The translations under genes were made by a program, and so were the position numbers. The notes under the pieces are model-generated. The model made no database searches, was not told where the DNA came from, and saw only the letters and a program-made list of their open reading frames with translations. This document shows positions 1-64,000 of a DNA stretch of 64,000 nt, in pieces; positions within the stretch are counted from its first letter, which is position 1, and each line of letters begins with the position of its first letter. Origin of the DNA: Chloropicon primus. Taxonomy: Eukaryota. The DNA lies in NCBI GenBank assembly GCA_023205875.1, contig CP060762.1, positions 310,001 to 374,000 of the forward strand, read 5' to 3'.

Positions 1-783
1 CTGCTGGAGGAGCTGAGGAAGCCGTTCTCGACCGCGGAGGTGAAGGCGCTGATGAAGCAGCTCCTCTCCGGCTTGGCGTACATGCACGACAACTGGGTGT
101 TTCACAGGGACCTGAAGACTTCGAACATCCTGTACAATAACAAGGGTGAGGTGAAGATATGCGACTTTGGCCTCGCGAGGACGTACGGCTCGCCCCTCAA
201 GGCGTACACCCAGCTGGTGGTGACCCTGTGGTACAGGGCGCCCGAGCTCCTCCTGTCGGAGGGGGTCTACTCACCGGGGATCGACGTCTGGTCGATGGGG
301 TGCATCATGGCGGAGCTCCTGACGAGGAAGCCGCTGTTCAAGGGGAAGACGGAGATCGAGCTGATCGACAAGGTCTTCGCCCTGCTGGGGACTCCCACGG
401 ACGAGTCCTGGCCAGGGTTCTCGGAGATGAAGCTGGTGAAGAAGGTGAAGTTCAAGAACCACCCGTGCTCCCAGCTCAGACAGAAGTTCCCAAAGTTCGC
501 CTTCAGCGCCGGCCAAGTCACCCTGAGCGACAAGGGCTTCGACCTCCTGGAGAGGATGCTGTGCTACGACCCGGCCAAGCGCATCACGGCGAGGGAGGCG
601 GCGGACCACGAGTGGTTCAAGGAGGTTCCCCGGCCGCAGGACCTGTTCCTCATGCCGACCATCTCGTACAGCACGGCGCCGAGGAAGGCGAGGCACGACT
701 CCCCCGACCCCCTCGAGGAGCAGCGCCGGAGGGAGCAGCTCCAGGACCACAACCAGGAGGGCGGGGGCCTCTTCCAGTTCTGA
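1..783 (+). CDS. Cyclin-dependent kinase, CDK11/CDKG (PITSLRE)-like, 5'-truncated by window edge
   Basis: HRDLKTSNIL, DFGLAR, YTQLVVTLWYRAPELLL motifs; frame open from window start. Confidence 0.9.
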   Translation: MLEELRKPFSTAEVKALMKQLLSGLAYMHDNWVFHRDLKTSNILYNNKGEVKICDFGLARTYGSPLKAYTQLVVTLWYRAPELLLSEGVYSPGIDVWSMGCIMAELLTRKPLFKGKTEIELIDKVFALLGTPTDESWPGFSEMKLVKKVKFKNHPCSQLRQKFPKFAFSAGQVTLSDKGFDLLERMLCYDPAKRITAREAADHEWFKEVPRPQDLFLMPTISYSTAPRKARHDSPDPLEEQRRREQLQDHNQEGGGLFQF

Positions 784-1356
784 CATGGCATCGTTACGGG
801 GTCTCGGTTGGGGGAGGAGGGGAGGAGGCAGTGGCGGGGCGGGGCAACGTGGGAAGGGGGTTCTCACGTCCAGTTCCAGCGTCTTCGTCATCCTCCCAAT
901 GGCGTTGTGGAGTGAAATCCGGATTTCATCCCCAGTCCTTTTAAGTTTATTCGTTTATCATGAATCAATACACAGCAGAGCAAGAGATCTGAAGCTCGGG
1001 TTGTTGCGTCAAGTCAGTCTCAACTTGTTGCTCGACGGATCAATCTCTCCTCGAAGACATCCCCTTCTCACTCTCACTCTCACACAGACTTTGGGGATCT
1101 TGGATCTCTCTCGGACTCGGCGGAAAAACCTAAAAAGCATTTTTGGCACAGAATTTGACGGAGAGGTTGGCTCGACCTTACCTTCGGGTGGACGGAAGCC
1201 TTCGCGAGAGGGACGCGCGCCAAGGAGCAACGCATTCGTTCCTCGCGTCACGCTCGCGCACGGACACACACACGCACACGCACGCACGCACTTTTTTTTC
1301 TTTCATTCCATTCAATGTGTTCCTTGGTGTCCTCGAAAGGACACTTGGGTTCCGTG

Positions 1357-2694
1357 ATGCCCACGACCAAAGGGTTTCTTCCAAGCGTCTCGCCGCGGTG
1401 TTCGGTCAGCGCTCTTGGGCAGAGGCACCTCAGGAGGGCAAGAGACAAGGCTGTCCTCGCTCTCGCGTCCAGGAGGTCGGAGAGACGCACCACCCCCATC
1501 AACAACAACTCGAGGCCTGTGCTGCTAGCGGAGAAGCAACAGGAGGGCGTGAGAGGCTCGACCCTACGGGCCGCCAACTCGTCACCAAAGGAGACCGAGT
1601 CACGGTAAGGCGTGTTCCCTCCTTCTGCTCGTGCTTGCTCGTCCCTCCGATGCTGGTGAGCAGCGAACAACAAAACGGACCCGCTGACCGGATCGCGGAT
1701 CGCTTCTCGCTCTTCTTCTTCTTCTTGTTGCTCGATCGAACGTTCCAGCTTGTTCCAAACGTACCTCAAGGTGTCCAACGTGTTCGCCAACCTCTTCCCC
1801 ATCTGGACGGTCGCGGCGGCGGCGGCTGGGTTGGCGAACCCGTCCCTGTTCTCTTGGCTCACGACGTCTTACTTCACTGCTGGGCTCGGGATACTTATGT
1901 TCAGCATGGGTATCACGCTTACGCTGCAGGACTTTAAGAGAGTCCTGTCCAAACCAGGGCCGGTGACCATCAACTTCTTGTGCTGCTACGTTCTGATGCC
2001 CTTGCTCGGTCTTGCTCTCGGGAAAGCCTTTGCGCTTTCGCCGCCCATCGTGGCGGGGCTCGTGCTCGTGGGCTCAATCAACGGGGGGCAGGCGAGCAAC
2101 CTCTGCACTTATATTGCGAGGGGGGACGTTGCCCTCTCCGTCGTGATGACGACCAGCACCACACTCGGGACCATCTTCATGACCCCACTGATCGCAAAGG
2201 TGCTCCTCGGCACCATCGTTCCGGTGGACGCCGTGGGCGTGGCGGTGAGCGCCATGCAGGTCGTCCTCCTGCCAATCATTCTCGGGGTCTGCCTGAACTC
2301 GACGGCCCCAAAGTTCTGCAGGCAGGTGGAGCCCCTCTGCCCGACCATTGGGGTTACCTCGACCGTCCTGCTCGTCGGAGCGAGCGTTGCTGGGTGCGCC
2401 CAAGCGATCAAGAACGCTGGGTGGGGGCTGCAAATCGTGGTGATGCTGCTCCACTTGATTGGGGGTGCCGCAGGGTACTGGCTGTGCAGAATCTGCAAGT
2501 TCGGAGAGACGACGAGCAGAACGACCGCCATCGAGACGGCAATGAAGTCGAGCGCCTTTGGGGTTCTCCTCGCGACCTTGCACTTTGGAGACTACCTCGT
2601 GAGGGTGCCGAGTGCCGTCAGCGTGGTTTGGATGGCGATCATGGGCTCCTCCATGGCAGTGGTCTGGCAGTTCATACCCGTCAAGGGCGAGTAA
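1357..2694 (+). CDS. Bile acid:sodium symporter family (BASS, plastid pyruvate/2-keto-acid transporter-like); exons 1357-1604 and 1749-2694
   Basis: MFSMGITLT, GGQASNLCTYIARGDVALSV motifs, many TM segments; intron 1605-1748 (GTAAGG..CTGAC..CCAG) joins a Ser/Arg-rich transit-peptide exon in frame. Confidence 0.88.
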
Positions 2695-2825
2695 GCTGCC
2701 TCTGCGTCGTTGAAGGGTTAGTCTCCTGAACCAAATACCGTTTTGTGTAATCTCATAATCTTTTACAATATCCTTTTCACGTTTTATTTGGCCCCCCCCC
2801 CTCCTTTGAGATTGTCTTGTCGTCG

Positions 2826-3869
2826 TCACGAGAAGAAGCTCTCTCGGTCGTTCAAAAGCACCTTCTGCCGCTTAGGATCTTTCTCCTCGTTGAGCTTTGC
2901 GATCTCACACATCGCTTGCTTGAACCTAGCAATGTCATCCAAGTCCACGAAAGTCACCAGCGGCAGCTTCAACTTTGATATGTCCCCGCCGTGATCTTCG
3001 AGCACGCCGCAACAGAACTCCACGATCCTCTTCGTGCAGTCCTCGATCTTCCCTACGTAGTCTGCCCTCAACTTTTTTCGGCAGTAGCTCTTCATCTCGG
3101 TCAAGTTCGTGAGGAGGAACACCATCGTTGGCCCGTCCTCCACCAAGCAAGGAGGCATGTGCGTCTTGAAGCGCTGGATGTAATCCTCGAACGAGTCCTT
3201 GAGAACCTCGATAGAAGGTATCAGAAATATCACCAAGTTATCAGGCCGTGTGTCGGGTAATGCAGAGTCCTCTTCCTCTTCCGCAATCCCGTCCCTGAAA
3301 TCAAAGTCTGAGTTGAGAATCCTCGTCTTTGCTGGAGCCCAGTCCGCGACTTCACCGTCGTCGAGAACCCCCATGATGTCCTTCACCGTGGTCTTGTACT
3401 CGCTCGTGAAGTAGGTCTCGAACACCTCGTAGTCGAAGTTGCTCGAGGCCTCCAGGAACGTCGCCAGGGCCAAGACCGACTCTTTATGCTCCAGCATCTT
3501 CTGGTTGCTCTCCGATCGAAATATTGCATCCATGTTTTTGCCTTTGAGCTCCACCGAAAGGTTCTCGACGGTGTCCAAGTGATGCTTCATATCCTCGTGC
3601 TCGCTCACCTTCAGCTTGGAGCACTTTTCGAGAAGTTCCTTGATCTTGTGCCGCCTGACGAAGAAGACAACCTTTTGACGCTCTTCGGCATCCAAGGGAT
3701 CCTCGCTGATGCTGATGATGCTCTTGTTGAGAAACCTGACGTGTTGGAAATACCGCTTCAGACACTTTGGCTCCAGCCCAAACACAACTCCCCTGTTGAC
3801 CTGGTCATGATCAATGTTGGAGAAGGAGATGTCCACGTTCTTTCTGCTCCTCCCAAAGCAGCAAAACAT
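2826..3869 (-). CDS. Divergent G-alpha-like pseudo-GTPase (paralog of 13148-14302)
   Basis: Intronless ORF starting MFCCFG; segments colinear with G-alpha (EYKTTVKDIM, LVIFLIP, GPTMVFLLTN); TGTAA on minus strand at 2763-2767. CDS is solid, family call is by eye. Confidence 0.55.
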   Translation of the reverse strand: MFCCFGRSRKNVDISFSNIDHDQVNRGVVFGLEPKCLKRYFQHVRFLNKSIISISEDPLDAEERQKVVFFVRRHKIKELLEKCSKLKVSEHEDMKHHLDTVENLSVELKGKNMDAIFRSESNQKMLEHKESVLALATFLEASSNFDYEVFETYFTSEYKTTVKDIMGVLDDGEVADWAPAKTRILNSDFDFRDGIAEEEEDSALPDTRPDNLVIFLIPSIEVLKDSFEDYIQRFKTHMPPCLVEDGPTMVFLLTNLTEMKSYCRKKLRADYVGKIEDCTKRIVEFCCGVLEDHGGDISKLKLPLVTFVDLDDIARFKQAMCEIAKLNEEKDPKRQKVLLNDRESFFS

Positions 3870-5328
3870 CTTGCAGCAAAACTTTTGTCTTCTCCTTGCA
3901 AAACTTTGTGCCAACACCAAGTTTCGTTTCTGTCTAGCAAGCAAAGCCAGCAAAGCCCTGGGAAGGCGCCTCTCCACTGGGTGGTCTCTCCACTGGGTCT
4001 GTCTCTGGAAGGGAAGGACTTACACAAAGGACACAGACGTCCGGCGGTTGGGTCTGGAGCTTAGGACTGGTTCCCTTGGCATGTCATGAGATCCAGGACG
4101 TCACGGCAATGTGTCACGGCAATGGCAATGCGCGGGCGGATCAATCCGTCGCGAGGCTTTGTCGGCCACTGGACTTGATGAGGCTTCCGCTTCCTTCGAG
4201 GAGAACACGAGAAGAGAGAGCGAGGGACGAAAAGGAAAGGAGAGGATCTTCGTTCTCGTTCGTTCCTTCGTCCTTTTTGCTTAATCAGAACCGACGAGAC
4301 GAGGAGAACTTGAGAAGAACTTTACAACATTGCTCGAGGAGAGGAACACGAACTCAAGCTCTTCCGTGGAGAAGTAATGCCATGGAGAAGAGAAAGAACT
4401 TGAGTTTGGGAGAAGTACTGTCACGAACGCAAAACGAACCTCTGCTCCTCGGATCGGAGGCCCAAACTTCCCAAACTTCCCAAACTTCCCAAACGAAGTT
4501 TCTTAGGGCTTTCTCTCCCTGGAGAAGAAATTTTTGATCAAATACCACAGTAGATCGATCCAAGGGCGGCCACGAGGAAGGTCGGCGATCAGGGCGCCTG
4601 TTGAGGACGAGGGGCGCGGTCAAGGCGGAGGGGAGGAAGACTGCTGGGTGGCGTGTCTCACGAGCTTTCCATAGACACCTCGCTTGACTCGTGGGGCGGT
4701 CTGCTCGGCCTGCGAGAGGCGGTTGACTTGGTTGTTGGGAGAAAAGAAGAGGGAGAGGCAGAGGACCACAGAGTGTTGACGAGGTGGAGGGGTCGAGCGA
4801 GAGGTGGAGGGAGAGCCTTTGCGTGGTGGACGAGGACGCCAGACCAAGCGTCGTGGTGGTGTCGATACGAGTGGGAGACGCCTTGGCAGGACGAACCAGA
4901 GTGAGTGTGTGAGAAAGACTCTTTCGCCTTTGGTTGCCAGCAAAGGGACAAGAATAACAACACAAAAGGATTTGGTTCTGTGTTCAGGGGAGAGGCCTGC
5001 TAGTGCAGCCGTTGCGAGCTCTTGGCATTGCTTGTTGGAGAATTTGATGGAACGCAGCACGCTTGCGCTTGGGGGAGACGGCGGGTACATATGAATCCGT
5101 GCCAAGGACTTCTTACAGGGAAGGAGAGGAGAGTTTGATAGACTAGACCGGGCCACAAGCAAACTTTGGATGCAGAGGGTTTGATCTTTGCGGACTTGGA
5201 CCTCGGCACTTGGTTGAGATTAGCTGGTCGGGAGACAAAGGCGGAAGCTTTGTCCCAAACACAACCAATATATATATATAGAGAGAGGAGAGGGACATAT
5301 TCTTTTGCCCGGGGGTTAGATCGATAGT

Positions 5329-8300
5329 ATGGGGGCAGAGAGAAGGAGGGCTGGGTCGTCCCAGCTTAAGCCAGGCCAAATGAGTGCCTTGCTGTCGCAG
5401 ACCTCGGGAGCTGCTGGGAACGTTTCAAGTGAGGAGGTGCGCACCGTATTCACCAACAGCAGCGACCACTTGTGGAGGAAGCAGATGCGGAACAACCGCA
5501 CGCGCACGGCAAAGTACACGATCATCACGTTCTTTCCTAGGTCGCTGTACGAGCAATTCAGGCGCGTTGCGAACGTTTACTTCACGCTGGTTGCGGGTTT
5601 GTCCCTGACGGATGTGAGTCCGGTACGGCCGTGGACCACCTTCACCCCGCTCGCCATCGTCCTGGGCGTCTCGTTGGTGAAGGAAGCGATCGAGGATTAT
5701 AAGAGGCACCAGGCCGATAAGAAGGAGAACGGCAGGCAAGTCGACGTGTGGTGCAAGGATAAGGTCGGGTGGAAGACGGTGAGGTGGGACCAAGTGAAGG
5801 TCGGGGATGTGGTGCGGGTCACCAGAGACCAAGGGTTTCCGGCGGACATTGTCCTCCTCTCTTCGGGGACGTCGGACGGGGTGTGCTACGTAGAGACAAT
5901 GAATTTAGATGGGGAAACGAACTTGAAGCTGAAGAAAGCAATTGGTGCGACGAATGGCATGGACACGTCGAACTTTGACGGCTTCAACACGGCGGTGCAG
6001 TGCGATCTGCCGAATCCGAGCTTGTACACGTTCACCGGGAACATACACTTGCTTGGGCAGCCACCGCAAAGGAGGGGAAGCGAAGATCAGTCCGCAAGAA
6101 GCAGGGCGGGGAGTGCTTCTTCGGTGGGATCCAGGGGCAGGAGTGGGAGCGGAGCCTCGGTGGAGGGGAGCGAGCAACTTCCCAGGACGAGGTCAAAGGT
6201 GAATTACGAGATTAAGACCTATCCAGTGAGCCCCGAGTCCATCTTGCTCCGTGGGTCCAACCTGAGGAACACCGAAGTGGTCTACGGTGTGGTCGTTTAC
6301 ACCGGCCACGAGTCCAAGGTCATGATGAATGCGACCGAGCCGCCCTCGAAGCGCTCCAGCTTGGAGAAAAGCATTGATTCCGTGATCATGTTTCAGTTCA
6401 CGCTTCTCTTCTTCATGTGCGTCTCGGGAAGCGTCCTCTCCGGGTTTTGGCACGAGTACTACGGCTACCAGCACTGGTACCTCGCGTTAGATGACAAGCC
6501 CAAGGAGTTCACTCCAGAGGACAAGATCAAGGTCATGGGTCTGAGTTTCATCACTTCCTTCATACTTTACGGTTATCTCATCCCGATCTCGCTCTACGTC
6601 TGCGTGGAGATGGTGAAGATCGTGCAAGCCATGATTTACATCAGGTGCGACCGGGAGATGTACCACGAGGAGACGGACACGGCCGCTCTAGCGAGGACGT
6701 CTAACCTGAACGAGGAGCTGGGGATGATTGACACCGTGCTGACGGACAAGACAGGAACTTTGACTTGCAATGTCATGGAGTTCTTCAAATGCAGCATCAA
6801 CGGCAAGACTTACGGAACTGGCGTGAACGAGATCGAGAAGGCCAACTCGCTGAGGAAAGGGCTCACGATTGACCAGATCATGGAAGGGAGCAACCAGAGA
6901 ACTTCGGAGCCCGTGAAAGGATTCAGTTTCTACGACGAGGAGGTCTCCGACTTTGCGTGGACGGGGCACAAGGACGTGAAAGAGATCCAGATGTTCCTGC
7001 AGCTGCTCGCGGTGTGCCACACAGTGGTGCCCGAAGGCGAGGCGGACGACATTAACTACCAGGCCGAGTCTCCGGACGAAGAGGCGCTGGTGTTGGCCGC
7101 AAAAGAGATGGGGTACAAGTGCGTCAAGAGGAACCTGAACTCGCTGTTTGTGCAGGAGAGGGACCTCGGCGGCGAGATCAAGGAAAAGGAATACAAGATT
7201 TTGCACGTCCTTGAGTTCACCTCCGCCAGGAAGAGGCAGTCCGTCATTTTTAAGACACCGGAGGGAGAAATCATCCTTGGCTGCAAAGGAGCAGACAACG
7301 TCATTTACGACAGGCTTGCGGAGCGAACAGGAGAGGTCCAGGAAAACACACAGGATCACTTGAATGCCTACGCGCAGGCTGGGCTCAGAACGCTGTGCAT
7401 AAGTTACAGGAAGCTGTCCGACGAGGTGTACAGCGAGTTTCACAAGAAGTGGACGGAAGCAAAGACGGCTCTGTCGGACAGAGACGTCAAGGTGGAAGCG
7501 GTGAACGACAAGATCGAGCGGGAGCTGATCCTTGTGGGCGCGACGGCGATCGAAGACAGGTTGCAGGACAAGGTGCCTCAGTGCCTCGAATTGCTTGCGA
7601 ACGCGGGGCTTCGCATATGGATGTTGACAGGGGATAAGCTGGAAACGGCTGTCAACATCGGGTACGCTTGCAGCTTGCTGACGGACAGCATGTCCGTGCA
7701 CACCGTGCAGCTGAACTTGGGGGATACCAGGCTGTCTGTTGACTCCACCCACGAAGAGAGGTCCAAGGTTTTCACGCTCCAGGTGACGGAGCAGTTCGCG
7801 AAGATCAGTAAGAGGGTCATGAAGGGCACTGACCTGCATGCGCTGGTGATCGAGGGAAATGCGCTCGCCTATGCAATTACTCCAGAGAACGCGGACTCTC
7901 TTATAGATATCTGCGGCTCTTGCGCGTCGGTGATATGCTGCCGCGTTAGTCCAAGGCAGAAAGCACAAGTCACAGAGCTTGTGAAGCTCAGCGGGGCGAC
8001 AACTTTGGCGATTGGTGACGGGGCAAACGATGTTGGGATGATACAAGCAGCCCACATTGGCGTCGGAATCAGTGGCAAAGAAGGCATGCAGGCAGTCATG
8101 AGCAGCGACTTTGCGATTGCGCAGTTCAAATTCCTGGAGAGGCTGGTTCTCTTGCATGGCAGGATATCCTACAAGAGGCTCGGAAGAATGGTTGGGTACT
8201 TCTTCTACAAGAACATTGTGCTGGGTCTGTGCTTGTACTTTTACAACTCGCAAGCGTTCTTTAGTGGGCAAACCCTGTTCGACGACTTTTATCTGAGTTG

Positions 8301-9174
8301 CTACAACATCCTGTTCACGAGTCTGCCTGTTCTCGCAGTAGGAGTGTTTGATGAGGATGTCAAGTACAAAACTGTTCGAAAATATCCAAGGGTGTATGAG
8401 CAAGGTGCCTTGCGAAACGAGTATTTTTCTTTCTTCCCGGTGAGAACGATGTGGGTTCTCAATGCAGTCTATGCAGCAATAGTGAACTTCCTCTTTGTGC
8501 TGTGCTCCTACGGAATGGACGCGGATAAAGAAAACGGGAAAGTCTCTGGCCTGTTCAGCATGGGAACATGCCTGTACACCACCATAGTCATCACGGTCAA
8601 CATTCAAATCGCACTTGTCCTGGATCACTGGACGATATTCCACCATTTCGCGATTTGGGGATCAATTCTGTGCTGGTTCTTGTTCCTCATCGCGTACGGG
8701 TCCTTCGATCCTGACATCAGCCAAAACGTCTATCAGTTGTTCCTCACAATTGTCGTGCCAACGACGAGGTACTGGCTGATCATAGTCATAGTACCCCTGG
8801 TTGCAGTGCTTCCAGACTTCTTCGTCAGGCAGCTCAAGCACTTTAAGTTCCCCTCAGACCACAGGGTCCTGCAAGAGGTTGAAGTCTATCACCTGCGCGG
8901 CGACATGGATCGGCAGCAAAATGTAGATCTCCGGAATAGCAGGCTGTCGTCCTTGACTCTGCCTTCCAAGGGGGCGTCGAAGATCAGAATCAAGAGCCTG
9001 ATGAGCCGAAGAGTTTCGGAAGTTCCACAGGCGACTGCCGCTGCACCGAGCTCAAGCGTGGCATCTTCAAGCTCCCAAGAGAGTCTTGTTGTTGTGCAGA
9101 ATCCCGCAGCACTCCCTGGGGCAAGCGAAATAATCGAAAAGGTAGTGACTCCCGTTGGTGGCGGATCGCACTGA
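5329..9174 (+). CDS. P4-type ATPase (phospholipid flippase, ALA/DRS2-like)
   Basis: DGETNLK, PISLYV, DKTGTLT phosphorylation site, TGDKLETA, GDGANDV; start may be ATG 5380. Confidence 0.96.
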   Translation: MGAERRRAGSSQLKPGQMSALLSQTSGAAGNVSSEEVRTVFTNSSDHLWRKQMRNNRTRTAKYTIITFFPRSLYEQFRRVANVYFTLVAGLSLTDVSPVRPWTTFTPLAIVLGVSLVKEAIEDYKRHQADKKENGRQVDVWCKDKVGWKTVRWDQVKVGDVVRVTRDQGFPADIVLLSSGTSDGVCYVETMNLDGETNLKLKKAIGATNGMDTSNFDGFNTAVQCDLPNPSLYTFTGNIHLLGQPPQRRGSEDQSARSRAGSASSVGSRGRSGSGASVEGSEQLPRTRSKVNYEIKTYPVSPESILLRGSNLRNTEVVYGVVVYTGHESKVMMNATEPPSKRSSLEKSIDSVIMFQFTLLFFMCVSGSVLSGFWHEYYGYQHWYLALDDKPKEFTPEDKIKVMGLSFITSFILYGYLIPISLYVCVEMVKIVQAMIYIRCDREMYHEETDTAALARTSNLNEELGMIDTVLTDKTGTLTCNVMEFFKCSINGKTYGTGVNEIEKANSLRKGLTIDQIMEGSNQRTSEPVKGFSFYDEEVSDFAWTGHKDVKEIQMFLQLLAVCHTVVPEGEADDINYQAESPDEEALVLAAKEMGYKCVKRNLNSLFVQERDLGGEIKEKEYKILHVLEFTSARKRQSVIFKTPEGEIILGCKGADNVIYDRLAERTGEVQENTQDHLNAYAQAGLRTLCISYRKLSDEVYSEFHKKWTEAKTALSDRDVKVEAVNDKIERELILVGATAIEDRLQDKVPQCLELLANAGLRIWMLTGDKLETAVNIGYACSLLTDSMSVHTVQLNLGDTRLSVDSTHEERSKVFTLQVTEQFAKISKRVMKGTDLHALVIEGNALAYAITPENADSLIDICGSCASVICCRVSPRQKAQVTELVKLSGATTLAIGDGANDVGMIQAAHIGVGISGKEGMQAVMSSDFAIAQFKFLERLVLLHGRISYKRLGRMVGYFFYKNIVLGLCLYFYNSQAFFSGQTLFDDFYLSCYNILFTSLPVLAVGVFDEDVKYKTVRKYPRVYEQGALRNEYFSFFPVRTMWVLNAVYAAIVNFLFVLCSYGMDADKENGKVSGLFSMGTCLYTTIVITVNIQIALVLDHWTIFHHFAIWGSILCWFLFLIAYGSFDPDISQNVYQLFLTIVVPTTRYWLIIVIVPLVAVLPDFFVRQLKHFKFPSDHRVLQEVEVYHLRGDMDRQQNVDLRNSRLSSLTLPSKGASKIRIKSLMSRRVSEVPQATAAAPSSSVASSSSQESLVVVQNPAALPGASEIIEKVVTPVGGGSH

Positions 9175-9259
9175 AAGATTGTGAGGCAAAGCGTTAACCC
9201 GTTGTGCCTCACGGATTGATGATGGTAAAATTACAACTCAAAAATGAGGCCAGACAACC

Positions 9260-12038
9260 TCACGGTTGTCGCAAACTGTTATATATCTCTTTCGTAAACC
9301 TTGTGGACGCCTGCAGTCCGTTGAGATAGGCTTCGAAATTGTGCAGAACGGAATCTCGAGATCCACGTCGTTGGCTCTTCCTCTTTGTGAGCATCCTGAT
9401 CACCCTCTTATTCGCCTTCGCTTTCTCCACCGCTTGCGTCAAAAGTGCAAGCTCCTTCTTGGAATGCTTTGAGCAGGCAAAGACCGGGCTCTTTGCCCGC
9501 GACGAGGATTCCTCGCGATCACTCTCAACAACCTTTGTCTCAATTTTGCGCTTCTCTTTGGCAGCAGCGTCCTCAGTCTGGCACCCTTCGCTCCGCAGCA
9601 CGACCCTCTCCATGTTCTGCTTCTCCATCGTTTTGGAAAGCAGATCCAGCTGCTGCTCCAAGAGCACTTCGCTGAACTTGTCAAATGTCACTTTCATTTC
9701 CTCCTTCAAGTCCTCTTTTGTGACGTACACGTCCTGCTTCAGGACGGACTCCTCCACGGCTGATATCTTGTTCGATATGGCGCCGAGACTCTCGCAGAGG
9801 CTCTGATGCTCCTTTGCCTGCTCGCTGTTCATGAAGTCACAACGCCCCCCAATTCTGGAGAGGCTCTCGGCATGCTCGGCGCTCTTCCTCTCCAGGTTGT
9901 TCCCGATCTCCGCAAGACCATCCGTGATGCACGCTGACACGGATTCAAATCGACCCTCGAGGATCTTCTGAAGACTCTCTGCTACATTTTGGTGGCTCCC
10001 AACAATGTCGGACACGCTCTCAATGATTTCTTTCCCCATCTCCTTCACGGCGGAGTTCTCCCTCTCGCTCGCGTCGCCCTTGCCGGCTTCGATCGAGGTG
10101 CTCACGATCCGAACTGCGCTTGTGATCTCACCCAGCATTTGGACTATCTCGTCGCTTTGCCCTCCCTGGGCTCGCACGAGCTGCGATAACTCGCGGTCCT
10201 TCTCGGCGAGCTGGGCCGTGACAGAGTTCCTGAACTCCTCCAGCTCCTTCGCGACAGCATCGAAGCTTCCGTGTTGCTCGGGGAGGACGGGCTTTGCATC
10301 GGGTAGCACGTCTTGCTTCTTTGACTTGTCCATCAACTTGTTCAATTGTCGCAGTATCTCGTCCTTTTGGCCCGCGACGGTGGAATTAAAATTTTCAGCC
10401 ATCTGAAACTTTTCTCTCGACAGCTCCGACACTCGCGAAATCAGGCTTTCGATTTCCTGCCTCTGGGTCTCCACCACCGATTTCAGTTCCACCTTCTCCT
10501 TCCTTCCTTCCTCCTTTGCGGCTTCCAAGGACTCTGAGAGCCGCTTCGAGTACCTGCGCTCGTTCTCGAGATTGCTCTTGAACTTGTCCACCTGCGACAC
10601 AAGCAAAGTCTTGGCCGCCTCCTCTTTGCCCATCAAGTCGCTCATCATATCGATCTCTCCTTTGAGCTGAGTCAACAAATTGGCCTGGGCCTCGCTCGTC
10701 ACGATCTTGCCCCCCTTCTCCTCGACCCTCTTCGACGAGCCGAGCTCCTCCGCGCTGGACTGAGTTTTTCGAGTCTCCTCCAGGACCTTGGTGCCCATTG
10801 CAGCAACGCACTTCTCCAGTGCCTCGCCTACTTGCTTCTTCAAGCCATCGAATGCGTTCGCTTGCAGCTTCCTCAACCCATCGATGTCCTCCTTTGTCGC
10901 CCTCTCCTCGTCCACGTCAATCACCAAGCGGAGCTGCAGGGGATCAAAAGCAGCTTCTTTCTTCGGCGTGTGGCTCAGCTCTGATCCTGGCACCGCGTAC
11001 CCACCAGGTGCGGGAAGGGGCGAGAGCGTCGCACCGCCATTCAGTCTCTCAATCCTGCGCGGCGATCCCTTCTTCTTCGATCCCTTGGGAGTGCGGGGAG
11101 ACAGGCTTGGGGGAGAAGCGGAGTGCTTGTTTAGCTCTATCGCCGCGAGGGCTCTGCCTCGCTTGGACCTGCTGCTCGAATTCAAGATGGAGCGGGTCGA
11201 AACGGACGTCGTCAAGTTTGAGTCCGAATCCATCGCAGGCGTGCTTCTTCCCGACCGATCTGACACTTCCCTCATCCGCGATTCTCTTGGGCTAGTCTTG
11301 CTGCCTTTGCTCTTCCTCCGCTTGGACGTCGCCGCCGTTGCCTTTCGCCAGGACAAGTCGCTGTTGCTGCTGGTCGTCGTGGAGAGCGACACGTCCGACT
11401 CGCTGTCGCCGAATTCCTTGGAAAACACCTGCCTCTCCTTGTAAAGGGGGTTCTGCTGACTCAACTCGTCGTCCTCGAGGTGTTGCCGCGTGTCCACGTC
11501 GATCGAAGCCAGCCGCAGTGGCGGGAGCACCTTCCTCTCTTTCCCCTTCCCACCGCTGCCCGTCCTGCCCTTGGACCTCTTGCTGTTCGTCACATCTCCC
11601 AGAACTTTAGGCCTGCTGGTCCTCTGTGCCTCTCGCGCAGCTTTCACCTTGTCCTTGTACAAGCCGTCCAGCGGGTGAGCCCACTGGCTCCTCTTCGTGC
11701 GGGAGTCGTAATAAAACCTTCAGAACGAGCTTGGGTTAGTTGAGGCACGGATGCGCCAAGAATGTGTCACGGATGAACCCAGCTTACCTCCTCTTTCCCT
11801 TCTCTGGCGTCCTTCCTTCTTCCCAACCTTTGGGAAGTGGAGCAGAGAGGCCTTCCTGGGCCAAGGACTTGCCGAACACGGCGTACTCGTTCTCCTTCAC
11901 TCCAAGGTACTTTGCATAAGATCGAAGCTCCGACTCTTCGAGGTCCTTCCCTTGCCTCAGACGCTCGGAAGCTGCGTTGATCTCCGCCATCTCCTCGTCG
12001 GGAGACGACAAATCAAAGTGCTGGACCACGGCAGTCAT
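9260..12038 (-). CDS. CEP164-like WW-domain/coiled-coil protein; exons 12038-11788 and 11717-9260
   Basis: Spliced N-terminus YAKYLGV..LAQEGLSAPLPKGWEE..R|FYYDSRTKRSQWAHPLD resembles the CEP164 N-terminal WW module; intron GTAAGC..CTAAC..AAG keeps frame; long coiled coil follows. Confidence 0.72.
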
Positions 12039-13147
12039 CTCGAATCAGCCAGCAGGACGGACACAATGAAGAGCCGTCTTCCGAGGCTGTGAAGGTCGCA
12101 CCTTCCTGGTTCCGTCCCAGGATGACCCAAAGATCCCACCTTTTGTGTCCCGAACAAGGTCAGAGGTCCGCCGCCTTGCGTGCTCACACTCTGCTCCCCA
12201 ATCAGCCAAGGTCCTGCCTTTGGGATGGGAAGGTTTTGCTTCTGAGGCGCCGATGCTCAAACCTGCTCGTCTGCGTCAGGACTGTGGCTCCAAAGTTGTC
12301 GTCCACAGGCCAGGCACCCAACGATGTAACGATGGCAATGATGGCAATGATGCAAGGGAACCCTGCAGCGCTGTGGCAAAGCACTCACTCTTGCAGCACC
12401 AGGTGTCGGTGCTTCCCCCAGCTTCTCCCCAGCTGTTTGAATTCGATTCAAACAATGAGGAAGGGAACTCCTCGGTTTCCTCCACCAACACAATTGCGAG
12501 CCTATCCCTACTTTTGCCTTCCCTTACCGAAGAAAGGAGAAGTATAGACACAATAATGGTAATGGACCCAGAGAAGAAGATGGAAGAAGCGATGCAAACC
12601 CAAGGGACAGAGTTGTGGCTTGAGTGGAGTTGTGGCTTGAGTTGTCATGATTCCCTTGTCTTTGTTGTGTTGTCCCTTTGCTCTCTCTCTTCCTCTTCTC
12701 TGTCTCTCTCTCTCTCTGTTGTCGAGAAGGAAGCTGCCTCTTGATTTTGTCGATCGGCATTGCAATAATTATTTCTTTATTTACTTTCGACCAACGAGTG
12801 GCCAAGGTGGAGGCTGGCTAAGGGACAACTCGAACGATTGGATCGGACGATTAGGCGTTGCTCTCTTGCGTGAACCGACGTGTAGGAACCGACGCCCTGG
12901 TTCGGCTCCTTGATCCGTTTTGCTTGAGCATCGTGTTCCTTTTACCGCCCTTGAGGCCCTCACGGAAGCGCTTGCTTGGGTTTCGCCTTGGGGTTTGGGC
13001 TGAAGGCAAGCTCGAAGGGAATGGTCCCCTTATCTTTGGACTGATCTGGTTCAAGTTTAGTTATGATGTTGGGAACGTAGGGCAAAGGGGAGAGGACTCA
13101 GCTGAAGGATCGGCTGTCAAGTACTTATTTGATTGTGGGAGTTAGAC

Positions 13148-14302
13148 ATGGACGTTCTGAGGTCGTGCTGCGGTGCACCTGAAGGGTCTAGGTACAAGGC
13201 AAAGGCGGAGAGCCAGGGTTTAGAGGACCGCCCCGTGGTGGCCAACCCTTGGCACGTCAATGTTGGCGTGTTTGGCCCAAACAATTCGGGAAAGAACACC
13301 TTCCTGAAGCAAGTGATGTACACGACAAACGCGATGACGCCTCGCTTGGCCGGCGCTTTGGTGTTCCACGCCAGGAAGCACTGGGTCAGCGAGGTGGTGA
13401 ACCGCCTGAGAGCATTGGAGGACTTTGGAGAAAAGAAGAAAGTCAAGAAGTTTGCCAAGGAGGTCAAAGCGATGAACGAGCTCAAGAGGAGGCTTGAGAG
13501 TCATACGAAGGAGCCTTACGATAAGGCCACGAAGATGATATCCACGTATCACTCTCGTTTATTCAAGCTGTTGGACGGCATCAGGGGTGACATCTTTGAA
13601 CGCGAGGACGAGTACCTGCAGTGCAGGAGTGCCTTCTCCCTGGACCCTCGGCCACCTCCGCTCCAGCTCACCTTCAAGTTCAAGCACAACATCCATCCGA
13701 CCAACTTCAGTCCGGTGGATTACAAGACAGAGAACTTCCAGTTCAAGTTCTTTCACTCGTACTACAATTCCTTGACGGAGCAGATGGAGGTGGAGGACCT
13801 TGGGAGGGAGCTCGACATGATGATCCTCCTCTTCTCTGCGGCGGACGTGATCGAGGAGGGGAAGTTCGAGGAGTCCGTGAGAAACCACAAGTGGATCCTG
13901 GACATTGCCCTGAACGAGTACGGGCCGACCACGATCATCGTCCTGTCGAACATCGACGTGCTAGACGACTTTTGTACCAAGAATAACTTGAGTATCTCGA
14001 AAGAGTTAGAAAAGGCCACGGACTTTCTCGCCGAGGAGTTCAACGACATCAGCGAGAACTTGCCGAAGACGCCGCACATCGAAGCGATGGACCTCACCAA
14101 AGGAAAGTTCTTTTACAGGATTCTCAAGACCATCAACTCCGCTATGGTGGAGGAGGTCGAAGGGATGCCGCTCAAGCAGTACAAGGAGCAGAGGAAGAAG
14201 AACTACCTCAAATCGGTTTACAGCATCGGCGGACGGAGGGGAAGCCAGGTGACGATGTCCAGCGAGTTGGTCAGGGCGAGCTTCGAGGGGGACTTCAATT
14301 GA
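13148..14302 (+). CDS. Divergent heterotrimeric G-protein alpha-like protein
   Basis: N-terminal Cys pair (SCCG), P-loop GPNNSGKNTFLKQ, helical insert, EYLQCR, FQFKFF, MILLFSAAD, TIIVLSNID; TGTAA at 14347-14351. Confidence 0.68.
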   Translation: MDVLRSCCGAPEGSRYKAKAESQGLEDRPVVANPWHVNVGVFGPNNSGKNTFLKQVMYTTNAMTPRLAGALVFHARKHWVSEVVNRLRALEDFGEKKKVKKFAKEVKAMNELKRRLESHTKEPYDKATKMISTYHSRLFKLLDGIRGDIFEREDEYLQCRSAFSLDPRPPPLQLTFKFKHNIHPTNFSPVDYKTENFQFKFFHSYYNSLTEQMEVEDLGRELDMMILLFSAADVIEEGKFEESVRNHKWILDIALNEYGPTTIIVLSNIDVLDDFCTKNNLSISKELEKATDFLAEEFNDISENLPKTPHIEAMDLTKGKFFYRILKTINSAMVEEVEGMPLKQYKEQRKKNYLKSVYSIGGRRGSQVTMSSELVRASFEGDFN

Positions 14303-15186
14303 CCCTGGGAAGAAAAATATAGTGAGCTTTTGTAGAGAAGAAGAGTTGTAAAAATGGATCGATTAGAAAGTGCCCTGCAACGAAAAAAGGCCACCATTGC
14401 CGTTGTCATCATCCTCGTCGTCATCGTACTCTCTTGCTTCCTCCTCTCTTTCATCGCCAGGTGGTGATGCATCCCCAAGGTCTCCGTTTTCGATGGGTGG
14501 TATGTGACACAGAGACAGAGACAGAGAGAGAGACAGAGAGACAGACAGACAGAGTTCGGGCATCGACATTCACGCACAATCCCTTCCCCCCCTGGTGCGC
14601 CACCATTGCCATCCTCCTCCATCGGTTACCCTTGAGCTCCAACACGCGGCCTTTTCGTCTCCTTTTTCTCGTTTTCGGAGACCAGCAGGCTACGAGAGAG
14701 AGAGAGCGACGACGACGAGGACGACGAGGACGACGACAACGACGAGGACGAGGACGAGGAGGCGTAGCAGCGTAGCACCCTGGAGAGCGGAAGGTAGCGG
14801 CGCAACCGAAGCACCGCCAAGGCTTTACGTTTCGGCGTGAAGGAGACAGAGACAGAGGGAGACAGAGAGAGAGAGAGACAGAGAGGAGGTCTTGGTTTTG
14901 GTTTTTGGCATTGGCACTGCGTGAGGTTTGAGACGGACGGGAGGGAAAGTAACGCAAGGAGCGGAGGGGAAGAGAGAACCGGCGGCGCAAGGCGAGGACC
15001 ACGAAGGAAAGGGAAGGGAAGGGGGTGAAGCTAAAGGCGAAGCTCGAAGCATTGTTCTAAGAAAAAACCATCGGATCGGATTGGTGCGTGAGGTGGTTGG
15101 TTAGATTCTGATTATCGCGCGGAGCAGACGGACAGAAGTGAGGCAGCGGTGGTCTAGTAGTGTTTTTTTTTCGTTCGGAAGAGACG

Positions 15187-15864
15187 ATGAGCTTTCTGAA
15201 TATTTTTGGAAAGAAGAAGACTCCGAAGGAGATCCTTCGTGAGAACAAGCGTCAGATCGACAGAGCGATTCGAGACATCGACAGGGAACGCATGAGCCTC
15301 CAGAGCCAAGAGAAGAAGCTGATCGTGGAGATGAAGAAGATGGCCAAGGGGAACCAGAACGAGGCGGTCAAGGTGATGGCGAAGAGTCTCATTCGCATGA
15401 GGCACAACATAACCAAGTACTACACGGTTAAGTCTCAGCTCCAGGCCGTCTCCATGCGCATGCAGACTCTCAAGGCGACTCAGTCCATGGCGGATGCCAT
15501 GAAGGGCGTGACCAAGGCTCTCACGGGCATGAACGGGCAGCTCAGCCTTCCCGAGATTCAGAAGACTTTGCGGGAGTTCGAGCGACAGAACGAGAAGATG
15601 GATATGACCTCCGAGATCATGAACGACGCCATGGACGACGCCTTTGAGGAGGAGGGGGAGACCGAGGAGACGGAGGAGTTGGTGCAGCAGGTTTTCGACG
15701 AGATTGGAATCAATCTGAACACTCAGCTCGCGAGCGTCCCCGCGACCCAGGTGCAGCAGCCTCAAGCCCAACAGCAGGAGCCACAGGCCGCTCAGGCTGA
15801 GCCCATTGGAGACGGAATCGACGAGGACTTGCAAGCGAGACTGAAGAACCTTCGAGGCAACTGA
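15187..15864 (+). CDS. VPS2: ESCRT-III subunit VPS2/CHMP2 (Snf7 family)
   Basis: FGKKKTPKEILRENKR..AIRDIDRER; C-terminal MIM DEDLQARLKNLR. Confidence 0.93.
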   Translation: MSFLNIFGKKKTPKEILRENKRQIDRAIRDIDRERMSLQSQEKKLIVEMKKMAKGNQNEAVKVMAKSLIRMRHNITKYYTVKSQLQAVSMRMQTLKATQSMADAMKGVTKALTGMNGQLSLPEIQKTLREFERQNEKMDMTSEIMNDAMDDAFEEEGETEETEELVQQVFDEIGINLNTQLASVPATQVQQPQAQQQEPQAAQAEPIGDGIDEDLQARLKNLRGN

Positions 15865-16433
15865 TAGGGTGTCCGGTGTCTGGCACGGCTCTGTGCCCCA
15901 CACGCTGTACACTAACCACATAATCTGTAATCGATATATATCCTCTTGCTCAACACTTTTCTAGTCCTCGTCCTTGCCTCCGTCTCTCCCTTTGCGCAGG
16001 GAAAGGGAAAGGGAAAGGGGTAGGGACCAGCTCAGGGACAATCGCGTAGACGCATCACATCCTTGTGCCTCGTTCTATCATCCATCCACACACCAACCAA
16101 ACAAACACACAAACACACAAATAATATTTGGTACAAGGAAACAAACTTGACGTTTTCGCCAAGGCAAGGCCACCAAGCACCAGGCCGTGGACAGGTCGCT
16201 CACGCAATCCATGCTGACCTTCAGCATCCTATGAATCAATCCATGGCTGACCTTCAGCACCTTCGCATCAGCCAGGATCCACCTCTGAGGAAACCTCCTC
16301 ATCTGGCGGGAGCAAACAGCAAAGGAGAGCGAGAGCGAGCGAGGAGGCAAGTGAGAGGAAGGGACCTCACGCGGAAGGAGGAGGAGGCAAGTGGAAGAGA
16401 AAGGGACCTTGGCGCTGAATAGGCGAGCTTGGT

Positions 16434-16495
16434 GTTCACCTTCACCTTCACCTTCACCTTCACCTTCACCTTCACCTTCACCTTCACCTTCACCT
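16434..16495. repeat. (TTCACC)n microsatellite, ~10 copies, just upstream of the IBTK-like gene
   Basis: Direct reading. Confidence 0.95.
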
Positions 16496-16520
16496 GCGCC
16501 CTCCTTATGTAGGGAACGAG

Positions 16521-19500
16521 ATGGTTGCAGCGAATCCCAAGGTACTCAAGCAAGAAGCGCGTGAGAGAAAACAGAGGGTTTCGGATCATTTGGTCGAGTT
16601 CATCATCCATGCCGGCGAGGGTGAGGATGCCAGGAAGCAAGTCGAGAGAGTCCTGTCCTCCCAGTCGTCCTCGTCGCCGCACTCGATGCCTTCGATGGGA
16701 GAGGAAATCCGGGAAGCACTGAACACGTTGAGTCGTAATGGGACCACCGCGCTGCACTGTGCCGTCTGGAAGAATGACATCGAGTTGGTCGACCTGCTGC
16801 TGAGCCACGGCGCGAATCCTGACGTCCAGGATAGGGAATCGGGCTGGACGGCGCTCCATCGAGCATGCTACTTCGGTCATCTGATCCTCGTGGTTCGGCT
16901 GCTGAAGGCGAAGGCCAAGGTGAACCTGGAGGACAGGAAGGGGAGGACGGCGTTTGATTTGCTTTCTCACGAGGTGACGCCGCTCATTGAGACGACAGAG
17001 GGGGGAGAGGTGTTCTCCTGGGGCATGGGGACAAACTTCCAGCTCGGGACTGGCTGTATGTATGAGCAAAACATGCCTACCCCCGTGACGGCGTTCTGCC
17101 TGGGCGACGACAAGGAGGAGGACTCAAGCCAAGAGAGGGTCTCTCAGGTGTCTTGTGCAAAATATCACAGCTGCGCTGTGACGACTTCGGGTCAGTTGTA
17201 CACGTTTGGCTTTGGTAGAGGGGGAAGGCTGGGCCACGAAGACTCTCATGTTCACAGCGGGATGCATGCTGTTCTCGAGCCGAGGGTCGTGAGAAGTCTC
17301 CTGAAGGTCAAGGTGACCATGGTGGCAGCGGCGAAGCACCACACGGTGTGCCTCGCGGCGGGAGACGTGTACACATGGGGCTCAAACAAGGATTTCAGGT
17401 TGGGGTATACTGGTGTGGACTCTCAGCCGACGCCGAGAAGGGTGGCCTCGATAAAAGCTAATGTGCTCTCGATCACGGCGGCGAACAAGCACTCGGGGGC
17501 AGTGACTTCCTCGGGAGACCTCTTGACGTGGGGATCCAACCACAAGGGCCAGCTGGGGTACGGGACCACCGAGTCAGCTTCGAATGCGACGCCTAGGATT
17601 GTCGAGGCCCTGAAGTCTGGAGTGACGAAAGCAAGCGCTTCTAAGAATCACACCATTGTCCTGCTGAGAGACGGAGAGGTTTGGACGTTTGGTCACAAGA
17701 TCACAACTCCTCAGAAAGTTGCCTTCAACTCCGTCCTGCCAAATCGCAGCAGTGGGGAGAAGAGGATCGAGTTCCACGACGATCACCTGGCCATCTTCAG
17801 GCCACACATGGTCGAGGTTGCAGCCGGTACGGCGCATTCCACAGCGATCAGCAGTCTTGGTGTCGTGTACGTCTGGAACTCATTCGACCCGAGTCTAACC
17901 GCTTGGCAAGTGAGAATCCCTGGCGTCGCGTTGTCGGCGTCGTCGGCCAAGGAGATGACTTGCGTCTGTACAGAATGCGGAAACGTGTACGCTTTCGAGG
18001 GAAAAGCGAGGTGCCAGAGGGAGTACGAAAAGTCGGTTGACGTCAGCAGGGTTCGAATCAGAAGAGCCTCTGGGGTCGCCGTTGGGGAAAAGCATTCTCT
18101 TGCGATTCAGAAAATCTGGTATCCACCTCTGATTCAGAGCTCCGATCGGCGCGAGGAGGTATCTGTTGTCGCGGCGGAGTGGGAGTGCCAGGGATTTGCG
18201 GACGACGAGTTGAATCTCGCTTGGAGCAAGATGGATCTTACGGGGATCCCTGTGCCCAGCGCAATAGAGAGATCCGACGAGGAAGAGGAAGGGGACGAGA
18301 AAAAGCCAGTCTTCATACCATCGCTGCACGAGATGTGCCAATCGAAGATAGCGGAGAGCTGCGTCAACACCAGGGTGCTTTGCTCCTTGATAGAGTTCGC
18401 GGAGATGTACAGGGCATTTGGTTTGAAGGCTTTCTGTTCCAAGATGATGATCGCCAACCTTGACGTCGTGGCCGCGGTTCGAGGGTCGCTCCAGTCTCAC
18501 ATCTCTTTCGAGGAAGTATTGAGCCTGGAGAACATTTTGCCCCAAGCGCGTATTTCAGAAACCAAGGGCAAGGTCTTGCAGCTCGATTTGGGCGCAGAAT
18601 CTCGCAGGGCAGGGCACCTCGTGAGGAGGTTGTACCAGCGCTCGACGACGTCCAGAATTGCTCCCGCATTTGGTGGGGAAGCGATGGAGTTGGCGGACCC
18701 GATTTTGTCCATCTACAAGAAGAAGAAAAAGAAGAAGAAGAGAAGGAATGAGAAGGACCACGCTCAAGAGACTTCCGTGGCTTCCCCGATTGTCTGGGCA
18801 GATCTGGAGGATGACGACTTTGTTGTCGAGGCTCCGCCGACTCCCCCTGCCCCTGCCCCGGCGCCAGTCCCCGCCCCCACCCCGGTCCCAGCTGTGAGCA
18901 AGGGAAAGCCAAAGTTGAGGAAAGGCTTGCTGCGGGAGTTCCTGGAGGGTGGCCTGGAAAGCAAAACATCCAAGAAGCCCAACCTCATGCCAGATGAGAA
19001 GTACAATTACACAAAATGGAAACTGGAGAAGGAGTGCGACTTCCCTTCCCTGGCCGCCGGGCCAAGCAGCAGGAAGGGAAAGGCAAGAAGTGCGCCGAAG
19101 AGCACGAGCTTATCGTCCATCATGGCGGAGGAGCAGAAGAAGCAGAGGGAGGAGCTCAGCAGGCAGAGCCTCGAGAAAAACTTTTTCGGCTTTGGTGGCT
19201 GGTCCCCAAGCCAGTCGGAGCTCCCAGACTTCAAGCGGATTCAGCAAGAGCAGCTTGATCTTTGGAAAGCCACTAAAAACAGTCTGGAGGACGTTGGCGG
19301 GTCTCCCTCAGGCTGGCTGATCGAGGACAAGCCTCTCCCGAACTTTCAGGCGATCTTAGACGAGGAGTCGACCCAGGAGCAGCAGCAAGTGAAGGGTCCA
19401 TCGACACCGGGGGCTTTGGAGACCCCTGCTTCGACGAAGAAGAAAAGGAGGCGCCCAAGGAAGAAGAAGAATGCTGTGGGCGACGACGCGGCCGAGTCGT

Positions 19501-19691
19501 TTCCCGGCCCGGGTGGAAACCCCAAAGGCTCCCCCAAGCAGGGGAAGGACAAGGGAAACAAGAAGGACAAGGGAAGCAAGCCAAGGAAGAAAAGCAATGG
19601 AAAGAAAGATCCTCAGCTCCGCAGTAAAACGAAAGTTAAGGCAGCGCAAACCGCAAACGGCAGCAACAATCGCGCCACTGCTTGCGCCTGA
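16521..19691 (+). CDS. Ankyrin + RCC1-repeat protein, IBTK-like, with Lys-rich disordered C-terminus
   Basis: GTTALHCAV and ESGWTALHRACYFG ankyrin repeats; VFSWGMGTNFQLG, LYTFGFGRGGRLG, VYTWGSN RCC1 repeats. Confidence 0.88.
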   Translation: MVAANPKVLKQEARERKQRVSDHLVEFIIHAGEGEDARKQVERVLSSQSSSSPHSMPSMGEEIREALNTLSRNGTTALHCAVWKNDIELVDLLLSHGANPDVQDRESGWTALHRACYFGHLILVVRLLKAKAKVNLEDRKGRTAFDLLSHEVTPLIETTEGGEVFSWGMGTNFQLGTGCMYEQNMPTPVTAFCLGDDKEEDSSQERVSQVSCAKYHSCAVTTSGQLYTFGFGRGGRLGHEDSHVHSGMHAVLEPRVVRSLLKVKVTMVAAAKHHTVCLAAGDVYTWGSNKDFRLGYTGVDSQPTPRRVASIKANVLSITAANKHSGAVTSSGDLLTWGSNHKGQLGYGTTESASNATPRIVEALKSGVTKASASKNHTIVLLRDGEVWTFGHKITTPQKVAFNSVLPNRSSGEKRIEFHDDHLAIFRPHMVEVAAGTAHSTAISSLGVVYVWNSFDPSLTAWQVRIPGVALSASSAKEMTCVCTECGNVYAFEGKARCQREYEKSVDVSRVRIRRASGVAVGEKHSLAIQKIWYPPLIQSSDRREEVSVVAAEWECQGFADDELNLAWSKMDLTGIPVPSAIERSDEEEEGDEKKPVFIPSLHEMCQSKIAESCVNTRVLCSLIEFAEMYRAFGLKAFCSKMMIANLDVVAAVRGSLQSHISFEEVLSLENILPQARISETKGKVLQLDLGAESRRAGHLVRRLYQRSTTSRIAPAFGGEAMELADPILSIYKKKKKKKKRRNEKDHAQETSVASPIVWADLEDDDFVVEAPPTPPAPAPAPVPAPTPVPAVSKGKPKLRKGLLREFLEGGLESKTSKKPNLMPDEKYNYTKWKLEKECDFPSLAAGPSSRKGKARSAPKSTSLSSIMAEEQKKQREELSRQSLEKNFFGFGGWSPSQSELPDFKRIQQEQLDLWKATKNSLEDVGGSPSGWLIEDKPLPNFQAILDEESTQEQQQVKGPSTPGALETPASTKKKRRRPRKKKNAVGDDAAESFPGPGGNPKGSPKQGKDKGNKKDKGSKPRKKSNGKKDPQLRSKTKVKAAQTANGSNNRATACA

Positions 19692-19940
19692 CCTCCTGTA
19701 CTCTAGAATTCATCACCATCATCATCATCACTCATTCTCTCTCTCTCTCTCTCTTTCTGGGGAGTGAGTGGGCCACGAGAATGAAAGGGACAACTCAAGA
19801 GAGGAGGAGAAAGGACGCACATCCCTGTGCCACATTGTCTTGTTCCCTCCGTGATCCATCTACACCTACACTCCCCTGGGCTTTGCCCTCTCCAGCTGTC
19901 GGCTGTTGGATTGATTTCATCGTTTCAAAGCAAAATCGGC

Positions 19941-21575
19941 ATGGCGTCCATGACGATCGAAGCGATGGGATGGTGGCGGTTCGCCGGGGCGGCCGCGGCC
20001 ACGCTGGCCATCGCGCTGTCCACCTCCGCCTTGCGTATCGCTTTGAAAATTTGCCTCCTTCCTCTTCCAGGTTGGCGCGCTTGTCTCGAGGATCTCTTTT
20101 CTGTGTCCGTTTTGACCATGATCCCAAGCCTATTGCTCCTCGTTCTCATCTATTGGTCCTTCCTGGGAGCGAGGGGGAGGTCGAAGAATGCGGCAAGCGT
20201 TCACGCTGCGGTGCTCCTCGGGTGTTTGCTGCTCCCGCTCCGCGCATCGACGGAGGAGAGTGACGCAGCGGGTTGCACTGCATGTGCCTTCTTCCTTGTC
20301 TGGGTTGTGCTACGAAACCAGTTTGGTCAAGCTCCGCCTCAGTTTCCTGCGATCGAGGGAAGGACGAGGTACTTCAGGATGAAGGGCAGGCTAATGGTTG
20401 CTCTGATGGACACTCTGAGGACCACGGCCTTGGCAAGCTTCGCTTTGATCACGACGAGGGCGCTGGTCTGGTTGGCCTCTGCTCTGCTTGGCTCCCAGTA
20501 CCTGGAGTCCGGAGGCCTTGCCAGTTTGGTCGATCTGAAGCCCTTGGTCAGGCCCATGATGCTCCAAGGGTGCTGGCTCATGCACTGCGCACTGCACGTG
20601 ACGGAGGTCGTCGCAACGGAGCGGTTTCGGTACTGCAGGGCGAGCGACGGTCGAGGGGGTGTCTTGGGCATGGACGTTCTCATGGATAGAATGGGAAGCG
20701 GCCAGGGGAAAAGGAAGCGCGGCAAGGCGATAGAGAAAGAGCTTGCTTTCCTGGACGCTTGCCTGCTCGCGGAGAAGTCGAAGCATTGGAGAAGGGCGCT
20801 CTTCACGTACAACAAGGGGGAGTATTGGTATGGGCTGACCTCCATCATTTACGACGAGCTCACCATGTTGGAGAGGGAACTGATCGAGGCGTCCGCCAAG
20901 GGCACGAAAGTCAAGTCGAAGGGCACGAGGCCGGTGACGAGGTCCTCGATGGCCAAAGAAATGAGCCAGCAAAGGGCTTTTCTGACGTCCAAGAACGTGG
21001 ACTCCATCGCCGCCAGCATAAGGGACAACCAAGTCGTCTTCACTTGGAGCGTGAGAACGATCATGGCGCTGGCAAAGGCGTGCACCAAGGAAGATCCCCT
21101 TGGGGTCAGTCAGAGGCACTCGAAGAAACCCTCGTTGCAAGATATTCTGGTCACCACCGTTTCACTCTACATGCTTTTTACCAGCTTGGAGGTACAGCTA
21201 GCCCAACTTTCTGGCAAGCAGTCTGGCATGGTCCCCGCCTTCAACAAGGCAGCGCACAGAATTTTGGGGGTCAACGCGCTGGATGGCGACATGGAGACCA
21301 TTTATACAAACGTGTGGGCCATGACGGATGCCTTGAAGCTGGCTCTTTACGCCATCGTCAAGGCCTTCACTAGCGACCTTTATTCACTTCAGATGGAGAA
21401 CATCGCAAACACGTTGTTGAGGGCGAGCGAGAATTCCTCTGCCTTGAGGGATGACCCTTTCACGGAAAAGCTGCCTCTCTTCTACCCCCTGTGGTTAGAC
21501 GAGAGCCAGTTCGGGCACGGGGCGCCCTCCCAGCACGCGCACATTCTGAATCAGATTCTTTTGCACAATCTATGA
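19941..21575 (+). CDS. Transmembrane nucleoporin NDC1-like
   Basis: About six N-terminal TM segments, then AFLDACLLAE..WRRALF..YW and EDPLGVSQ..LQDIL segments typical of Ndc1. Confidence 0.68.
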   Translation: MASMTIEAMGWWRFAGAAAATLAIALSTSALRIALKICLLPLPGWRACLEDLFSVSVLTMIPSLLLLVLIYWSFLGARGRSKNAASVHAAVLLGCLLLPLRASTEESDAAGCTACAFFLVWVVLRNQFGQAPPQFPAIEGRTRYFRMKGRLMVALMDTLRTTALASFALITTRALVWLASALLGSQYLESGGLASLVDLKPLVRPMMLQGCWLMHCALHVTEVVATERFRYCRASDGRGGVLGMDVLMDRMGSGQGKRKRGKAIEKELAFLDACLLAEKSKHWRRALFTYNKGEYWYGLTSIIYDELTMLERELIEASAKGTKVKSKGTRPVTRSSMAKEMSQQRAFLTSKNVDSIAASIRDNQVVFTWSVRTIMALAKACTKEDPLGVSQRHSKKPSLQDILVTTVSLYMLFTSLEVQLAQLSGKQSGMVPAFNKAAHRILGVNALDGDMETIYTNVWAMTDALKLALYAIVKAFTSDLYSLQMENIANTLLRASENSSALRDDPFTEKLPLFYPLWLDESQFGHGAPSQHAHILNQILLHNL

Positions 21576-21614
21576 AGTACTCATTTATAAGACACAAACT
21601 GTAACTTTACTCGG

Positions 21615-23291
21615 TTAGTTCACCTTTTTGATCTTCTCGCCCACCGCCTTCATGCTGGAGGACGCCTTGTACGAGCTCACGTAGCTCGAGCTTCCTTTCT
21701 GTTCGCTGCTGGGGGAGGACGACGCCGAGGAGCTTGCGCGGTCTCGCCGGTCTTGCTTCTGTTTTCGGAGATCGAGCAATTTTTTCCACCGATGAAAAGC
21801 GCTGGCAACCACTTTTGCAGAAGTCAGCCTGACCTTGGCCCGAGTCGCTTTGGTTTGGAACACGTGAAGTTTCCAGCTGTTGAAGATCCTCCGAAGCGCC
21901 TTGGACTGCAGCCTGTACACCATGTCCAGAAGCGAGTCGTGGAGATCATTCTTGTCGTTTGTGTGTATCGCTCCCCTTCCCAATTGTTCTTTGCTCTCCC
22001 ACCACAGCCAGCCCTTGTACAGGAGGCTTCCGTAAGAATTCTGCCTCACGCAAGCCCTGCTGCTGCGATCCCTTGCGCCCCCTTCCCCGCCCTTCTTCTC
22101 TCGCATGCACTGGGAGCAGAGCCTCCTCCCTCTGAGGCTCGTGCAGGCCCGGCAAATGGTAGGAGCGGACTTCTTGTCACTCTTGCTCACTTCCCTGGCT
22201 AGGGCGCGGTTGAGAGCCATGTGCAGGCCCTTGAGCGCCCTCGGTGATATCCGATACTTTGCTAAAACTTTGGCCGAGTGCTCCATCGACAGTTTCCCCT
22301 TTGTTTTCGTGCTGTCCTCCAACAGCTCCAGCACGGCGCTGATGTCCTCCGGCCTCTTTGAGTGGCTCTCGGCGAATTTGCCTTTGAACGCCGGGTCGCT
22401 CAAGTAATCCGAGCTCTCCACGCTCTCCGGAGATCGAAGCCGAATCATTTCTCTCACGAGGACGTCCCACGATTCCCACCTGCTCCGGTCGTGGCACGCC
22501 GCGAAATCGAGATTTTCCCTCAGCATCTCGCTCCTCTCCTCCCTCATGTTCTCGTACCAGTGAATCTCCGATTGGTGGTGGCTGATCTCTACCGTGGAGT
22601 CCACCAGGGCGTTCACGACCCTCCTCGCCTTTATGATCGAAAGGCGCTTCACGGACACCATGCACTCGTCCAGGATGAAGTTCACCATGGCGTTGGCGCA
22701 CATCTCCCCTTGCACCTTGGGCAGCTGGTCCACGTAGTAACCGACCCCAAACTTCCCGTTGCCGTACACGTAACCCTCCTTGGGGCCTTCAAACGTTTTC
22801 GCACCAATGAACGGCTTCTTCGGGGCCGCCCTGGCCGGAGCGGCTTCGAACGCCCTGCTGTGGCTCGGAAGCTGGAAGAACGGCTGGTAGCGCGCCTCCT
22901 CCCCCCCGGCGAAGGCGTTCTCCTTCTCTGCAACGACGAGGCCCGACTCCGCGCTCTTCACCACCCTCTCGCTCTGGTGCCTCGTCGGCCTCTTCCTGTG
23001 ACCACCTCCCGCCCTTCCCCTTCGAGACCCTGCCACCTCCGCCGTCGCCCTCGCGCTTCCACCTCGGTCCCTCCCCAGCCCCTCCCCCTCCTCCTCCACC
23101 CTCTCAGGAAGGCTCACCGGCCTCCCACCATTCGCCTCCTCGCTCGGTGGGTTCACTCTCCTCGGCCTTCCGCCCTTTGTCCTCACCACTCGACTGATGG
23201 GCACAGACAGACTCTGCATGGGCTCCTTCACATTGTTTAGGTTCGTCAAGGGAAGCTGCCTCGAACGAAACAAAGGCCTCTTCTTCCCCAT
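21615..23291 (-). CDS. Hypothetical multidomain protein (FxGxxxGYV..G..GxGYY motif, CxxC-CxxC, Sfi1-like F-x2-W-K repeats)
   Basis: Long ORF with GC3 bias; motifs read from translation. Confidence 0.6.
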   Translation of the reverse strand: MGKKRPLFRSRQLPLTNLNNVKEPMQSLSVPISRVVRTKGGRPRRVNPPSEEANGGRPVSLPERVEEEGEGLGRDRGGSARATAEVAGSRRGRAGGGHRKRPTRHQSERVVKSAESGLVVAEKENAFAGGEEARYQPFFQLPSHSRAFEAAPARAAPKKPFIGAKTFEGPKEGYVYGNGKFGVGYYVDQLPKVQGEMCANAMVNFILDECMVSVKRLSIIKARRVVNALVDSTVEISHHQSEIHWYENMREERSEMLRENLDFAACHDRSRWESWDVLVREMIRLRSPESVESSDYLSDPAFKGKFAESHSKRPEDISAVLELLEDSTKTKGKLSMEHSAKVLAKYRISPRALKGLHMALNRALAREVSKSDKKSAPTICRACTSLRGRRLCSQCMREKKGGEGGARDRSSRACVRQNSYGSLLYKGWLWWESKEQLGRGAIHTNDKNDLHDSLLDMVYRLQSKALRRIFNSWKLHVFQTKATRAKVRLTSAKVVASAFHRWKKLLDLRKQKQDRRDRASSSASSSPSSEQKGSSSYVSSYKASSSMKAVGEKIKKVN

Positions 23292-23857
23292 GACCTCCCG
23301 CTGCTTCAACACAATGACAACCTCCTCGACTACCTCAACCCCTCCACAGGTGCTCCCTCTCTCCCTCTGCCCTCCATGCTCCAGCCTCTGTCACCTCGCA
23401 CGTCTCGCTCGCAGAACCTTCTTCGTCCACTCACGTCCTCAATGCTTCACCAAATGCCGCGAGTAAGCTATCGTTGGAAAGATCTTCTCAAGCGCTTTCG
23501 CGTGGTACCAATCTTGCTCACTCCTTCGGGCCCTACCGCCCACTACCTTCTCGTCAACGTCAGCGACTCGTCACCTTCTGTCGCTCAGGCCAAAGGTTCA
23601 CTTTCAAAGAGGACAGAGGAAGAGGAGCGAACCGAGGCGAGTGGAGGGAGCGCTCGCTTTTCGAGCGCGAGGTACGAAGCGCGACGAGAGAGAGAAGGTA
23701 AGGAGGGTGGATAGGGATAGGATGAACCGCTTCGTTGTGATCTTTCCGTCGATGTTTTCCTCGAACCGAGCGGCGCGAGGATGAGGATGTTGCTCGGCTA
23801 ATACTCGGATCGATCTGCTTTGTCTCATCACGTTTGCTCGGCATCAAGGGAGGAGGG

Positions 23858-25351
23858 ATGGACCTTCCGGTGGACTCGTGGAGGTTGGTGGGGTCTTACT
23901 TGGACGATAACGCGAAGTCCTGCGCGGCGTTGGCTTGCGTCAACCGTTCGTCGCGTTACGGTTGCCATGACGAAGGAACGTGGAGGAAGTTGTTTGGAAG
24001 GGATTACTTGCCACAGGATTGTTTTCCGGAGGTTTTGAGGAGGGAGGAGCTCGAGGAGTTCGTGGGGAGGTTCGATGAGAGGAGGATCGAGAGGACGCCG
24101 TCCTCTCTGTCGCTGGACAAGATGGGGGAGCAAGATGCGGTGGAGGATCTCGGCCACGAGGGGAGGAGCTGGAGGGCCCGTTACTTCAGTTACGCCAGGG
24201 GGAAGCCCGTCGAGGAGTCCGTGGTGCGGCACGCCCACTGCCTTCGAAACAGCAAGGACGTCGTCCTGTACGGCTCGCGAGTCAATGCGTTGGTGTTGGA
24301 TCCGAGCTCCGTTCCAACGGCGAATCCCGGCCGGTCCACGACGTCGTGCTGGTCTTGCGGGGGCGACGGAGTCATCCACAAGTGGGACTTTGCCCGCGGG
24401 AAGAGGGTCCTGTCGATCCGGGGGGCGCACCAGCTGGATTCGTCCAACTTCAAGCAGGTGAACAACATGGGGGTGGAGTGCGCGGACTCTTGCGGCCCTC
24501 AGACACTGATCACCGGTGGCTGCGACAAGGGGATCTCGCTTTGGGACGGCCGCAAAGGTGGGGAGGTGTGGCACAAGGGCTGTGCTCACTACGACGAGGT
24601 CCTGTCCATCAAGTCCTCCAGGAGCTTGCCTGTCATCGTCTCGGGCGGCGCCGATGACTGCGTCAGGGTGTGGGACTTGAGGTCTTACGAGCAGCCTCTT
24701 TTGGAGCTGGACACGCTCCACGGCGGCAGCGTGTTTTGCATCTCCATCGACGAGGAGAGGAAGACGGTCCTGACGGGCTCGGGGGACAAGACCATCTCGA
24801 TGTGGGGCTTGGAGACGGGGCATTGGTACGCTCAGGCGCACGGCCACACCGGGGATGTTTACGACATCAAGCAAGGGAAGCAAGGGAGGATCCTGTCTGC
24901 GAGTGACGACGGGACGGTCAGGGAATGGAGCCTCGAGGGAAAACAGGAGTGGTTCCAAGAGCTTTATTGCGTCTCCACCCTGGGGATAACGGCGGACATG
25001 AACCAAGACAAATGCGAGCTTGACGCTTGTAACCTCGATGACGGGGCATCAAGAAAGAGTTTCAGGAGCGTGACGCACATGACTTGCTTGGAGCTCCTGG
25101 GCGAGGAAGAGATGAGCTTTTTGGGCGGCTGTTGGAGCGGCGACATCGTGTTGGGAAAGATGCACGGGGGAATCAAGCCGTTCTCTCAGCCGATCACAAA
25201 GCACGCCGAGTCCGAGGAGCACAAGGGGGAGTTCGACGCGTACCTCATCCCAGACGTCTCCCACTCGCCCGTGACCGCAATCACGGCAGAAAGCGACTGC
25301 GTGATCACAGGATTCAACAACGGGGCTGTCCGATTCTCAAGAATGGCTTGA
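23858..25351 (+). CDS. F-box/WD40-repeat protein
   Basis: MDLPVDSWRLVGSYLD..AALACVNR F-box; WD repeats SGGADDCVRVWDL, TGSGDKTISMW, GHTGDV. Confidence 0.85.
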   Translation: MDLPVDSWRLVGSYLDDNAKSCAALACVNRSSRYGCHDEGTWRKLFGRDYLPQDCFPEVLRREELEEFVGRFDERRIERTPSSLSLDKMGEQDAVEDLGHEGRSWRARYFSYARGKPVEESVVRHAHCLRNSKDVVLYGSRVNALVLDPSSVPTANPGRSTTSCWSCGGDGVIHKWDFARGKRVLSIRGAHQLDSSNFKQVNNMGVECADSCGPQTLITGGCDKGISLWDGRKGGEVWHKGCAHYDEVLSIKSSRSLPVIVSGGADDCVRVWDLRSYEQPLLELDTLHGGSVFCISIDEERKTVLTGSGDKTISMWGLETGHWYAQAHGHTGDVYDIKQGKQGRILSASDDGTVREWSLEGKQEWFQELYCVSTLGITADMNQDKCELDACNLDDGASRKSFRSVTHMTCLELLGEEEMSFLGGCWSGDIVLGKMHGGIKPFSQPITKHAESEEHKGEFDAYLIPDVSHSPVTAITAESDCVITGFNNGAVRFSRMA

Positions 25352-25773
25352 GGGGATTCACCGCGCACAAGAACAAGCACACACGCACGCACACGCACAC
25401 TTTGTTAAGCATACAACAGCAATAATCCATCATGCATCGATCCACATCAATACACAAAAGTCCTCTCTGCCGCTCCATTTTTCCAAGTGATGGCTCTTTG
25501 GAAAGAGCAAGAGACCGTGGTCCCCGCCAATCCCCAGCATCTCCGCCCCTTGGCCCTCCTCCCCCCCACCATCACCACCAACCTAATGCCCAAGGCCACC
25601 ATCCTCCTGCCCTCCTGGTCCTCCAGTTTGGCGCTGGATTTTTTGAAAGCGAAAGAGAGAGAGAGCGAGAAAGGGCGGGAGAGCGAGGAGAGCAGGGACG
25701 AGGGGCATCTCTTCGTGCGCGAGGGACAGACGCCGAGGGACACTGCATCGCACCCTTCGTCGTCATTACCACC

Positions 25774-28700
25774 ATGGCTCGTACAGTAAAAGTTTTGAAG
25801 CGCGAGGAGATCATGTCTGTGAAGAGTCCCAAGGACTTGAAGAAGATGGCAAAAAAACACAAACTCAAGAACATCGCAGGGACAGTATCTGTCCTCCAGA
25901 GGAAGCTATGCGAGCACTTTGGTTACGAAGCGGCGGAGGCAGCGGCAGCGGAAGCTCCGTCTGGTGCAGAGGTCTCTCCCGCGAGGATGGAAGCCAGCGG
26001 TGAGGAGAATGCGGTGACCCAACAAGCGTCTCTGGATGTTTTGGATGGTGAAGGTAATGCAGGGCTGGGAGGAGAGGAGGGAGCGGAGATGGGCCAAGGG
26101 CCAAGCGGTGGTGGGGACGGCGCCTCCGGGGAGGGGGAGGGGAATACTGCGACGACCCCGAAGTCCCAAAAGAAAGAGAAGAAGGAGAAGAAGAAGAAGA
26201 AGGACAAGAAGGAGAAGGAGGAGAAGAAGCGAAAGGAGAGGGAGGCCAAGAGTGGGACAGAGGGCAAGCCCAAGAGCAAGAAGATGAAAGAGTCAGGGGA
26301 GGCGGAGAGGTCGGTCAAGGCATCCGCAAAGGAGAAACCAAAGCGGCCGGCATCTGTCTACATTCTCTTCCGTGCAGAGGAAAGGCCTGTCATAATGAAG
26401 GACAACCCAGCACTCGGCCACTCAGAAGTGGATCAAGAACTGAGCAAGCGCTGGAAGGAGATCTCGCCGACGAGGAAGGAGGCTCTGGAGTCCAAGTATT
26501 CAGAGGCCAAAGAAGAGTACAGCAAGGAACTCGCCAAGTGGACAAAGTGGAAAGAGGAAAATGAGCCGGATAAGCCAAAGCCGAAGAGTAGCGACAAGCC
26601 CTCCAAAAGCGGGAAGCCAAAACGAGCGGCATCTGCTTACCTTCTCTTTATTGGAGAAGAGAAGCCTGCGATTCTGAAGGAGAATCCGTCGCTTACTTTT
26701 GGCGAATTGAGCAAAGAGGCAGGCAAGCGCTGGAAGGAGATCTCTCCGGATCGCAAGAAGGTGTTTGAGTCCAAGGCTGCAGAGGCCAAGGAGCAGTACG
26801 ACAAGGACCTCGCCAAGTGGAAACAGGAACACGAGCCTGAGAAACCAGCTGAAGAGGATGAGCCAGTTGGGGATGGCAAGGGGTCCGAGGGGGATAATCC
26901 ATCGACGAGTGGCAATGCCTCGAAGAGTAGCGACAAGCCCTCCAAAAGCGGGAAGCCAAAGCGAGCGGCATCTGCTTACCTTCTGTTTATTGGAGAAGAG
27001 AAGCCTGCGATTCTGAAGGAGAATCCGTCGCTTACTTTTGGCGAATTGAGCAAAGAGGCAGGCAAGCGCTGGAAGGAGATCTCTCCGGATCGCAAGAAGG
27101 TGTTTGAGTCCAAGGCTGCAGAGGCCAAGGAGCAGTACGACAAGGACCTCGCCAAGTGGAAACAGGAACACGAGCCTGAGAAACCAGCTGAAGAGGATGA
27201 GCCAGTTGGGGATGGCAAGGGGTCCGAGGGGGATGATCCATCGACGAGTGGCAATGCCTCGAAGAGTAGCGACAAGCCCTCCAAAAGCGGGAAGCCAAAG
27301 CGAGCGGCATCTGCTTACCTTCTGTTTATTGGAGAAGAGAAGCCTGCGATTCTGAAGGAGAATCCGTCGCTTACTTTTGGCGAATTGAGCAAAGAGGCAG
27401 GCAAGCGCTGGAAGGAGATCTCTCCGGATCGCAAGAAGGTGTTTGAGTCCAAGGCTGCAGAGGCCAAGGAGCAGTACGACAAGGACCTCGCCAAGTGGAA
27501 ACAGGAACACGAGCCTGAGGCGAAGCCAGGGAGCATTGCGAGTACCGTGCATACAGATACAATCAAAAACATGTCTTCAAGGGAGGTGAGCAAGGCTTTG
27601 AAGGACCAGAAGCTGTCCAAAGAGGGCACATTAGACGACAGGAGGCAGCGCCTGCTTGAGCATCATGGATTTGGAAAGGAAACCGCCGGATCGGGCGAGG
27701 ATTCAAAAGCATCAAAGGGCAAAACCGATGGCGGAAGCCAGGAGAAGAAGGAGAAGAAGGAGAAGAAGGAGAAGAAGGAGAAGAAGGAGACGAAGGAGAA
27801 GAAGGAGACGAAGCAGAAGAAACCTAAGAAACCTGAGAAGGTCCAGGGGGTTGAGGAAGCTTTGCAAGCAAAAGATGCGAAGGCGACCGAAAGCGGAAAG
27901 AGGGGATCTGGCAAGAGGAAAAGGGCTGCGGATGCAAATGCAAATGATGGGTACCAGTGCACTCACACCTCAGTGAGGGACACTTACTTCAAAGGCTGCG
28001 CGTGGTCCCCTTGCGGAACTAGCCTCCTGGCTGCCAGCAACGACAACTGCGTGAGAGCATACAACACGCCCAGGCAGACCGAAGATTCCAATGACGTGCT
28101 GGGAGAATCAATGACCTTCGCTGTCGGAGGCCTGATTTACGACTATGCTTGGTACCCGAAAATGAATGCGGACAATCCGTCAACTTGCTGTTTCGCTGTG
28201 ACTTCCAAGGACAAGCCTATCCAGTTGGTGAATGTGGCAACAGGGGTGGTGAATTGCGTGTACAAAGTCCACGATTCGAAGGACGAGCTCGTTTCCGCGA
28301 ACAGCGTGGCTTTCCACCCCAACGGCGCCATTGTCGTTGGGGGTTTCAAGTCTTCAATCACTATTTGGAATGTTGACAGGCCAGGGAAAGACTGCCACGG
28401 CACGTACACGACTGCGAATCACGGCCAGAATGAGATCATCTCGACCATGGACTTTAGCAGGCTGTGCCCGAACGTCTTGGCTTGTGGGTGCTACGACGGC
28501 ACCGTGGGACTTTATGACATGAACTCTTGGGCAAAGCTTGACGTGGTCTGTGGTCACAAGGGGGGCGTCACCCAAGTTCAGATTTCCAAGGACGGTCAAT
28601 TCTTGTACACTGGGGCTCGGAAAGACCCTGTCATCCACTGCTGGGACATAAGGATGCTAGAAAGCCCCGTGTACAGCCTTTCGAGGCCAGGGGTGGAGAA

Positions 28701-29049
28701 GACGAACCAAACGATCGGGTTTGACATCATGCCCATGAATTCTCATCTCGCGAGCGGGAGCGCGGATGGCAGCGTCCTTCTGTACGATCTGACCAAGGGC
28801 GAGCAGGTCGCAACCTTCGAGGCATCCTCCGATGCAGTCAATGGCGTCAGCATTCATCCTTACACCCCCTTGCTGGCAACAGCTTCTGGGGCGAGAGAGT
28901 TCGACATCCCTTTCGACTCCTCGGACGAGGACGTTCCCGCGACTTCGAACAGCAAGGGCGACAGCAACTGCCTGAAAATTTGGAAACCCGCCGTGCCCTA
29001 CGAGACCGAGAACTGGTACGAGGGAATCAAGAAAAGGGTCGAATTCTAA
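25774..29049 (+). CDS. SAP-like + 4 HMG-box + TCAB1/WRAP53 (WDR79)-type WD40 fusion protein
   Basis: PKRPASVY / PKRAASAYLLF..WKEIS HMG boxes; KGCAWSPCG, IYDYAWYP, GHKGGVTQ, LYTGARKD, TNQTIGFD as in TCAB1; one continuous ORF. Confidence 0.85.
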   Translation: MARTVKVLKREEIMSVKSPKDLKKMAKKHKLKNIAGTVSVLQRKLCEHFGYEAAEAAAAEAPSGAEVSPARMEASGEENAVTQQASLDVLDGEGNAGLGGEEGAEMGQGPSGGGDGASGEGEGNTATTPKSQKKEKKEKKKKKDKKEKEEKKRKEREAKSGTEGKPKSKKMKESGEAERSVKASAKEKPKRPASVYILFRAEERPVIMKDNPALGHSEVDQELSKRWKEISPTRKEALESKYSEAKEEYSKELAKWTKWKEENEPDKPKPKSSDKPSKSGKPKRAASAYLLFIGEEKPAILKENPSLTFGELSKEAGKRWKEISPDRKKVFESKAAEAKEQYDKDLAKWKQEHEPEKPAEEDEPVGDGKGSEGDNPSTSGNASKSSDKPSKSGKPKRAASAYLLFIGEEKPAILKENPSLTFGELSKEAGKRWKEISPDRKKVFESKAAEAKEQYDKDLAKWKQEHEPEKPAEEDEPVGDGKGSEGDDPSTSGNASKSSDKPSKSGKPKRAASAYLLFIGEEKPAILKENPSLTFGELSKEAGKRWKEISPDRKKVFESKAAEAKEQYDKDLAKWKQEHEPEAKPGSIASTVHTDTIKNMSSREVSKALKDQKLSKEGTLDDRRQRLLEHHGFGKETAGSGEDSKASKGKTDGGSQEKKEKKEKKEKKEKKETKEKKETKQKKPKKPEKVQGVEEALQAKDAKATESGKRGSGKRKRAADANANDGYQCTHTSVRDTYFKGCAWSPCGTSLLAASNDNCVRAYNTPRQTEDSNDVLGESMTFAVGGLIYDYAWYPKMNADNPSTCCFAVTSKDKPIQLVNVATGVVNCVYKVHDSKDELVSANSVAFHPNGAIVVGGFKSSITIWNVDRPGKDCHGTYTTANHGQNEIISTMDFSRLCPNVLACGCYDGTVGLYDMNSWAKLDVVCGHKGGVTQVQISKDGQFLYTGARKDPVIHCWDIRMLESPVYSLSRPGVEKTNQTIGFDIMPMNSHLASGSADGSVLLYDLTKGEQVATFEASSDAVNGVSIHPYTPLLATASGAREFDIPFDSSDEDVPATSNSKGDSNCLKIWKPAVPYETENWYEGIKKRVEF
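26582..27519 (+). repeat. 339-bp coding tandem repeat, ~2.8 copies, each encoding an HMG box plus linker
   Basis: Units start at 26582, 26921 and 27260; only about three substitutions seen by eye. Confidence 0.95.
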
Positions 29050-29162
29050 ACCGTAATCCTAATCCTAATCCTAATCCACTTGAAAACCACCCAAACGTTC
29101 TCTCATTCTCTCCATCGATGTCTGTCCTCCCTCATCTGTCACCTGGAGGACTTGGATCAAAA

Positions 29163-30020
29163 ATGATGGAAGCTCCCGCCAGGCGCAGGGCCTGCCGAGG
29201 GCACAGCGCGCTGCTCAGTGGCGGGCTTCCTGGACGGGGGAAGGCCAGGACCCAAGGGAGGGAGGTCCTGCATCGCGGCCGTTCGAAGCCTGCTCCGTCA
29301 AGCCCTCAAGGGAAGCGGACGAGGTTCTGCATTCGTTCGACGAACTCTGGCTTCAACCCTGCAAACTATGGGATCAACTACGCGATCAACAAGGCCGCGG
29401 AGGTCGTGGACGGCGCCTTGAAGAGCAAAAAGCGCACGAGCTACAACGGGACCTTCGCTCTGGTCCTCGCCAACCTCGTTGTCTTCGCGGCAGGCCAGTT
29501 GAAGTTCAACATCCAGCCTCTGATGCTTTACCACATGAAGCCTCAGTGGTACCAGTTCCTGACCAGCATCTTCTGCCATGCCACTTGGCAGCACCTTTCC
29601 TCGAACTTGTTTTTCCTTTACATCTTCGGGAAGCTCGTGGAGGAGGAGGAGGGCGTGGTTGGGGTGGTGACAACGTACCTGGTGTGTGGCATAGGCGGAG
29701 CGATAGCCTCTTTGCTTCTCAGCAGCAAGCACGCTATCTCCCTGGGGGCTTCGGGGGCCGTGTTCGGTCTGTTCGCTGTCAGCGTCCTTGTCAAGCTCTC
29801 TTTCAACCCCAAGAAGCTCATAGAGTCCGCAATCCTCGGCCAGTTTGTGTACCAGCAGGTAGCGAACGAGGTGAAGATGCAGGCGGGAAGGTTCGGGACG
29901 AAGCAGGTCATGGCCGGTGGTTCCCAAGTCAGCCACGTGGCTCACCTTGCTGGCGCGCTTGCTGGTGTGATCTTGATCCTCTTGATATCAAGGCTTCCAG
30001 CTGCCCCAAGCAGGAGCTAG
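29163..30020 (+). CDS. Rhomboid-family intramembrane serine protease, probably organellar
   Basis: WYQFLTSIFCH..HLSSN, catalytic GASG, SHVAHLAG; Arg-rich N-terminal extension; start uncertain (29118 also possible). Confidence 0.88.
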   Translation: MMEAPARRRACRGHSALLSGGLPGRGKARTQGREVLHRGRSKPAPSSPQGKRTRFCIRSTNSGFNPANYGINYAINKAAEVVDGALKSKKRTSYNGTFALVLANLVVFAAGQLKFNIQPLMLYHMKPQWYQFLTSIFCHATWQHLSSNLFFLYIFGKLVEEEEGVVGVVTTYLVCGIGGAIASLLLSSKHAISLGASGAVFGLFAVSVLVKLSFNPKKLIESAILGQFVYQQVANEVKMQAGRFGTKQVMAGGSQVSHVAHLAGALAGVILILLISRLPAAPSRS

Positions 30021-30093
30021 AGAACGCAGATTTTGTATTATACTGATAAACACAAGAATTACTTTTGCCCCGCTTTTCTTCTCACTCTGCTTC

Positions 30094-31287
30094 TCACAGT
30101 TCCTCGGGAAGTCCGAACCCTCGCCCCTTCTTTCTCTCTTCGATGTTCCACGCCACTTTCTTTATCATGGTATGGGCAGCAAGCATAATGCTCTGCTCCT
30201 CATTGGTCAAGCTCGGGAAGGCTTCCTGGATTGTGTCGACCAGTCCCTTTGTTTCGCCCAAGGCCTCGCCCACCTTGATCAGAGTAGGAGAAAGGCCCGC
30301 TCTTGCCGGTTGTGTCGCCGCGGGTGCTGGCTGCTTTGGGAGAGGTTTCTCCACCTTCGGCACGGCGGCGGTGTGATGATTCGACTTCGCGCTCTGAGTC
30401 AGGGAATGAAAAGTCAGCAAATGGTGTCGGCAAGCTTTCAGTACAACAGGCTACCACTCACCTTCGCTGGTTCGGGCTCGGCGTCTTCCGATTCTGATTC
30501 AGAGTAAGAGTAAGACTCGCTATCGCTGTTCTCGACTTTGACGCTGTACAGAGAAGTGAACGGAAGAATCGGCGGAGGCTCTTGGAGCACCACTGAGGCA
30601 GGATCAGGCTCGGGAATCTGCTGCGGCGTTGGCCTGTGCTGCTGGGCGACGGAACTTCCTGAGATGGTCGAGGAAGGAAAGAGGCAAACGCACGCGTGTC
30701 AGAAAAAAGTCGCTGGCCACGCCACACCAGTGCCAAGTCACCTTAACGCACCATTCATCGAAACAAAAGCGTCCTGCTCTCTCATCGCATGCGCTGGCAT
30801 GGCAGGCATAGCAGGCATAGGAGGCATCCCCCCCGCCGAGTTTCCTAGCGCTGACATAAGGTTGCTAAACACGTTGTTTCCTGGATCGGGAAGAAGACCA
30901 AGAAGAAGCAGGGGGAACTCGTCAGTCCAAGAGGCTCAAGCACACTCATCGACACCGTCCTCACTCACCGTTCCCTGCCATGCTCGAAGAGGGCGTATTG
31001 TCTTCCGGTACTTGGCCCGTGGAGTTGGACTGCACGGCAGCCGCGAAAGCATTGAAGTTGAACCCACCCCCACCCCCTCCCAGGGCGCTGCCCACCCCCA
31101 AATCATGTGCAGGGGCAAGGGCAGAGGCATGCGGGGCATCATCCGCCAAAAGCTTGCTCTTGATCTTGTTGTTGTTATGCTTCCGTGGATCTGATCCTAT
31201 GCTCTTGATCTTCATTCTCTGGATGCCGAGCTTCACAGCGCGTCCAACCTCCGACTCCACGAACCACTTCCCACGCCCTCTCGACAT
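30094..31287 (-). CDS. Four-exon hypothetical protein; exons 31287-30969, 30880-30752, 30658-30462, 30393-30094
   Basis: Three GT-AG introns (GTGAGT, GTGCGT, GTGAGT donors, CTGAC branch points) give one open frame; no recognisable domain. Confidence 0.62.
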
Positions 31288-31556
31288 GGCGTTCCGCTGG
31301 AACCCACGAGAGCCATCCTTCGATGGCAGCCTCGGTACGTGCTTGTTCTCCTGCTCGAGGATTCGAAAAGAATAAGAAAAGCAAAACAACAACAACAAAA
31401 CAACGAGCAGAGCGTCAGCAAACTCGAGCCGGCGCATCAACGACACGACGACGACGACAAGCCGACGCACCAATGACGCGACGGCAACAACGACGGCGAC
31501 GACGACGACGACGACGGAGGACCTTCGAATGAGGGAGAGAAGGTCTCTGTCTGCCT

Positions 31557-31599
<43 letters not shown>

Positions 31600-31632
31600 T
31601 AGGAAATGAAACGTACAACTTCTCTGACGGTC

Positions 31633-31694
31633 GAGGCGGATCGCTCCCGATGGGTTGAGGCGGATCGCTCCCGATGGGTTGAGGCGGATCGCTC
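31633..31694. repeat. 24-bp tandem repeat GAGGCGGATCGCTCCCGATGGGTT, ~2.6 copies
   Basis: Units at 31633, 31657, 31681. Confidence 0.9.
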
Positions 31695-32111
31695 ACGCTG
31701 CGTCGATGACGACGTTCCCGAAGTGACCTGGTCCTCCATCCCTCTCTCTCTCTCTCTCGTCCGATTTTTCATCGGCCGCTTTTTGCGGATCAGGAGCGGG
31801 ATCAAGGAGATCAGGAGGAGGAATTTGGAGGGCTTCATGGGTTGATTGGTCGAATCCAAGAGGAAAGAGTGCGGATCCACAGTGATCTCCTCCACCCTTG
31901 TCCAGCGCTTCCTCCCTCCCTCTCTCTCTCTCCCTCCCTCTCTCTCTCCCTTCTCTGTTCGATGGCTTGAGCAAGGAAAAGTTTTGTGGACTGAGAACGA
32001 GTGCTGCTGCTGCTGATGCTGGTGGTCCTGTGGACGTTTGAGAAGGCCGATGGTACAAAGTGTTCTTTGGATTTACACAGGAGAGGATTTCGGGTCCAGA
32101 GCGGATCCCCG

Positions 32112-33395
32112 TTAGTTGAAGTCTTTCCCAAGAAGTCCATCCTCTTCCTCGTCGACCGCCCCCGAAGTCAGCTGCTTCCGGAGTTCTTGCTCTTGCATGA
32201 GCTCCATTGTGATCACCACCCTCCTGGATGCCGCCGCGACCTCCATGTCATGCTCCAGTGACCCCAATGACGTAGGGTCCAAGTCGCTGGACTCTGCGTC
32301 GTCGATGCTTTGGTTCAACTCGGTGACCGCGGAGTCCACGGCTCTGGAGTTGGCTTCGGAAAGGACATCCTCGGCGGGCTCCAGCTTTTGCAAAATACCC
32401 TTTTTGAGGTCCGAGGCTTGAACCGGCCCGGGAGAATCTCCCTCGACCTTCCTTTGCAAGGACTCGAGGGAATCGAGCGCGTCGTACTCGAGAGTGTCTG
32501 CCACTTGGGACACGCTCGTGTGCCCCTCCCAAGGGACAAACGCGGCGTAACCACAATTAGTGGGCACATCCCGCGGGATGTTGATGACTCTATTGCTTCC
32601 GTGCTGCCACCGAACGAATCGGCCGCCGTCCCTGACTGCGATGAGCTTGAATTCGTACGACTCGCCCTTGTTCAGCTTCACGCTGGCCTGCCAGGAGCTC
32701 TCCGTGTAGCCCGGGGTCCCACCCACGTTTCTGAACGGAACTCCTCGCGTGTGGTTCCATATCCCCAGGGCGTGGTCCTCGCCAACAACGAACAGCTCCT
32801 CGCCCACGCCGCACACGTACTCCGTCGTGAAGAGAATCCTCACTGCATCCGAGGTCAGCACGCAGAGACACAAACACAAACACAAACACAAACACAAACA
32901 CGACCCGTTTCAGTGTAACGTTCCCTCATCACCTCGATCAATCGTCCTCTCTCTGGCCAAGTGAAGGGATCTTTGGACACAGAAAGATGCGATGCATCCA
33001 TTCAGAACTCCTCATCTTGCCCTTGACACCGTCCACCACTATCATCATCAACATCAACAACAACAACAACAACAACAACAACATCTGTCTCTGGTCGTCC
33101 TCGGCGTGCAAGGTGCACAAGCGGATGCCCCGATGGAAGCCACCTTACCTTTTGATTCTCCCCTGGCCATTGAAGAAGCCACGGACGACGTCGACGCCTC
33201 CACCTTCGGCATCACCAAACGGGTTTGTTCTGTCTGTCTCGATCCCACAACACGATTCCATCGCGAGCGACGACTTGTTGTTGAAGAACGTCTGCAATGA
33301 AGATGCTTCGAGTGATGCGGGTGGAGGCAAGGCAGGAGAAGACCTTCGCTCCGTGTCCATCCCCCCGTCATCCCTCCTCTCCCTCCCATCGGCAT
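32112..33395 (-). CDS. Plastid-type starch-binding CBM20 domain protein; exons 33395-33149 and 32842-32112
   Basis: VGEELFVVGEDHALGIWN..WQASV..YEFKL..VRWQHGSNR CBM20 pattern; phase-1 intron GTAAGG..CTGAC..GCAG; transit-peptide-like exon 1. Confidence 0.8.
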
Positions 33396-34010
33396 GAACA
33401 CACGAGTATGTTGGTGATGATGTTGGTGATGCCAAGACCAAGACGCTTGTCTCTTCGTGTCACAAAATCCTCACCAGAGCGTCATTTCTTTCGATCGACA
33501 GCTCTTTCGAAAGAGAAGGAGATGGTCCTTCCGCTTATTCCCTCCAACTCTCCACTTTGCTCCCCACAGACCTTCAGTCGCAGCCCTTTCCCTCTCTCTC
33601 TCTCTCAAGGCGCCCACACTGCTCTGCTTGTGCTTGCTTGCAGGAGGCGCCTTGAGAGAGTGAGAGTGAAGGGAAGGCGATCGCATTGCTCGCGCGGTGG
33701 AGAGCGAGGGAGGGAGGGAAGCGGAGTGTGGAACCATCACAAGGAGCGTCTCTTGTTCTTTCAATTGATACCTTGGTTGACTCGTTTGGTGGTCGGAGTC
33801 CTCGCCGTCGTCGACGAGGAAGAGCATTTGGAGGAGAGAGAGTGCGAGGGAGAGGGAGGGAGAGTGGGGTGCTGAAGGGGAGAGGGAGGGAAGGGGAAGA
33901 AGGGAGGTTGATTTTCAGGACGATCGTATCCTTCTCTTTTGAAAGAGCCCGCGCTTGCTTCGTTTGACGCTCGGAGTGCTCGAGAAGTTGCTGCGAAGCA
34001 GGATTGTGAG

Positions 34011-35588
34011 ATGGCGGCTTCAGGGAGGAAGGCGGTGAGTAGGAAGCACCGGGAGGCGAGGGGCCAGGATGGCACCAAGGTTGTGCTGGCGACGACGGGC
34101 GAAGGTCCGAACAAGGTCGTTGATAGGAAGCTGAAAGGTCGAATGAAGCGGGAAGGTGCTCTGGACAGAGAGGCGGCGAAGAATGCTGCAGGTGTGGAGT
34201 TCTGGCTCAACACGCATGACCACGGAGAGCTCGCACCAGAGAACGAGCTGGAGAAGACGTGGCGCCTCAAGCAGGAGGAGGTTGCCTCCCTCGTGGAGGT
34301 GGGCGCTGCATCAAAGCGGTTCGACTTGAAGCTGGAGGACCACGGCCCTTACGCTTGCAACTATTCGAGAGATGGGAGGTGGTTGCTCCTGGGTGGGAAG
34401 AGGGGGCACCTTGCTATGCTGGACTGGCAGAGGCACAAGGTGGTGTGTGAGGTTCAGGTGAAGGAAGCGGTGAGGGACGTTTGCTTCCTTCACAACTCGG
34501 TTTTCTTCGCCGCGGCGCAGAAGAAGCAAGTCTACGTGTACGACAAGAGGGGCATCGAGGTCCACTGCATGAAGGAACACAGGGACGTGGAGAAGCTCAC
34601 TTTCCTTCCGCAGCACTTTCTTCTGGCTTCCGTGGGCGCCCAAGGCATCTTGAGGTACCAGGACACGTCGACCGGAGAGATTGTCGCCATGCACAGGACC
34701 AAGCTGGGCCCGTGCAAGGCCATGTGCCGCAACCCGTTCAACGGGATTGTGTTGTGCGGCCACGCCGGGGGGACGATCACCATGTGGTCGCCGAACATGA
34801 CCGTGCCACTGGTGAAGATGCTGTGCCACAGGGGGCCGGTGAACTCCCTCGCGGTGGATCAGAGCGGGAGGTACTTGGTCACGATTGGGTCGGACAAGCA
34901 GATGAAGGTGTGGGACGTGAGGACGTACAAGCTCCTGCACGCGTACTTCTGCTCGGCTCCCGCAAAGAGCGTAGAAATCAGTCAGAGGGGTCTGGTGGGA
35001 ATCTCTTGGGGATCAAGGGTGCAAGTCTGGAAGGACGCTCTTCATGTCAAGGCAAAGGCGCCGTACATGAACCACCAGCAGGACTCTGGGTACATCCGGC
35101 AAGTCTCCTTCTGCCCGTACGAGGATGTTCTCGGCATCGGGCACGAGAGGGGCTTCAGCTCCATCCTGGTTCCTGGGGCTGGAGAGCCGAACTACGACTC
35201 GTTTGTGGCCAACCCGTACCAAACGAGGAAGGAAAGGAGGGAGCACGAGGTCCACGCCCTGCTGGACAAGCTTCAGCCCGACACCATCGTCCTCAACCCT
35301 CAGGCTGTGGGCAACTTGAAGCTGGACCCGAAGGAGATTGTGGCGCAGAAGAAGCAGGAGCAGAGGGCGGCGATCCAGTCGAGGACAACCAAGCAGAGGG
35401 AGAAGAACGAGGCCAAGAACAAGATGAAGGGGAAGAACAAGCCGACGAAGAGGCACCGCAAGAAGCAGATGAACGTCATACGAGACCAAAAAGAAGCTTT
35501 GCAGGAACTAGTCAAGAGGAAGGACCGGGACAACAGGGAGAGCAAAATTGGCGAGGACGTTCCGAGCTCCTTGAAGCGTTTTTATTGA
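34011..35588 (+). CDS. UTP7: U3 snoRNP WD40 protein Utp7/WDR46 (BING4)
   Basis: GPY..YSRDGRWLLLGGKRGH, FLPQHFLL, FCPYEDVLGIGH..SILVPGAGEPNYD (BING4CT). Confidence 0.93.
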   Translation: MAASGRKAVSRKHREARGQDGTKVVLATTGEGPNKVVDRKLKGRMKREGALDREAAKNAAGVEFWLNTHDHGELAPENELEKTWRLKQEEVASLVEVGAASKRFDLKLEDHGPYACNYSRDGRWLLLGGKRGHLAMLDWQRHKVVCEVQVKEAVRDVCFLHNSVFFAAAQKKQVYVYDKRGIEVHCMKEHRDVEKLTFLPQHFLLASVGAQGILRYQDTSTGEIVAMHRTKLGPCKAMCRNPFNGIVLCGHAGGTITMWSPNMTVPLVKMLCHRGPVNSLAVDQSGRYLVTIGSDKQMKVWDVRTYKLLHAYFCSAPAKSVEISQRGLVGISWGSRVQVWKDALHVKAKAPYMNHQQDSGYIRQVSFCPYEDVLGIGHERGFSSILVPGAGEPNYDSFVANPYQTRKERREHEVHALLDKLQPDTIVLNPQAVGNLKLDPKEIVAQKKQEQRAAIQSRTTKQREKNEAKNKMKGKNKPTKRHRKKQMNVIRDQKEALQELVKRKDRDNRESKIGEDVPSSLKRFY

Positions 35589-35667
35589 TTGATTATTGAT
35601 TGATTGGTTTGTGCAATTCATCGTATATTTTTACATCCATGTTTTACAAAAGTTTTAACCTGAAAAC

Positions 35668-37036
35668 CTATTTTTCCACCACTCCTCCTCCCTGTCCGCC
35701 GGCATGGACGTCGCAAAGCTTCGAGTACTCATCTTGGAGACGCTTGGTGACCTCCCCGCGCTTTCCTCCTCCAATCTCGCGTCCATCCACTTCCACCACA
35801 GGGATGGCACCAGCAAACGTCCCGGTCACAAAGCACTCGGAGGCAGAATAAACCTCGGTCACCGAGAAGTTTCGTTCCTTGGTCTGAATACCGCACCGCT
35901 CCGCGAGGTCGAGCATGTTCTGCCTGGTAATTCCGTGAAGCTGGTACTCTGTTGTCGGCGCAATGAGTTGCCCCCCGCAAACCATGAAAAAGTTGGTGCT
36001 GTTACAAGTCGCAACAAAGCCTTGAGGATCCAACATGAGCGCCTCGTTTACGCGCGCTTGCTCTGCTTGGATACAAGCCGCGATGCACTGGTGTTTCGAC
36101 AACGAGTTGATCATCGGATCCTGCGTGTCGGGCCTTGCTCTTCTGACGAACGAGGTGATCAGCTTAATGCCATTTGTCTTCACATCCTCCGTGACCGCCT
36201 TTCTCTCAGGGATGATCACGATCGTCGGCATGCCCAACGTCGCTTTCGGGGCTTGGTACGGCGTCAACTTTTCACCCCTGGACACGATCAGCCGTATGTG
36301 AACCCCGGATTCCATCCCATTGGCGACGCATGTCTCCTCGACCATTGTTTTGAGCTCATCCTTGGTGAGATCGATGGACATGGCAAGGGCTTTGGCGCCT
36401 TGGTAGAGACGGGCAACGTGCTCGTCCCAGAACAGAAGTTTCGACTTGTGCAATCGAATTCCTTCCCAGACGCCGTCCCCCAGAACGAAGCCCGCGTCCA
36501 AAACCGAAACCTTGGCCAGGCGCCTCGGTACCAATGAAAAATCCAGTGTCACGCCGTTCCTCACGCCGATCAGAATCGAAGCGTTCCGATCATCTTGCTT
36601 GAAGGCATGAGTCCCCCCTCGTACTGCCGCCTCCTGGTCCACGGGCGAGGATGCCTCAAGAACGTCGCGCGCACGGACCGCGCGGGCCTTCAAGAGGCTC
36701 CAGAACGGGTGAACATCCTCCAGCAGGTCAACAATATTTTTGCTCACGGCCTTGGCCATCTTGTGAGATCCAACGCTCTTCGAGAATCCTGTGCTCCTCC
36801 TCGAGTTGCGATACCAAAGATCGGCCCAGCAGCCCTCGTAATCCTTTGGCCCAGCTGTCCAAGCCAGCATTCTTTCATCGAAGGCAACGCCGACGTGACT
36901 CGTCATCGCCTTGAGCATCCGAGCTGGACTCTCGAGCACGTCCTCGGACACAAGCACGAGGCGGTGGAGGGGAGGAGGAGGAGGAGGAGGAGGAGGAGGA
37001 GGAGGAGGAGGAGGAGGATGCGCTCGCTCGCGCGCT
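35668..37036 (-). CDS. 3' part of sulfotransferase-like/class IV PLP aminotransferase (plant BCAT-like type); 5' boundary uncertain
   Basis: VSVLDAGFVLGDGVWEGIRL, EALMLDPQGFVATCNSTNFF, LHGITR, ECFVTGTFAG; begins mid-domain (LVSEDVLESP..MLAWTAGPK). Confidence 0.85.
36966..37018. repeat. (GGA)n microsatellite close to the insertion junction
   Basis: Direct reading. Confidence 0.95.
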
Positions 37037-37060
37037 CTGCTTCACCCCTCGAGGCCTCAA

Positions 37061-39011
37061 GGTTGTCCTGCTAACCCTCATCGCGGAGAGGCGAGAGCGA
37101 CTCTATCCAAAAAGTGAAAATCGGAATCCACCTGGCGCTCAATCATGATGGATGAGAAGGGAGGGGGCATGATGGTTGGGGAGAGGAGTGGTAATGTGTG
37201 GTGGTTTATGCCTACCTACCTACCTATCCACTTCTTCTTCTTTTTACCGGCTTATGGAACGTGTTGTTTCCGCTCTTCATGCAAGGAGGCAGGATCAGGT
37301 GGACAAGAGAACAAAACCAGGAGAGGTGACTCTCGCAGCAACGACTGACTGCTGTCCACAATTAGGGCTCCAGAGGCTTTATCAGCGCGGGGGGCGACCT
37401 CATCTAAACAAGGAGAGAGAGAGGGGGGCGTGTTATATATGTATTGTTTCTATATATAAAAAAGATATGAAATATATGATTGGGAGAGAGACAGAGAGAG
37501 ACATCGGTTGCTCGAGGAGAAGATGAAGAAGACGAGAAAAAAAAAGCATGATGAAAGCTAAGCTGCGGAATGGAAGTACTTGTCGGTCCACGTGTCTACC
37601 TTCTTACGCGCGTGCGGGTTCGGCTGCACGCCAATCTTCGACGCGTGCAGGTGCAGGCACGTCTTCCCAGGCTGCGACTCCGATCGCAGGTACCCATTCG
37701 CCTCCAGCTTTGCCGCGGGGATGATCCAAAAGTATGCTTTGCCTTCCACCCACGCCACCGCCACTAGCTCGTCGAACGCCCCTGCCGGGTAAGGATCTTT
37801 CAGCTCCTTGCCCGCCTCGTCACGCCCGGCGTAGGTGTACAGGTTGCACATAAACCCGGCGGCGCCGTTAGACGCCGCGCGCGCCGTCTTGAACTGCTGG
37901 CGCGTCGTCGCATCCTTCAGCAGGTCGACTTGGGTGTTCTGTCCCTCGGGGAAGGCGTAGCGGTGCTTTGGGAAGCTCGCCTTGAACGCGTCGATGCCGC
38001 GCATCTCGAGCGCGTGGGCCTCGGACGCGAAGTCGTGCCGCGCGGCGTGCTCGGTGACGGTCGTCCACCGACACAGATGGGCCTGGGCCTGGGCCTGGGC
38101 CTGGGCCTGGGCCTGCTCGCTCAGCCATTGCACGAGCGCGGCGAGGTTGAGGCCACGCGCGAGCGCGAGCTCACAGTTCTTGCGGAGGGGGGTGACGCTC
38201 AGGTCCAGCTTGCCGCGCTCGTTCAGCGCGTTGCCGTTGTACACCCACGCGTCGCCGACGTCGCACCGCCAGCACACCACACACATCCCCGAGTAGCCGG
38301 TGACGTTGTGGAAGTACCACGTATTCGGGCTACCCTTCACGGTGCCGCTCGTCGTCTTGAGCTGCACCGGCAGCCACGCGTCCTCCTCGCTCAGGCGGAG
38401 GAGCACGTCGGCTTTCGTGCCGTCGTTTAGCACGAGCGCCGCGCTCCCGGGGATGGTCGCCTCCCATCTGGCGACGAGGGCGAGCGCCACTTCGCGCTCC
38501 GTGGCGGAGCTCCGGCCGTAGATCGCCAGGTCGCGGGCGCGCTTCACCGCGAGCGCGGCTCGGTCGGTCTCCCTCTTCTTGAGTTTGCCCGCGCGGTACG
38601 CCTCGAGGGCGGCGACGGCCTCCGCCACGGTGGCGAAGTATTCCTTGGGGCGACCGATACGCACTCCGTACTTCTTCTTCTTGCGGCGCTTGTCAATGAA
38701 CACCCCCTTGGGCATGGTCGCGCTCCGTCTTCTGTCCCTCGGCCTCGACGCCCGTCCGTTACTTTTAAGTTTTTCGGTCCGCTTCTCCTCCCGCCGATTT
38801 TCAAAATGCCCCCCGCCAAAAGCCATGGCGGGAAAAGGACGGGCGATGGAGGTGTTGGAGGGTTTGAAGGCGAAGGTGTCGGTGGATGCGACCGAGGGGG
38901 AGATCCAGCTGGCGAGGAAGGAGGTGCGGCAGCACGTGGAAGCCCTCGACCGAGACTTGCTGAGGCAGGCCGCGGCTGTCTGTGCGACGACCTCAGGGAG
39001 AGGGGGTTGTC
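37061..39011. mobile_element. Candidate insertion (or large nested intron) splitting the aminotransferase-like gene, bounded by direct repeat GGTTGTC
   Basis: GGTTGTC at 37061-37067 and 39005-39011; contains nuclease-like ORF and a truncated divergent ORF; no terminal inverted repeats or LTRs seen. Confidence 0.45.
37558..38715 (-). CDS. AP2-like DNA-binding domain + tandem PD-(D/E)XK-type nuclease-like protein
   Basis: PKGVF..KYGVRIG..YFATVAEAVAA; DGTKADVLL..WLPVQLKTT; NTQVDLL..RQQFKTA; (QA)n linker; visibly more GC/CG-rich than neighbouring genes. Confidence 0.6.
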   Translation of the reverse strand: MPKGVFIDKRRKKKKYGVRIGRPKEYFATVAEAVAALEAYRAGKLKKRETDRAALAVKRARDLAIYGRSSATEREVALALVARWEATIPGSAALVLNDGTKADVLLRLSEEDAWLPVQLKTTSGTVKGSPNTWYFHNVTGYSGMCVVCWRCDVGDAWVYNGNALNERGKLDLSVTPLRKNCELALARGLNLAALVQWLSEQAQAQAQAQAQAHLCRWTTVTEHAARHDFASEAHALEMRGIDAFKASFPKHRYAFPEGQNTQVDLLKDATTRQQFKTARAASNGAAGFMCNLYTYAGRDEAGKELKDPYPAGAFDELVAVAWVEGKAYFWIIPAAKLEANGYLRSESQPGKTCLHLHASKIGVQPNPHARKKVDTWTDKYFHSAA

Positions 39012-39446
39012 AAGCTTCGAGTACAGCTGCACCAGGGCCGGGTAGCACGACTCCTCGAGAGTGACCGGTGCCCCGCTGTCAAACGAATCGAGGGACTTCT
39101 CCACTCGGTTCCTGATGAGAAAGATGTGAAAGCACCTTCGATCTGTCACCAACTTGCTGTTCTCAAGTCCTTCGAGCTGCTTGCCCACGTGCTTCAGGAA
39201 AATGATTTGCTTGCCGTTCGACATCGACATGATTTTGTCCACGACTTTTGCTCCGTCCGTCTCCATGGACTGAAAGAGCTGCTTCTTGTACGGTCTCTCA
39301 ATTTCAGGATGGCGTACCAACCACTGGGCATACAAGGGCTCATCTATCACGAGAGTATCTTCTCTCTGAGCCCAGCTGTACATCATAGACGTCGAGCACG
39401 ACCTCGGGGCTGCCCACAAGTTCACAATCACTGGCGGACTCTCCAT
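38992..39446 (-). CDS. 5' part (P-loop sulfotransferase-like domain) of the split aminotransferase-like gene
   Basis: LWAAPRSCSTSMMYSWAQR..VIDEPLYA, IFLKH, HIFLIRN; similarity ends at LYSKLDN. Confidence 0.85.
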
Positions 39447-39741
39447 CCTTCCCAACCTTCGCTCCCTTCCCCCTCTCCCCTTCTCCTCCTCCCCTTGGCT
39501 CCCTTCTCCTCCCCTTGAACTCCTCTTCGTTCCCCTTGGCTCCCGCCAAAAAGAAGGAAGGAGGAGGAAGAGGGAGGCGGCGTTATAGAGAGAAGGACGG
39601 GAGGAGGAAGGGGGTTTCCAGGACGACGAAGAACGAAGCTACGTCTCGACATCTTTCCAACGAGTGACCACTCGAAGGGTCTGGCGAAGGGGAACGCATT
39701 GATTCATTGATTGATTCGTCCTCCCAAGCTTGAAGCTTGGG

Positions 39742-40383
39742 ATGTCAGAGGCCGCAGAGCGGAGGGCGGTGCCCTTCGGGGACAGCGAGTACTGGGTCGA
39801 GCGTTACGAGAGGGAGGCGGAGGACGGCTTTGAGTGGTATCCAGGAGCAGAAAGCATCGTCTGCGAGGAGTTGAGCCACCTAACGTCGGAGGAGAGGGGA
39901 TGGAGATGGCTGGAGATAGGGAGCGGAAGCTCTGCCCTCGCGTCCAAGCTCGCGGGAGAGCACTCCTCGGCCACGCTCTGTGTCAGCGATGTGGCCCCGA
40001 ATGTCGTCGCCACCATGAAGGAGAGGCTGCTGCAGGGCGGGGCTCAGAACCTGGAGTTTGCTGTTCTGGACGCCACGAGCATGAAGTGCATTCGTTCCGA
40101 ATCGATGGATCTGGTGTTCGACAAGGGAACATTGGACGCCATCGACTGCCTCGATCACGAGCACGCGGGGACGAGCAGGTGCCTCTCCGAGGTGAGAAGG
40201 GTTCTCAACCCAGGAGGTTCCTATCTCTTGGTCAGCTGCAGGGAGCCAGAGGGGAGGCGGCGAGACTTTGAGCTCGGGGGGCTGAGGCTCGTGAAGACGG
40301 TCGAGATCAAGGGAGTGGATCCCCGCTGCCCTTGCCCCGATGCGTATCTTTTCCTGGTCCAAAAAGCAGAAACTGTACCATAA
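39742..40383 (+). CDS. Class I SAM methyltransferase, METTL13/EEF1AKMT4-like
   Basis: YWVERY..FEWY, LEIGSGSS, DLVFDKGTLDA, RVLNPGG. Confidence 0.85.
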   Translation: MSEAAERRAVPFGDSEYWVERYEREAEDGFEWYPGAESIVCEELSHLTSEERGWRWLEIGSGSSALASKLAGEHSSATLCVSDVAPNVVATMKERLLQGGAQNLEFAVLDATSMKCIRSESMDLVFDKGTLDAIDCLDHEHAGTSRCLSEVRRVLNPGGSYLLVSCREPEGRRRDFELGGLRLVKTVEIKGVDPRCPCPDAYLFLVQKAETVP

Positions 40384-40428
40384 ACAATATTCAAATTCAA
40401 TATTCAATAATATTCTTATTATATATCT

Positions 40429-41328
40429 TCACCCAGCAGAGAAGGGGTTGAAGGGTCTCACCTCGAGCTCAGTCACCATCCTCTGGCTCAGAATTTTCGT
40501 GTACTCCGTCAGAGTGTGGATCTCCCGCGGCCTGTAAAGCTCCGCCGCCTTCACGTCCAACCCATCGGACTGCAGCAAAATGTCCCTCGCGGGAACCAGG
40601 TGCCTGTGCCAGAACTCCTCCAGCGCGGCGTATACGTAGCCCCAGTACTCCCTGTCCCTCTCCACCACGTACACGCAGCTCCCGCCCTCAATCGTCCAGC
40701 AGTAAAAGTACGTGGTCTGCATGTCGAAGATCTCCATCAGGCTCTGCACTTGCGCCATGTAGTACCAAGGCGCCCTGTCCCAAGGCTTCATCTCCTTGGG
40801 ATAGCCGCGGTTGTAGGGGCACTTGATCTCCAGCAGGGCATCCATGTCCGGAATTACCCCGTCAGGCGCAGCCCCGAGCCAGGTCTTCCCCTCCTCCCTG
40901 TGCAGGCGGACCAAGCCTCCGGCCTCCTTGTCCAGAAGCGCGAGCCCGTCCTTGCCGGCGTCCAGGACGTTGTACCCCGTCAGCGCCGAGAAGTCGTCCC
41001 GAGCCCGAGGCTCGTGCTTGGTCCCCCACCTCGTCGCGTCATTCCCTCGGAAGGGCTCCCTCAGGCCCAACTTCTCCTCCCACACTTGCTCCCTTCCCCC
41101 CTTCCACCAACCCAAGGCGTTCGCCAGCTGGGACCCAGTCAGCCTGCTCGCTCGCCTGATGGGGACGACAACCTTGTCCTTGGCGCCCTCCTCCTCGCCG
41201 CCGCCCCCCAAGTCGGAGGACGAGCTCCAACACCTCCCCTCACGCCTCGCACCCCTGCCGTTCGCCTGCACCCTCGCCCGGGTGAACGCCACCAATGACC
41301 TCGCTCTCGAACCGCAGCACCCTCTCAT
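40429..41328 (-). CDS. YqaJ/lambda-exonuclease-like nuclease with organellar-type presequence
   Basis: LTGSQ, ATRWGTKHEPRA, WLGAAPDG, LLEIKCPY, YYMAQVQ; Arg-rich N-terminus. Confidence 0.88.
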   Translation of the reverse strand: MRGCCGSRARSLVAFTRARVQANGRGARREGRCWSSSSDLGGGGEEEGAKDKVVVPIRRASRLTGSQLANALGWWKGGREQVWEEKLGLREPFRGNDATRWGTKHEPRARDDFSALTGYNVLDAGKDGLALLDKEAGGLVRLHREEGKTWLGAAPDGVIPDMDALLEIKCPYNRGYPKEMKPWDRAPWYYMAQVQSLMEIFDMQTTYFYCWTIEGGSCVYVVERDREYWGYVYAALEEFWHRHLVPARDILLQSDGLDVKAAELYRPREIHTLTEYTKILSQRMVTELEVRPFNPFSAG

Positions 41329-41759
41329 GACCGCTGATCTCGAGCCACAATCCTCACCAGTGGTCCAAATCTTCCAAACAAAGTCTCCAACGAAAGAGAA
41401 GGAGCAGATCTTTCCCGTCGCGCCCTCTCTAGTAACCGAGACTCACGTCCCCTCTCTCAAACCATCACCCTCTGTCCCTCCTCCTCCTGCTCTAGACCAA
41501 ACCTCCTCTCTCCTTATCCAGTTTCTGCTTCGCAGCAGTGAGCCAGGGGGCGGAGGAGAGCGAAGAACGAGGTGAGTTTTCCGCGACGTTTGTGGAGTTT
41601 GAGGCGATGGATTGCGACGTGGATAAAACCGCCGTCTTTTGGGCTTTCCAATGGACCCTCTCTCGAAAGATTTGGTGCGGGGAGGAGGAAGCGAGAGGCT
41701 GAGACGTCGTGTGTTTTTCTGTTTTTTGTTTTTTTGGTTTGTTGATTTGATTTGATTTC

Positions 41760-43319
41760 ATGGCGGAAGCGCCAGTGATGAGCGCCAGCATGACTACCTT
41801 GAGATCACGCTCGTCGACGACGGGTCGTTCTGGCCGACGAGGCGTCGTCTCGCATCCCCATCACCAACACCAACACCAGCGCCAGCCGTATCACCGTCAC
41901 CCTCGGTCGGTGTCTGCGATGGCGACGGCGTCGTCGCCCAAGGCAAAGAAGCTCTGGGGCGGGCGGTTCACGGGCGAGACGGATCCCCTGATGCACAAGT
42001 ACAACCAGAGCCTGTCGTACGACCAGAGGATGTGGAGGGAGGACATCGATGGGTCCGTTGTGTACGCCAAGGCCTTGGAGACGCAGGGGATCATCACCCG
42101 GGAGGAGCTGGAGTCCATCATCAGTGGGCTGGAGGCGGTTGGGAAGGAGTGGGAGGGGAGCACGTTCGAGATAGCTCCCAACGACGAGGATATCCACACG
42201 GCGAACGAGAGGAGGCTGGTGGAGCTCATCGGGGACGCGGGGAAGAAGCTTCACACGGGGAGGTCGAGGAACGACCAGGTGGCAACCGACGGGCGGCTCT
42301 GGACCATGAGACGGCTCCAGGTCCTTCGCCAGGACCTCAGGACCTTCCTTCGGATTGCAGGGGAGAGGGCCGAGGAGGAGGTGGACGCAATCATGCCAGG
42401 ATTCACCCACCTTCAGCCTGCGCAGACGGTGAGGTGGAGCCACTGGCTTCTGTCGCACTGCGCCGCTCTCCAGAGGGATGACGAGAGGCTGAGGGACATG
42501 ATCCCGAGGGTGGCGAGGCTCCCTCTGGGATCCGGAGCTCTTGCCGGCAACCCGTTCAACGTCGATAGGCAGGGCATGGCCGAGGAGCTCGGGTTCTTCG
42601 ACGGAGTTTGCCCAAACAGCATGGACGCCGTGTCCGACAGGGATTGGGTGATCGAGGCAATATTCTGCTCGGTGATGATCATGACCCACCTTTCCAGGTG
42701 GGCCGAGGACCTCATCGTGTACTCGACCGCGCAGTTTGGGTACGTGAGCATGGCCGACGCGTACTCGACCGGGTCCTCGCTGATGCCTCAGAAGAAGAAC
42801 CCGGACGCCTTGGAGCTCTTGAGAGGAAAGGCTGGCCGCACCCTTGGGTCCCTTGCTGGCATACTGACGGTGGTGAAGGGGACCCCAACGACGTACAACA
42901 AGGACCTTCAGGAGGACAAGGAGATGCTTTTCGACGTGATGGACACGGTAATGGACTCGATGAAGATCGCCATCGGGGTCGTGAGCACGATGACAATTCA
43001 CCCAGAGAAGATGAAGGAGGGCCTCTCCCCCGACATGCTGGCAACTGACTTGGCGGAGTACCTCGTGAGGAAGGGGATGCCGTTCAGGGATACCCATCAC
43101 GTCGCCGGCGAAGCGGTTGCGCTGGCGGAGAAGAAGGGCTGTGGAATTAGTGACTTGAGCTTGGAGGATCTGCAGTCTCTGAGCGACCTGTTTGCGAGCG
43201 ACGTGAGCGAGGTGTGGAGCTTCGACAGGAGCGCCGAATTGAGGTGCACGGAAGGAGGAACCGCGAAGTCGAGCGTCTTGGAGCAGGTTTCCAAACTCAA
43301 CACATATTTGGACTCTTGA
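41760..43319 (+). CDS. argH: Argininosuccinate lyase (argH/ARG7), probably plastid-targeted
   Basis: KLWGGRF, LHTGRSRNDQVATD, MPGFTHLQPAQ, STGSSLMPQKKNPD signature. Confidence 0.97.
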   Translation: MAEAPVMSASMTTLRSRSSTTGRSGRRGVVSHPHHQHQHQRQPYHRHPRSVSAMATASSPKAKKLWGGRFTGETDPLMHKYNQSLSYDQRMWREDIDGSVVYAKALETQGIITREELESIISGLEAVGKEWEGSTFEIAPNDEDIHTANERRLVELIGDAGKKLHTGRSRNDQVATDGRLWTMRRLQVLRQDLRTFLRIAGERAEEEVDAIMPGFTHLQPAQTVRWSHWLLSHCAALQRDDERLRDMIPRVARLPLGSGALAGNPFNVDRQGMAEELGFFDGVCPNSMDAVSDRDWVIEAIFCSVMIMTHLSRWAEDLIVYSTAQFGYVSMADAYSTGSSLMPQKKNPDALELLRGKAGRTLGSLAGILTVVKGTPTTYNKDLQEDKEMLFDVMDTVMDSMKIAIGVVSTMTIHPEKMKEGLSPDMLATDLAEYLVRKGMPFRDTHHVAGEAVALAEKKGCGISDLSLEDLQSLSDLFASDVSEVWSFDRSAELRCTEGGTAKSSVLEQVSKLNTYLDS

Positions 43320-43362
43320 GGGAACTGGTGTCATCGATGACCTCCTGTATTATTTCAAAAGA

Positions 43363-44478
43363 TTAGTCTTTTCTCTTGAGCACCACAACCATCCTGAACT
43401 CCTCGTCCTGGTCCGTCCCTAGCACGCAAGACTCGGCCATGTCGCCGTACATCTGCACCACCTTCAGGCCGCCCAGCTCCGCGAGCAGGCGGATCTCCTG
43501 GCAGGTGAAAAACCTCTGCTCCACCTCCTCCTCCAGCGGAAGCTCGTCGAGCACTTTGAGAGGTTTCCTGCCTCGAAACTTCTTCTTCTTTTTCGGGTGC
43601 TTCACGCTCACCGTCCTCGTCAGGACTTGGCTCACCGGGTCGAAAAGGTCGTCCTCTTCCCCGTACTGAACGACGACGTCCTCGGCTTCCTCCTCCCCTT
43701 CCGTCCGCACCTCCTTGACGTCCCACGCCTCCGTGCCCAGCTCCAGAGGCAGACTGAAGAGCTGACTGGGGTGAGCCAGCTCCAACACCACCACCCCGTC
43801 CTTCTCAAGGTGGTCCCTGGCGCGGCTGAGGCACTTGACGACCTGATCGTTCGAGTGGATGTGCGACAGCGTCCCCAGGAGCAGAGTGACTGCCGAGAAA
43901 GTCTTGCCCGGCCCGATCGAAAAGTCCGTCATGTCCTGCTGCACAAACTCGACACTTAGGCTCGCCCCCGCCTCCTCCACCCTCCGCCGGGCGTAATCAA
44001 GCATCGGGCTGCTCGAGTCCAGCCCCGTCACCGAGTACCCCTTCATAGCCAGAGCGATGCAGTGCCTTCCAGTGCCGCAACCAAGGTCAAGAACGCTCCC
44101 AGGCTTCGACCAAGCTCCGCTTCCCCTGCTTCCCTCGATCACCCGTGCTATGAAATCGGCCTCAGAGCTGTAATCCCTCCAGCCGAACACCTTGTCGTAC
44201 AAGTGAGGCAAGTCGTACAGCGTCTTCCCCTTGGGGGGACCCCTCTCCCCGACGGCCTCTGCTGCCGCTGCTGCCTTCGTCCCCCTTCCCTCGCTCGACC
44301 TGTTGAGCGACGAGGCCTCCGCGAGGCCCTTGCAGTGCCGCGACACGGAGAGCTGCGCCCTCCACGACCGTTCCGATGGCGCCAGCGCCTGGCCCACACT
44401 TCCATCGCACCAGCGCTGGCCACAGCTCAACCAAGCGAACCTCTTCGCGCCCCTCGAAGGACCAACGAACCACTTCAT
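43363..44478 (-). CDS. Class I SAM-dependent methyltransferase with N-terminal extension; start uncertain
   Basis: YDKVF..RDYSSEADF, VLDLGCGTGRH, VTGLDSSSPML. Confidence 0.83.
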   Translation of the reverse strand: MKWFVGPSRGAKRFAWLSCGQRWCDGSVGQALAPSERSWRAQLSVSRHCKGLAEASSLNRSSEGRGTKAAAAAEAVGERGPPKGKTLYDLPHLYDKVFGWRDYSSEADFIARVIEGSRGSGAWSKPGSVLDLGCGTGRHCIALAMKGYSVTGLDSSSPMLDYARRRVEEAGASLSVEFVQQDMTDFSIGPGKTFSAVTLLLGTLSHIHSNDQVVKCLSRARDHLEKDGVVVLELAHPSQLFSLPLELGTEAWDVKEVRTEGEEEAEDVVVQYGEEDDLFDPVSQVLTRTVSVKHPKKKKKFRGRKPLKVLDELPLEEEVEQRFFTCQEIRLLAELGGLKVVQMYGDMAESCVLGTDQDEEFRMVVVLKRKD

Positions 44479-44884
44479 CGATGATGCCGTGGCCCGAGAC
44501 CTCTCCTGGTCGCCAAGCACTTCGATTCTTTCGGCTGATGAAAAGCTCGCGGGACGAGGAAGCTTCGATCCGAGCGCCCCTCCTCCTCCTTCTCCTCCTC
44601 CTCCTCCTCTCTGCCGTCCCAACGTCCCTTGCGCTCGCTCGATCCCGATGCCTCCAAGCAGCTCTTTCCCGTCCTCAAATCTTCCTCAGAGCGCCATTCC
44701 TCTCAAGCGACCACTCTTTCGAAAGCACGCGAGACGCTCTTTCATCCAGCCCACCTTCCTTGTCCGCCTCCGTGTCGCCGCACCCTCCACACTCCTCTCG
44801 TCGTGCTGCCAAGTATGTCCCGAGAGAGAGAGAGAGAGAGAGTCAAAAAGTTATCCAGAGTTTGAGGCTGATAGCGCGCAGAGG

Positions 44885-46909
44885 ATGAAAGGCGCTATGG
44901 CGTGCCAGAGGAGGGGGAGGATGGCGGCGGAGAGGGTCGAAGGGGTCGAGGCATCAATGAGGTCTCCACTCGTATCCCGGAGGACGCGCGGTTTGGCGAG
45001 GACGACGACGACGACGCGGGCGAGGACGGTGAGGATGACGTTGCGTGGTGGTGCTGGGATGACGATGATGATGATGTTGAGGAGGAGGAGGAGGAGGGGT
45101 GGCGTGACACGAGTCGGGGGGGGAGGGCGGAGGGAGGTGGTGGTGGGTGCGAAGCCGAAAGCGTCGAAGGTGAGGAGGGGTCGTCGCTCGCTTGAGCTCG
45201 ACATGGAGAGGAACCTGGCGAGGGGAAAACTCGATGGGGGGGTGTCCGTGTCCAGCGAGGAGGAGGGAGAGCCTCGGGCGCAGACTTTGACGGTGGAGGT
45301 TGGGGGCACGGAGAAGGGTGGATTCGTTAAGGAGAGGACGGGATCTTCCAGGAGAATCCTTTTCAGGAGGGTGGTGAGGCGTCTTGCAAAGTTGAACTTT
45401 GCTATCGGGGAGATAGCCTTCCTGGCTCTCCTGTCAGCCCTGGGGACAGCCGTCGAGCAGAACAAGGCTCCGGAGTACTACACGAGCCAGCTCATCGATG
45501 GGCACCCCCTCCTGAGTGACATCTTGGGCAACCTGGTTCTTCTCTTCGGCTTCGATCACATGTACAGCTCCCCGGTCTACTTGGGGATGTGCGCGCTGTT
45601 GACGGCCTCTCTGATGGCCTGCTCCTACCAAACGCAGTGGCCTATGGTGAAGGTCGCGCAGAGGTGGAGGTTCATCGAGGACCCCGACAGGGTGATGAAG
45701 CTCTCCTCTTCGGGCTTGAGGGCGTACGCGGTGAGGGCGAGTCGGCCCGGGGGCAAAGGGAAGGGAAGCACGATGAGGAAGGTGTCCTCGGTTCTCGGCG
45801 ACAGGGGCTACGAGACGTTCGTGAAGCCGAAGGAGGACGGCACCGGCGAGGTGCTGTACGCGTTCAAGGGGCTTTCCGGGAAGTTCGCCCCGATTGGCGT
45901 GCACATCAGCATGGTCCTCGTGGTCCTCGGGGCCAGCATCAGCACGACGTGCGGCTGGCACGGCACCCTCATGATAGACGAGGGGGAGGAGATGCCGGTG
46001 AAGGAGGCCTTTCGCCCGAACTCTTTCCTGGCCAGTGCCACGAACGAGCCCTGGAAGTCGCGGGAGAGCGGGAAGGACGTCTACCTGAAGCTGAACAAGT
46101 TCAAGATAGATTACTACCCGGACGGTAAGGTCGAGCAGTTTTACTCGGACCTCTCCGTGACTGAGGACGCCCCGCCCTCGCCCTACGCTTCTCTGCTCGG
46201 TTCGTACAAGCGTCCCACCGAGGAGACTTTCCAGAAGCTGATCTCGGTGAACAACCCCCTGCGATTCGGGGCCCTGACGGCGTACCAGACGGACTGGGCC
46301 GTCTCGGGGGTGCGGGTGGAGGTCACCGCCGGGGAGGCCTCCGAGCCCTCGCGGGTCTTCGTGCCCATGGTATCGCTGGAGGGCAAGCTCGGGGAGGTGG
46401 GGGGCAGAATTTGGGGCGGCGTCCTGCCCGTCCAAGGCGATGATGGGGAAGACGATGACGGGGAGGGCGGTGGGGACGGCGTCACCAACTTCACAATCGT
46501 CGCCCGGGACCTGCAGAACGTCGGGGTCTACGGACCGGACGGGAAGTTCCTTGGGATTCGGCGTCCCGGCTCAGGGAGGAAGCTCGGGGTGGGGGGCATC
46601 ACCCTCAAGGTCATTGAGCTCTCCTCGAGCTCCGGCCTGGAGCTGAAGAGCGACCCCGGCGTCCCCGTCGTGTACACCGGCTTTGCCTTCCTCATGCTCA
46701 CCACCGTGCTGAGCTACGTGTCCCACTCCCAGGTGTGGGCCCACCTCGCCTGGGAGAGCGAGGGCGAGGATGGAAGAAGGGCGCGGGAGGGGGACCTTGT
46801 CATCGGCGGCACGACCAACAGGGCCAAGAGGGAATTCCAGAACGAGGTCGACCAAGTCGTCAAGGACATCCAAGCCAAGATGATGATGAGTAGGAGGACA
46901 TCGAGATGA
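44885..46909 (+). CDS. CCS1: Cytochrome c biogenesis protein CCS1 (ResB/CcsB, system II), probably plastid-targeted
   Basis: LAKLNFAIGE..SALGTAVEQ, SLMACSYQTQWP, APIGVH, ISVNNPLR, YQTDW, DPGVPVVYTGF. Confidence 0.92.
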   Translation: MKGAMACQRRGRMAAERVEGVEASMRSPLVSRRTRGLARTTTTTRARTVRMTLRGGAGMTMMMMLRRRRRRGGVTRVGGGGRREVVVGAKPKASKVRRGRRSLELDMERNLARGKLDGGVSVSSEEEGEPRAQTLTVEVGGTEKGGFVKERTGSSRRILFRRVVRRLAKLNFAIGEIAFLALLSALGTAVEQNKAPEYYTSQLIDGHPLLSDILGNLVLLFGFDHMYSSPVYLGMCALLTASLMACSYQTQWPMVKVAQRWRFIEDPDRVMKLSSSGLRAYAVRASRPGGKGKGSTMRKVSSVLGDRGYETFVKPKEDGTGEVLYAFKGLSGKFAPIGVHISMVLVVLGASISTTCGWHGTLMIDEGEEMPVKEAFRPNSFLASATNEPWKSRESGKDVYLKLNKFKIDYYPDGKVEQFYSDLSVTEDAPPSPYASLLGSYKRPTEETFQKLISVNNPLRFGALTAYQTDWAVSGVRVEVTAGEASEPSRVFVPMVSLEGKLGEVGGRIWGGVLPVQGDDGEDDDGEGGGDGVTNFTIVARDLQNVGVYGPDGKFLGIRRPGSGRKLGVGGITLKVIELSSSSGLELKSDPGVPVVYTGFAFLMLTTVLSYVSHSQVWAHLAWESEGEDGRRAREGDLVIGGTTNRAKREFQNEVDQVVKDIQAKMMMSRRTSR

Positions 46910-47006
46910 TGATGAGGAGGGGGAAGAGCGGCGGGAGTACGGTAATGTGTAATGTGTAATGTGCAGCGCCTTGGAAGTAGAAATACCGGGGGGGGTGTCA
47001 ACCCCT

Positions 47007-47046
47007 ATCCATCCATCCATCCATCCATCCATCCATCCATCCATCC
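47007..47046. repeat. (ATCC)n microsatellite
   Basis: Direct reading. Confidence 0.9.
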
Positions 47047-47319
47047 GTGTTTCACTTTGGAGCAGCACTTTGGTGCCCTGGCGGCGAGAGAGAGGATACG
47101 AAGGACAGGACGAGGATGAGGAGGAGACACAGGATGGATTGGTGATGAAGAGGACGTCACCACGCCAAGGCAGGACAACCTAACGAGCCTTGGGAAGGCG
47201 TTACTCAAACTGATGTGGTTTCACAGTACACTGCGTATAAATGGGTGTACGCATTTTCAAACTTTTTTTTTTTTTTTTTTCGCTCTTCAACGGATGGATC
47301 AGTTGACAGAAGAGGAGCC

Positions 47320-47986
47320 ATGGCGACGATGGCGCTGGAGTCGAGAGCGGGCGCGCTGAGGGCGTGCGTCCAGGAGCACGTGGACATCACCCTGAACGAG
47401 GTTGGAGAGCAGGCCTTCGACATCATCCTCCGCGACGTTTCTCCGGAATACCGTAACACTTTCGTGAAGCTGTACAACCAGACGGTCCAAGGCATCAAGC
47501 AGAACACCATGGAGGAGCTGGAGGTCATATGCTCGGAGGTTGGGCTGTGGAAGAAGCTCGAGAGCCTCGACGCGCTCTCCAAGGAGGTCAGCATGAACAC
47601 CAGCCAGAAAACTCTCGAAGCTTTGAGGTGAGCATCAAAACAACAGCAACAATAACAACAAACAGCAGCATCGTCGTCGTCGTCGTGTGAGGCAACAACT
47701 ATAGAATAGAATGCCGTCTCTCTCTCTCTCACTCACTCACTCTTGACTCGGACACTGACGCTTTGATCTCGTTGTCTTCAGAGTCTCGGCGACTTCCGAG
47801 AAGCCGGAGGACCTTTTGAGGAAGGCGGCCATCGCCTTGAAGCGCAAGGAGAAGGAGAGTCTGGAGCAGCAGCTGCGAGGTTTGAAGGAGAAGGAGGCGG
47901 AGTTCCTGGGCCAAGCGCAGGAGCGCAGGGGCAAGGTGGCGGAGCTCTTGGGGACCATCGAGTCCGTGGGGACGAAGCTCAATTAA
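47320..47986 (+). CDS. Kinetochore Mis12-complex subunit Nnf1/PMF1-like; exons 47320-47627 and 47782-47986
   Basis: EELEVICSEVGLWKKLESLDAL..PEDLLR plus coiled coil; intron GTGAGC..CTGAC..TCAG keeps frame; TGTAA at 48031. Confidence 0.7.
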
Positions 47987-48175
47987 AACTTTTCTCAAAG
48001 AAGAAGAAGAAGAAAAAGAGACACGCCAACTGTAACACTAGAAGAGATATATCATGAAAGCTTTACTCTCTCTCTCTCTCTTCCCTGGTCTTCTTTTATT
48101 CTGACCGGTCGTCGTTGGCGTCGTCCATGTTTTCGTTGTTGTTACAATGCATGTGCTTTGTGCGCCCTCTGCGCT

Positions 48176-49045
48176 TCAAAGCTCGTCAATGTCCGTGAGC
48201 TGCTCAATGTACCAGTCCTCCTTGGACCTCTTCTGCCTCTTCCTGAAGACGTGGACGAGGAGGATGCCGCAAGCCAGGACACCGACGAGGAAGATCGCGA
48301 ACATGGACGTCCTCATTGTCAGCAGCTTCACGTCCTTCCCACCCGGAGCGAGCCCGCCGTCCTTGTGCTTGACCTCCCCCTCCAAGAGGTGGTCGAAGAA
48401 GATGAACTTGTCGCCCTTGGTCACAAAGTGGACGTCCGCGTACCTCTCAACCTCGTCCACCACAAAAGTCCCGTGGACGGTGTGGCCCACAACCTCCACG
48501 GTCTCGGAAGCCAAGGTTCCGCTCGGGGACAAGCTCAGGTACTCCAAGTCGAGCCTCTGCTCCGTGTGAGTCAGGACCCCGGTGACCTCGCTCGAGGACC
48601 CCAAGTTGGTCTCTATGTACTCGGTCGCCTCCGAGGAGAGCTCAGTCCCAGCGTCCTCGTACACGGGGACGTCATCCAGGCTCAACTCGTACTTGTTCTC
48701 CGCGGAGGTGTCCCAAGCCGGGTGCTCGTAGACCCTGAGATTGTGAAGGACCCAGTCCGTGTCGCCGGTCTCCTCCGTGAACGCCTTGACGACCACCGTG
48801 AGGAGAAAGTTGAAGCCGTTGACCACCTGCCTCTGCGCGTCGCAGAAGTGAACGACCTCGTGGTCAGTCTCGTTGAACCTGGCGTTCAGGTCCTCTTCGA
48901 AGAACGTCTTTGCGGCGACCACGCCGGGGTCGCTGGGGTCCACCTCCTTGGGTGCCCCGGCCAAGCAAACCTCGACCAAGGACAAGGTCGACAGAACCGC
49001 AAGGCCCAAGGCAACAAGACCACGACCACGACGAGTCAGGGTCAT
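48176..49045 (-). CDS. Type I membrane protein with cystatin-like domain
   Basis: Signal peptide, AQRQVVNG (QxVxG), VYEHPAW, C-terminal TM helix followed by RKRQKR. Confidence 0.72.
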   Translation of the reverse strand: MTLTRRGRGLVALGLAVLSTLSLVEVCLAGAPKEVDPSDPGVVAAKTFFEEDLNARFNETDHEVVHFCDAQRQVVNGFNFLLTVVVKAFTEETGDTDWVLHNLRVYEHPAWDTSAENKYELSLDDVPVYEDAGTELSSEATEYIETNLGSSSEVTGVLTHTEQRLDLEYLSLSPSGTLASETVEVVGHTVHGTFVVDEVERYADVHFVTKGDKFIFFDHLLEGEVKHKDGGLAPGGKDVKLLTMRTSMFAIFLVGVLACGILLVHVFRKRQKRSKEDWYIEQLTDIDEL

Positions 49046-49307
49046 GCTGCTGCCTGTTTGTTTGTTTGTTTGTCTTTTGGTGTGTGCTCGTGCCAACCAA
49101 GCCTCTGCCTTTGTACTTTTTGTCCTTCAAAGCAGCCTTTGTACGACGCTCTGTCTCACAAACAAACGGCAAGCAGCAGCAGGCGGGCAAGAAAATGAAA
49201 TGGAGATGAGGATGGAGGGGAGGAGAGGAAGGATGGAGGATGGAGGGGATTGGTTGGTTTCATCATGGTGCATCATCCTCTCTCGTCTTGGCAGCACCAC
49301 CACCACC

Positions 49308-49350
<43 letters not shown>

Positions 49351-49546
49351 GGTGGTGGTGGTCCTTCCTTTCTCGGCGCACGCGTTTTTTATGTCGAGAT
49401 CACTTGATTATACTACAACCTATTCCGTTCGATTCGGTGATTTCTGAAAAAACAAGTACTGGAAAAAAATTCGAGCCCGTCGCCCTCCCCAAGTTCCCGT
49501 CGCCCCCTGCTACAACTTTCTGCTAGACTTTCTGCTAGACTTTCTG

Positions 49547-50569
49547 CTAGACTTTCTGCTTCTTCTGCACCCTGCGCACTTCGAACCCCTTGACGAGATC
49601 GATCGCCTCCTCGTCCTTGTCGAGGTACTCGGAGATGAACGAGCAAGCCAATCGCTTGTCGATGTGAAACAGGGGGTTGGTGCTCCCCTTCTCTATACAG
49701 TTGAGAAACGAGTTGCTCCCCTTCCCGCTCAAGTTCTTCACGATCGACCCGGACGCCACCATCATCCTGGGCCCGGGGGCGTTCGTCTCGTTGTCCGATC
49801 CGCTGCCGCCGTCCGCCTGCTTCTTCCCCTGGTTCGAGGTCGTGTCCACCGAGCCGTCGCTCTCGCTGCTGGACTTCCTCTTCTTCGACGCGTCCCCGTC
49901 GTCCCCGAACGCCTTTGCGACGCTGTCCTCGTCCAGGTCAAGCTTGACGCCGTCCGCGGCAGCCTGCTGCTGCTGCTGCTCCTTCTTCGGGTTGCCGCTG
50001 TTGCCATCGTTTGAGCTGTTGTAGTACATCGAAGGGCCGCCAAACCCCATCGAGGCCGGGGGCTGGAACGGGTGGTCCGACATGTTGCTCCCCGGGGCGT
50101 ACTGGATGTGGTTGAACCCGCCATAGTACCCCGTGCTGTACCCCCCGTAGAACCCCGTGCTCACGCTGCTCGTCGTCGTCTCAAAGTCGGACAGGGACTT
50201 GAGGTCCGCGTAGCAAAAGTTCTTTGGGTCCAGCGAGATGTCGTTGGTGGTGGCGTTGGCAGCGGGAGTGGTGATGTTGGTGATGTTGGTGATGTTGGCG
50301 TTTGGAGTGGTGGCGGTGGTGGTGGTGGTGGGTTGCTGCTTGGAGGTGGAGACGGAGCAGCACTGGCCGACCTTCTCCTGCTGGATCCCTGGACACTTTG
50401 GGTCCACCGGCGTCGAGGACGGGGCGGCTCTGGTGTGGGGGGTGTTGGGTGTTGGCGCGGCCTTCGCGGTGGCGATGGCCTTCATGGTGGCGGCGGTGGT
50501 GGCGGTGGTGGTGGGGACGCCCTCCTGTGGCCTCGGGGCGATGGGTCGAAACCTCGTCGTCTTCATCAT
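49547..50569 (-). CDS. Low-complexity hypothetical protein with N-terminal RFRPIAPRP motif
   Basis: GC3-biased ORF; Thr/Gln/Ser-rich; KKRK NLS-like segment. Confidence 0.6.
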   Translation of the reverse strand: MMKTTRFRPIAPRPQEGVPTTTATTAATMKAIATAKAAPTPNTPHTRAAPSSTPVDPKCPGIQQEKVGQCCSVSTSKQQPTTTTTATTPNANITNITNITTPAANATTNDISLDPKNFCYADLKSLSDFETTTSSVSTGFYGGYSTGYYGGFNHIQYAPGSNMSDHPFQPPASMGFGGPSMYYNSSNDGNSGNPKKEQQQQQAAADGVKLDLDEDSVAKAFGDDGDASKKRKSSSESDGSVDTTSNQGKKQADGGSGSDNETNAPGPRMMVASGSIVKNLSGKGSNSFLNCIEKGSTNPLFHIDKRLACSFISEYLDKDEEAIDLVKGFEVRRVQKKQKV

Positions 50570-52560
50570 CGTGGACAGGAGTGGTGTTGTTCTGCTGCTG
50601 CTGCTGCTCCGATGTATGTATGGTATGTTCTCTCCTGCCTGTTGCTGTTGCCTCAGGGAAGAACGAAGAAGGTTCCTTGCTTTCTTGCAACGATTGCTGC
50701 TTGAAGAAGAAACGGTGCAACGAGAGCAACTTGTTTGCAACGAATGATTGCTGTTGACGAAAGAAACCGAAATGTTTGCGCAATCGTCGTCGTCGTCGTC
50801 GCAGGTGTCGCAGGTGGTGCTGATTCAACAACGAATAATATCCAACGATACACCAACTCCGCGAAAGTCGCGAGTAACTAGCAGTTGCGCGACGGCGAGT
50901 GGTGAGTAGGACAATATCTCCCTCCTCTCCTCTATTGATGCTTGTGTTTCGTTGTTGTTGTTGTTGAAGATTCTCTGTCTTTCTTTCTCTCTCTCCAGAG
51001 AAGAGAAGCTCGTTCTATCGATAGTGGAACACGACGAAGAAGGTGAAGAAAACCCAAATCGGTTCTCTCTCGTTCGCGTGGTGGTGGTCCTCGGTTGCGT
51101 CAAGACGGTTGCGTCCTTGGCGTTCGGTTCGTTCCTATGGCTTTCTCCGCTTCAAGGGGAGGTGACCTCTCGCTTTGGAGTCCGAGCCGCCTCCTGGAAA
51201 TACAATGGGGATTTCTATACGGCAGGAACAGAGAAGAGAATCTGAAGATTTTATCCAGGGATTTTGTAGGGGCGTGACGGACGCACAATCCCGCCCCCAC
51301 GAGGGACTCCACGTGCGGAGGGGATAAGACAGATTTTTTCTTCAAAAAAATCTTTAGGCGAGCGACGCCTTTGGGGCCTTTGGGGCCTTTGGGGCCTTTG
51401 GGGACTTCGTACTAGGAATAGAATGAAAGGGTAGGGCAAGGCTTCGGAAGACGTTTGAAAGGTGAGGTCGGGAATCGACAATCGAGTGATCATCTTCATT
51501 ATCCTCTGAAATTTCCTCACCTGACTCCTCAAGAAGCAAGATGTTGTCTGTTTGACAAGAGGCTCTGTCTCAAACCCCAGGGGGGTGGGGGCATTGAAGG
51601 CATTGGTCAAGGGAAGGGATCGTCGTGGTGCTCGGCTTTTTTTTGGGGGGCGAGGAGGGCTACCATCGACGCACAGCAGCAAGAGGTGCGCCATCTCGCA
51701 CCTCGGATGGAGTTGCTGGCGCCCCGCTTCCGGCGCAATCCAGCCAGGACCCAGGGACAGTCCGAACCGCAACCGAAGATCAAGGTCAAGGTCAAGAATC
51801 TTGGCTCAAGATCGAGGCCTTCGAAAAAGGCGCTTTCACGCACACGCACACACGGAGAGAAAGTCGCAATTCATTCTCTAGAAGCCAAGCCAAGCCCATT
51901 TGAGGGAGGCCGAAGAGTTGGGATTGCCCTGAAAAAGGGCAGATCGACCGACGTGCTTTCATCATCATCATCGTCGTCGTCGTCTTCTTCATCACTGCTG
52001 TTACTATTCTTGAAGGAATCCACAAAGAATCCACCACTCCCAGCGCCGCTTCGAACGCCTCTCTCTCAAATGCAAAGTTTGGATTCCAAACTCATCGTCA
52101 TCGCGTTGCTGCGTCGGAAGACGTCCCTCGGTGGGCTCGAAAGATAAAGTCTCCTTCTGGTTTATATTTTAGGACAAGGGCCAGGTCAAGCTGGGACGAT
52201 GCCTGATTCCCTTTCGATGTTAATTCGAAGTCTTGAACAAGGGGAACTAAGGACAGGCGTTGGTCCCGGGAGTACGTCCTTGTGGTAGACGGGATGAAGC
52301 CTTCATCATGAAGGTCGACAGACGATATAACGCAGTGGTCGTCTCCTCCTCCGCCATCACCAATGAACCATTGACGATGTATCACACAAAGCCAACTAAC
52401 AAAGAGACAACAACAACGACACACAGAGAGAGCCAATCCTCCCTCCTCCTCCTGTTTGTGTTGTATCTTGAGGCGTTTTTCCTCTTCCTCCTCCTCCTCC
52501 TCCTCCTCCTCTCTGCAAGCACCTCATCTCCAAAGCATCGCCCACACAAAGCCAACAACA

Positions 52561-53640
52561 ATGAGCCAACTGAGCCAATCCCTCCCCCTCCTCTCCTCCT
52601 CCCTCTGTCTCTCTCAAATCAGAGAGAGAATTTCCTCCACCACCAGCAGCAGCAGCAGCAGCAGCAGCGGTCGGTGGACAGAGCAGGCGACGACGACGCC
52701 CACCGCCACCGCCGCCATGTTATCCTCCTCCTCTGCCGCCAGCAAGCCGACCCGTCAGCGGCGGAACGGGTTGGAAGCGACCCAGGCGACAACGACACGG
52801 ACTCCTCGTCGTCTCGTCGCCCCGCCGTCGTGCAGTTCCAGTTCCAGATCCAATTCCAATTCCAGTTCCAAAGGGTCCACACGACGACGACGACGACGAC
52901 GGCCGCGAGGAGAGCCCTCTGCCCTGGCCGCCGTCGCTTCGTCCCCAGCGTCCTCCTCCTCCCACTCATCACCATCGCCGTCCTCGTCGCTCTTCGCCGA
53001 GTGCCTGGCCATGGAAAAGGTGTGGACCTGCAGCGGGGAGAGGCCGAGCGCCGTGTCGAGGCACCTCATGGAGAACCTCTCCCCGGCGTGGAAGATGCTC
53101 CTCCTGTCGGACGGATCTGTCACCAGGCATGTCGAGCTCCTGACCGGCAGGGACGTCGAGGTGGAGTGCCTGGAGATGGCCGAGGTCGACTTCAACAACA
53201 ACAACAACAACAACAACAACAACGTATCGTCGTCGTCGCCTCCGCTGGACGCCCTCGGCATCTCCGGGCCGGTGCTTCAGAGGCAGGTGTACCTGTACAG
53301 CGAGGCGGAGGCCGACCCTCTGGTGTACGCCGTGTCCTGGTGGAACAAGGCCAAGGCGGACGCCTTCCTCACGGACGTCGAGTCCCCCATCTGGGTCAAC
53401 CTGAGCGAGAACAAGACGGAGCTGTTCCGGGAGGTCAAGGCCCTTTACAGGGGACACTCCCCGGAGCTCGACAAGGCGATGGGTGTGGAGGGGCCGTACT
53501 GGGGGAGGCACTACTGCTTCTGGCACGGGGGGGAGCCCCTCACAGTGATTTACGAGGCATTCTCCAACAAGCTGGACGACTACCTGAGCGACACGTCCTG
53601 CGCGACGGAGCAGCAGCAGCAGAGGGAAGGGGGACCCTGA
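52561..53640 (+). CDS. Ycf21/DUF98 chorismate pyruvate-lyase (UbiC-like) with Ser-rich presequence
   Basis: LLLSDGSVTRH, LVYAVSWW, PIW, ELFREV, YWGRHY..HGGEPLTVIYEAFS. Confidence 0.85.
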   Translation: MSQLSQSLPLLSSSLCLSQIRERISSTTSSSSSSSSGRWTEQATTTPTATAAMLSSSSAASKPTRQRRNGLEATQATTTRTPRRLVAPPSCSSSSRSNSNSSSKGSTRRRRRRRPRGEPSALAAVASSPASSSSHSSPSPSSSLFAECLAMEKVWTCSGERPSAVSRHLMENLSPAWKMLLLSDGSVTRHVELLTGRDVEVECLEMAEVDFNNNNNNNNNNVSSSSPPLDALGISGPVLQRQVYLYSEAEADPLVYAVSWWNKAKADAFLTDVESPIWVNLSENKTELFREVKALYRGHSPELDKAMGVEGPYWGRHYCFWHGGEPLTVIYEAFSNKLDDYLSDTSCATEQQQQREGGP

Positions 53641-54026
53641 TTGCACACAACATATGATGCACACGCAGACATAACAGGCAGCCTAAACTCTCCGCAGGCT
53701 CCCTGTATAAACTACCCTTAATTCTTTCATTCTTTCGTTTCGAGATGTCTTGGTCGCACACGCGCGTCTAGAGAGCAGCAGCAAGAAAAAGGAGCGGGCG
53801 CGGGGGTAATGTAATGCCCCCTCCCCCTCCCCATCATACCTCCGCACAACAATCGCACATCAATCCATCTTGGCCTTCCGCTCCTGGGTTTCGTCTCGAG
53901 CGGAATCCCCGAGGCAAGCAAAAAAAGAGAGGTGAGGGGACTCAATCTCAATCTGCTGCCGTGCGTTACAATATAGATAAAGTGAAACGCCCGGGGGAAG
54001 GAGCAACCAAAACCAAAACATCAGCA

Positions 54027-55022
54027 ATGCCTTCGAGCCACGTGGTCGAGAAGAACGAAGAGGACGACGACGTGCAAGCCGGCGGCGAGGCAACGACGAC
54101 GACGACGGAGGGGAAGGGCGAGGACGATGACGATGGCAGCAGCAGCGAGATCCGGGTGTCGTCTCTCCTCATCCGCAGGTCCAACATCGTGGACCAGCTT
54201 TTCCTGAAGCAGGAGCTCCTGAACAGGAGGGAGGAGGACATCCTGAAGCGGTCCAAGAGCTTGGAGGACCTGCGGCAGCGAGTCGAGCGGGAGGCCAGGG
54301 AGCTCGAGGACCAGAAGTCTCGGTTCGAGAGCGAGAAGAGGAGCGTAAGGAAGTACAAGGAGAGCGAGGCCGGCAGGGTACGGCTCAATGTCGGGGGCGA
54401 GAGGTTCGAGACCTCGATCGAGACGCTGCGAGAGAAGAGCGGCTTCTTCAAGGCCATGTTCTCCGGGGCGTGGGACACGGAGGCAAGTGAGGTCGTCTTC
54501 ATCGACCGATGCCCCAAGCGGTTCCCCCTGCTGCTAAACTTCCTTCGGTCCGATGACGACAACGACTGTTTGACCGAGTACTGCTACGAGACCGCGAGCA
54601 GGGAGGGCTTGCACGAGATCATCGGCCTGTTGCGGGAGGCCGAGTTTTACCAGATCGATGCCGCGGTGGAGGTGATTGAGGAATTCGTGAACCACACCCG
54701 AGATCTGGCGACGGCGTTCGACACGATTACGCTGAACGTCGGCGGGGAGCTCTTCGCCACGTCCAGGAGGACCCTCTGCCTCTGTCCATTTTTCGACAAC
54801 TTGCTGGCCGGGTTCACCAACCAGGGCCAGCTGTCCGCGAGCAAGCTTTCGGGGCTCCAACCGATATTTTTGGATCGGAACCCAAAATTTTTTGCCATCC
54901 TGCTGGACTACCTCCGCTCCGGTTGCTGCAGGCAAGTCTTGAGCCACCACATCTCCTTGCTGCCCGACGAGCTCTTGTCCTACTTCAAGGACGACATGAA
55001 GAATTTTTACGAGCTGGATTAA
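54027..55022 (+). CDS. KCTD-like protein: coiled coil + two T1-type BTB domains
   Basis: VRLNVGGERFETSIETL..FIDR..LLNFLR and ITLNVGGELFATS..FLDRNP..LDYLR. Confidence 0.88.
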   Translation: MPSSHVVEKNEEDDDVQAGGEATTTTTEGKGEDDDDGSSSEIRVSSLLIRRSNIVDQLFLKQELLNRREEDILKRSKSLEDLRQRVEREARELEDQKSRFESEKRSVRKYKESEAGRVRLNVGGERFETSIETLREKSGFFKAMFSGAWDTEASEVVFIDRCPKRFPLLLNFLRSDDDNDCLTEYCYETASREGLHEIIGLLREAEFYQIDAAVEVIEEFVNHTRDLATAFDTITLNVGGELFATSRRTLCLCPFFDNLLAGFTNQGQLSASKLSGLQPIFLDRNPKFFAILLDYLRSGCCRQVLSHHISLLPDELLSYFKDDMKNFYELD

Positions 55023-55163
55023 AAGCTGAGAGATCCAAGCATTGGTTGTCAAGTTTTGTTGTACTTGTACAAAAACAAAAAAAGGAACACATCCGTCTAA
55101 TTTTAGCCGCCACCCACCCCACCCCACCCCGGTTCTTCTACCTCCTTGTCCTCAGCGTCACCG

Positions 55164-56513
55164 TCACCCAATTTTGGCCACCCTCCCGCCGGCGCTCTTC
55201 TCGCCGCTCTTCTTCTTCTTCTTCTTCTTCTTCTTCTTTCTGTTCACCGAAACAACTGGTTCCTCCTCCTCCTCCTCCTCGGCTGCTCGACCTTTTCCCT
55301 GGGGAGCGTCATCCTGCGGGGCGGGCTGCAAGTCTCCCAGCTGCGCCTTTGCCTTCTCCACCAGCCTGCTCGAGCTCTTCTCTTCCTGCTTCAAAGCGTC
55401 CGCGAGTTTTGCCGTGGCGCGAATTCTGCGGTTCAGGTCCGTGATCTCCTGCTGCAGCACCGCTTTCGAGCAGATCTCCTTGTTCACCTCCATGATGACC
55501 TCGTGAAGGCGCTTGTTGATGTCCTTGTCCTCCATGTTGCTCACGGCAAGCTCCGCTTGCAGGACCGACTCCTCGATGCGCTGGGCGTTACGCAGCATCT
55601 TGAGGTCAGCGTTAGCCGTCAGCAGCATCTCCTCCGTGATTTGCGCCTCCTCCTCCAGCCTTCCAGTGTCCTCTTCAAGGCACCTCAGCTGAGTCTTTGC
55701 CGTCCTCAAGTTCCTTTCGAGGTCCTGGACAACGTCGTTGTAGAGCTCCACCTCCTTCTCCACGCTCGCGTCCCTGCTCCCCTCCAACTCCTTCTTCGAC
55801 GCGATCTCCCGCTCGCACTCCTCCTGGAGCCTGCGGAGGGTTGCCTCCCTCTCGGCCTTCCCCTCCCGCGCGGTGGCGATCTCTCTCGAGAGCTCCCTGG
55901 CCTCCTTGCCCTGGACAGCCTCCGTCGCGTTGTTCTCCTTGTGCAGAATCTGCAGCGCGGTCTCGAGGTTGATGTAGTTGCTCCGCGCCGACGAGAAATC
56001 CCTCTGGTAGCTCAGCGACCGCGTCAGAAGCTCCTTCGTGCTCGACTCGGCCTTCTCCGCCTCCAGCACGAACGCCCAGCGCTCCTTGGCGGACGAACTC
56101 GCCTCCCTGTCGGCCCTCTCCTTCTCCTCCACCGCCAGTTGGATCCTCCTCCTGTAGCTCTCCATGGCCGCGCTCATCATCTGCACGGCCGCCTCATCGA
56201 CCTCGTAGTAAGGCCTCGGCGGGGGTGCGGGCTCCGAGGCCTCGCTCAGGTACGCCCCCTCGTTCCAAAAGGACAGGCTGCTTCGGCTGCTGCCGCTCCC
56301 TTGCGGACTCCCAGCGCTCGAGGCGGATCCACCTCCTTCCTCCTCATCCTCGCCCCTCTCGACGCCGTCGCTAATGGGCCGCTTGGCTTCCCTCCTCGGC
56401 CTTCCCGCGCGCCCCGTCCTGAGAACGGCCCGCTCCTCCGCGCGAACGATGACCTTCTCCGGAGTCACCCTGTTGTCGTAGTACCACGCCCCCTCAAGGT
56501 CTTCCGCTTCCAT
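55164..56513 (-). CDS. Coiled-coil hypothetical protein with poly-Lys tail
   Basis: Long ATG-started E/K/R/L-rich ORF. Confidence 0.7.
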   Translation of the reverse strand: MEAEDLEGAWYYDNRVTPEKVIVRAEERAVLRTGRAGRPRREAKRPISDGVERGEDEEEGGGSASSAGSPQGSGSSRSSLSFWNEGAYLSEASEPAPPPRPYYEVDEAAVQMMSAAMESYRRRIQLAVEEKERADREASSSAKERWAFVLEAEKAESSTKELLTRSLSYQRDFSSARSNYINLETALQILHKENNATEAVQGKEARELSREIATAREGKAEREATLRRLQEECEREIASKKELEGSRDASVEKEVELYNDVVQDLERNLRTAKTQLRCLEEDTGRLEEEAQITEEMLLTANADLKMLRNAQRIEESVLQAELAVSNMEDKDINKRLHEVIMEVNKEICSKAVLQQEITDLNRRIRATAKLADALKQEEKSSSRLVEKAKAQLGDLQPAPQDDAPQGKGRAAEEEEEEEPVVSVNRKKKKKKKKKKSGEKSAGGRVAKIG

Positions 56514-56637
56514 CGCGCCGGCCGGCCCAAGCTTTTTGTAACGCTCAGGCCGCCAACATAACGGGCAAAACCAAGAATCAAAGAATTATCACACATAGAC
56601 GGGGGTTTCCATGAAATAAAGCACAAAACTAACGGAT

Positions 56638-59574
56638 TTAAGAGACAACGTTTCTGCTCCTCAGCGCACGCCTCCTCCTCACTGGTGACTTGTGCTCCAC
56701 TGGTGCCTTTGTGTCGGCGGCGGCTTCTTCCTCGTTCTCCTTCTCCACCTCCTCGGCCGGCTCCTCCTCCTCAGGAGCGTCCTCCTCCTCAGGAGCCTGG
56801 TCTTGCTGGCTCTTCATCGCGAGGTACTGGTCGTACACCAAGGAGGCTTGCTTCTGGACGTCAGGGGCGACCTCCCCCTCGGCGGCGTCGCCGACGGAGA
56901 ACGTATCGGAGGCCGATTGGAATTCCTTGGTCCCGAAGAGCTTGTTACCCTCCGGAAGCTCGGAGAGGAGAACCTGCATGATCTTCACCGCGTCCTGGTT
57001 GAACTGCTGGACGTCGAGCTTCAGGAGGACCTTGAGGAGAGCAGGAATAATCTGCTCCATCTGCTCCTCCTCCTCCTCCCATACTGTCTCTTCCGAGGCT
57101 TGCATTTTCATCTCGCAGATCAAGCTCGTCGCTACCTTTTGCTGGATTCCCACGACCTCGTCCTTGTCCTGGGCAGGCACCCTCTGAACGAGGTACGTCA
57201 AGAACCTCACGAGCTGGCCAAAGACCCTCGGTTTCAACTCCCTTCGGACGGCTTCCTTGACGGTAAGGACGATGCTGGCCGAGACGATCTGATACGTGTG
57301 GGCGTGAAGCATGCTGTACACGTCGAAGAACACCGAAATGCACTGCTGCATCGGGGCATAGGCCCCGCACTCCTTGTCGAAGTTGAGGAACACGAGCTTG
57401 GTGAAAATGTCGCACTGCTCTCCTTCAGTCCAGGCATTCTCCCTGGAGTACTTGCTGTGGTTGGTCATCAGCTTGAGGAAGCCTTCCACCACAACCTTTC
57501 GGAACTCCTTCTTGTCGTCGCCGTCCCCGGCCTCCTTGAGAAGGTCGCAGTCGCTCGAGCTCAAGCACTGCTTCAGCATCTCCATCGGGCAGCCCGCAAT
57601 CGTTTTGAACGACGAAAACTTGTGCTGGGGGTACTTTGGGCCGTTCAGGTGCGCCAAATCGACGAAGAATTTTGCGGCCTCCGTCTTCACCTGATAGTGA
57701 TCCTTCCTCAAAGCAGTGATGAACACGTTGTAGAGGCTCTCGCTGCTGTAGTTGGAATGGAGCATAAGCATTCCGCACAGCTTGATGGACTCCCTTCTCA
57801 CTGCGACTGCCTCGTGGGTGACGCAGGCGCCCATAACGTGCTCGGCAAGCTGCGGAACAATCTCCAAGTCGACGCAACCGAGGGTGGAGCAAGTCTCAAA
57901 GCAGGTGTTGAGCAGCATGCACCCCTGGACCAGGTCCTCGGGGGCAACGCCCTCGGCTCCATGTTCTGCGCTTCCACCCATTCTGTTCATGACAAGGGAG
58001 ATCAGCTGGTGCATGCAGGACTGCGAGGATCCAAAAACCTTGACTCCAAACTTCATCAGCGCGGACTCCCACTTTCCGTTGCTGCCCTGGCAGAAGAGCC
58101 CGCACTCGTAATCCTCCTCCCTGTCAGTGTCCACGACCTTGGACTTGAACAAGTTCTCATTCTCCCTCTCGCTGGCGAGGGTCTTGAAAACGACCTCTCC
58201 AAGCATGCGGCTCGTAGCGTCCGCAAATTCCACGCACTCGCACGCCAAGAGCAGCAGCTGCTTGACCACGAACCTCATGCCGAACTCGGACTGGACGTGG
58301 AAATCAATCAGGGAGACAAACGTCTCGGAGGAAGCGGGAAGCACCTGCTCGAGGGTGTCGAGCTTGGTGGTGACCTGCGACGCGTGCACGGCGGACTCCG
58401 TTCCACTCGTGAGGGCGGCGGCCTGGCCCTGCTCCTTGGCCTCGCTGCTGATGGCGGCGCAAGCCACCCTCCAGGTGAGGGCGCACGCAGAGCTGAGGCA
58501 CTCGTCCGCGTTCCTCTTGAGAGTGCAAGCCTCGGAAGCGTCGAGCTCCTTGACGAGGGAGACGGCGTTGACCAAGTTGTTCTCCAGGAGCTCCTTGATG
58601 AGGAGCTCGCACTCGGCCTCGTAGGCCTCGACGTCAAGGGCATCGAGCATCCCGATGACCGTGTCGCAGTCTCTCGGGGCTTCCCCGGTCGCGGTCTTGA
58701 GCTGCTCCTGCGTCTCCTTGAACCACTGCTTCAGCATCATGTGCGCGGCTTGCTTGACCGTGGGCATCCTGTCCCTCAGTCCCCTCCTCAAGGCGTCGTT
58801 CCTCTGCTTGATCGTCAGGGCGCTCATGGGAACCTTGGACGCCAGGACGAGGTAGGCGGTCCTCCTGACCGAGTCGCAAGTGTCTCTCGTGTGCATAAAG
58901 ATGGACTTGAGCGTATGGGTCGAGACGGCAATGGAGGCGAGGACGACCTTCCTCACCTCCTTGTTCCTATCCCCCGAGACCATCTGCTGGTAGGCGGAAG
59001 TGATGGCGTCCTCGGAGAACTCTCCGTCGTCCCCGCCCTCCTGGAACCTGGCCAAGGCCCTCGCCGCTTGGGCTCGCACCTGGGGCACCTTGTCCTTCAG
59101 CCTGCACGTCATCTGCCTCTTGAGTTCCTCCAGCAGCGTGTTCGGGAGGGAAACGTGCGGAGGGACGTGACTCAACACTCCCGCGATCAGCTGGCACGAC
59201 CTGTACCTCACGCTCTTCTCAGTCGCCTTGGTCATGGTCAGCAGCCAACTCAGCAGAGCCTCGATGAGAGACTCCTGCTCCTCCAAGACCCTCTCGGTCG
59301 CTTCGCTCCTCTTTCCCTCGTCCTCGCCGACGGCGTGCGTGACGAACGAGACCACGAACCTCACCACCCTCTCCACGTGCGTGTCCCTGGAGAACACCAG
59401 GAGGACATGAGCCAGGCAAGGCGCCAGCTCCTTGAGGACGCACATGGCACCCTCCTCCGCCAGGCGGTTGAGCAAAGTCCTCACGAGCTTCCTGTGCGCG
59501 CTGATGCTTCTCTGCGCCTCATTCAGACACCTAGCCACGCTCACGGACCCCGAAGTGCTCTTCTTCTTCGCCAT
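56638..59574 (-). CDS. NCAPG: Condensin I non-SMC subunit CAP-G (NCAPG/Ycg1)
   Basis: AQRSISAHRKL, KSVRYRSCQL, RLKDKVPQVRAQA, DRNKEVRKVVL, RDTCDSVRR HEAT repeats; MQQCISVFF. Confidence 0.88.
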   Translation of the reverse strand: MAKKKSTSGSVSVARCLNEAQRSISAHRKLVRTLLNRLAEEGAMCVLKELAPCLAHVLLVFSRDTHVERVVRFVVSFVTHAVGEDEGKRSEATERVLEEQESLIEALLSWLLTMTKATEKSVRYRSCQLIAGVLSHVPPHVSLPNTLLEELKRQMTCRLKDKVPQVRAQAARALARFQEGGDDGEFSEDAITSAYQQMVSGDRNKEVRKVVLASIAVSTHTLKSIFMHTRDTCDSVRRTAYLVLASKVPMSALTIKQRNDALRRGLRDRMPTVKQAAHMMLKQWFKETQEQLKTATGEAPRDCDTVIGMLDALDVEAYEAECELLIKELLENNLVNAVSLVKELDASEACTLKRNADECLSSACALTWRVACAAISSEAKEQGQAAALTSGTESAVHASQVTTKLDTLEQVLPASSETFVSLIDFHVQSEFGMRFVVKQLLLLACECVEFADATSRMLGEVVFKTLASERENENLFKSKVVDTDREEDYECGLFCQGSNGKWESALMKFGVKVFGSSQSCMHQLISLVMNRMGGSAEHGAEGVAPEDLVQGCMLLNTCFETCSTLGCVDLEIVPQLAEHVMGACVTHEAVAVRRESIKLCGMLMLHSNYSSESLYNVFITALRKDHYQVKTEAAKFFVDLAHLNGPKYPQHKFSSFKTIAGCPMEMLKQCLSSSDCDLLKEAGDGDDKKEFRKVVVEGFLKLMTNHSKYSRENAWTEGEQCDIFTKLVFLNFDKECGAYAPMQQCISVFFDVYSMLHAHTYQIVSASIVLTVKEAVRRELKPRVFGQLVRFLTYLVQRVPAQDKDEVVGIQQKVATSLICEMKMQASEETVWEEEEEQMEQIIPALLKVLLKLDVQQFNQDAVKIMQVLLSELPEGNKLFGTKEFQSASDTFSVGDAAEGEVAPDVQKQASLVYDQYLAMKSQQDQAPEEEDAPEEEEPAEEVEKENEEEAAADTKAPVEHKSPVRRRRALRSRNVVS

Positions 59575-60254
59575 GACGACAACAAACGAACGAACGAATG
59601 AATGAACGCAACCTTTCTCTCTCGGACGGATGGAATGGGCAACGCTCCTCTCCCTGCTGACGCCGGCGCAAAGCGAACGAGCGAATGAATGAACGAACGA
59701 ATGAATGAATGAATGAAGGAGTGGTTCGCCTCGTCCTCGGCCTCCTTCGCTTCTCTCTCTCTCTGTCTCTCTTGGTCGTGCTCTGCTCCGCTCGTCTGTC
59801 GGTCCCAACGATCAAAACACCGTACACCGCATCATGACCAGATTACACTCCACAGTGGTCAATTCGGTTCGAGACGTTATGGAAATATCAAAGCACTTCA
59901 AACGTTCCAAGCGCAATGTACGTTGTAAAGTCGTTTTGATTTGATTTTGTTTTTTCGATTTGTTTTTGGAAATGTTCGTGGAGGGTAACGTCGGTGGCCG
60001 ATGATCACTGCAATCGCGCGCGCAGACGAGGATTAAAGGGAGAGCAACGCGCGCGCGCCGGGCGGAGGGTGTGTGTGTGTTGTGTGTGTGCGTGAACAGC
60101 TTCCGAGTGAGGGCGACACGAGGGTGAGCGAGAGGTCACCACCCGCCGGAGGGTTTCGACACCTTTGCCCTCTTCTCTTCTCCTCACCGAGACCGAGAAG
60201 AACAAGGCGACGAGAGAGCGTGATCGATACCAGCGAAGAGCGAAGAAGAAGAAG

Positions 60255-62010
60255 ATGGAGGAGAACAAGAAGAAGAAGGTGAGAGAAGGATCGCGGAAGA
60301 GGGGGAGGAATTAGCTCGTCCTCGTCGGGAGGATTGGTGCGACGGGATCGGAACCTCGGGCGAGGCGTGTGAACGCGTTCTCACGATCGTGTTTCTTTCT
60401 TCTTCGTCGTCTTCGTCTTCGTCTTCGTCTTCGTCGTCGTCGTCGTCGTCGGGAAAAACCAAAAACGCGTTTTGTTTGTGTTTTTTTTTTTTTTTTTGGT
60501 GCTGCTTCTCAATCCCTCTGCGACGTCCTTCTTCAGGTGGCGTACTTTTACGAGCCCGAGGTCGGGAACTACTACTATGGCCAGACCCACCCCATGAAGC
60601 CGCACCGCATCCGCATGACGCACAACTTGCTGTTGAACTATGGGTTGTACAAGCATCTTGAGATCTTCCGCCCCTCGCCTGCGAGGGACGACGAGTTGAC
60701 CCGGTTTCATTCGGACGAATACATAGAGTTCCTCAGGCTGATCACGCCGGACAATCAGCACGAGCACTTGAGACAGCTGAAGCGGTATAATGTCGGCGAG
60801 GACTGTCCCGTTTTCGACGGTCTTTACCAGTTTTGCAAGTGCTACACGGGAGGGTCCATCGGAGGGGCCGTGAAAGTAAGTTTTCCCCCTTCTCTGCTAC
60901 TCTGGTCAAGTTTCTTACGCGCCTTCCTTCCTCTCTCCCCAGCTGAATAAGGGGCAGAACGACGTTGTGATCAACTGGGCCGGGGGCTTGCACCACGCCA
61001 AGCGCAGCGAGGCCAGTGGTTTCTGCTACGTGAACGACATCGTTCTCGCAATCTTGGAGCTTGCCAAGTACCACAGGAGGATCTTGTACATCGACATTGA
61101 CATCCACCACGGAGACGGAGTGGAGGAGGCCTTTTACACCACAGACCGTGTGATGACGGTGAGCTTCCACAAGTTTGGGGACTACTTCCCTGGAACCGGT
61201 AGCATCGAGGATATTGGTTATGATACGGGGAAGCTTTACTCGTTGAACTGCCCTTTGAAGGACGGGATTGATGACGAGAGCTACGAGCAGCTCTTCAAGC
61301 CAATTATGACCAAGGTTATGGAGAGGTACGCTCCGGACGCCATCGTGTTCCAGAGCGGGGCGGATTCTCTGTCGGGAGATAGACTGGGTTGCTTCAACCT
61401 GAGTATCAAGGGACACGCGGAGTGCCTCAAGTTCATGACGACTTTTGGAAAGCCTATGCTGGTCTTGGGTGGCGGTGGCTACACAATCAGGAACGTGGCG
61501 AGGTGCTGGGCATTCGAGACGGGCTGCCTGTTGAATGTCGACCTAGCAGACGACTTGCCCCCGAATGACTACATAGAGTACTTTGGACCCGAGTACAGAC
61601 TTCACTTCACCCCATCGAATATGGAGAACCAGAACAAGAAGGAGTACTTGGAGAAGGTCAGGAATAAGATCTTGCAAAACCTGGAGAAGATAAGCCCTGC
61701 GCCTAACGTGCCGTTCCACGACGTTCCGAGCGACGCCTTGGAGGTGGACGAGAGGCCTGATGCAGAGCTCTTGGACGATGACGCAAAGGGGGGCGGGCAA
61801 CTTGGGGAGGAGAAAAAGAAACTTTGGGATGGGGAGATTGACGAGTCAGACGGAGAAGATGAGAAACCGAATCGAAATGTTAGCGACGCTGAGCCTAGCA
61901 AAAGGTCTTCTAGGAATAAAGCAAACGGAGTAGGCGAGGTAAAAAAAGAAAACGGGGCAGGGGGGAAAGCTTCTGACGAGGCGACCCCAATGGATGAGGG
62001 GCAGGACTAA
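60255..62010 (+). CDS. Class I histone deacetylase (RPD3/HDA19-like); exons 60255-60278, 60537-60875, 60943-62010
   Basis: [53 protein letters not shown]; two phase-0 GT-AG introns. Confidence 0.95.
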
Positions 62011-62159
62011 GTTTTTTGCGGGAGGGTCAAGGGAAAGATAAGCTTTTGATGGCCCGATGCATTGGCAAAGAGTTTCTATAAATCGAAAATTGAATCAAAA
62101 AAGAAAAGAATTACATCAGCACGGCACAGCGCAACGAGTTCATCCTTACCGAGTGCCCC

Positions 62160-64000
62160 TCACTCATTGATGCACATCTTCGACACAAGGTCCGTCACAG
62201 AAGAGGACAGCGTTCCAAGCTCCAATTCCAGCCCAGAGACTTCGTCCGCATCTGCACCCTTCCTGGAGGACCTCTGAATGAACTGGACCGTCTTTTTGTG
62301 GAGCTCTTCCACCAAATTGTACTCGTCCTCCTCCAAGACTTCTGAGAGTTGCTTCAGGGCAAACGACAAGAGCTTCCCAGGCAAATTCAGCATGCAGTCC
62401 TTCTTCCTGGCATATATGAGGGGAACCGCGATTGCGATCGTAGAAGTCAGCACCTGGTTCGAGTTCAGGCTCGTGAGGAGCTCGTTTTGGTACTCTTTCA
62501 CTGTCTTCTGCTCAAGCTTTTTGTCAAGCTTTGGAATCCTCTTCCCGCAGAATTCGGAGGAAGCATCTTCAACTTGAATGATGGCCTCCTCCAGCCCCTT
62601 CTTCTGGATGCAGCCAACAAGCTCCACTGCGCTCTTTGAGATGTCCTTGGGAAGCGCTTTCGCTACAGTCAGCCTCTCCTTGTCCGTGAGGCTCTTCGTG
62701 CTTTTCGAGAGTTCACTGACTTCGTCGCCCAGGTCTTGACCTATGCCGAACGCTTGGAGCGCGCTGAGCTTGAGAATGTCATCCACCTGGGGGAGGACCG
62801 CCGTCCTGACAAGGTGGCGGTCCAGCTGCGAATGAGTCGCGTTCATTTCCGAGTCGCTGTCGCCCTCTTCCTCAGTCTTAGGAATCAAAATCCACAAGGA
62901 TTTGGAATAGACAGAGAGCTGGTGAGCTCTCTTGATGACTGACTGAGAGAGTGCCTCAGACCGCACTCTCCTCGCCTCGGCATCGGCCTTGAGGTTCTGC
63001 TTCAGTGCTTCCCTGTGCTCGCTGTGCGCAAAGTGGATGAAGTGGCTTGACAACGCATGCAGGAGCGTGACATCGTCCCCGGTGTATTCCAGCTCATCGT
63101 CCACGACCCTCAGGAATTCTTCTATGCTGCCCCGAGAGGGAAGGGTGCTTGCATCATCATCTCCGACTTGGTCCCTTTGGGGTAAGGAGCTCCCGGCGCT
63201 CTTCTTCCCCTTTGCCGCCCCCTTGCCACCCTTCTTCCCCTTCTTCCCCTTCTTCCCCTTCCCCTTCCCCGTGTCCCAATCATCGTCATCATCAGAGTCT
63301 TCTTCTCGGGGCGCGGCCTCCGCGCTCCTCCCTTTCTTCCCCTTGGCACCGCCCTCTTTGGCCTTGGCCGCCTTTTTCTGCTCCATGATCTCCTGGGCCC
63401 GCTTCAGCACGCCGTCCTTGACGGCGGTCTTGCACTTGTCGCAGAACGCCTTGCTCACGAAGCAGGTGTCCGCCAGCAGGACGCCGACGGCCGAGGACAC
63501 GAGCTGGTTCACTTTCGGGGCCAGCCGGACGATGTCTCTCACGTCCCCGCCCGAGAATGGCGAGGGCAGGTGCTGAGTCATGTCGACGTAGGTGCCGCTC
63601 GAAACGCAGTCGTCCAGTGCGGCGTCCAGGGGCGGGAGCACCTCTGCCGAGGCAAAGACGCTCTCGAGCGAGAACCCTTCCGGAAACCTTTCCCGGAGGT
63701 ACTTGTCGGGCTTCTGAATCCCGAGCTTCTTCAAGGTCTCGTACTCGACGTAACCGTTCGACTTGAAGAAGGACAGGGCGCTCTCCTCCTGCACCTTCCC
63801 GTACAGGGTCGGCGTCCATATCATCGACCCCTTCTGGTACGTGCCGCAGACCTCCGACGCGCCGATCAGGCTGCTCACGATGTTCGGAATCAGGGCGTTG
63901 AGCGCGACGTCGTGTACCTTGAGCCTCGCGCACGCGCTCTTCAGGCTCAGCGGAGCGGCTGATCCCCTCAGAACTCCCCTCACGATCGCCCTCACCCGAG
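62160..64000 (-). CDS. UFL1: E3 UFM1-protein ligase 1 (UFL1)-like, 5' end beyond the window
   Basis: FFKSNGYVEYETLKKLGI, acidic/Lys-rich linker DDDDWDTGKGKGKK, LDKKLE, LNLPGK. Confidence 0.82.
   Translation of the reverse strand, partial: RVRAIVRGVLRGSAAPLSLKSACARLKVHDVALNALIPNIVSSLIGASEVCGTYQKGSMIWTPTLYGKVQEESALSFFKSNGYVEYETLKKLGIQKPDKYLRERFPEGFSLESVFASAEVLPPLDAALDDCVSSGTYVDMTQHLPSPFSGGDVRDIVRLAPKVNQLVSSAVGVLLADTCFVSKAFCDKCKTAVKDGVLKRAQEIMEQKKAAKAKEGGAKGKKGRSAEAAPREEDSDDDDDWDTGKGKGKKGKKGKKGGKGAAKGKKSAGSSLPQRDQVGDDDASTLPSRGSIEEFLRVVDDELEYTGDDVTLLHALSSHFIHFAHSEHREALKQNLKADAEARRVRSEALSQSVIKRAHQLSVYSKSLWILIPKTEEEGDSDSEMNATHSQLDRHLVRTAVLPQVDDILKLSALQAFGIGQDLGDEVSELSKSTKSLTDKERLTVAKALPKDISKSAVELVGCIQKKGLEEAIIQVEDASSEFCGKRIPKLDKKLEQKTVKEYQNELLTSLNSNQVLTSTIAIAVPLIYARKKDCMLNLPGKLLSFALKQLSEVLEEDEYNLVEELHKKTVQFIQRSSRKGADADEVSGLELELGTLSSSVTDLVSKMCINE

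What the first reader, a model, noticed from the sequence alone, without database searches (positions are those of the whole stretch)
2826..3869. Second, more eroded G-alpha-like paralog about 9 kb away: a small hidden family
Seen: this 347-aa ORF shares ordered blocks with the 13148 protein. These are MFCCFG vs RSCCG, RGVVFG vs NVGVFG, VVFFVRRHKIKELL vs LVFHARKHWVSEVV, LVIFLI vs MILLFS, SFEDYI vs KFEESV, GPTMVFLLTN vs GPTTIIVLSN and FVDL vs AMDL. It also has EYKTTVKDIM, resembling G-alpha NYIPTQQDVL. The P-loop is lost (GLEPKCLK). Both genes are intact, have spacers over 1 kb upstream and have a downstream TGTAA. Inference: an old duplication giving membrane-tethered, catalytically dead G-alpha-fold proteins that automatic annotation would probably call hypothetical.
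Basis: partly seen in the sequence, partly recalled or inferred. Interest (0 to 1): 0.75.

Follow-up and report, generated by a model that had tools for sequence, protein, structure and literature searches.

The report
Switchless G-alpha family in green picoalgae
A tiny marine green alga transcribes a gene whose protein is predicted to have the shape of a G-protein alpha subunit but lacks the GTP-binding motifs, so it likely works as a membrane-anchored binding scaffold and not as a switch, in a lineage usually described as having no G proteins.

Summary
Real. The 347-aa ORF (A) is an intact, unspliced, transcribed Chloropicon gene under purifying selection (dN/dS about 0.2). It is a full-length paralog of the 13148 gene (B): profile-profile E 3e-8 over 304 columns, with the same gene order in a related species. 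Its AlphaFold model matches G-alpha best (Z 15-17, about 265 residues aligned, helical domain included), ahead of other GTPases (Z 12.9 at most). The best outside hit among 1.84 billion proteins is a true G-alpha (E 7e-5). All five G boxes are degenerate, while an N-terminal Cys-Cys is kept in 5 of 6 full-length A-type proteins. Best reading: a likely S-acylated, nucleotide-free pseudo-G-alpha scaffold. So this is not the first chlorophyte G-alpha, but an unrecognised dead subfamily. No biochemistry or partner is known.

The parts
2826..3869 (-). Gene A: single-exon ORF, 347 aa, predicted G-alpha fold (Ras-like domain with inserted helical domain), G boxes degenerate
3858..3863 (-). Cys3-Cys4, likely S-acylation site; no Gly2
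   Evidence: sequence; kept in 5 of 6 full-length A-type and 4 of 5 B-type proteins; acylation itself is inferred
3753..3779 (-). G1/P-loop remnant GLEPKCLKR (aligns without gap to GPKGSGKNT of true G-alpha P0108 and GPNNSGKNT of B)
3357..3689 (-). All-helical insertion, residues 61-171, the G-alpha-specific helical domain
   Evidence: mostly pLDDT 76-94; aligned
3354..3401 (-). Switch I/G2 remnant EYKTTVKDIMGVLDDG; arginine-finger position is Leu, Mg-binding Thr position is Gly
   Evidence: aligned to TDYHPTDQDIILVKDK of P0108; positions of R and T from recalled G-alpha consensus
3279..3293 (-). G3 remnant DGIAE (Asp kept, Gly and Gln lost), followed by an acidic variable loop where G-alpha has the switch II helix
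   Evidence: consensus DxxGQ recalled
3099..3110 (-). G4 remnant TNLT (NKxD lost)
   Evidence: end of strand 248-254 in the model; by-eye register with FLNKTD of P0108
2943..2957 (-). G5 remnant VTFVD (Phe at the Ala position)
   Evidence: end of strand 304-307; by-eye register with TCMTD of P0108; Ala consensus recalled
3870..4512 (-). Transcribed leader of at least 643 nt with four short upstream ATG frames (2-20 codons)
   Evidence: RNA contig 2791-4512
2763..2767 (-). TGTAA, the usual green-algal poly(A) signal (recalled)
13148..14302 (+). Gene B: paralog, 384 aa, keeps GPNNSGKNT, G4 Asp (SNID) and G5 Ala (EAMD); G2 and G3 lost

Best explanation
Gene A is an intact, transcribed, conserved Chloropicon gene whose protein is predicted to keep the whole G-alpha fold while lacking all five GTP-binding motifs, and it likely acts as a lipid-anchored, nucleotide-free scaffold (a pseudo-G-alpha) rather than a switch. 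Shown: ORF, transcript, purifying selection, homology and linkage to B, loss of the motifs. Predicted: the fold. Inferred: descent from a G-alpha that duplicated into A and B before the sampled species split; S-acylation of Cys3/Cys4 holds it at a membrane; with no nucleotide, no switch II helix and no clear N-terminal helix it would be locked in one state and would bind partners other than G-beta-gamma through surfaces conserved across the subfamily (K38-F41-R45, F69-R72-R73, G172-D176-W177-P179, C241-G246-P247). The tandem four-domain relative fits a binding module multiplied for avidity. The partner is unknown.
For: Model topology: strand, helix, helical insert 61-171, then five strands with helices in G-alpha order. 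Foldseek: all 42 rows shown are G-alpha entries, best E 2.3e-6. Unbiased search of 48,161 chains: top four are G-alpha (Gi1 Z 15.6, rmsd 6.9, 264 aligned; Gs 15.3; rice 15.1; Entamoeba 14.8), next is RagD Z 12.9 with 169 aligned; second look Z up to 17.1. Sequence link independent of the model: the A+B profile finds 16 proteins among 1.84 billion, 15 family members and one true G-alpha, P0108 (E 7.2e-5; Pfam G-alpha 6e-65); A profile vs P0108 aligns 170 columns, E 4.7e-5; Pfam G-alpha hits two B orthologs at 1.7e-4 and 3.7e-4 and one A ortholog at 0.28 in the switch I region; Atlas ranks B nearest G-alpha/XLG at 0.88. Motif loss is shared by all A-type domains aligned. dN/dS 0.18 and 0.21 against a related species. 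Unspliced RNA contig over the ORF in a run where the neighbour is spliced; expression value 12.97 in Supplementary Data 2 of PMC6731263. P0096 holds 3.5 tandem A-type domains. Precedent: AAGAB class i pseudoGTPase (PMC12490416, passages), XLG2 (10.1101/795088, abstract).
Against: No biochemistry. Model is middling (pLDDT 69, pTM 0.59, 5 sequences), TM-scores to G-alpha are only 0.35-0.46 and rmsd 6-10 A; identity 8-14%. A alone has no significant Pfam or PDB sequence hit and the Atlas places it with generic P-loop GTPases at 0.84, not G-alpha. B's model is poor and its best Z is 8.1. G4/G5 registers are by eye because MAFFT misplaced P0108 there. The tandem protein and P0098 lack the Cys pair. 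Broken alleles recur in two related species, so the role is not essential there. The N-terminal 22 residues are low-confidence, so lack of an N-terminal helix is not shown.
Confidence: 0.6

Rival explanations
1. A is a decoy G-alpha in the manner proposed for Arabidopsis XLG2: expressed in vegetative cells, it sequesters G-beta-gamma, an RGS or a receptor and keeps a cryptic G-protein pathway (the silent canonical G-alphas and B) off until a sexual or flagellate stage.
For: Three annotated G-alpha genes and B are listed at expression 0 while A is at 12.97; flagellar genes are retained and low (IFT80 0.51, IFT122 0.45); XLG2 precedent (abstract).
Against: No G-beta annotation (GNB, K04536, K07972) in the roughly 6,460 of 8,639 gene rows held; no helix at switch II in the model and that loop varies in length; the one RGS label is a secondary KO on a hypothetical protein.
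Confidence: 0.15
2. A still binds a nucleotide or other small ligand in the cleft between its two domains without hydrolysing it, and works as a sensor.
For: The G3 Asp is kept in most A-type domains, K38 is conserved in 8 of 9, and R72/R73, D176, W177 are near-invariant; the two-domain architecture is intact.
Against: The P-loop Gly-Lys is replaced by bulky residues that differ between orthologs, NKxD is gone and a Phe sits at the G5 Ala position.
Confidence: 0.12
3. A is a dispensable remnant of lost G-protein signalling, drifting towards pseudogene status.
For: A nonsense allele in L001 and a one-base frameshift in L003, each echoed by matching protein fragments in their clusters; faster evolution than housekeeping neighbours.
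Against: dN/dS 0.18-0.31 at near-saturated dS, full-length orthologs in at least five lineages, expression, and expansion to tandem copies.
Confidence: 0.08
4. The family came from another source: a non-G-alpha GTPase that gained a helical insert independently, or a giant-virus G-alpha.
For: Atlas neighbours of A are AIG1/MMR_HSR1 GTPases; Orpheovirus G-alpha models match at E 2e-5.
Against: Insert position and switch I sequence match G-alpha; viral matches are no better than cellular ones (11% identity); no viral contig encodes a relative; GC3 0.76 is like its neighbours.
Confidence: 0.05

Closest known systems
Heterotrimeric G-alpha subunits (Pfam PF00503; Gi1, Gs, Gq, rice RGA1, Entamoeba EhG-alpha1)
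   Same: Predicted two-domain fold with helical insert after alpha1, about 350 aa, N-terminal cysteines, switch I-like stretch.
   Different: G1-G5 degenerate, no switch II helix in the model, no Gly2, 8-14% identity, below Pfam detection; a tandem multi-domain form exists.
Plant extra-large G proteins (XLG2)
   Same: G-alpha-derived, poor or no nucleotide binding, nucleotide-independent action (10.1101/795088 abstract; PMC8584482 passages).
   Different: XLGs have a long N-terminal extension, still bind G-beta-gamma and RGS and are easily recognised as G-alpha; A has no extension, is far more diverged and occurs in a chlorophyte.
Class i pseudoGTPases such as AAGAB/Irc6
   Same: GTPase fold without G motifs, used as a protein-binding module (PMC12490416 passages).
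   Different: AAGAB is a small-GTPase-type domain with biochemical proof; A has the G-alpha helical domain and is untested.
Annotated C. primus G-alpha genes A3770_02p14290, 08p51700, 08p51710
   Same: Same genome, G-alpha family by the authors' annotation.
   Different: Two of the three are recognisable by BLAST (E 6e-29 and 2e-17 to Klebsormidium); all are listed at expression 0; none was hit by the A+B profile; their sequences were not obtained, so their relation to A/B is untested.

Membership tests
G-alpha (PF00503) | Ras-like domain with an all-helical domain inserted between alpha1 and switch I | tested here: met
   Predicted model; Z 15.6 with 264 aligned vs 12.9 with 169 for the best other GTPase
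G-alpha (PF00503) | Pfam G-alpha score above the gathering cut-off (48.8 bits) | tested here: not met
   No hit for A or B; best relatives 21 bits
G-alpha (PF00503) | G1 GxxxxGK[S/T] | tested here: not met
   GLEPKCLKR in A; lost in all 10 A-type domains that cover it; near-intact in B
G-alpha (PF00503) | Switch I catalytic Arg and Thr; G3 DxxGQ | tested here: not met
   L169 and G172; DGIAE
G-alpha (PF00503) | G4 NKxD and G5 TCAT-type motif | tested here: not met
   TNLT and VTFVD; register by eye from the model and P0108
G-alpha (PF00503) | N-terminal lipidation motif | tested here: inconclusive
   Cys pair conserved, Gly2 absent; modification not measured
G-alpha (PF00503) | Heterotrimer with G-beta-gamma | not testable with these tools
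   Genome not held; no G-beta label in about three quarters of the published gene table
XLG | Long N-terminal extension before the G-alpha domain | tested here: not met
   First strand at residue 25
Class i pseudoGTPase | GTPase fold without G motifs | tested here: met
   (fold predicted, not solved)
Class i pseudoGTPase | No nucleotide binding and no hydrolysis in assay | not testable with these tools
   needs purified protein

The most novel reading that the evidence does not exclude
Chloropicon-type picoalgae have turned G-alpha into a nucleotide-free, multipliable binding module (single acylated copies plus a four-domain tandem protein) that runs in vegetative cells without G-beta-gamma, beside a silent set of switch-like G-alphas held for a hidden life stage; the recurrent broken alleles would mark it as a host factor under selection for loss, for example by viruses.
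Probability: 0.2. Interest if true: 0.85.

Novelty: new variant of a known kind. Interest (0 to 1): 0.62.

Why it matters
Reviews state that G-protein subunits are absent from sequenced chlorophytes or unicellular algae (PMC3718340, PMC3386157, PMC8584482; passages read). Chloropicon keeps at least five G-alpha-type genes, two invisible to Pfam and BLAST, so absence calls in other green algae may partly be detection failures and can be retested by fold search. A shows what a G-alpha can become once the switch is gone, and a chain of tandem G-alpha folds is an architecture I did not meet in the papers searched. The public model of A in the reference strain (314 aa) appears to be wrong.

Tried and rejected
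Pfam and PDB sequence searches with A, B and their profiles gave nothing significant for A (weak hits were unrelated). Homolog search with P0108, meant to collect canonical G-alphas, returned only itself, so the tree has one long-branch outgroup and cannot place the family. Viral contigs: no relative with A1 or A2 patterns (0 of 133 and 0 of 13 stretches). Two-copy complex of A residues 20-332: no verdict, score 0.00, alignment not used; neither for nor against. B, the P4-ATPase and most of the coiled-coil gene had no contig cover in the 4 RNA runs laid of 11 listed; contigs do not show absence. Expression of the orthologs and RNA support for the broken alleles remain open. Annotated intron in QDZ23002: rejected, see report. 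Bacterial GTG start at 3977: rejected (eukaryote; orthologs start at MFCC). TGTAA and long spacer as special features: rejected. Earlier scan findings: none. A 2022 survey of G-protein components in algal lineages that I recall could not be obtained and may mention Chloropicon G-alphas. Whole genome not held, so further copies in C. primus outside the window were tested only through the protein searches.

Full report
Setting. The window is from Chloropicon primus or a very close strain: cluster members of A, B and the P4-ATPase are named C. primus A3770_09p55200, 09p55230 and 09p55210, with A and B called hypothetical. Gene order is CDK, BASS transporter, A, P4-ATPase, coiled-coil gene, B, VPS2.

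The observation. A (2826-3869, minus, 347 aa) and every block quoted are present. Pairwise similarity to B is weak but above chance: BLASTP E 5e-5; local score 77 against a maximum of 71 in 2000 shuffles, 1 of 2000 with local-window shuffles. With orthologs (4 hits for A, 5 for B, each list including a same-species entry) the profile comparison is colinear over 304 columns, E 3.4e-8; an A-type profile scores B at E 1.6e-19 among 915 window segments and finds no third copy. Identity between subfamilies is 13-19% for full-length rows, so the duplication is old.

A is a live gene. One RNA contig covers 2791-4512 without a splice, in a run where the BASS intron is spliced out; a second run covers most of the ORF in two pieces; two of the four runs laid do not cover it (the first two runs are only guessed to be RNA). 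That contig lacks 9 nt at 3707, matching the 344-aa variant P0001. Supplementary Data 2 of PMC6731263 lists 12.97 for A, 0 for B, 76.89 for BASS, 1.09 for the P4-ATPase and 130.63 for VPS2; I did not see the column header and take it as RNA-seq depth from the main text. The 314-aa public model skips about residues 40-72; Supplementary Data 7 lists a one-base insertion at allele frequency 1 inside that 'intron', so the intron probably patches an assembly error. dN/dS against a C. roscoffensis-type ortholog is 0.18 (L001) and 0.21 (L002), 0.31 against L003, 0.16 for B, versus 0.04-0.30 for neighbours; dS is near saturation. L001 and L004 together keep the order CDK-BASS-A-P4-ATPase-coiled-coil-B; L003 keeps the divergent P4-ATPase. 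In C. roscoffensis the orthologs are three locus tags apart, and A and B clusters share longest-contig lengths in three lineages, a hint of wider linkage.

Fold. The AlphaFold model (5 sequences, pLDDT 69, pTM 0.59) has a strand, a helix, an all-helical insert at 61-171 and then the rest of a Ras-like domain. All Foldseek rows shown are G-alpha entries, best E 2.3e-6, TM about 0.4. In the search of 48,161 chains that does not lean on Foldseek the top four are G-alphas (Z 15.6, 15.3, 15.1, 14.8; 249-267 aligned; rmsd 5.7-6.9), then RagD (Z 12.9, 169 aligned); the second look reaches Z 17.1. The high rmsd probably reflects helical-domain orientation (inference). Sequence evidence agrees independently: the A+B profile against 1.84 billion representatives returns 16 proteins, 15 family members or fragments and one true G-alpha, P0108, at E 7.2e-5; the A profile aligns to P0108 from before beta1 through switch I to beta3 (170 columns, E 4.7e-5, probability 68%) and the B profile over 59 columns (E 2.2e-6). 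Against: A alone has no Pfam or PDB hit, the Atlas puts it near generic P-loop GTPases at 0.84, and B's model is poor (pLDDT 49, best Z 8.1, a Gq chain), although the Atlas puts B next to G-alpha/XLG at 0.88.

Motifs. From, with consensus motifs recalled and G4/G5 registered by eye against P0108: G1 GLEPKCLKR in A vs GPNNSGKNT in B; switch I Arg and Thr positions are Leu169 and Gly172; G3 DGIAE (B: HSYYN); G4 TNLT (B: SNID); G5 VTFVD (B: IEAMD). Orthologs differ among themselves at these sites, as expected of a relaxed pocket, while 31 other columns are kept in at least 8 of 9 A-type domains. The model has no helix between beta3 and beta4, where G-alpha has switch II. A Cys pair lies in the first 15 residues in 5 of 6 full-length A-type proteins plus fragment P0107, and in 4 of 5 B-type proteins; none has Gly2, and A and B have no transmembrane stretch. 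So A is best read as nucleotide-free, B as possibly nucleotide-binding but non-hydrolysing.

Wider family. P0096 (1216 aa, cluster of 8, on contigs up to 35.6 kb) holds a half domain plus three whole A-type domains, 32-37% identical to each other. P0101 (164 aa) is the complementary N-terminal half, and its cluster shares the longest-contig length 35,558 with P0096's; one four-domain gene split by an intron or break is likely but I did not see the DNA, nor the organism's name. P0098 and P0100 are a further paralog type. In the tree B (100/99) and the five A orthologs (98/96) are supported groups; the tandem domains and P0098 are unresolved, and the root rests on one long branch; three half-length rows were left out.

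Broken alleles. L001 has a stop inside the A ortholog where L002 has Ser; in that cluster 2 of 15 listed entries (9 contigs) end at the same residue and 1 (21 contigs) is the downstream piece, against 11 full-length entries (152 contigs). L003 has a one-base frameshift; in its cluster 6 of 15 listed entries (21 contigs) start just after it and 7 (13 contigs) are full length. These counts are upper bounds: only one locus of each was seen as DNA, gene callers can choose later starts, contigs may repeat samples, and single-base losses can be assembly errors.

Context. Three reviews or papers say G-protein subunits were not found in sequenced chlorophytes or unicellular algae (PMC3718340, PMC3386157, PMC8584482; passages). 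Yet the C. primus gene table already names three G-alpha genes, all at expression 0, two with a hit only in Klebsormidium among the green algae compared, and no G-beta label in the roughly 6,460 of 8,639 rows held (file cut). A and B have no BLAST hit in any of those algae. The searched passages of both Chloropicon genome papers do not discuss G proteins, and the 2025 supplement held does not list these loci. Nine full-text searches found no description of this family; subscription papers are not covered, and a 2022 algal G-protein survey that I recall was not available. PMC12716839 and PMC13185490 were searched by term and added nothing.

Verdict. G-alpha descent about 0.9; nucleotide-free about 0.8; acylated scaffold without G-beta-gamma about 0.6. 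It works like a class i pseudoGTPase or an extreme XLG, but fails membership of functional G-alpha and of XLG. New variant of a known kind; interest 0.62.

Noticed in passing
P0096 / P0101 (metagenome proteins, no locus held): 1216-aa protein with 3.5 tandem pseudo-G-alpha domains; a 164-aa protein supplies the missing half, probably one four-domain gene.
   Followed up: partly
L001:8086-8088; L003:2940-2945: Nonsense and frameshift alleles of A orthologs, echoed by fragments in their protein clusters.
   Followed up: partly
P0103, P0088, P0091 vs P0104, P0045: In one related species the B ortholog also appears as an 85-aa piece plus a piece starting at residue 86, at the codon homologous to the break in its A ortholog; DNA not seen; unexplained (shared intron site, G-run slip or assembly error).
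   Followed up: no
window 3656-3752: The 'intron' of public model QDZ23002 (314 aa) is not spliced in RNA contigs and coincides with a fixed one-base correction in the authors' variant table: probable mis-annotation.
   Followed up: yes
window 3707-3715: 9-nt tandem indel (347 vs 344 aa alleles) in a low-confidence loop.
   Followed up: partly
window 3870-4512: Long transcribed leader with four short upstream ATG frames and strain-level indels at 4153-4213.
   Followed up: partly
C. primus A3770_02p14290, 08p51700, 08p51710 (PMC6731263 Supplementary Data 2): Three annotated G-alpha genes in a chlorophyte, all listed at zero expression and not found in the passages of the genome paper searched.
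   Followed up: partly
window 9260-11662 (-): Fast-evolving coiled-coil gene between A and B (40-44% identity to its ortholog, no Pfam hit, expression 0.12), syntenic.
   Followed up: no
window 1604-1747: 144-nt GT-AG intron in the BASS transporter gene, spliced in all four runs laid.
   Followed up: yes
P0105, P0107, P0004: A orthologs that run into low-complexity sequence or stop early, suggesting introns in other lineages.
   Followed up: no

Follow-up and report, generated by a model that had tools for sequence, protein, structure and literature searches.

Gene A of the chlorophyte Chloropicon primus is a real gene under purifying selection. Its product very probably descends from the alpha subunit of a heterotrimeric G protein (G-alpha) and, judging from its motifs, has in all probability no GTP-driven switch. 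We analysed it within a window of 64,000 nucleotides, the whole stretch of DNA to which all positions below refer. Two members of the same family are new: gene B, a paralogue in the same window, and P0041, a 1216-aa tandem protein. Switch-dead G-alphas were known before (XLG), and the public annotation has contained a C. primus G-alpha since 2019. We give an even chance to the explanation that gene A encodes a lipid-anchored, non-switching (probably GDP-holding) G-alpha-derived decoy or adaptor that would act beside the annotated G-alphas, possibly in a flagellated or sexual stage.

Chloropicon lies near the base of the core chlorophytes. Besides annotated G-alphas it has two or more paralogues whose divergence puts them beyond the reach of Pfam. 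Loss maps based on Pfam or BLAST may therefore miss G-alpha-like genes in other algae as well.

Gene A is intact, conserved and under purifying selection

The two genes of the window are as follows.

13148..14302, + strand: gene A (P0001; A3770_09p55230), encoding a 384-aa intronless protein, probably G-alpha-derived and without GTP switch
2826..3869, - strand: gene B (P0055; A3770_09p55200), encoding 347 aa; starts MFCCFG, P-loop and G4 lost, EYKTTVKDI linker kept

Gene A is a single open frame that begins with an ATG at 13148 and closes with a TGA ending at 14302. An earlier reading of this DNA, made from its letters only (the sequence-only reading), had described this 384-aa intronless frame, and every peptide it quoted is present in the translation. 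The product is 100% identical to QDZ23005.1 of C. primus, annotated as 'hypothetical protein', which bears out the chlorophyte host that had been proposed. A homologue search over 4,534 candidates yielded four further 90% clusters with 59-71% identity to gene A, one of which contains WZN65736.1 of C. roscoffensis; the word-indexed searches returned these five A clusters only. The published C. primus annotation table, in the part available, lists no BLAST match for gene A or gene B in 13 algae.

The reading frame is intact in all five clusters. Compared with the orthologue in metagenome locus L002, gene A has a dN/dS of 0.16 over 375 codons; in the same comparison, the flanking flippase and coiled-coil genes have values of 0.06 and 0.30, respectively. 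The GC3 of gene A (0.80) is similar to that of neighbouring genes, and L002 shows the same gene order, B(-), flippase(+), coiled-coil(-), A(+). A decaying, functionless leftover could account for the absence of RNA and the loss of motifs described below, but it is hardly credible for a gene with an intact frame in five clusters, this dN/dS and a conserved gene order.

The predicted fold of gene A points to G-alpha

13340..13639, + strand: predicted all-helical domain (residues 65-164) that follows the P-loop as an insert, with EYLQCR (155-160) in its last helix

We built two AlphaFold2 models of the gene A protein from 5 and 6 sequences. Their mean pLDDT was 49 and 60, with the P-loop below 50, and the second model misplaces the strand preceding the P-loop. 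Confidence is lowest in the switch regions of both. Both models contain a confident helical domain at residues 65-164, then the strand-helix order of a G-domain and an extra helix at 342-358. The helical domain consists of five predicted helices with pLDDT mostly 70-90, in agreement with the ~100-aa helical insert seen in the sequence-only reading. In G-alpha, about 120 aa separate G1 and G2 (PMC8584482, available part). The A proteins have 118-122 aa from G1 to the linker, in line with the position and length of the G-alpha insert.

When the two models were searched with Foldseek, all listed matches (43/43 and 39/39) were G-alpha chains by title and length. The alignments spanned ~300-350 columns and covered both domains; the best E-values were 4.6e-5 and 5.5e-5, the listed range extended to 2e-3, and TM was just 0.2-0.3. 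The check that had been suggested, AlphaFold followed by Foldseek, thus came out in favour of G-alpha, with models of low confidence. A VIA search of the second model against 48,161 chains placed Gi-alpha-1 (2gtp_A) at the top, with a Z of 12.5, an rmsd of 3.0 and 155 aligned residues. The longest VIA alignments were to Gs (9u3p_B, 255 residues), Entamoeba G-alpha (4fid_B, 245) and rice G-alpha (8vgb_A, 239), at an rmsd of 9-10. Hbs1, Rag, Arl and Roc domains came next at Z 10-11. Of the 50 matches listed, 49 were GTPases or fusions that contain one, judging from their titles and, in one case, from the identity of the chain. The first model gave weak VIA results, with a best Z of 8.1 (Gq) and helical bundles tied. 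Identity between gene A and G-alpha was 8-16% in the structure alignments.

The Pfam family PF00503 was the best match for two of the five A orthologues (E 1.3e-4 and 3.1e-4; 21.6 and 20.4 bits), both scores being below the gathering cut-off of 48.8 bits. In orthologue P0007, its positions 22-135 align to residues 36-151, that is, to the P-loop and the helical region. P0001 and gene B had no PF00503 match, and P0001 had nothing near cut-off in Pfam. Sequence and profile searches of the PDB with P0001, P0007, P0041 and P0055 and with profiles A1, A3 and A4 returned no G-alpha at E 10. By ESM Atlas features, which we use as a lead only, all four listed matches of gene A were G-alpha clusters (0.87-0.88); the top match, an XLG-like cluster, shared its 0.88 with clusters of animal G-alpha.

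The G-alpha ancestry proposed by the sequence-only reading is thus supported by Foldseek, by the VIA match to Gi-alpha-1 and by PF00503 in two of five orthologues; the lack of a PF00503 match for P0001 itself counts against it. We have little doubt that the protein, as modelled, combines a Ras-like domain with a helical domain at the G-alpha position. It is quite improbable that gene A belongs to another P-loop GTPase class (Rag, Roc, EngB/AIG1-like or translation-factor type) and gained its helical insert independently. Such an origin would fit the Z-values of Rag, Hbs1, Arl and Roc, which lie within about 2 of the top, the EngB/AIG1-type Atlas matches of gene B (see below) and the outcome of the PDB sequence searches. 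Against it, the listed Foldseek matches are all G-alpha and span both domains, the PF00503 match takes in the P-loop and the helical region, the insert has G-alpha position and length, and annotated G-alphas in the same species offer a possible duplication source.

Gene A lacks several residues of a GTP switch

We compared gene A with the G-motif consensus of PMC8584482 and the residue numbers of bioRxiv 10.1101/795088, as given in the available parts of both. The registers are spacing-based, from an alignment without a canonical G-alpha sequence. All features are on the + strand.

13166..13171, + strand: Cys7-Cys8, candidate S-acylation site; no Gly2, and residues 1-36 without predicted helix (low confidence)
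13274..13300, + strand: G1 / P-loop GPNNSGKNT (43-51), with GxxxxGK intact but Asn50 in the place of the Mg-binding Ser/Thr
13652..13705, + strand: linker 2 / switch-I equivalent (169-186), in which no Arg is invariant; register inferred within about 2 residues
13754..13768, + strand: G3 position HSYYN (203-207), replacing DxxGQ; follows predicted strand 198-201/205
13946..13957, + strand: G4 position SNID (267-270), with Asp270 but without the Lys; comes after predicted strand 261/262-267
14081..14092, + strand: G5 position EAMD (312-315); Ala313 kept
14171..14245, + strand: conserved basic helix (342-358) after alpha-5, followed by RRGS (363-366), a candidate site for cyclic-nucleotide kinases

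GxxxxGK is present in all five A orthologues. The residue after the P-loop Lys is Asn in three of them (GKN), Thr in one (GKT) and Ala in one (GKA), and the G1 Ser/Thr that serves as Mg2+ ligand is therefore missing in four of five, a point that the sequence-only reading overlooked. In Gi-alpha-1, Lys46 and Arg178 are 132 residues apart, and Arg178 and Gln204 are 26 apart (bioRxiv 10.1101/795088, available part). Because Lys49 plus 132 and Asn207 minus 26 both point to residue 181, we place the switch-I Arg site of gene A there. The five orthologues have K/R/R/K/N at position 179 and N/T/K/R/H at 181, with no invariant Arg at 179-181; Thr185, close to these positions, is invariant. The earlier equation of EYLQCR with DVLRTR, by which the switch-I Arg would have been kept, is a misalignment. 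Arg160 is located 47 residues before Asn207, inside the helix with which the helical domain is predicted to end, and in the family alignment EYLQCR lies just ahead of the Y(E/K)xTxxDI/L linker of P0041 and P0055.

At G3, all five orthologues have HSYY(N/K/R) and none has DxxGQ; for gene A itself, the sequence-only reading had noted this replacement. HPT is also invariant (5/5). The G4 position reads (S/T)(N/H)ID against a consensus of (N/T)KxD; the Lys is lost, as the description of a degraded NKxD implied, but the Asp is retained in 5/5. At G5, (E/Q)AMD follows the last strand where the consensus is (T/G)(C/S)A, so that Ala is kept in all five and its neighbours are changed.

The N-terminal Cys pair noted earlier is conserved as CC in four of five A cluster representatives, with a single Cys in the fifth, and Cys7-Cys8 of gene A may be S-acylated. 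The P-loop is found at residue 39-49 in all five proteins, i.e. without a large N-terminal extension. The C-terminus extends 67-73 residues beyond G5, and gene A has ~45 extra residues after alpha-5. RRGS is present in four of five representatives; we take it to match the consensus of cyclic-nucleotide kinases and treat it as a candidate site.

The absence of a GTP-driven switch, which we regard as highly likely, follows from the loss of the residues that contact Mg2+ and the gamma-phosphate (G1 Ser/Thr, G2 Arg, and G3 Asp, Gly and Gln). The claim of a pseudo-GTPase thus gains support from DxxGQ (gone in 5/5) and the P-loop Ser/Thr (gone in 4/5). Given G2, G3 and scores below the Pfam cut-off, we file gene A as a putative G-alpha-derived pseudoGTPase rather than as a working G-alpha. 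An active site rebuilt around His203, Tyr205/206 and the basic residue at 179, or the use of another nucleotide, would let gene A switch even so. We consider this improbable. The invariance of HSYY, HPT and the P-loop Lys in 5/5 speaks for it, but there is no Mg2+ Asp, no Gly-Gln and no invariant Arg, the P-loop Lys is followed by Asn or Ala in four of five, and both models are at their least confident in the switch regions.

Whether gene A binds GDP is evenly balanced in our judgement. G-alpha is able to hold GDP without Mg2+, and GDP binding may persist, given that Lys49, Asp270 and Ala313, which serve the beta-phosphate and the guanine ring, are kept. The sequence-only reading had suggested a possible nucleotide-independent signalling system, in which gene A would be a G-alpha derivative that binds no nucleotide and acts as a pure scaffold. 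This is rather doubtful for gene A. It would be consistent with the loss of G3, of the G4 Lys and, in four of five orthologues, of the G1 Ser/Thr, and with gene B and the P0041 repeats, which have neither G1 nor G4 although gene B is under selection. The equivalent mutant GPA1 S52C is also described, in the available part of the source, as nucleotide-free yet partly functional. A nucleotide-free protein, however, would have no need of GxxxxGK, Asp270 and Ala313, which are invariant in 5/5 at 57-71% identity. 'Nucleotide-independent' may thus be too strong for gene A, with its P-loop Lys, G4 Asp and G5 Ala, and is a better fit for gene B and the tandem protein.

Gene B and a tandem protein extend the family

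A P0041-like frame adjoins the flippase gene in L002, and this led us to gene B in the window, 9 kb from gene A. Gene B has a dN/dS of 0.21 over 155 codons and, like gene A, a Cys pair near its N-terminus (MFCCFG). Comparison with the P0041 repeats gave E 1e-26 to 1e-12, and comparison with gene A gave 16-18% identity (hhalign E 2e-4). When gene B and the P0041 repeats were combined into one profile, the five A proteins scored 54-65 bits against it, compared with at most 4.2 bits in 1000 shuffles (720 scored) and below 0 for reversed A sequences. The G-alpha identity of gene B is suggested by this homology to gene A and by its G-alpha-like linker motif. Independent support for its predicted GTPase fold is weak: its ESM Atlas matches were generic GTPases (MMR_HSR1, AIG1) at 0.82-0.84, with an EngB TM of 0.52-0.54 by target and no G-alpha. 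At gene B, positions 2803-3590 are covered by a contig from sequencing run X2, which is RNA only by guess. A complex prediction for A and B scored 0.00; run without alignments or folded controls, it says nothing either way.

A phmmer search of 1.84 billion representatives gave nine matches, comprising A fragments, P0041 and P0045-P0047. We dropped P0045-P0047 as family members, since they are repeat-driven chance matches. P0041 is a metagenomic protein (E 1e-22, 22% identity to gene A) made up of 3.5 tandem copies (three full repeats and a half one) that are 34-41% identical to one another. Its cluster has eight ENA/Logan members, so the repeat structure recurs. Each full repeat carries a YEPTxxDIL-type linker, which we take to resemble the G-alpha linker ahead of switch I. 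G1 and G4 are lost in the repeats, as in gene B. The source of P0041 is, at a guess, Chloropicophyceae. A word-indexed search with P0041 (lengths 668-2128, 7,994 best candidates scored) returned P0041 alone, none of 29 stretches was confirmed in a metagenome scan with P0041, and none of 71 viral contigs matched profile A4. In an unrooted tree of nine rows, from which P0056 and the half repeat were left out and which has no canonical G-alpha, A is set apart from B plus the tandem protein (C). The series of A, B and tandem C would represent a nucleotide pocket lost stepwise under continued selection.

C. primus has three annotated G-alpha genes, and they share the RNA silence of gene A

The annotated G-alpha genes of C. 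primus are A3770_02p14290, 08p51700 and 08p51710 (PMC6731263, Supplementary Data 2, available part). 02p14290 is assigned KO GNAO, with E 6e-29 to a Klebsormidium protein; 08p51700 and 08p51710 are adjacent and assigned KO GNAQ, with E 2e-17 to a Klebsormidium protein; and A3770_03p24060 has RGS as a secondary KO (PMC6731263). The three G-alpha genes have no match in 12 other chlorophytes at E 1e-10 in the same part of that source (PMC6731263), and the premise that model chlorophytes lack G-alpha is therefore sound. The description of gene A as a relic in a lineage devoid of G-alpha is not, as gene A is an extra, unrecognised paralogue beside three annotated G-alphas and an RGS-like gene.

The available annotation rows (6,460 of about 8,639 genes, up to chromosome 11 of 20) include no gene named G-beta, RIC8, phosducin, arrestin or GoLoco. 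Three WD40 genes of the 64-kb window were rejected as G-beta candidates, with scores of at most 37.8 bits where the cut-off is 150: a BING4-like gene, an HMG-fused gene and a gene with a long N-terminal extension. Among 87 longer frames of the window, no RGS or GGL was detected at E 1e-5.

G-protein subunits are said to be missing from chlorophytes, sequenced green algae or unicellular algae in the available parts of PMC3971589, PMC3718340 and PMC8584482, and, from a similarly partial source, many algae lost G-alpha and RGS (PMC11061236). In the literature covered, which did not extend to Mohanasundaram 2022 and Anantharaman 2011, we found no description of Chloropicon G-alpha or G-alpha-like proteins or of tandem G-alpha domains. 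The terms 'G protein', 'G-protein' and 'GTPase' are absent from the main texts of both Chloropicon genome papers, as far as these were available. Anantharaman 2011 is cited for 'architectural rearrangements' of G-alpha.

As a measure of expression we used the average RNA-seq depth in the sixth column of the published C. primus table, for which libraries were normalised; the values here come from its available part. The depth is 0 for gene A and for all three annotated G-alphas. It is 13.0 for gene B and 48.4 for the RGS-like gene 03p24060, i.e. these are expressed in culture, and 84.4% of C. primus genes reach a depth of at least 1.0. For silence at three of four loci, P is 0.013 under independence, computed after the pattern had been seen. 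The neighbour 09p55220 is also near-silent (depth 0.12), so the silence of gene A may be local. Contigs of runs X1 and X2 (RNA only by guess) leave the coding part of gene A uncovered at 95% likeness, which proves nothing.

The meiosis genes of C. primus are near-silent, and a nearly full set of flagellar genes is found in cells without flagella (PMC6731263, available part). In the rows of the table available, depth is below 1.0 in 17 of 22 flagellar rows (picked by search words from a file of 128 rows) and in five of seven genes named cGMP-dependent kinase. Gene A possibly acts in a flagellated or sexual stage, so far unobserved, and the shared RNA silence could provide markers for this predicted stage.

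A decoy or adaptor role is proposed for gene A

In the explanation that we favour, the S-acylated gene A protein would sit in an off-like, probably GDP-bound shape and, at the membrane, bind the partners of ordinary G-alphas, in the way that has been proposed for XLG2. It would be regulated through expression and perhaps through phosphorylation of Ser366 in RRGS, and gene B and tandem P0041 would be nucleotide-free scaffolds. We propose only tentatively, at somewhat less than even, that gene A holds these partners at the membrane under the control of expression, perhaps with RRGS phosphorylation, and not of a receptor. Receptor control seems unlikely because of the ~45 residues added after alpha-5. 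Both G-beta contact surfaces, the N-terminal helix and switch II, appear altered. A wider scheme, which we regard as distinctly unlikely, would have Chloropicophyceae, in a cryptic stage as gametes or flagellates, use a G-alpha module that dispenses with G-beta-gamma, with the switch-dead paralogues (GDP-holding A, empty B, 3.5-fold tandem C) as adaptors or scaffolds under phosphorylation by cGMP kinase instead of receptors.

Gene A resembles canonical G-alpha in its predicted domain make-up (a Ras-like domain into which a helical domain is set between G1 and G2), its GxxxxGK, G4 Asp and G5 Ala, its N-terminal Cys and its similar length. It differs in having no DxxGQ, invariant switch-I Arg, G4 Lys, Gly2 or predicted N-terminal helix, in the loss of the G1 Ser/Thr (four of five orthologues) and in its C-terminal extension. 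The annotated G-alphas 02p14290, 08p51700 and 08p51710 share with gene A the species, the fold family and an RNA depth of 0, but they are recognised by BLAST and KEGG whereas genes A and B are 'hypothetical'.

In Arabidopsis XLG2 the catalytic Arg and Gln are missing and nucleotide binding is 100-1000 times weaker, but binding to RGS and G-beta-gamma persists; XLG2 is about 30% identical to canonical G-alpha and has been proposed as a decoy beside it (bioRxiv 10.1101/795088, available part). The plant XLGs thus share with gene A a G-alpha domain without catalytic Arg/Gln, and the decoy proposal. They differ in their large N-terminal extension, which includes a Cys-rich region, whereas the P-loop of gene A is already at residue 43. 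XLG2 has no P-loop Lys, gene A keeps it, and gene A is far more diverged from canonical G-alpha. The A/B/C series offers a natural test of a G-alpha role without GTP, a matter that also concerns plant XLGs. The microsporidian ArlEM, a class i pseudoGTPase, likewise has a GTPase fold that is conserved, probably acylated and mutated in its G motifs, but it is of the Arf family and has no helical domain.

Gene B and the coiled-coil gene between A and B

Gene B, the paralogue of the probably G-alpha-derived gene A, is an open frame of 347 aa at window 2826-3869 (-). Its reference protein, QDZ23002.1 (314 aa), is missing residues 40-72 of that frame. The genome paper (PMC6731263) places a one-base insertion with an allele frequency of 1 in an "intron" of this gene, so the reference model probably contains a false intron that bridges an assembly error. 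The following feature lies between the two genes:

9260-11275, minus strand: coiled-coil protein, 671 aa, between genes A and B

A Pfam scan of this protein gave no match. It is 44% identical to its counterpart in L002, a metagenome locus with the same gene order, and the published RNA table (PMC6731263) lists its gene as near-silent.

Related G-alpha-like proteins

The related metagenomic protein P0041 (1216 aa) consists of 3.5 tandem G-alpha-like domains from which the nucleotide motifs are absent, with a basic insert of ~60 aa in repeat 3. Because the protein starts with a half repeat as its first unit, its N-terminus may be incomplete. No close relatives of P0041 were recovered in a word-indexed homologue search (lengths 668-2128; 7,994 best candidates scored). 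In the C. primus gene table (PMC6731263 Supplementary Data 2, rows 5175-5176), A3770_08p51700 adjoins 08p51710 and both carry the G-alpha name; they form a tandem pair, or else a single gene that has been split in two.

Other genes in the window

A protein with ankyrin and RCC1 repeats is encoded at 16521-19691 (+), and the 1205-aa frame at 25432-29049 (+) joins four HMG boxes, three of which sit in near-identical repeats, to a WD40 propeller at its C-terminus. At 35671-39638 (-), a class IV aminotransferase domain comes after sulfotransferase-like pieces; together they are possibly one fused gene split by introns. A YqaJ-like viral recombinase/exonuclease domain (PF09588, E 1e-17) lies on this algal chromosome at 40432-41442 (-).

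Follow-up and report, generated by a model that had tools for sequence, protein, structure and literature searches.

The MIGE of giant viruses consist of a single ORF with a short non-coding leader, occur in several dispersed copies and have no known transposition enzyme (10.1101/299784; PMC4669402). Fanzor2 of Chloropicon primus, a mobile element with a single nuclease ORF, has both terminal inverted repeats and a duplication of 5 nt (10.1101/2023.08.09.552727). The bacterial I-Ssp6803I, whose nuclease ORF apparently spreads itself, is a tetramer of single domains (PMC3384342). Homing endonuclease genes home to the empty allele. To our knowledge, the eukaryotic mobile elements described so far either encode a DNA-joining enzyme or use one supplied from elsewhere. 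Here, we describe a polymorphic insertion in C. primus that is found in filled and empty forms, has exact ends, is a mosaic of several donors, and has a core that is dispersed in the genome and lies in other heterozygous insertions.

The insertion is located in a 64-kb stretch of C. primus DNA (the window, to which coordinates refer; Table 1), within a gene that encodes a sulfotransferase-like/class IV aminotransferase. The initial annotation had recognized two halves of this gene and we confirm them, based on both Pfam matches and an intact allele. Sulfotransfer_5 spans both halves (profile positions 5-104 and 138-226). The second half, in which Aminotran_4 is also matched, contains the remaining sulfotransferase-like domain and a complete class IV aminotransferase domain, and is annotated by itself as a 416-aa protein with a start at 36918. 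The intact allele from another assembly (P0162, QDZ23016.1; 578 aa) equals window 39446-39000 plus 36957-35671, letter for letter; the N-terminal part ends with KLDNPL at 39000 and the C-terminal part restarts with VLVSED at 36957. Thus, there is indeed a block that splits the gene, but its edges are 38999 and 36958, and its size is 2042 bp rather than the ~1.95 kb first estimated. This length is not divisible by 3; the insertion breaks the frame of the gene, and the filled allele would encode a product of 301 aa that is nonsense past residue 149. In C. primus, which is mostly diploid, the empty allele probably makes up for this loss.

The empty allele, whose existence the initial annotation had suggested checking, is found both in the assembly that encodes P0162 and in four runs; for example, record 12 of run X4 goes from 39490 to 39000 and then from 36955 to 36707. 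Moreover, one run (X1, DNA-like) carries both the empty form and the left junction of the window, which supports the earlier proposal of a recent insertion that disrupts this allele and holds a nested gene. The left junction in X1 is a contig of 53 nt (38977-39029) with no other letters, at a depth of 84.1 beside 120.8, although we do not take contig depths as copy numbers; the contig has 23 letters on either side of the shared 7 bp, which is under the 31-letter rule of the tool. Run X1 may be the source of the window itself. Run X2, from the same sample, has the empty form only, and in two RNA-like runs only the empty join was seen. The label RNA-like is a guess, no run is recorded as RNA, and the data are contigs; the comparison leaves aside the small-share runs X7-X17.

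The ends of the insertion share a 4-bp word, CCTC, which is either a target duplication or microhomology with one of the inserted pieces, piece U; this repeat is known from one site, the only one with a readable empty form (n=1). The initial annotation had instead proposed the word GACAACC as a target-site duplication. This word is present at both of the places named, but the second copy is ~100 bp inside the insertion, and we reject the duplication because the true end word is CCTC. GACAACC occurs 12 times in the window (9.6 expected), and a shared 7-mer arises in ~27% of random pairs of 30 x 150 positions. By eye, two further element copies also carry it at their 3′ ends (loose ends 37323 and 37507).

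The insert is a mosaic composed of the first 182 bp of ZW10, an ORF of 385 aa and three pieces from other loci (U, V and W), and the joins are short shared words. Neither this composition nor the identity of the nested gene was part of the initial annotation. The ZW10 piece has 7 bp in common with the host gene (39000-39006) and 4 bp with the leader of the element (38825-38828), and shared words of these lengths have chance probabilities of ~0.0005 and ~0.017, respectively. The native ZW10 locus is on chromosome 3, and past 39006 the contigs in all four runs continue as native ZW10. The ORF has a GC3 of 0.88 versus 0.68-0.73 in the host halves, and an 11-mer in its leader may be just a common promoter word. 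Piece V includes the joining word AATTAG (37360-37365); we infer that the remainder (37366-37507) derives from the 3′ end, including the 3′ UTR, of a different gene that points towards an element copy. By eye, piece V with the same joining word also opens a published insertion at Chr3:74671 (PMC6731263 Supplementary Data 8). Piece U elsewhere directly adjoins the 3′ end of another element copy. A search for further copies of the block in the 64-kb window found only simple repeats.

Table 1. Features of the split gene and of the insertion, in window coordinates
Feature	Position	Strand	Basis or remark
Insertion, 2042 bp, missing from empty allele	36958..38999		Loose end at 39000 = window 36928-36957, 4/4 runs
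Host gene codons 1-149, sulfotransferase-like domain part 1	39000..39446	-	P0162 residues 1-149; Sulfotransfer_5 E 1.4e-11
Host gene codons 150-578 and stop	35668..36957	-	P0162 residues 150-578; Aminotran_4 E 1.2e-42
GACAACC just ahead of host break	39005..39011	-	Not a duplication; post hoc candidate recognition word
CCTC, left copy of 4-bp end word	39000..39003	-	Comparison with empty allele P0162
CCTC, right copy of 4-bp end word	36958..36961	-	Comparison with empty allele P0162
Captured ZW10 5′ end, 182 bp	38825..39006	+	100% identity over 53 aa to P0179, HOP50_03g25220
Element leader, cut at 38828 in window copy	38716..38828	-	X2 record 14; loose ends 38730, 38731, 38828
11-mer in leader	38757..38767	-	Also upstream of 3/4 viral relative copies
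Multicopy ORF, 385 aa, nested in insertion	37558..38715	-	Structure model, homologue alignment, GC3
Element trailer, common to copies with differing downstream flanks	37508..37557	-	Loose ends 37507, 37541
Piece V	37360..37507	+	37366-37536 form the end of X5 record 19 (1410 nt); X4, X5 and X6 have a loose end before 37366
Piece W, 39 bp, from within another locus	37323..37361	+	Loose ends before 37323 (X1, X5) and behind 37361 (X5)
Piece U, 366 bp, ends in CCT microsatellite	36958..37323		X1 record 2 covers 37030-37323, then element trailer

The element that forms the core of the insert (leader, ORF and trailer) is multicopy. At least seven annotated element loci are found in each of two C. 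primus assemblies (five clusters read), on chromosomes 3, 4, 6, 12 and 14. Identity between element loci is 87.7-96.6%, an identical 377-aa protein is encoded at two of the loci, and the four-gamete test is violated by 228 of 465 column pairs, which indicates that the copies are mosaics. Two of the six heterozygous insertions >1 kb in a published long-read indel table carry the element, identified within the first 400 letters: Chr1:974796 (2531 bp, 4 of 12 reads) and Chr3:74671 (1534 bp, 4 of 18 reads) (PMC6731263 Supplementary Data 8). The published table contains no ~2-kb insertion on chromosomes 8-10 (PMC6731263).

Relatives of the ORF, a family of 856 representatives, extend beyond C. primus. 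At three metagenome loci the ORF is 89-93% identical with unrelated upstream flanks, and four dispersed relatives, 80-87% identical, lie in one giant-virus contig of 370,920 bp with ~90 bp upstream in common; the nearest Atlas cluster to the ORF is 94% viral. These viral copies were reached solely through the distant relatives P0322 and P0312. Scans of viral contigs and genome contigs with alignment A1 returned no relative, and the phage collection yielded no match; the filtered A1 profile missed the viral ORFs, which the unfiltered profile detects with E values of 1e-6 to 3e-4 and a wider profile with 1e-25 to 1e-20. We found no published description of the element in a literature search that left most subscription papers outside, and the locus tags are absent from one supplement file of PMC12301720.

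Based on a structure model with a pLDDT of 85.7, the 385-aa protein is predicted to begin with a small DNA-binding domain, followed by two PD-(D/E)xK nuclease domains whose active sites are both intact. The model of the second domain (residues 224-385) matches I-Ssp6803I (Z 13.4, rmsd 3.3, 132 aligned), MepB of Staphylococcus aureus (Z 13.1, rmsd 3.4, 126 aligned) and also NhoI, while that of the first (residues 67-211) resembles Hjc (Z 7.8); a profile match of the ORF to MepB has an E of 9e-10. The putative catalytic motifs are D103/Q118/K120 and D264/Q274/K276. In the aligned relatives, D103 is conserved in 126/128, Q118 in 127/129 and K120 in 126/129, while the second motif is conserved in 114/119 (D264), 119/119 (Q274) and 117/119 (K276), and both D..Q-x-K motifs are intact in 74 of the 83 aligned rows that cover both. 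A Pfam search of the window protein gave no nuclease match, PDDEXK_5 included, and one of 50 relatives (P0295) passes the PDDEXK_5 cut-off. The N-terminal domain, which we read as possibly ‘AP2-like’, has no match to Pfam AP2 and is weakly placed by structure (Z 5.5 to a Toxoplasma mitoribosome chain). No Pfam transposase was matched, and the model leaves no room for another catalytic domain.

The element thus resembles I-Ssp6803I in its second-domain fold, its D..Q-x-K motif and an apparently self-spreading nuclease ORF, but it is nuclear rather than bacterial, lies in neither an intron nor an intein, and has two nuclease domains and an N-terminal domain in one chain. Moreover, in contrast to genes that home to an empty allele, the element is at no fewer than seven unrelated loci, breaks a gene, and leaves an empty allele that persists. 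Like MIGE, which we compare by description only, the element is one ORF with a short leader in dispersed copies, and its relatives are multicopy in a virus contig; it differs in that it is nuclear and drags flanks along, and in that it lacks the zinc finger attributed to MIGE ORFs. No cysteine occurs in the first 140 residues of the window protein, and a loose zinc-finger pattern is found in 2 of 86 long relatives. MepB (PDB 4LQE) is similar in both sequence and fold to the C-terminal domain, but is a single-domain bacterial protein for which we saw no mobility link in this analysis. Fanzor2 shares with the element its genome and its single nuclease ORF, but the element has no terminal inverted repeats or 5-nt duplication, and its fold is unrelated. 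Finally, multi-fragment insertions at double-strand breaks also bring several donor pieces together by microhomology joins (PMC11372161); they differ from the C. primus insertions, which have a recurring nuclease-gene core and flanks inherited from copy to copy.

We consider the chances somewhat better than even that the core of this 2042-bp polymorphic insertion is a free-standing selfish gene for a predicted two-domain PD-(D/E)xK endonuclease, which likely spreads through microhomology capture at breaks that it likely makes itself. The protein, a predicted nuclease, would cut chromosomal DNA with loose specificity, and the broken ends would anneal to donor DNA by 4-7 shared bases; a copy of the gene would therefore be patched in, together with its flanks and stray fragments (the ZW10 5′ end, V, W and U). 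Flanks would accumulate through successive rounds, and cut copies would be repaired off sister copies, by which the element copies would become mosaics. As counterpoints to this explanation, Fanzor2, another nuclease element of C. primus, could make the breaks (10.1101/2023.08.09.552727), and yeast shows multi-fragment capture at breaks with no element of this kind (PMC11372161).

Could the gene instead be a passive passenger? Breaks might come from other sources, such as Fanzor2, replication or linker cuts, and repair might pick up loose fragments with no part played by the nuclease; its frequent capture would then be due to its being multicopy or extrachromosomal. We consider this unlikely, although the five-piece mosaic is similar to the complex captures in yeast (PMC11372161), and although 27 of 73 published indels ≥100 bp are 160-200 bp long, like the 182-bp ZW10 piece, which points to capture of nucleosome-sized DNA in general. 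Holliday-junction resolvases do resemble the first domain, and a passenger nuclease could serve the host, for instance by resolving junctions or in defence against viruses. However, a single gene is present in two of six large heterozygous insertions, its copies are open, with catalytic residues intact, at seven or more unrelated loci, and its relatives in the virus contig and at other metagenome loci have the same dispersed habit.

Distinctly less likely is a retrocopy with transduction, in which a read-through transcript was reverse transcribed in trans with template switches to other RNAs. Piece V, as the downstream flank of a copy that travels along, would fit 3′ transduction; in addition, the first codon of the ZW10 piece is the ATG of its reading frame, a simple repeat closes the insert, and the ORF is found in RNA-like runs. 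But we found no reverse transcriptase and no poly(A) tail in 36958-38999, neither at the end of the element nor at the end of the insert; the non-coding leader was carried too, the ZW10 piece is upstream and antisense, and the microsatellite is part of piece U rather than of the element.

It is improbable that the element is a non-autonomous cargo, carried by a transposon or Helitron and mobilized by an enzyme from another locus. Such non-autonomous elements do exist among the Fanzor2 of C. primus, with terminal repeats (10.1101/2023.08.09.552727), and the insertion has a 4-bp word at both ends. However, exact inverted matches at the insert ends reach 5 bp at most, a 9-bp match between the ends of the core is not terminal, and thus there are no terminal inverted repeats; furthermore, copy ends vary. 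Helitrons capture flanks, as is seen here, and have a 5′ TC, a 3′ CTRR and a target between A and T. We rejected a Helitron, as the TC start comes from the captured ZW10 sequence, CTRR is missing from the end, and the target lies between C and G.

A mis-assembly, in which the assembler built the mosaic from repeats, is very improbable. The right and inner junctions are absent from the contigs listed, and X2 is without the left junction; the right junction falls in a masked repeat, no inner join at 38825 or 37323 is among the run pieces listed, and X1 has no cover at 38770-38817. But the exact left junction is a separate contig in X1, the join of AATTAG and V recurs in a published long-read insertion (PMC6731263), the joins carry microhomologies, and neither ZW10 nor the host gene is a repeat of the kind that assemblers bridge.

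The GT/AG pair at 38991/37037 noted in the initial annotation exists and is in frame, but its splicing adds 29 residues, including a poly-Pro run. With this pair, 28 in-frame GT/GC-AG pairs lie near the insertion ends, each of which adds 29-56 residues. Removal of the block as a new intron is not supported: the five possible end placements (TC..TC, CT..CT, TC..CC, CT..GC and CC..CG) are not splice sites, and RNA-like contigs have only the empty join. The proposed 38991 to 37037 junction was likewise not listed in the four runs; the RNA-like runs may lack the insertion, so that the filled allele could still be spliced. A group I/II intron with a homing endonuclease was rejected, as the flanks are pieces of other loci and an Rfam search for a ribozyme core in 36800-39200, up to E 1, gave only a chance match (snaR-A, E 0.22). 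The least probable explanation of all is a new intron, whether spliced at 38991/37037 or self-splicing, in spite of the in-frame GT..AG pair and an ORF that resembles an intron-borne homing endonuclease, because the exact ends are never GT-AG, the splice adds residues, the joint is not listed in any of the four runs and Rfam has no intron match.

A broader proposal, that we hold only tentatively, goes beyond the selfish endonuclease gene at this locus: the element may belong to a class of nuclear mobile elements that is new and also present in giant viruses, and that consists solely of a gene for a two-domain PD-(D/E)xK endonuclease in a single chain. Such an element would cut near a short word (candidate GACAACC), be patched in by microhomology repair, and shuffle nucleosome-sized pieces of host genes without transposase, integrase or reverse transcriptase. 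If true, spread to unrelated nuclear sites by a cutting enzyme alone and host repair would be a different route from those of known elements, and C. primus would be a culturable model for the spread of multicopy ORFs of giant viruses like MIGE, which is unsettled according to 10.1101/299784. The element is also an active source of gene knock-outs, and of shuffled gene fragments, in an ocean alga that is abundant, and the compact single-chain family of predicted PD-(D/E)xK proteins may offer unexplored biochemistry.

The copies also differ within the element. Other copies have at 38730/38731 a stretch of ~46 nt, missing from the window leader, with similarity to the codons that specify the second catalytic motif (window 37885-37950). 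A joint of 37910/38677, considered as an internal deletion, is better fit by the tandem 5′ repeats of P0147.

We find that an allele without the insert exists in C. primus and defines the ends of the block exactly. The host gene runs on the minus strand in two halves, of which Sulfotransfer_5 matches both and Aminotran_4 the second (Pfam). The initial annotation had described a gene split by a block of about 2 kb; indeed, the 578-aa protein QDZ23016.1, a C. primus member of the cluster to which the window's annotated 416-aa product belongs, is both halves joined, corresponding letter for letter to window 39446-39000 plus 36957-35671. The inserted block is therefore 38999-36958 (2042 bp), with the word CCTC repeated at its ends. 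The chromosome carrying QDZ23016.1 is 781,388 bp long, compared to 767,277 bp for that of the window's protein. The polymorphism is also seen in sequencing runs: in contigs of four runs mapped to 38690-39150, the loose end before 39000, where contigs leave the window sequence, is window 36928-36957 in 4 of 4 runs, which is the empty allele that the initial annotation had proposed to look for.

The insert is a mosaic of an element and captured DNA (see table). The host and ZW10 sequences share 7 bp at their join (chance about 0.0005), the ZW10 piece and the leader share 4 bp (chance about 0.017), and the U/W join falls inside a 7-mer present in both donors, with a 2-nt slip (by eye). Native ZW10 contigs (window 38825-39006) have about 1.5-1.75 times the host-gene depth in runs X1 and X2, depth being no copy number. 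The word GACAACC, proposed earlier as a target-site duplication, does occur at both places named, but its second copy lies inside the insert and such matches are common by chance, so the duplication falls away. As a post hoc lead, GACAACC directly precedes the host break and also occurs at the 3' ends of two further element copies.

Parts of the insert in gene-sense order (V, W and U pieced together from loose ends and contig pieces), and neighbouring genes as we take them to be
Feature	Window position	Length	Strand or orientation	Remark
ZW10 5' end		182 bp	antisense to host gene	100% to HOP50_03g25220, chromosome 3
Element leader	cut at 38828		gene sense	after ZW10 piece
Nested ORF	38715-37558	385 aa	gene sense (minus)	after leader
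Element trailer		short		after ORF
Piece V		142 bp		putative 3' end of gene facing another element copy
Piece W		39 bp		between V and U
Piece U		366 bp		elsewhere abuts 3' end of another element copy
WD40 ribosome-biogenesis-like gene (presumed)	33912-35588		+	
Methyltransferase-like gene (presumed)	39742-40383		+	
YqaJ-like exonuclease ORF (presumed)	40429-41442		-	
Argininosuccinate lyase (presumed)	41751-43319		+	

Of 7,999 candidates scored, 23 are homologues of the nested ORF, and the best five come from C. primus. Copies are dispersed over seven loci per assembly in two assemblies, on chromosomes 3, 4, 6, 12 and 14 (five clusters examined), with 87.7-96.6% identity between loci (10 proteins aligned) and an identical 377-aa protein on chromosomes 12 and 14. 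In the amino-acid alignment, which includes strain versions of a single locus, 228 of 465 informative column pairs fail the four-gamete test, and therefore element copies exchange sequence. The predicted model (pLDDT 85.7) has a small three-strand-plus-helix N-terminal domain, which we take to be AP2-like, and two nuclease-like domains. In this model, residues 230-385 resemble I-Ssp6803I (Z 13.4, rmsd 3.3, 132 aligned) and MepB (Z 13.1), and residues 67-211 resemble Holliday-junction resolvases at a middling Z of 7-8. The predicted active sites, two D..Q-x-K motifs, are both intact in 74 of the 83 rows covering both (aligned from the best 150 of 856 representatives). Fold matches over the full length are to proteins of giant viruses (Klosneuvirus, Hyperionvirus and Aureococcus anophagefferens virus; E 1e-18 to 1e-15), and the Atlas cluster that lies nearest to the homologue P0002 (score 0.93) is 94% viral.

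Several structural variants were noted among copies and homologues. The leader of most copies holds a diverged duplicate of the codons for the second catalytic motif (window 38716-38760 versus 37885-37950), as though the element had at some time inserted into an older copy of its own sequence; about 46 nt of this stretch have been lost from the copy in the window. A 6-bp repeat encoding a QA run (window 38078-38119), in the linker between the nuclease domains, differs in length among copies, and similar 6-bp-unit indels are heterozygous at Chr4:179945 and Chr12:208812 (PMC6731263 Supplementary Data 8). In the homologue P0147 the 5' end is repeated in tandem, and in another, P0192, an N-terminal Myb domain replaces the usual N-terminus, possibly a fusion from insertion into a host gene.

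We compared the sequences in all five parts of Supplementary Data 8 of PMC6731263 by eye over their first 400 letters. Among 73 heterozygous indels of at least 100 bp, six are insertions longer than 1 kb, and two of these six contain the element. At Chr1:974796 (2531 bp, 4 of 12 reads), about 95 unplaced nt precede an X2-type leader and the ORF start; at Chr3:74671 (1534 bp, 4 of 18 reads), the window's AATTAG join and piece V come after some 86 nt of other DNA. Since the window and Chr3:74671 have this join and piece V in common, piece V is inherited between copies, and the different outer flank suggests capture over successive rounds. No 2-kb insertion is listed there on chromosomes 8-10. 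Heterozygous insertions of 2664-2707 bp are listed at three further positions (Chr3:123680, Chr6:369520 and Chr17:327259); the first two start alike and therefore point to a second, putative active element. The indels of at least 100 bp also form a nucleosome-like ladder (27 of 73 at 160-200 bp, 7 of 73 at 330-390 bp), to be set beside the 182-bp ZW10 piece and the 366-bp piece U.

Outside Chloropicon, three of nine metagenome loci (L005, L006 and L009) show 89-93% identity that sets in immediately ahead of the start codon, the DNA further upstream being unrelated; at L006:1613-2032, an HNH endonuclease ORF lies directly 3' of the relative. One 370,920-bp virus contig carries four dispersed relatives (80-87% identical) that are homologous across both domains, with a short leader common to three. 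An 11-mer in the element leader also occurs upstream of three of these four copies (post hoc; 3 of 400 shuffles; 4 other tiles of 1,112) and may be a common promoter word. A repeated word like it at L008:2006-2103, 3.8 kb upstream of the relative on a 46-kb contig, hints at a general promoter motif.

We consider it somewhat probable that the element is a free-standing selfish endonuclease gene that spreads by capture at DNA breaks, mediated by microhomology. What the data show directly is the polymorphism, the mosaic structure, the microhomologies, the dispersal and the lack of joining enzymes; the fold and the active sites are predicted. The protein would cut DNA, the element itself would thereby make the breaks, and capture would favour the element's gene; as a guess, a staggered cut of 4 nt, with each overhang annealing to a donor, might yield both the microhomologies and the CCTC repeat. 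Passive capture, at breaks that arise in some other way, is unlikely, with a Fanzor2 in C. primus (10.1101/2023.08.09.552727, in part) and complex captures known in yeast (PMC11372161, in part) in its favour. A retrocopy with transduction is less likely again and cargo of another transposon very unlikely. The insert contains neither a transposase nor a reverse transcriptase, and neither terminal repeats nor a ribozyme.

Mis-assembly is highly improbable. X1, a run that is DNA by guess, holds a 53-nt contig (38977-39029, no other letters) across the window's left junction; the contig has 23 letters either side of 7 shared bases, below the 31-letter rule, and its depth is 84.1, that of the flank 120.8. 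Both forms are thus present in X1, as expected of a heterozygote, and X1 may be the window's own source; X2, from the same sample, has the empty form only. C. primus is mostly diploid according to PMC6731263. The right junction falls within a masked repeat, contigs of X1 leave 38770-38817 uncovered, and inner joins are absent among the contig pieces listed. Least probable is the new intron proposed initially (38991 to 37037): none of the five possible placements has GT-AG at the insert ends, this splice would add 29 residues (28 in-frame pairs exist, every one adding at least 29), and no 38991/37037 joint is among those listed for the four runs whose contigs were mapped to 35000-40500, the RNA-like runs X4 and X5, which may not carry the insertion, showing the empty join only. 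The insertion is real and is most probably not an intron.

The preferred reading, a selfish endonuclease gene, has partial parallels. The element is like free-standing homing endonuclease genes in its working (PMC3384342), but it has neither an intron nor a single cognate site and falls outside that class. In layout it is like the giant-virus MIGE (10.1101/299784; PMC4669402), but has no zinc finger. Polinton-like viruses carry endonucleases of other types (PMC12220804, in part). Two Chloropicon genome papers, in the passages covered, do not mention the element, and "endonuclease" is in neither main text; we found no description of it in the literature searched, subscription papers lying mostly outside the search. 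The genes around the host gene look ordinary by eye.

Follow-up and report, generated by a model that had tools for sequence, protein, structure and literature searches.

A nuclease gene lies within a split host gene

The window analysed here is a 64,000-nucleotide stretch of Chloropicon primus DNA, and its own numbering is used throughout. Proteins encoded nearby and the paralogues of the nuclease point to this species as well. On its minus strand lies an open reading frame of 385 amino acids (37558..38715) with paralogues at 88-94%, in which each motif quoted by the initial annotation was found. The linker of Q and A residues described there is encoded on the minus strand by 6.3 copies of a 6-bp unit (38078-38115), and a repeat count and a comparison of copies show that its length varies. 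The reported richness in GC and CpG was confirmed: the ORF has a GC content of 0.666, a GC3 of 0.88 and a CpG observed/expected ratio of 1.23, compared to 0.535-0.656, 0.68-0.86 and 0.81-1.07, respectively, in seven neighbouring coding stretches, of which the YqaJ gene (GC3 0.86) comes near in third-position GC. TGTAA, said to be missing downstream, is absent from the whole of 36006-40533, and two TGTAA lie just past the stop codon of the host gene described below. The YqaJ gene (40429-41328, minus strand) is a host gene that lies 1.4 kb from the insertion and encodes a nuclease domain of the viral-recombinase type. It is probably resident, since other C. primus records have a YqaJ gene too.

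The nuclease ORF sits within a broken host gene, a point overlooked by the initial annotation. The gene is sulfotransferase-like with a class IV aminotransferase part and is interrupted at codon 149/150. Its 5' part (39000..39446, minus strand, codons 1-149) matches positions 5-104 of the Pfam sulfotransferase-5 profile PF19798, and its 3' part (35668..36957, minus strand, codons 150-578) matches profile positions 143-226 followed by aminotransferase IV (PF01063), so that the profile itself is split by the insertion. The halves, of 149 and 429 residues, equal residues 1-149 and 150-578 of the intact 578-residue C. primus protein QDZ23016.1 letter for letter, and in other algae a single fused protein of about 600 residues corresponds to the interrupted gene.

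The empty site was recovered from read-derived contigs. Single contigs of the presumed RNA runs X4 and X5 join position 39000 to the far side of the insert, and the same empty site appears in DNA run X1 as a loose end at 39000; the DNA runs show mainly the empty allele. X4-X6 are presumed RNA runs, in which missing contig cover proves nothing and contig depth cannot rank expression. Comparison of the empty and filled sites gives an insertion of 2,038 bp plus a clean 4-bp duplication (GAGG on the plus strand, at 36958..36961 and 39000..39003) with no loss of host DNA. The filled right-hand junction, between the target and a captured piece of another gene, is carried by a perfect 53-nt contig in X1 (depth 84, flanks 121), which at that length does not qualify as a bridge, and was seen in one of the two DNA runs, being absent from the contigs of X3. 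The junction at 38825 was not seen in read-derived contigs, and the left junction is masked, with 36956-37029 treated as repeat. The X1 sample may be heterozygous at this locus; its evidence is not independent, because X1 may be the source of the assembled window itself. Supplementary Data 8 of PMC6731263, a table with low read depths, does not list this locus, which is the only complete empty/filled pair seen.

Reading the insert as an intron was rejected for exact excision, as none of the five equivalent excision registers has GT-AG ends; 17 imprecise in-frame GT-AG pairs exist. Rfam gave no intron match (one chance hit). The nuclease ORF has its own start and stop codons, and the element does not look like a homing endonuclease borne by a self-splicing intron or intein.

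The insert is a patchwork with variable ends

The insert combines 182 bp from another gene with the element and additional 3' DNA, and short overlaps mark the joins. The 182-bp piece (38825..39006, plus strand) begins at the apparent start codon of its gene of origin and was delimited by contigs that match it and then differ on both sides. It shares 7 bp with the target (39000-39006) and 4 bp with the element (38825-38828), overlaps expected by chance at about 4e-4 and 0.017, respectively. A short ORF in 38825-39006 matched no Pfam family below E 0.1.

The element begins with an upstream region, likely promoter and 5' UTR (38716..38828, minus strand), recognised from contigs and from the start of a published chromosome 1 insertion; past 38828 other copies run on with different sequence. 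In other copies, 37892-37949, which codes for the second active site, is also found duplicated ahead of the start codon; the duplicate is absent from the window copy (compare 38716-38760). An internally deleted copy, suggested by loose contig ends at 37949 and 38731, was dropped as a candidate since other copies carry this duplicate upstream.

Downstream of the ORF lies a 3' tail common to other copies (37324..37557, minus strand), defined by loose contig ends and published insertions. Other copies depart from it at 37541, 37507, 37366 and 37323 (among 18 of 33 loose ends) and, according to the published insertion table, at 37360, giving at least five different 3' ends. In the window the tail is followed by about 360 bp of extra 3' DNA (36962..37323, minus strand) ending in a GAG repeat. 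Its likely origin is another locus from which it was copied, since one DNA contig runs along 37030-37323 and passes straight into 37507-type sequence, so that the stretch there sits directly beside a different tail.

Thus, of the shared ends and target site duplications for which a check had been proposed, a 4-bp duplication was found at the host-gene site, whereas fixed shared ends were not. The reported absence of terminal inverted repeats holds among the 25 longest of 155 inverted pairs. Compared with a TIR transposon, the element lacks fixed ends and has a target site duplication, of 4 bp, at one site only. No poly(A) occurs at the insert's 3' junction and no reverse transcriptase in the element. 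The target has no symmetry (6 of 22 positions) and no palindrome, and the insert contains no close copy of it (best 14/20).

The motif ACCNCCT (minus strand) occurs at both junctions (36959-36965 and 39001-39007) and at two 3' ends of other copies; it is lacking at three other 3' ends and occurs 69 times in the window, where 37 matches would be expected. We note it post hoc as a lead, a candidate target motif.

Presumed RNA contigs of two studies end near 38760 without a loose end while the DNA continues, which is a weak hint that DNA rather than RNA was the template. Presumed RNA contigs cover the nuclease family, but not 36956-37269.

Copies of the gene are dispersed and polymorphic in C. 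primus

The initial annotation had proposed a mobile element, and the gene is indeed multicopy and polymorphic rather than single-copy in conserved synteny. Each of two named C. primus assemblies has seven more copies, all annotated as hypothetical proteins. Together with the published insertions described below, copies lie on at least chromosomes 1, 3, 4, 6, 12 and 14, in addition to the host-gene locus, rather than at a single conserved insertion site, and in one assembly an identical nuclease protein is found on chromosomes 12 and 14.

The C. primus genome is described as mostly diploid in the available text of PMC6731263. Two of the six heterozygous insertions over 1 kb in Supplementary Data 8 of that paper begin with nuclease-family sequence, one on chromosome 1 (2,531 bp) and one on chromosome 3 (1,534 bp, after about 85 foreign bases); both were assigned by eye from the first 400 letters of each, a span that excludes their far ends. 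The chromosome 1 insertion carries over 100 bp more upstream DNA. As the family makes up about 0.1% of the genome, it is far over-represented among large heterozygous insertions (binomial p about 2e-5, a rough figure). The same table lists two heterozygous 2.7-kb insertions with near-identical starts, at chr3:123680 and chr6:369520, which form a second active family, possibly the Fanzor2 TIR elements.

These observations lead us to regard the nuclease gene family as almost certainly mobile. The initial annotation had suggested that the nuclease could mobilise the block in which it sits; mobility was borne out, whereas the larger block was not, since the mobile unit is the ORF plus short flanks of variable length (1.5-2.5 kb in all).

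One copy, P0028 (A3770_04p34060), has its first 25 codons in tandem triplicate, and P0006 has a 25-residue internal deletion. In a four-gamete test on 10 C. primus paralogues, some of them one locus sampled in two assemblies, 228 of the 465 site pairs failed (8/41 near pairs and 220/424 far pairs), and the paralogues are therefore mosaics of each other. They vary most directly behind each QxK motif and within the AP2-like module. An excess of non-synonymous change was considered and discarded as not significant: 29 of the 35 coding differences listed are non-synonymous compared to a neutral 76% (p 0.23), and because this matches the neutral expectation, neither purifying nor positive selection among copies is shown.

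The protein is predicted to hold two nuclease domains

The 385-residue protein was modelled with AlphaFold2 (mean pLDDT 84, pTM 0.70). In the predicted model both halves match PD-(D/E)XK structures, as the initial annotation had proposed. Foldseek gave as best matches MepB (E 5e-8) and I-Ssp6803I (E 1e-5). Predicted domain 1 (38116..38517, minus strand; E73, D103, Q118 and K120, also D98) was assigned by fold match and conservation, residues 73-211 aligning in VIA-align with Holliday-junction resolvases (Z 7.5, rmsd 3.1-3.4, 105-110 aligned). Predicted domain 2 (37561..38031, minus strand; E237, D264, Q274 and K276), assigned by fold and profile, is closest to I-Ssp6803I and MepB; residues 230-384 align with I-Ssp6803I (Z 12.7, rmsd 3.1, 131 aligned), and the MepB-like profile PF08877 matches at E 6e-10. 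The modules had been called similar. Their motifs are in register, but the similarity is only distant (hhalign probability 20%, E 0.001).

The nine putative catalytic positions (E/D/QxK) are each kept in 82-86 of 87 relatives, and the putative catalytic residues are kept in all 10 C. primus proteins. The protein would thus carry two intact PD-(D/E)XK active sites in one chain. Pfam and PHROGs gave no match for the nuclease protein itself; among the 87 relatives, 15 match the MepB-like family and 7 match PDDEXK_5 (PF11645).

In the case of the N-terminus (residues 1-45; 38581..38715, minus strand), the proposed AP2-like module is seen in the model as a fold of three strands plus a helix, but its assignment as AP2 is tentative. 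It aligns with the GCC-box domain 2gcc (Z 4.2, rmsd 2.8, 45 aligned), and PF00847 matches 4 of 10 N-terminal pieces (best E 5e-4), the window protein's not among them.

Relatives in giant viruses and metagenomes are likewise dispersed

Relatives fall into 833 clusters at E 0.001 and 101 at 1e-30. The suggestion that homologues be sought in giant viruses proved fruitful, the full-length fold matches being proteins of Klosneuvirus (E 4e-18), Hyperionvirus and an Aureococcus virus. The nearest protein-atlas cluster is 94% viral (score 0.93), and no cluster is named. Seven viral loci of one clade, of which L013 and L016 are the same locus, have neighbours that include NCLDV capsid, PolB and MutS genes. 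The five viral loci with an intact 5' side have in common only about 4-80 bp upstream plus the ORF, and they end at the stop codon. The cassettes lie in unrelated surroundings, two of them in one giant-virus bin, and L014 has the two genes between which the nuclease lies in L013, with no nuclease there. Judged by sequence, the viral relatives appear to be promoter-plus-ORF cassettes.

The 9 metagenome loci include three copies, at 89-93%, whose flanks are unrelated, and two that have NDUFB7 or a GH38 mannosidase as a neighbour, a setting suggestive of eukaryotic hosts. Searches that depend on short exact words gave no close relative in viral contigs, with an alignment or two single relatives as queries, nor in phage or prokaryotic genomes. 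In a tree built by a quick method on 54 rows from about 250 relatives, five C. primus proteins group together with support 100, far from the named viral clade. P0343, P0397 and P0330 are labelled as Paracoccaceae or Rhodothermaceae bins; since P0343 and P0397 fall within the giant-virus clade, these are likely viral contigs that were mis-binned. At its 3' end, the L006 relative shares about 50 bp (82%; 1437-1486 and 1996-2045) with the 3' end of an adjacent HNH endonuclease gene, and L009 contains a 218-bp imperfect inverted repeat (25-242) 3.5 kb upstream of a relative.

How the gene may spread

The overall interpretation of the initial annotation is supported, with corrections, and the site-specific cleavage and pseudo-dimeric geometry proposed there stand as predictions. 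The reading that we favour, and consider reasonably probable, is that a recent copy of a multicopy mobile gene without defined ends split the host gene, and that the gene spreads because its predicted twin-domain endonuclease cuts chromosomal DNA and host repair copies the gene into the break. The two predicted active sites in one chain, one per strand, would leave a staggered break. A broken end would prime on short matches, of 7 bp and then 4 bp at the host-gene locus, take other loci as templates, a donor copy of the element among them, and switch between them, after which the new end would anneal back through the 4-base overhang. The repair would probably be polymerase-theta-type end joining or synthesis-dependent repair. 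In Chlamydomonas, according to the accessible portion of PMC8604939, polymerase theta is the dominant enzyme of templated repair and extends from matches of 2 bp; its role in Chloropicon is assumed. The intact homologue might shelter damage in a mostly diploid alga, and variation in the predicted DNA-reading strands might give copies with different targets; we hold both of these steps less firmly. The persisting heterozygous copies argue against efficient allelic homing, in that conversion is at least not immediate. Counted against an endonuclease reading are the lack of symmetry in the target and the fact that MepB and the Holliday-junction resolvases have the same fold and are not known to be mobile.

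A short target duplication, 5' truncation and template switches would also fit retroposition, in which a host retroelement reverse-transcribed an abundant transcript, truncating copies at the 5' end and jumping from one RNA to another, while the nuclease was a passenger. The 4-bp duplication, the 5' junction at a 4-bp overlap, the presumed RNA contigs that cover the nuclease family and the captured piece, which begins where that gene's presumed RNA contigs begin (38828-38830), are all in line with this. We nonetheless consider it unlikely, given a 3' junction that lacks poly(A), catalytic residues conserved across 87 relatives and viral relatives that are dispersed in the same way; the upstream DNA carried beyond the apparent transcript start, with over 100 bp more in the chromosome 1 insertion, is a weak hint in the same direction. 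Equally improbable in our judgement is a crude transposase, a protein that cuts near its own gene and frees linear or circular pieces with variable flanks for capture at breaks by end joining. Such a protein could account for the variable ends, the tandem duplication of the 5' end in P0028, the internal coding DNA duplicated in the upstream region and the short motif at some 3' ends, but the element has no fixed ends, the model includes no joining catalytic domain, and the patchwork has three or four parts with overlaps, which fit template switching better than ligation.

The nuclease could instead be a restriction-like enzyme that benefits host or virus (e.g., against competing viral DNA) and was multiplied by ordinary break repair without driving itself. 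Relatives in giant viruses and the variable DNA-reading strands favour this, and such roles are argued for viral mobile nucleases in the part of bioRxiv 299784 available to us. The insertion broke a conserved host gene, however, the family is far over-represented among new large insertions, and the insert has no methylase partner, so that we rate this explanation as quite unlikely. Highly unlikely is an assembly chimera at the host-gene locus, which would leave the family itself real; two of the three checked junctions were not seen in contigs and the DNA runs show mainly the empty allele, but the perfect 53-nt contig in X1 carries the junction of target and captured gene, and a clean 4-bp duplication without loss of host DNA speaks against it as well.

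Tentatively, and with no more than guarded confidence, we suggest an unnamed class of eukaryotic mobile DNA in algal nuclei and giant viruses. It would consist of one gene, with neither transposase, ends nor intron, whose predicted single-chain twin nuclease breaks new sites; the gene would be copied in from microhomology-primed ends, host fragments would be shuffled along the way, and recombined DNA-reading strands would retarget the nuclease.

Novelty and comparison with known systems

The nuclease family is apparently undescribed, and it appears to be a kind of endonuclease-only selfish DNA. No description of it was found in the literature searched, which took in few subscription journals; the main text of both Chloropicon genome papers uses the word 'endonuclease' 0 times; and in the 16-MB supplement of PMC12301720 the 238,205 characters searched contain none of six locus tags, while the remainder may mention the family. 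Repeat-finding based on ends or transposase domains misses endonuclease-only elements. The Chloropicon element nevertheless accounts for two of six large heterozygous insertions and one broken conserved gene. The spread of endonuclease-only elements such as WHO10 and MIGE to sites that lack homology becomes directly testable with an empty and a filled site, base-level junctions and heterozygous copies in a culturable alga with a compact genome. In addition, several hundred relatives with a fixed scaffold and variable DNA-reading strands are a predicted source of small single-chain site-specific nucleases.

In fold, the best structural match to domain 2 is I-Ssp6803I (PF11645), which is encoded in a cyanobacterial group I intron, whereas the Chloropicon element is free-standing, nuclear and apparently not spliced out. 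MepB-like proteins (PF08877; PDB 4lqe) match domain 2 by profile and fold; they are single-domain bacterial proteins that are not known to be mobile. An AP2 module is reportedly carried by mobile HNH endonucleases of Tetrahymena, phages and bacteria. The AP2-like module on a mobile endonuclease is a likeness to these enzymes, but their nuclease is HNH and the Chloropicon one a twin PD-(D/E)XK. I-Ssp6803I is also a single-domain tetramer, as far as the available text of PMC3943268 and PMC3239194 describes it, while a single chain of the Chloropicon protein combines two nuclease domains with an N-terminal module.

Among mobile elements, MIGE of Mimiviridae, as presented in the available part of bioRxiv 299784, has one ORF and a short upstream non-coding piece and is interspersed and multicopy. 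The viral relatives have the same anatomy; MIGE encodes a zinc-finger protein, and the likeness drawn here is one of anatomy. The Fanzor2 TIR elements are nuclease-carrying mobile DNA of C. primus itself, but according to the accessible text of bioRxiv 2023.08.09.552727 they possess TIRs and a RuvC nuclease, show 5-nt duplications and depend on a separate transposase for movement.

The closest parallel in behaviour is WHO10 of Torulaspora globosa. The text of PMC7282813 available to us describes an intact endonuclease gene at several unlinked nuclear loci, specific to strains, that interrupts host genes, carries fragments of other genes and has no homologous flanks, and it leaves the mechanism of spread open. 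The same account describes the WHO proteins as LAGLIDADG/intein-like, with a zinc finger, and traces them to a family homing into FBA1; unlike the WHO elements described there, the Chloropicon element has no home locus that we could find and carries no host-gene repair fragment. The Chloropicon element, with its twin PD-(D/E)XK protein, is WHO10-like in behaviour, but it is not a WHO element, and the two proteins are unrelated.
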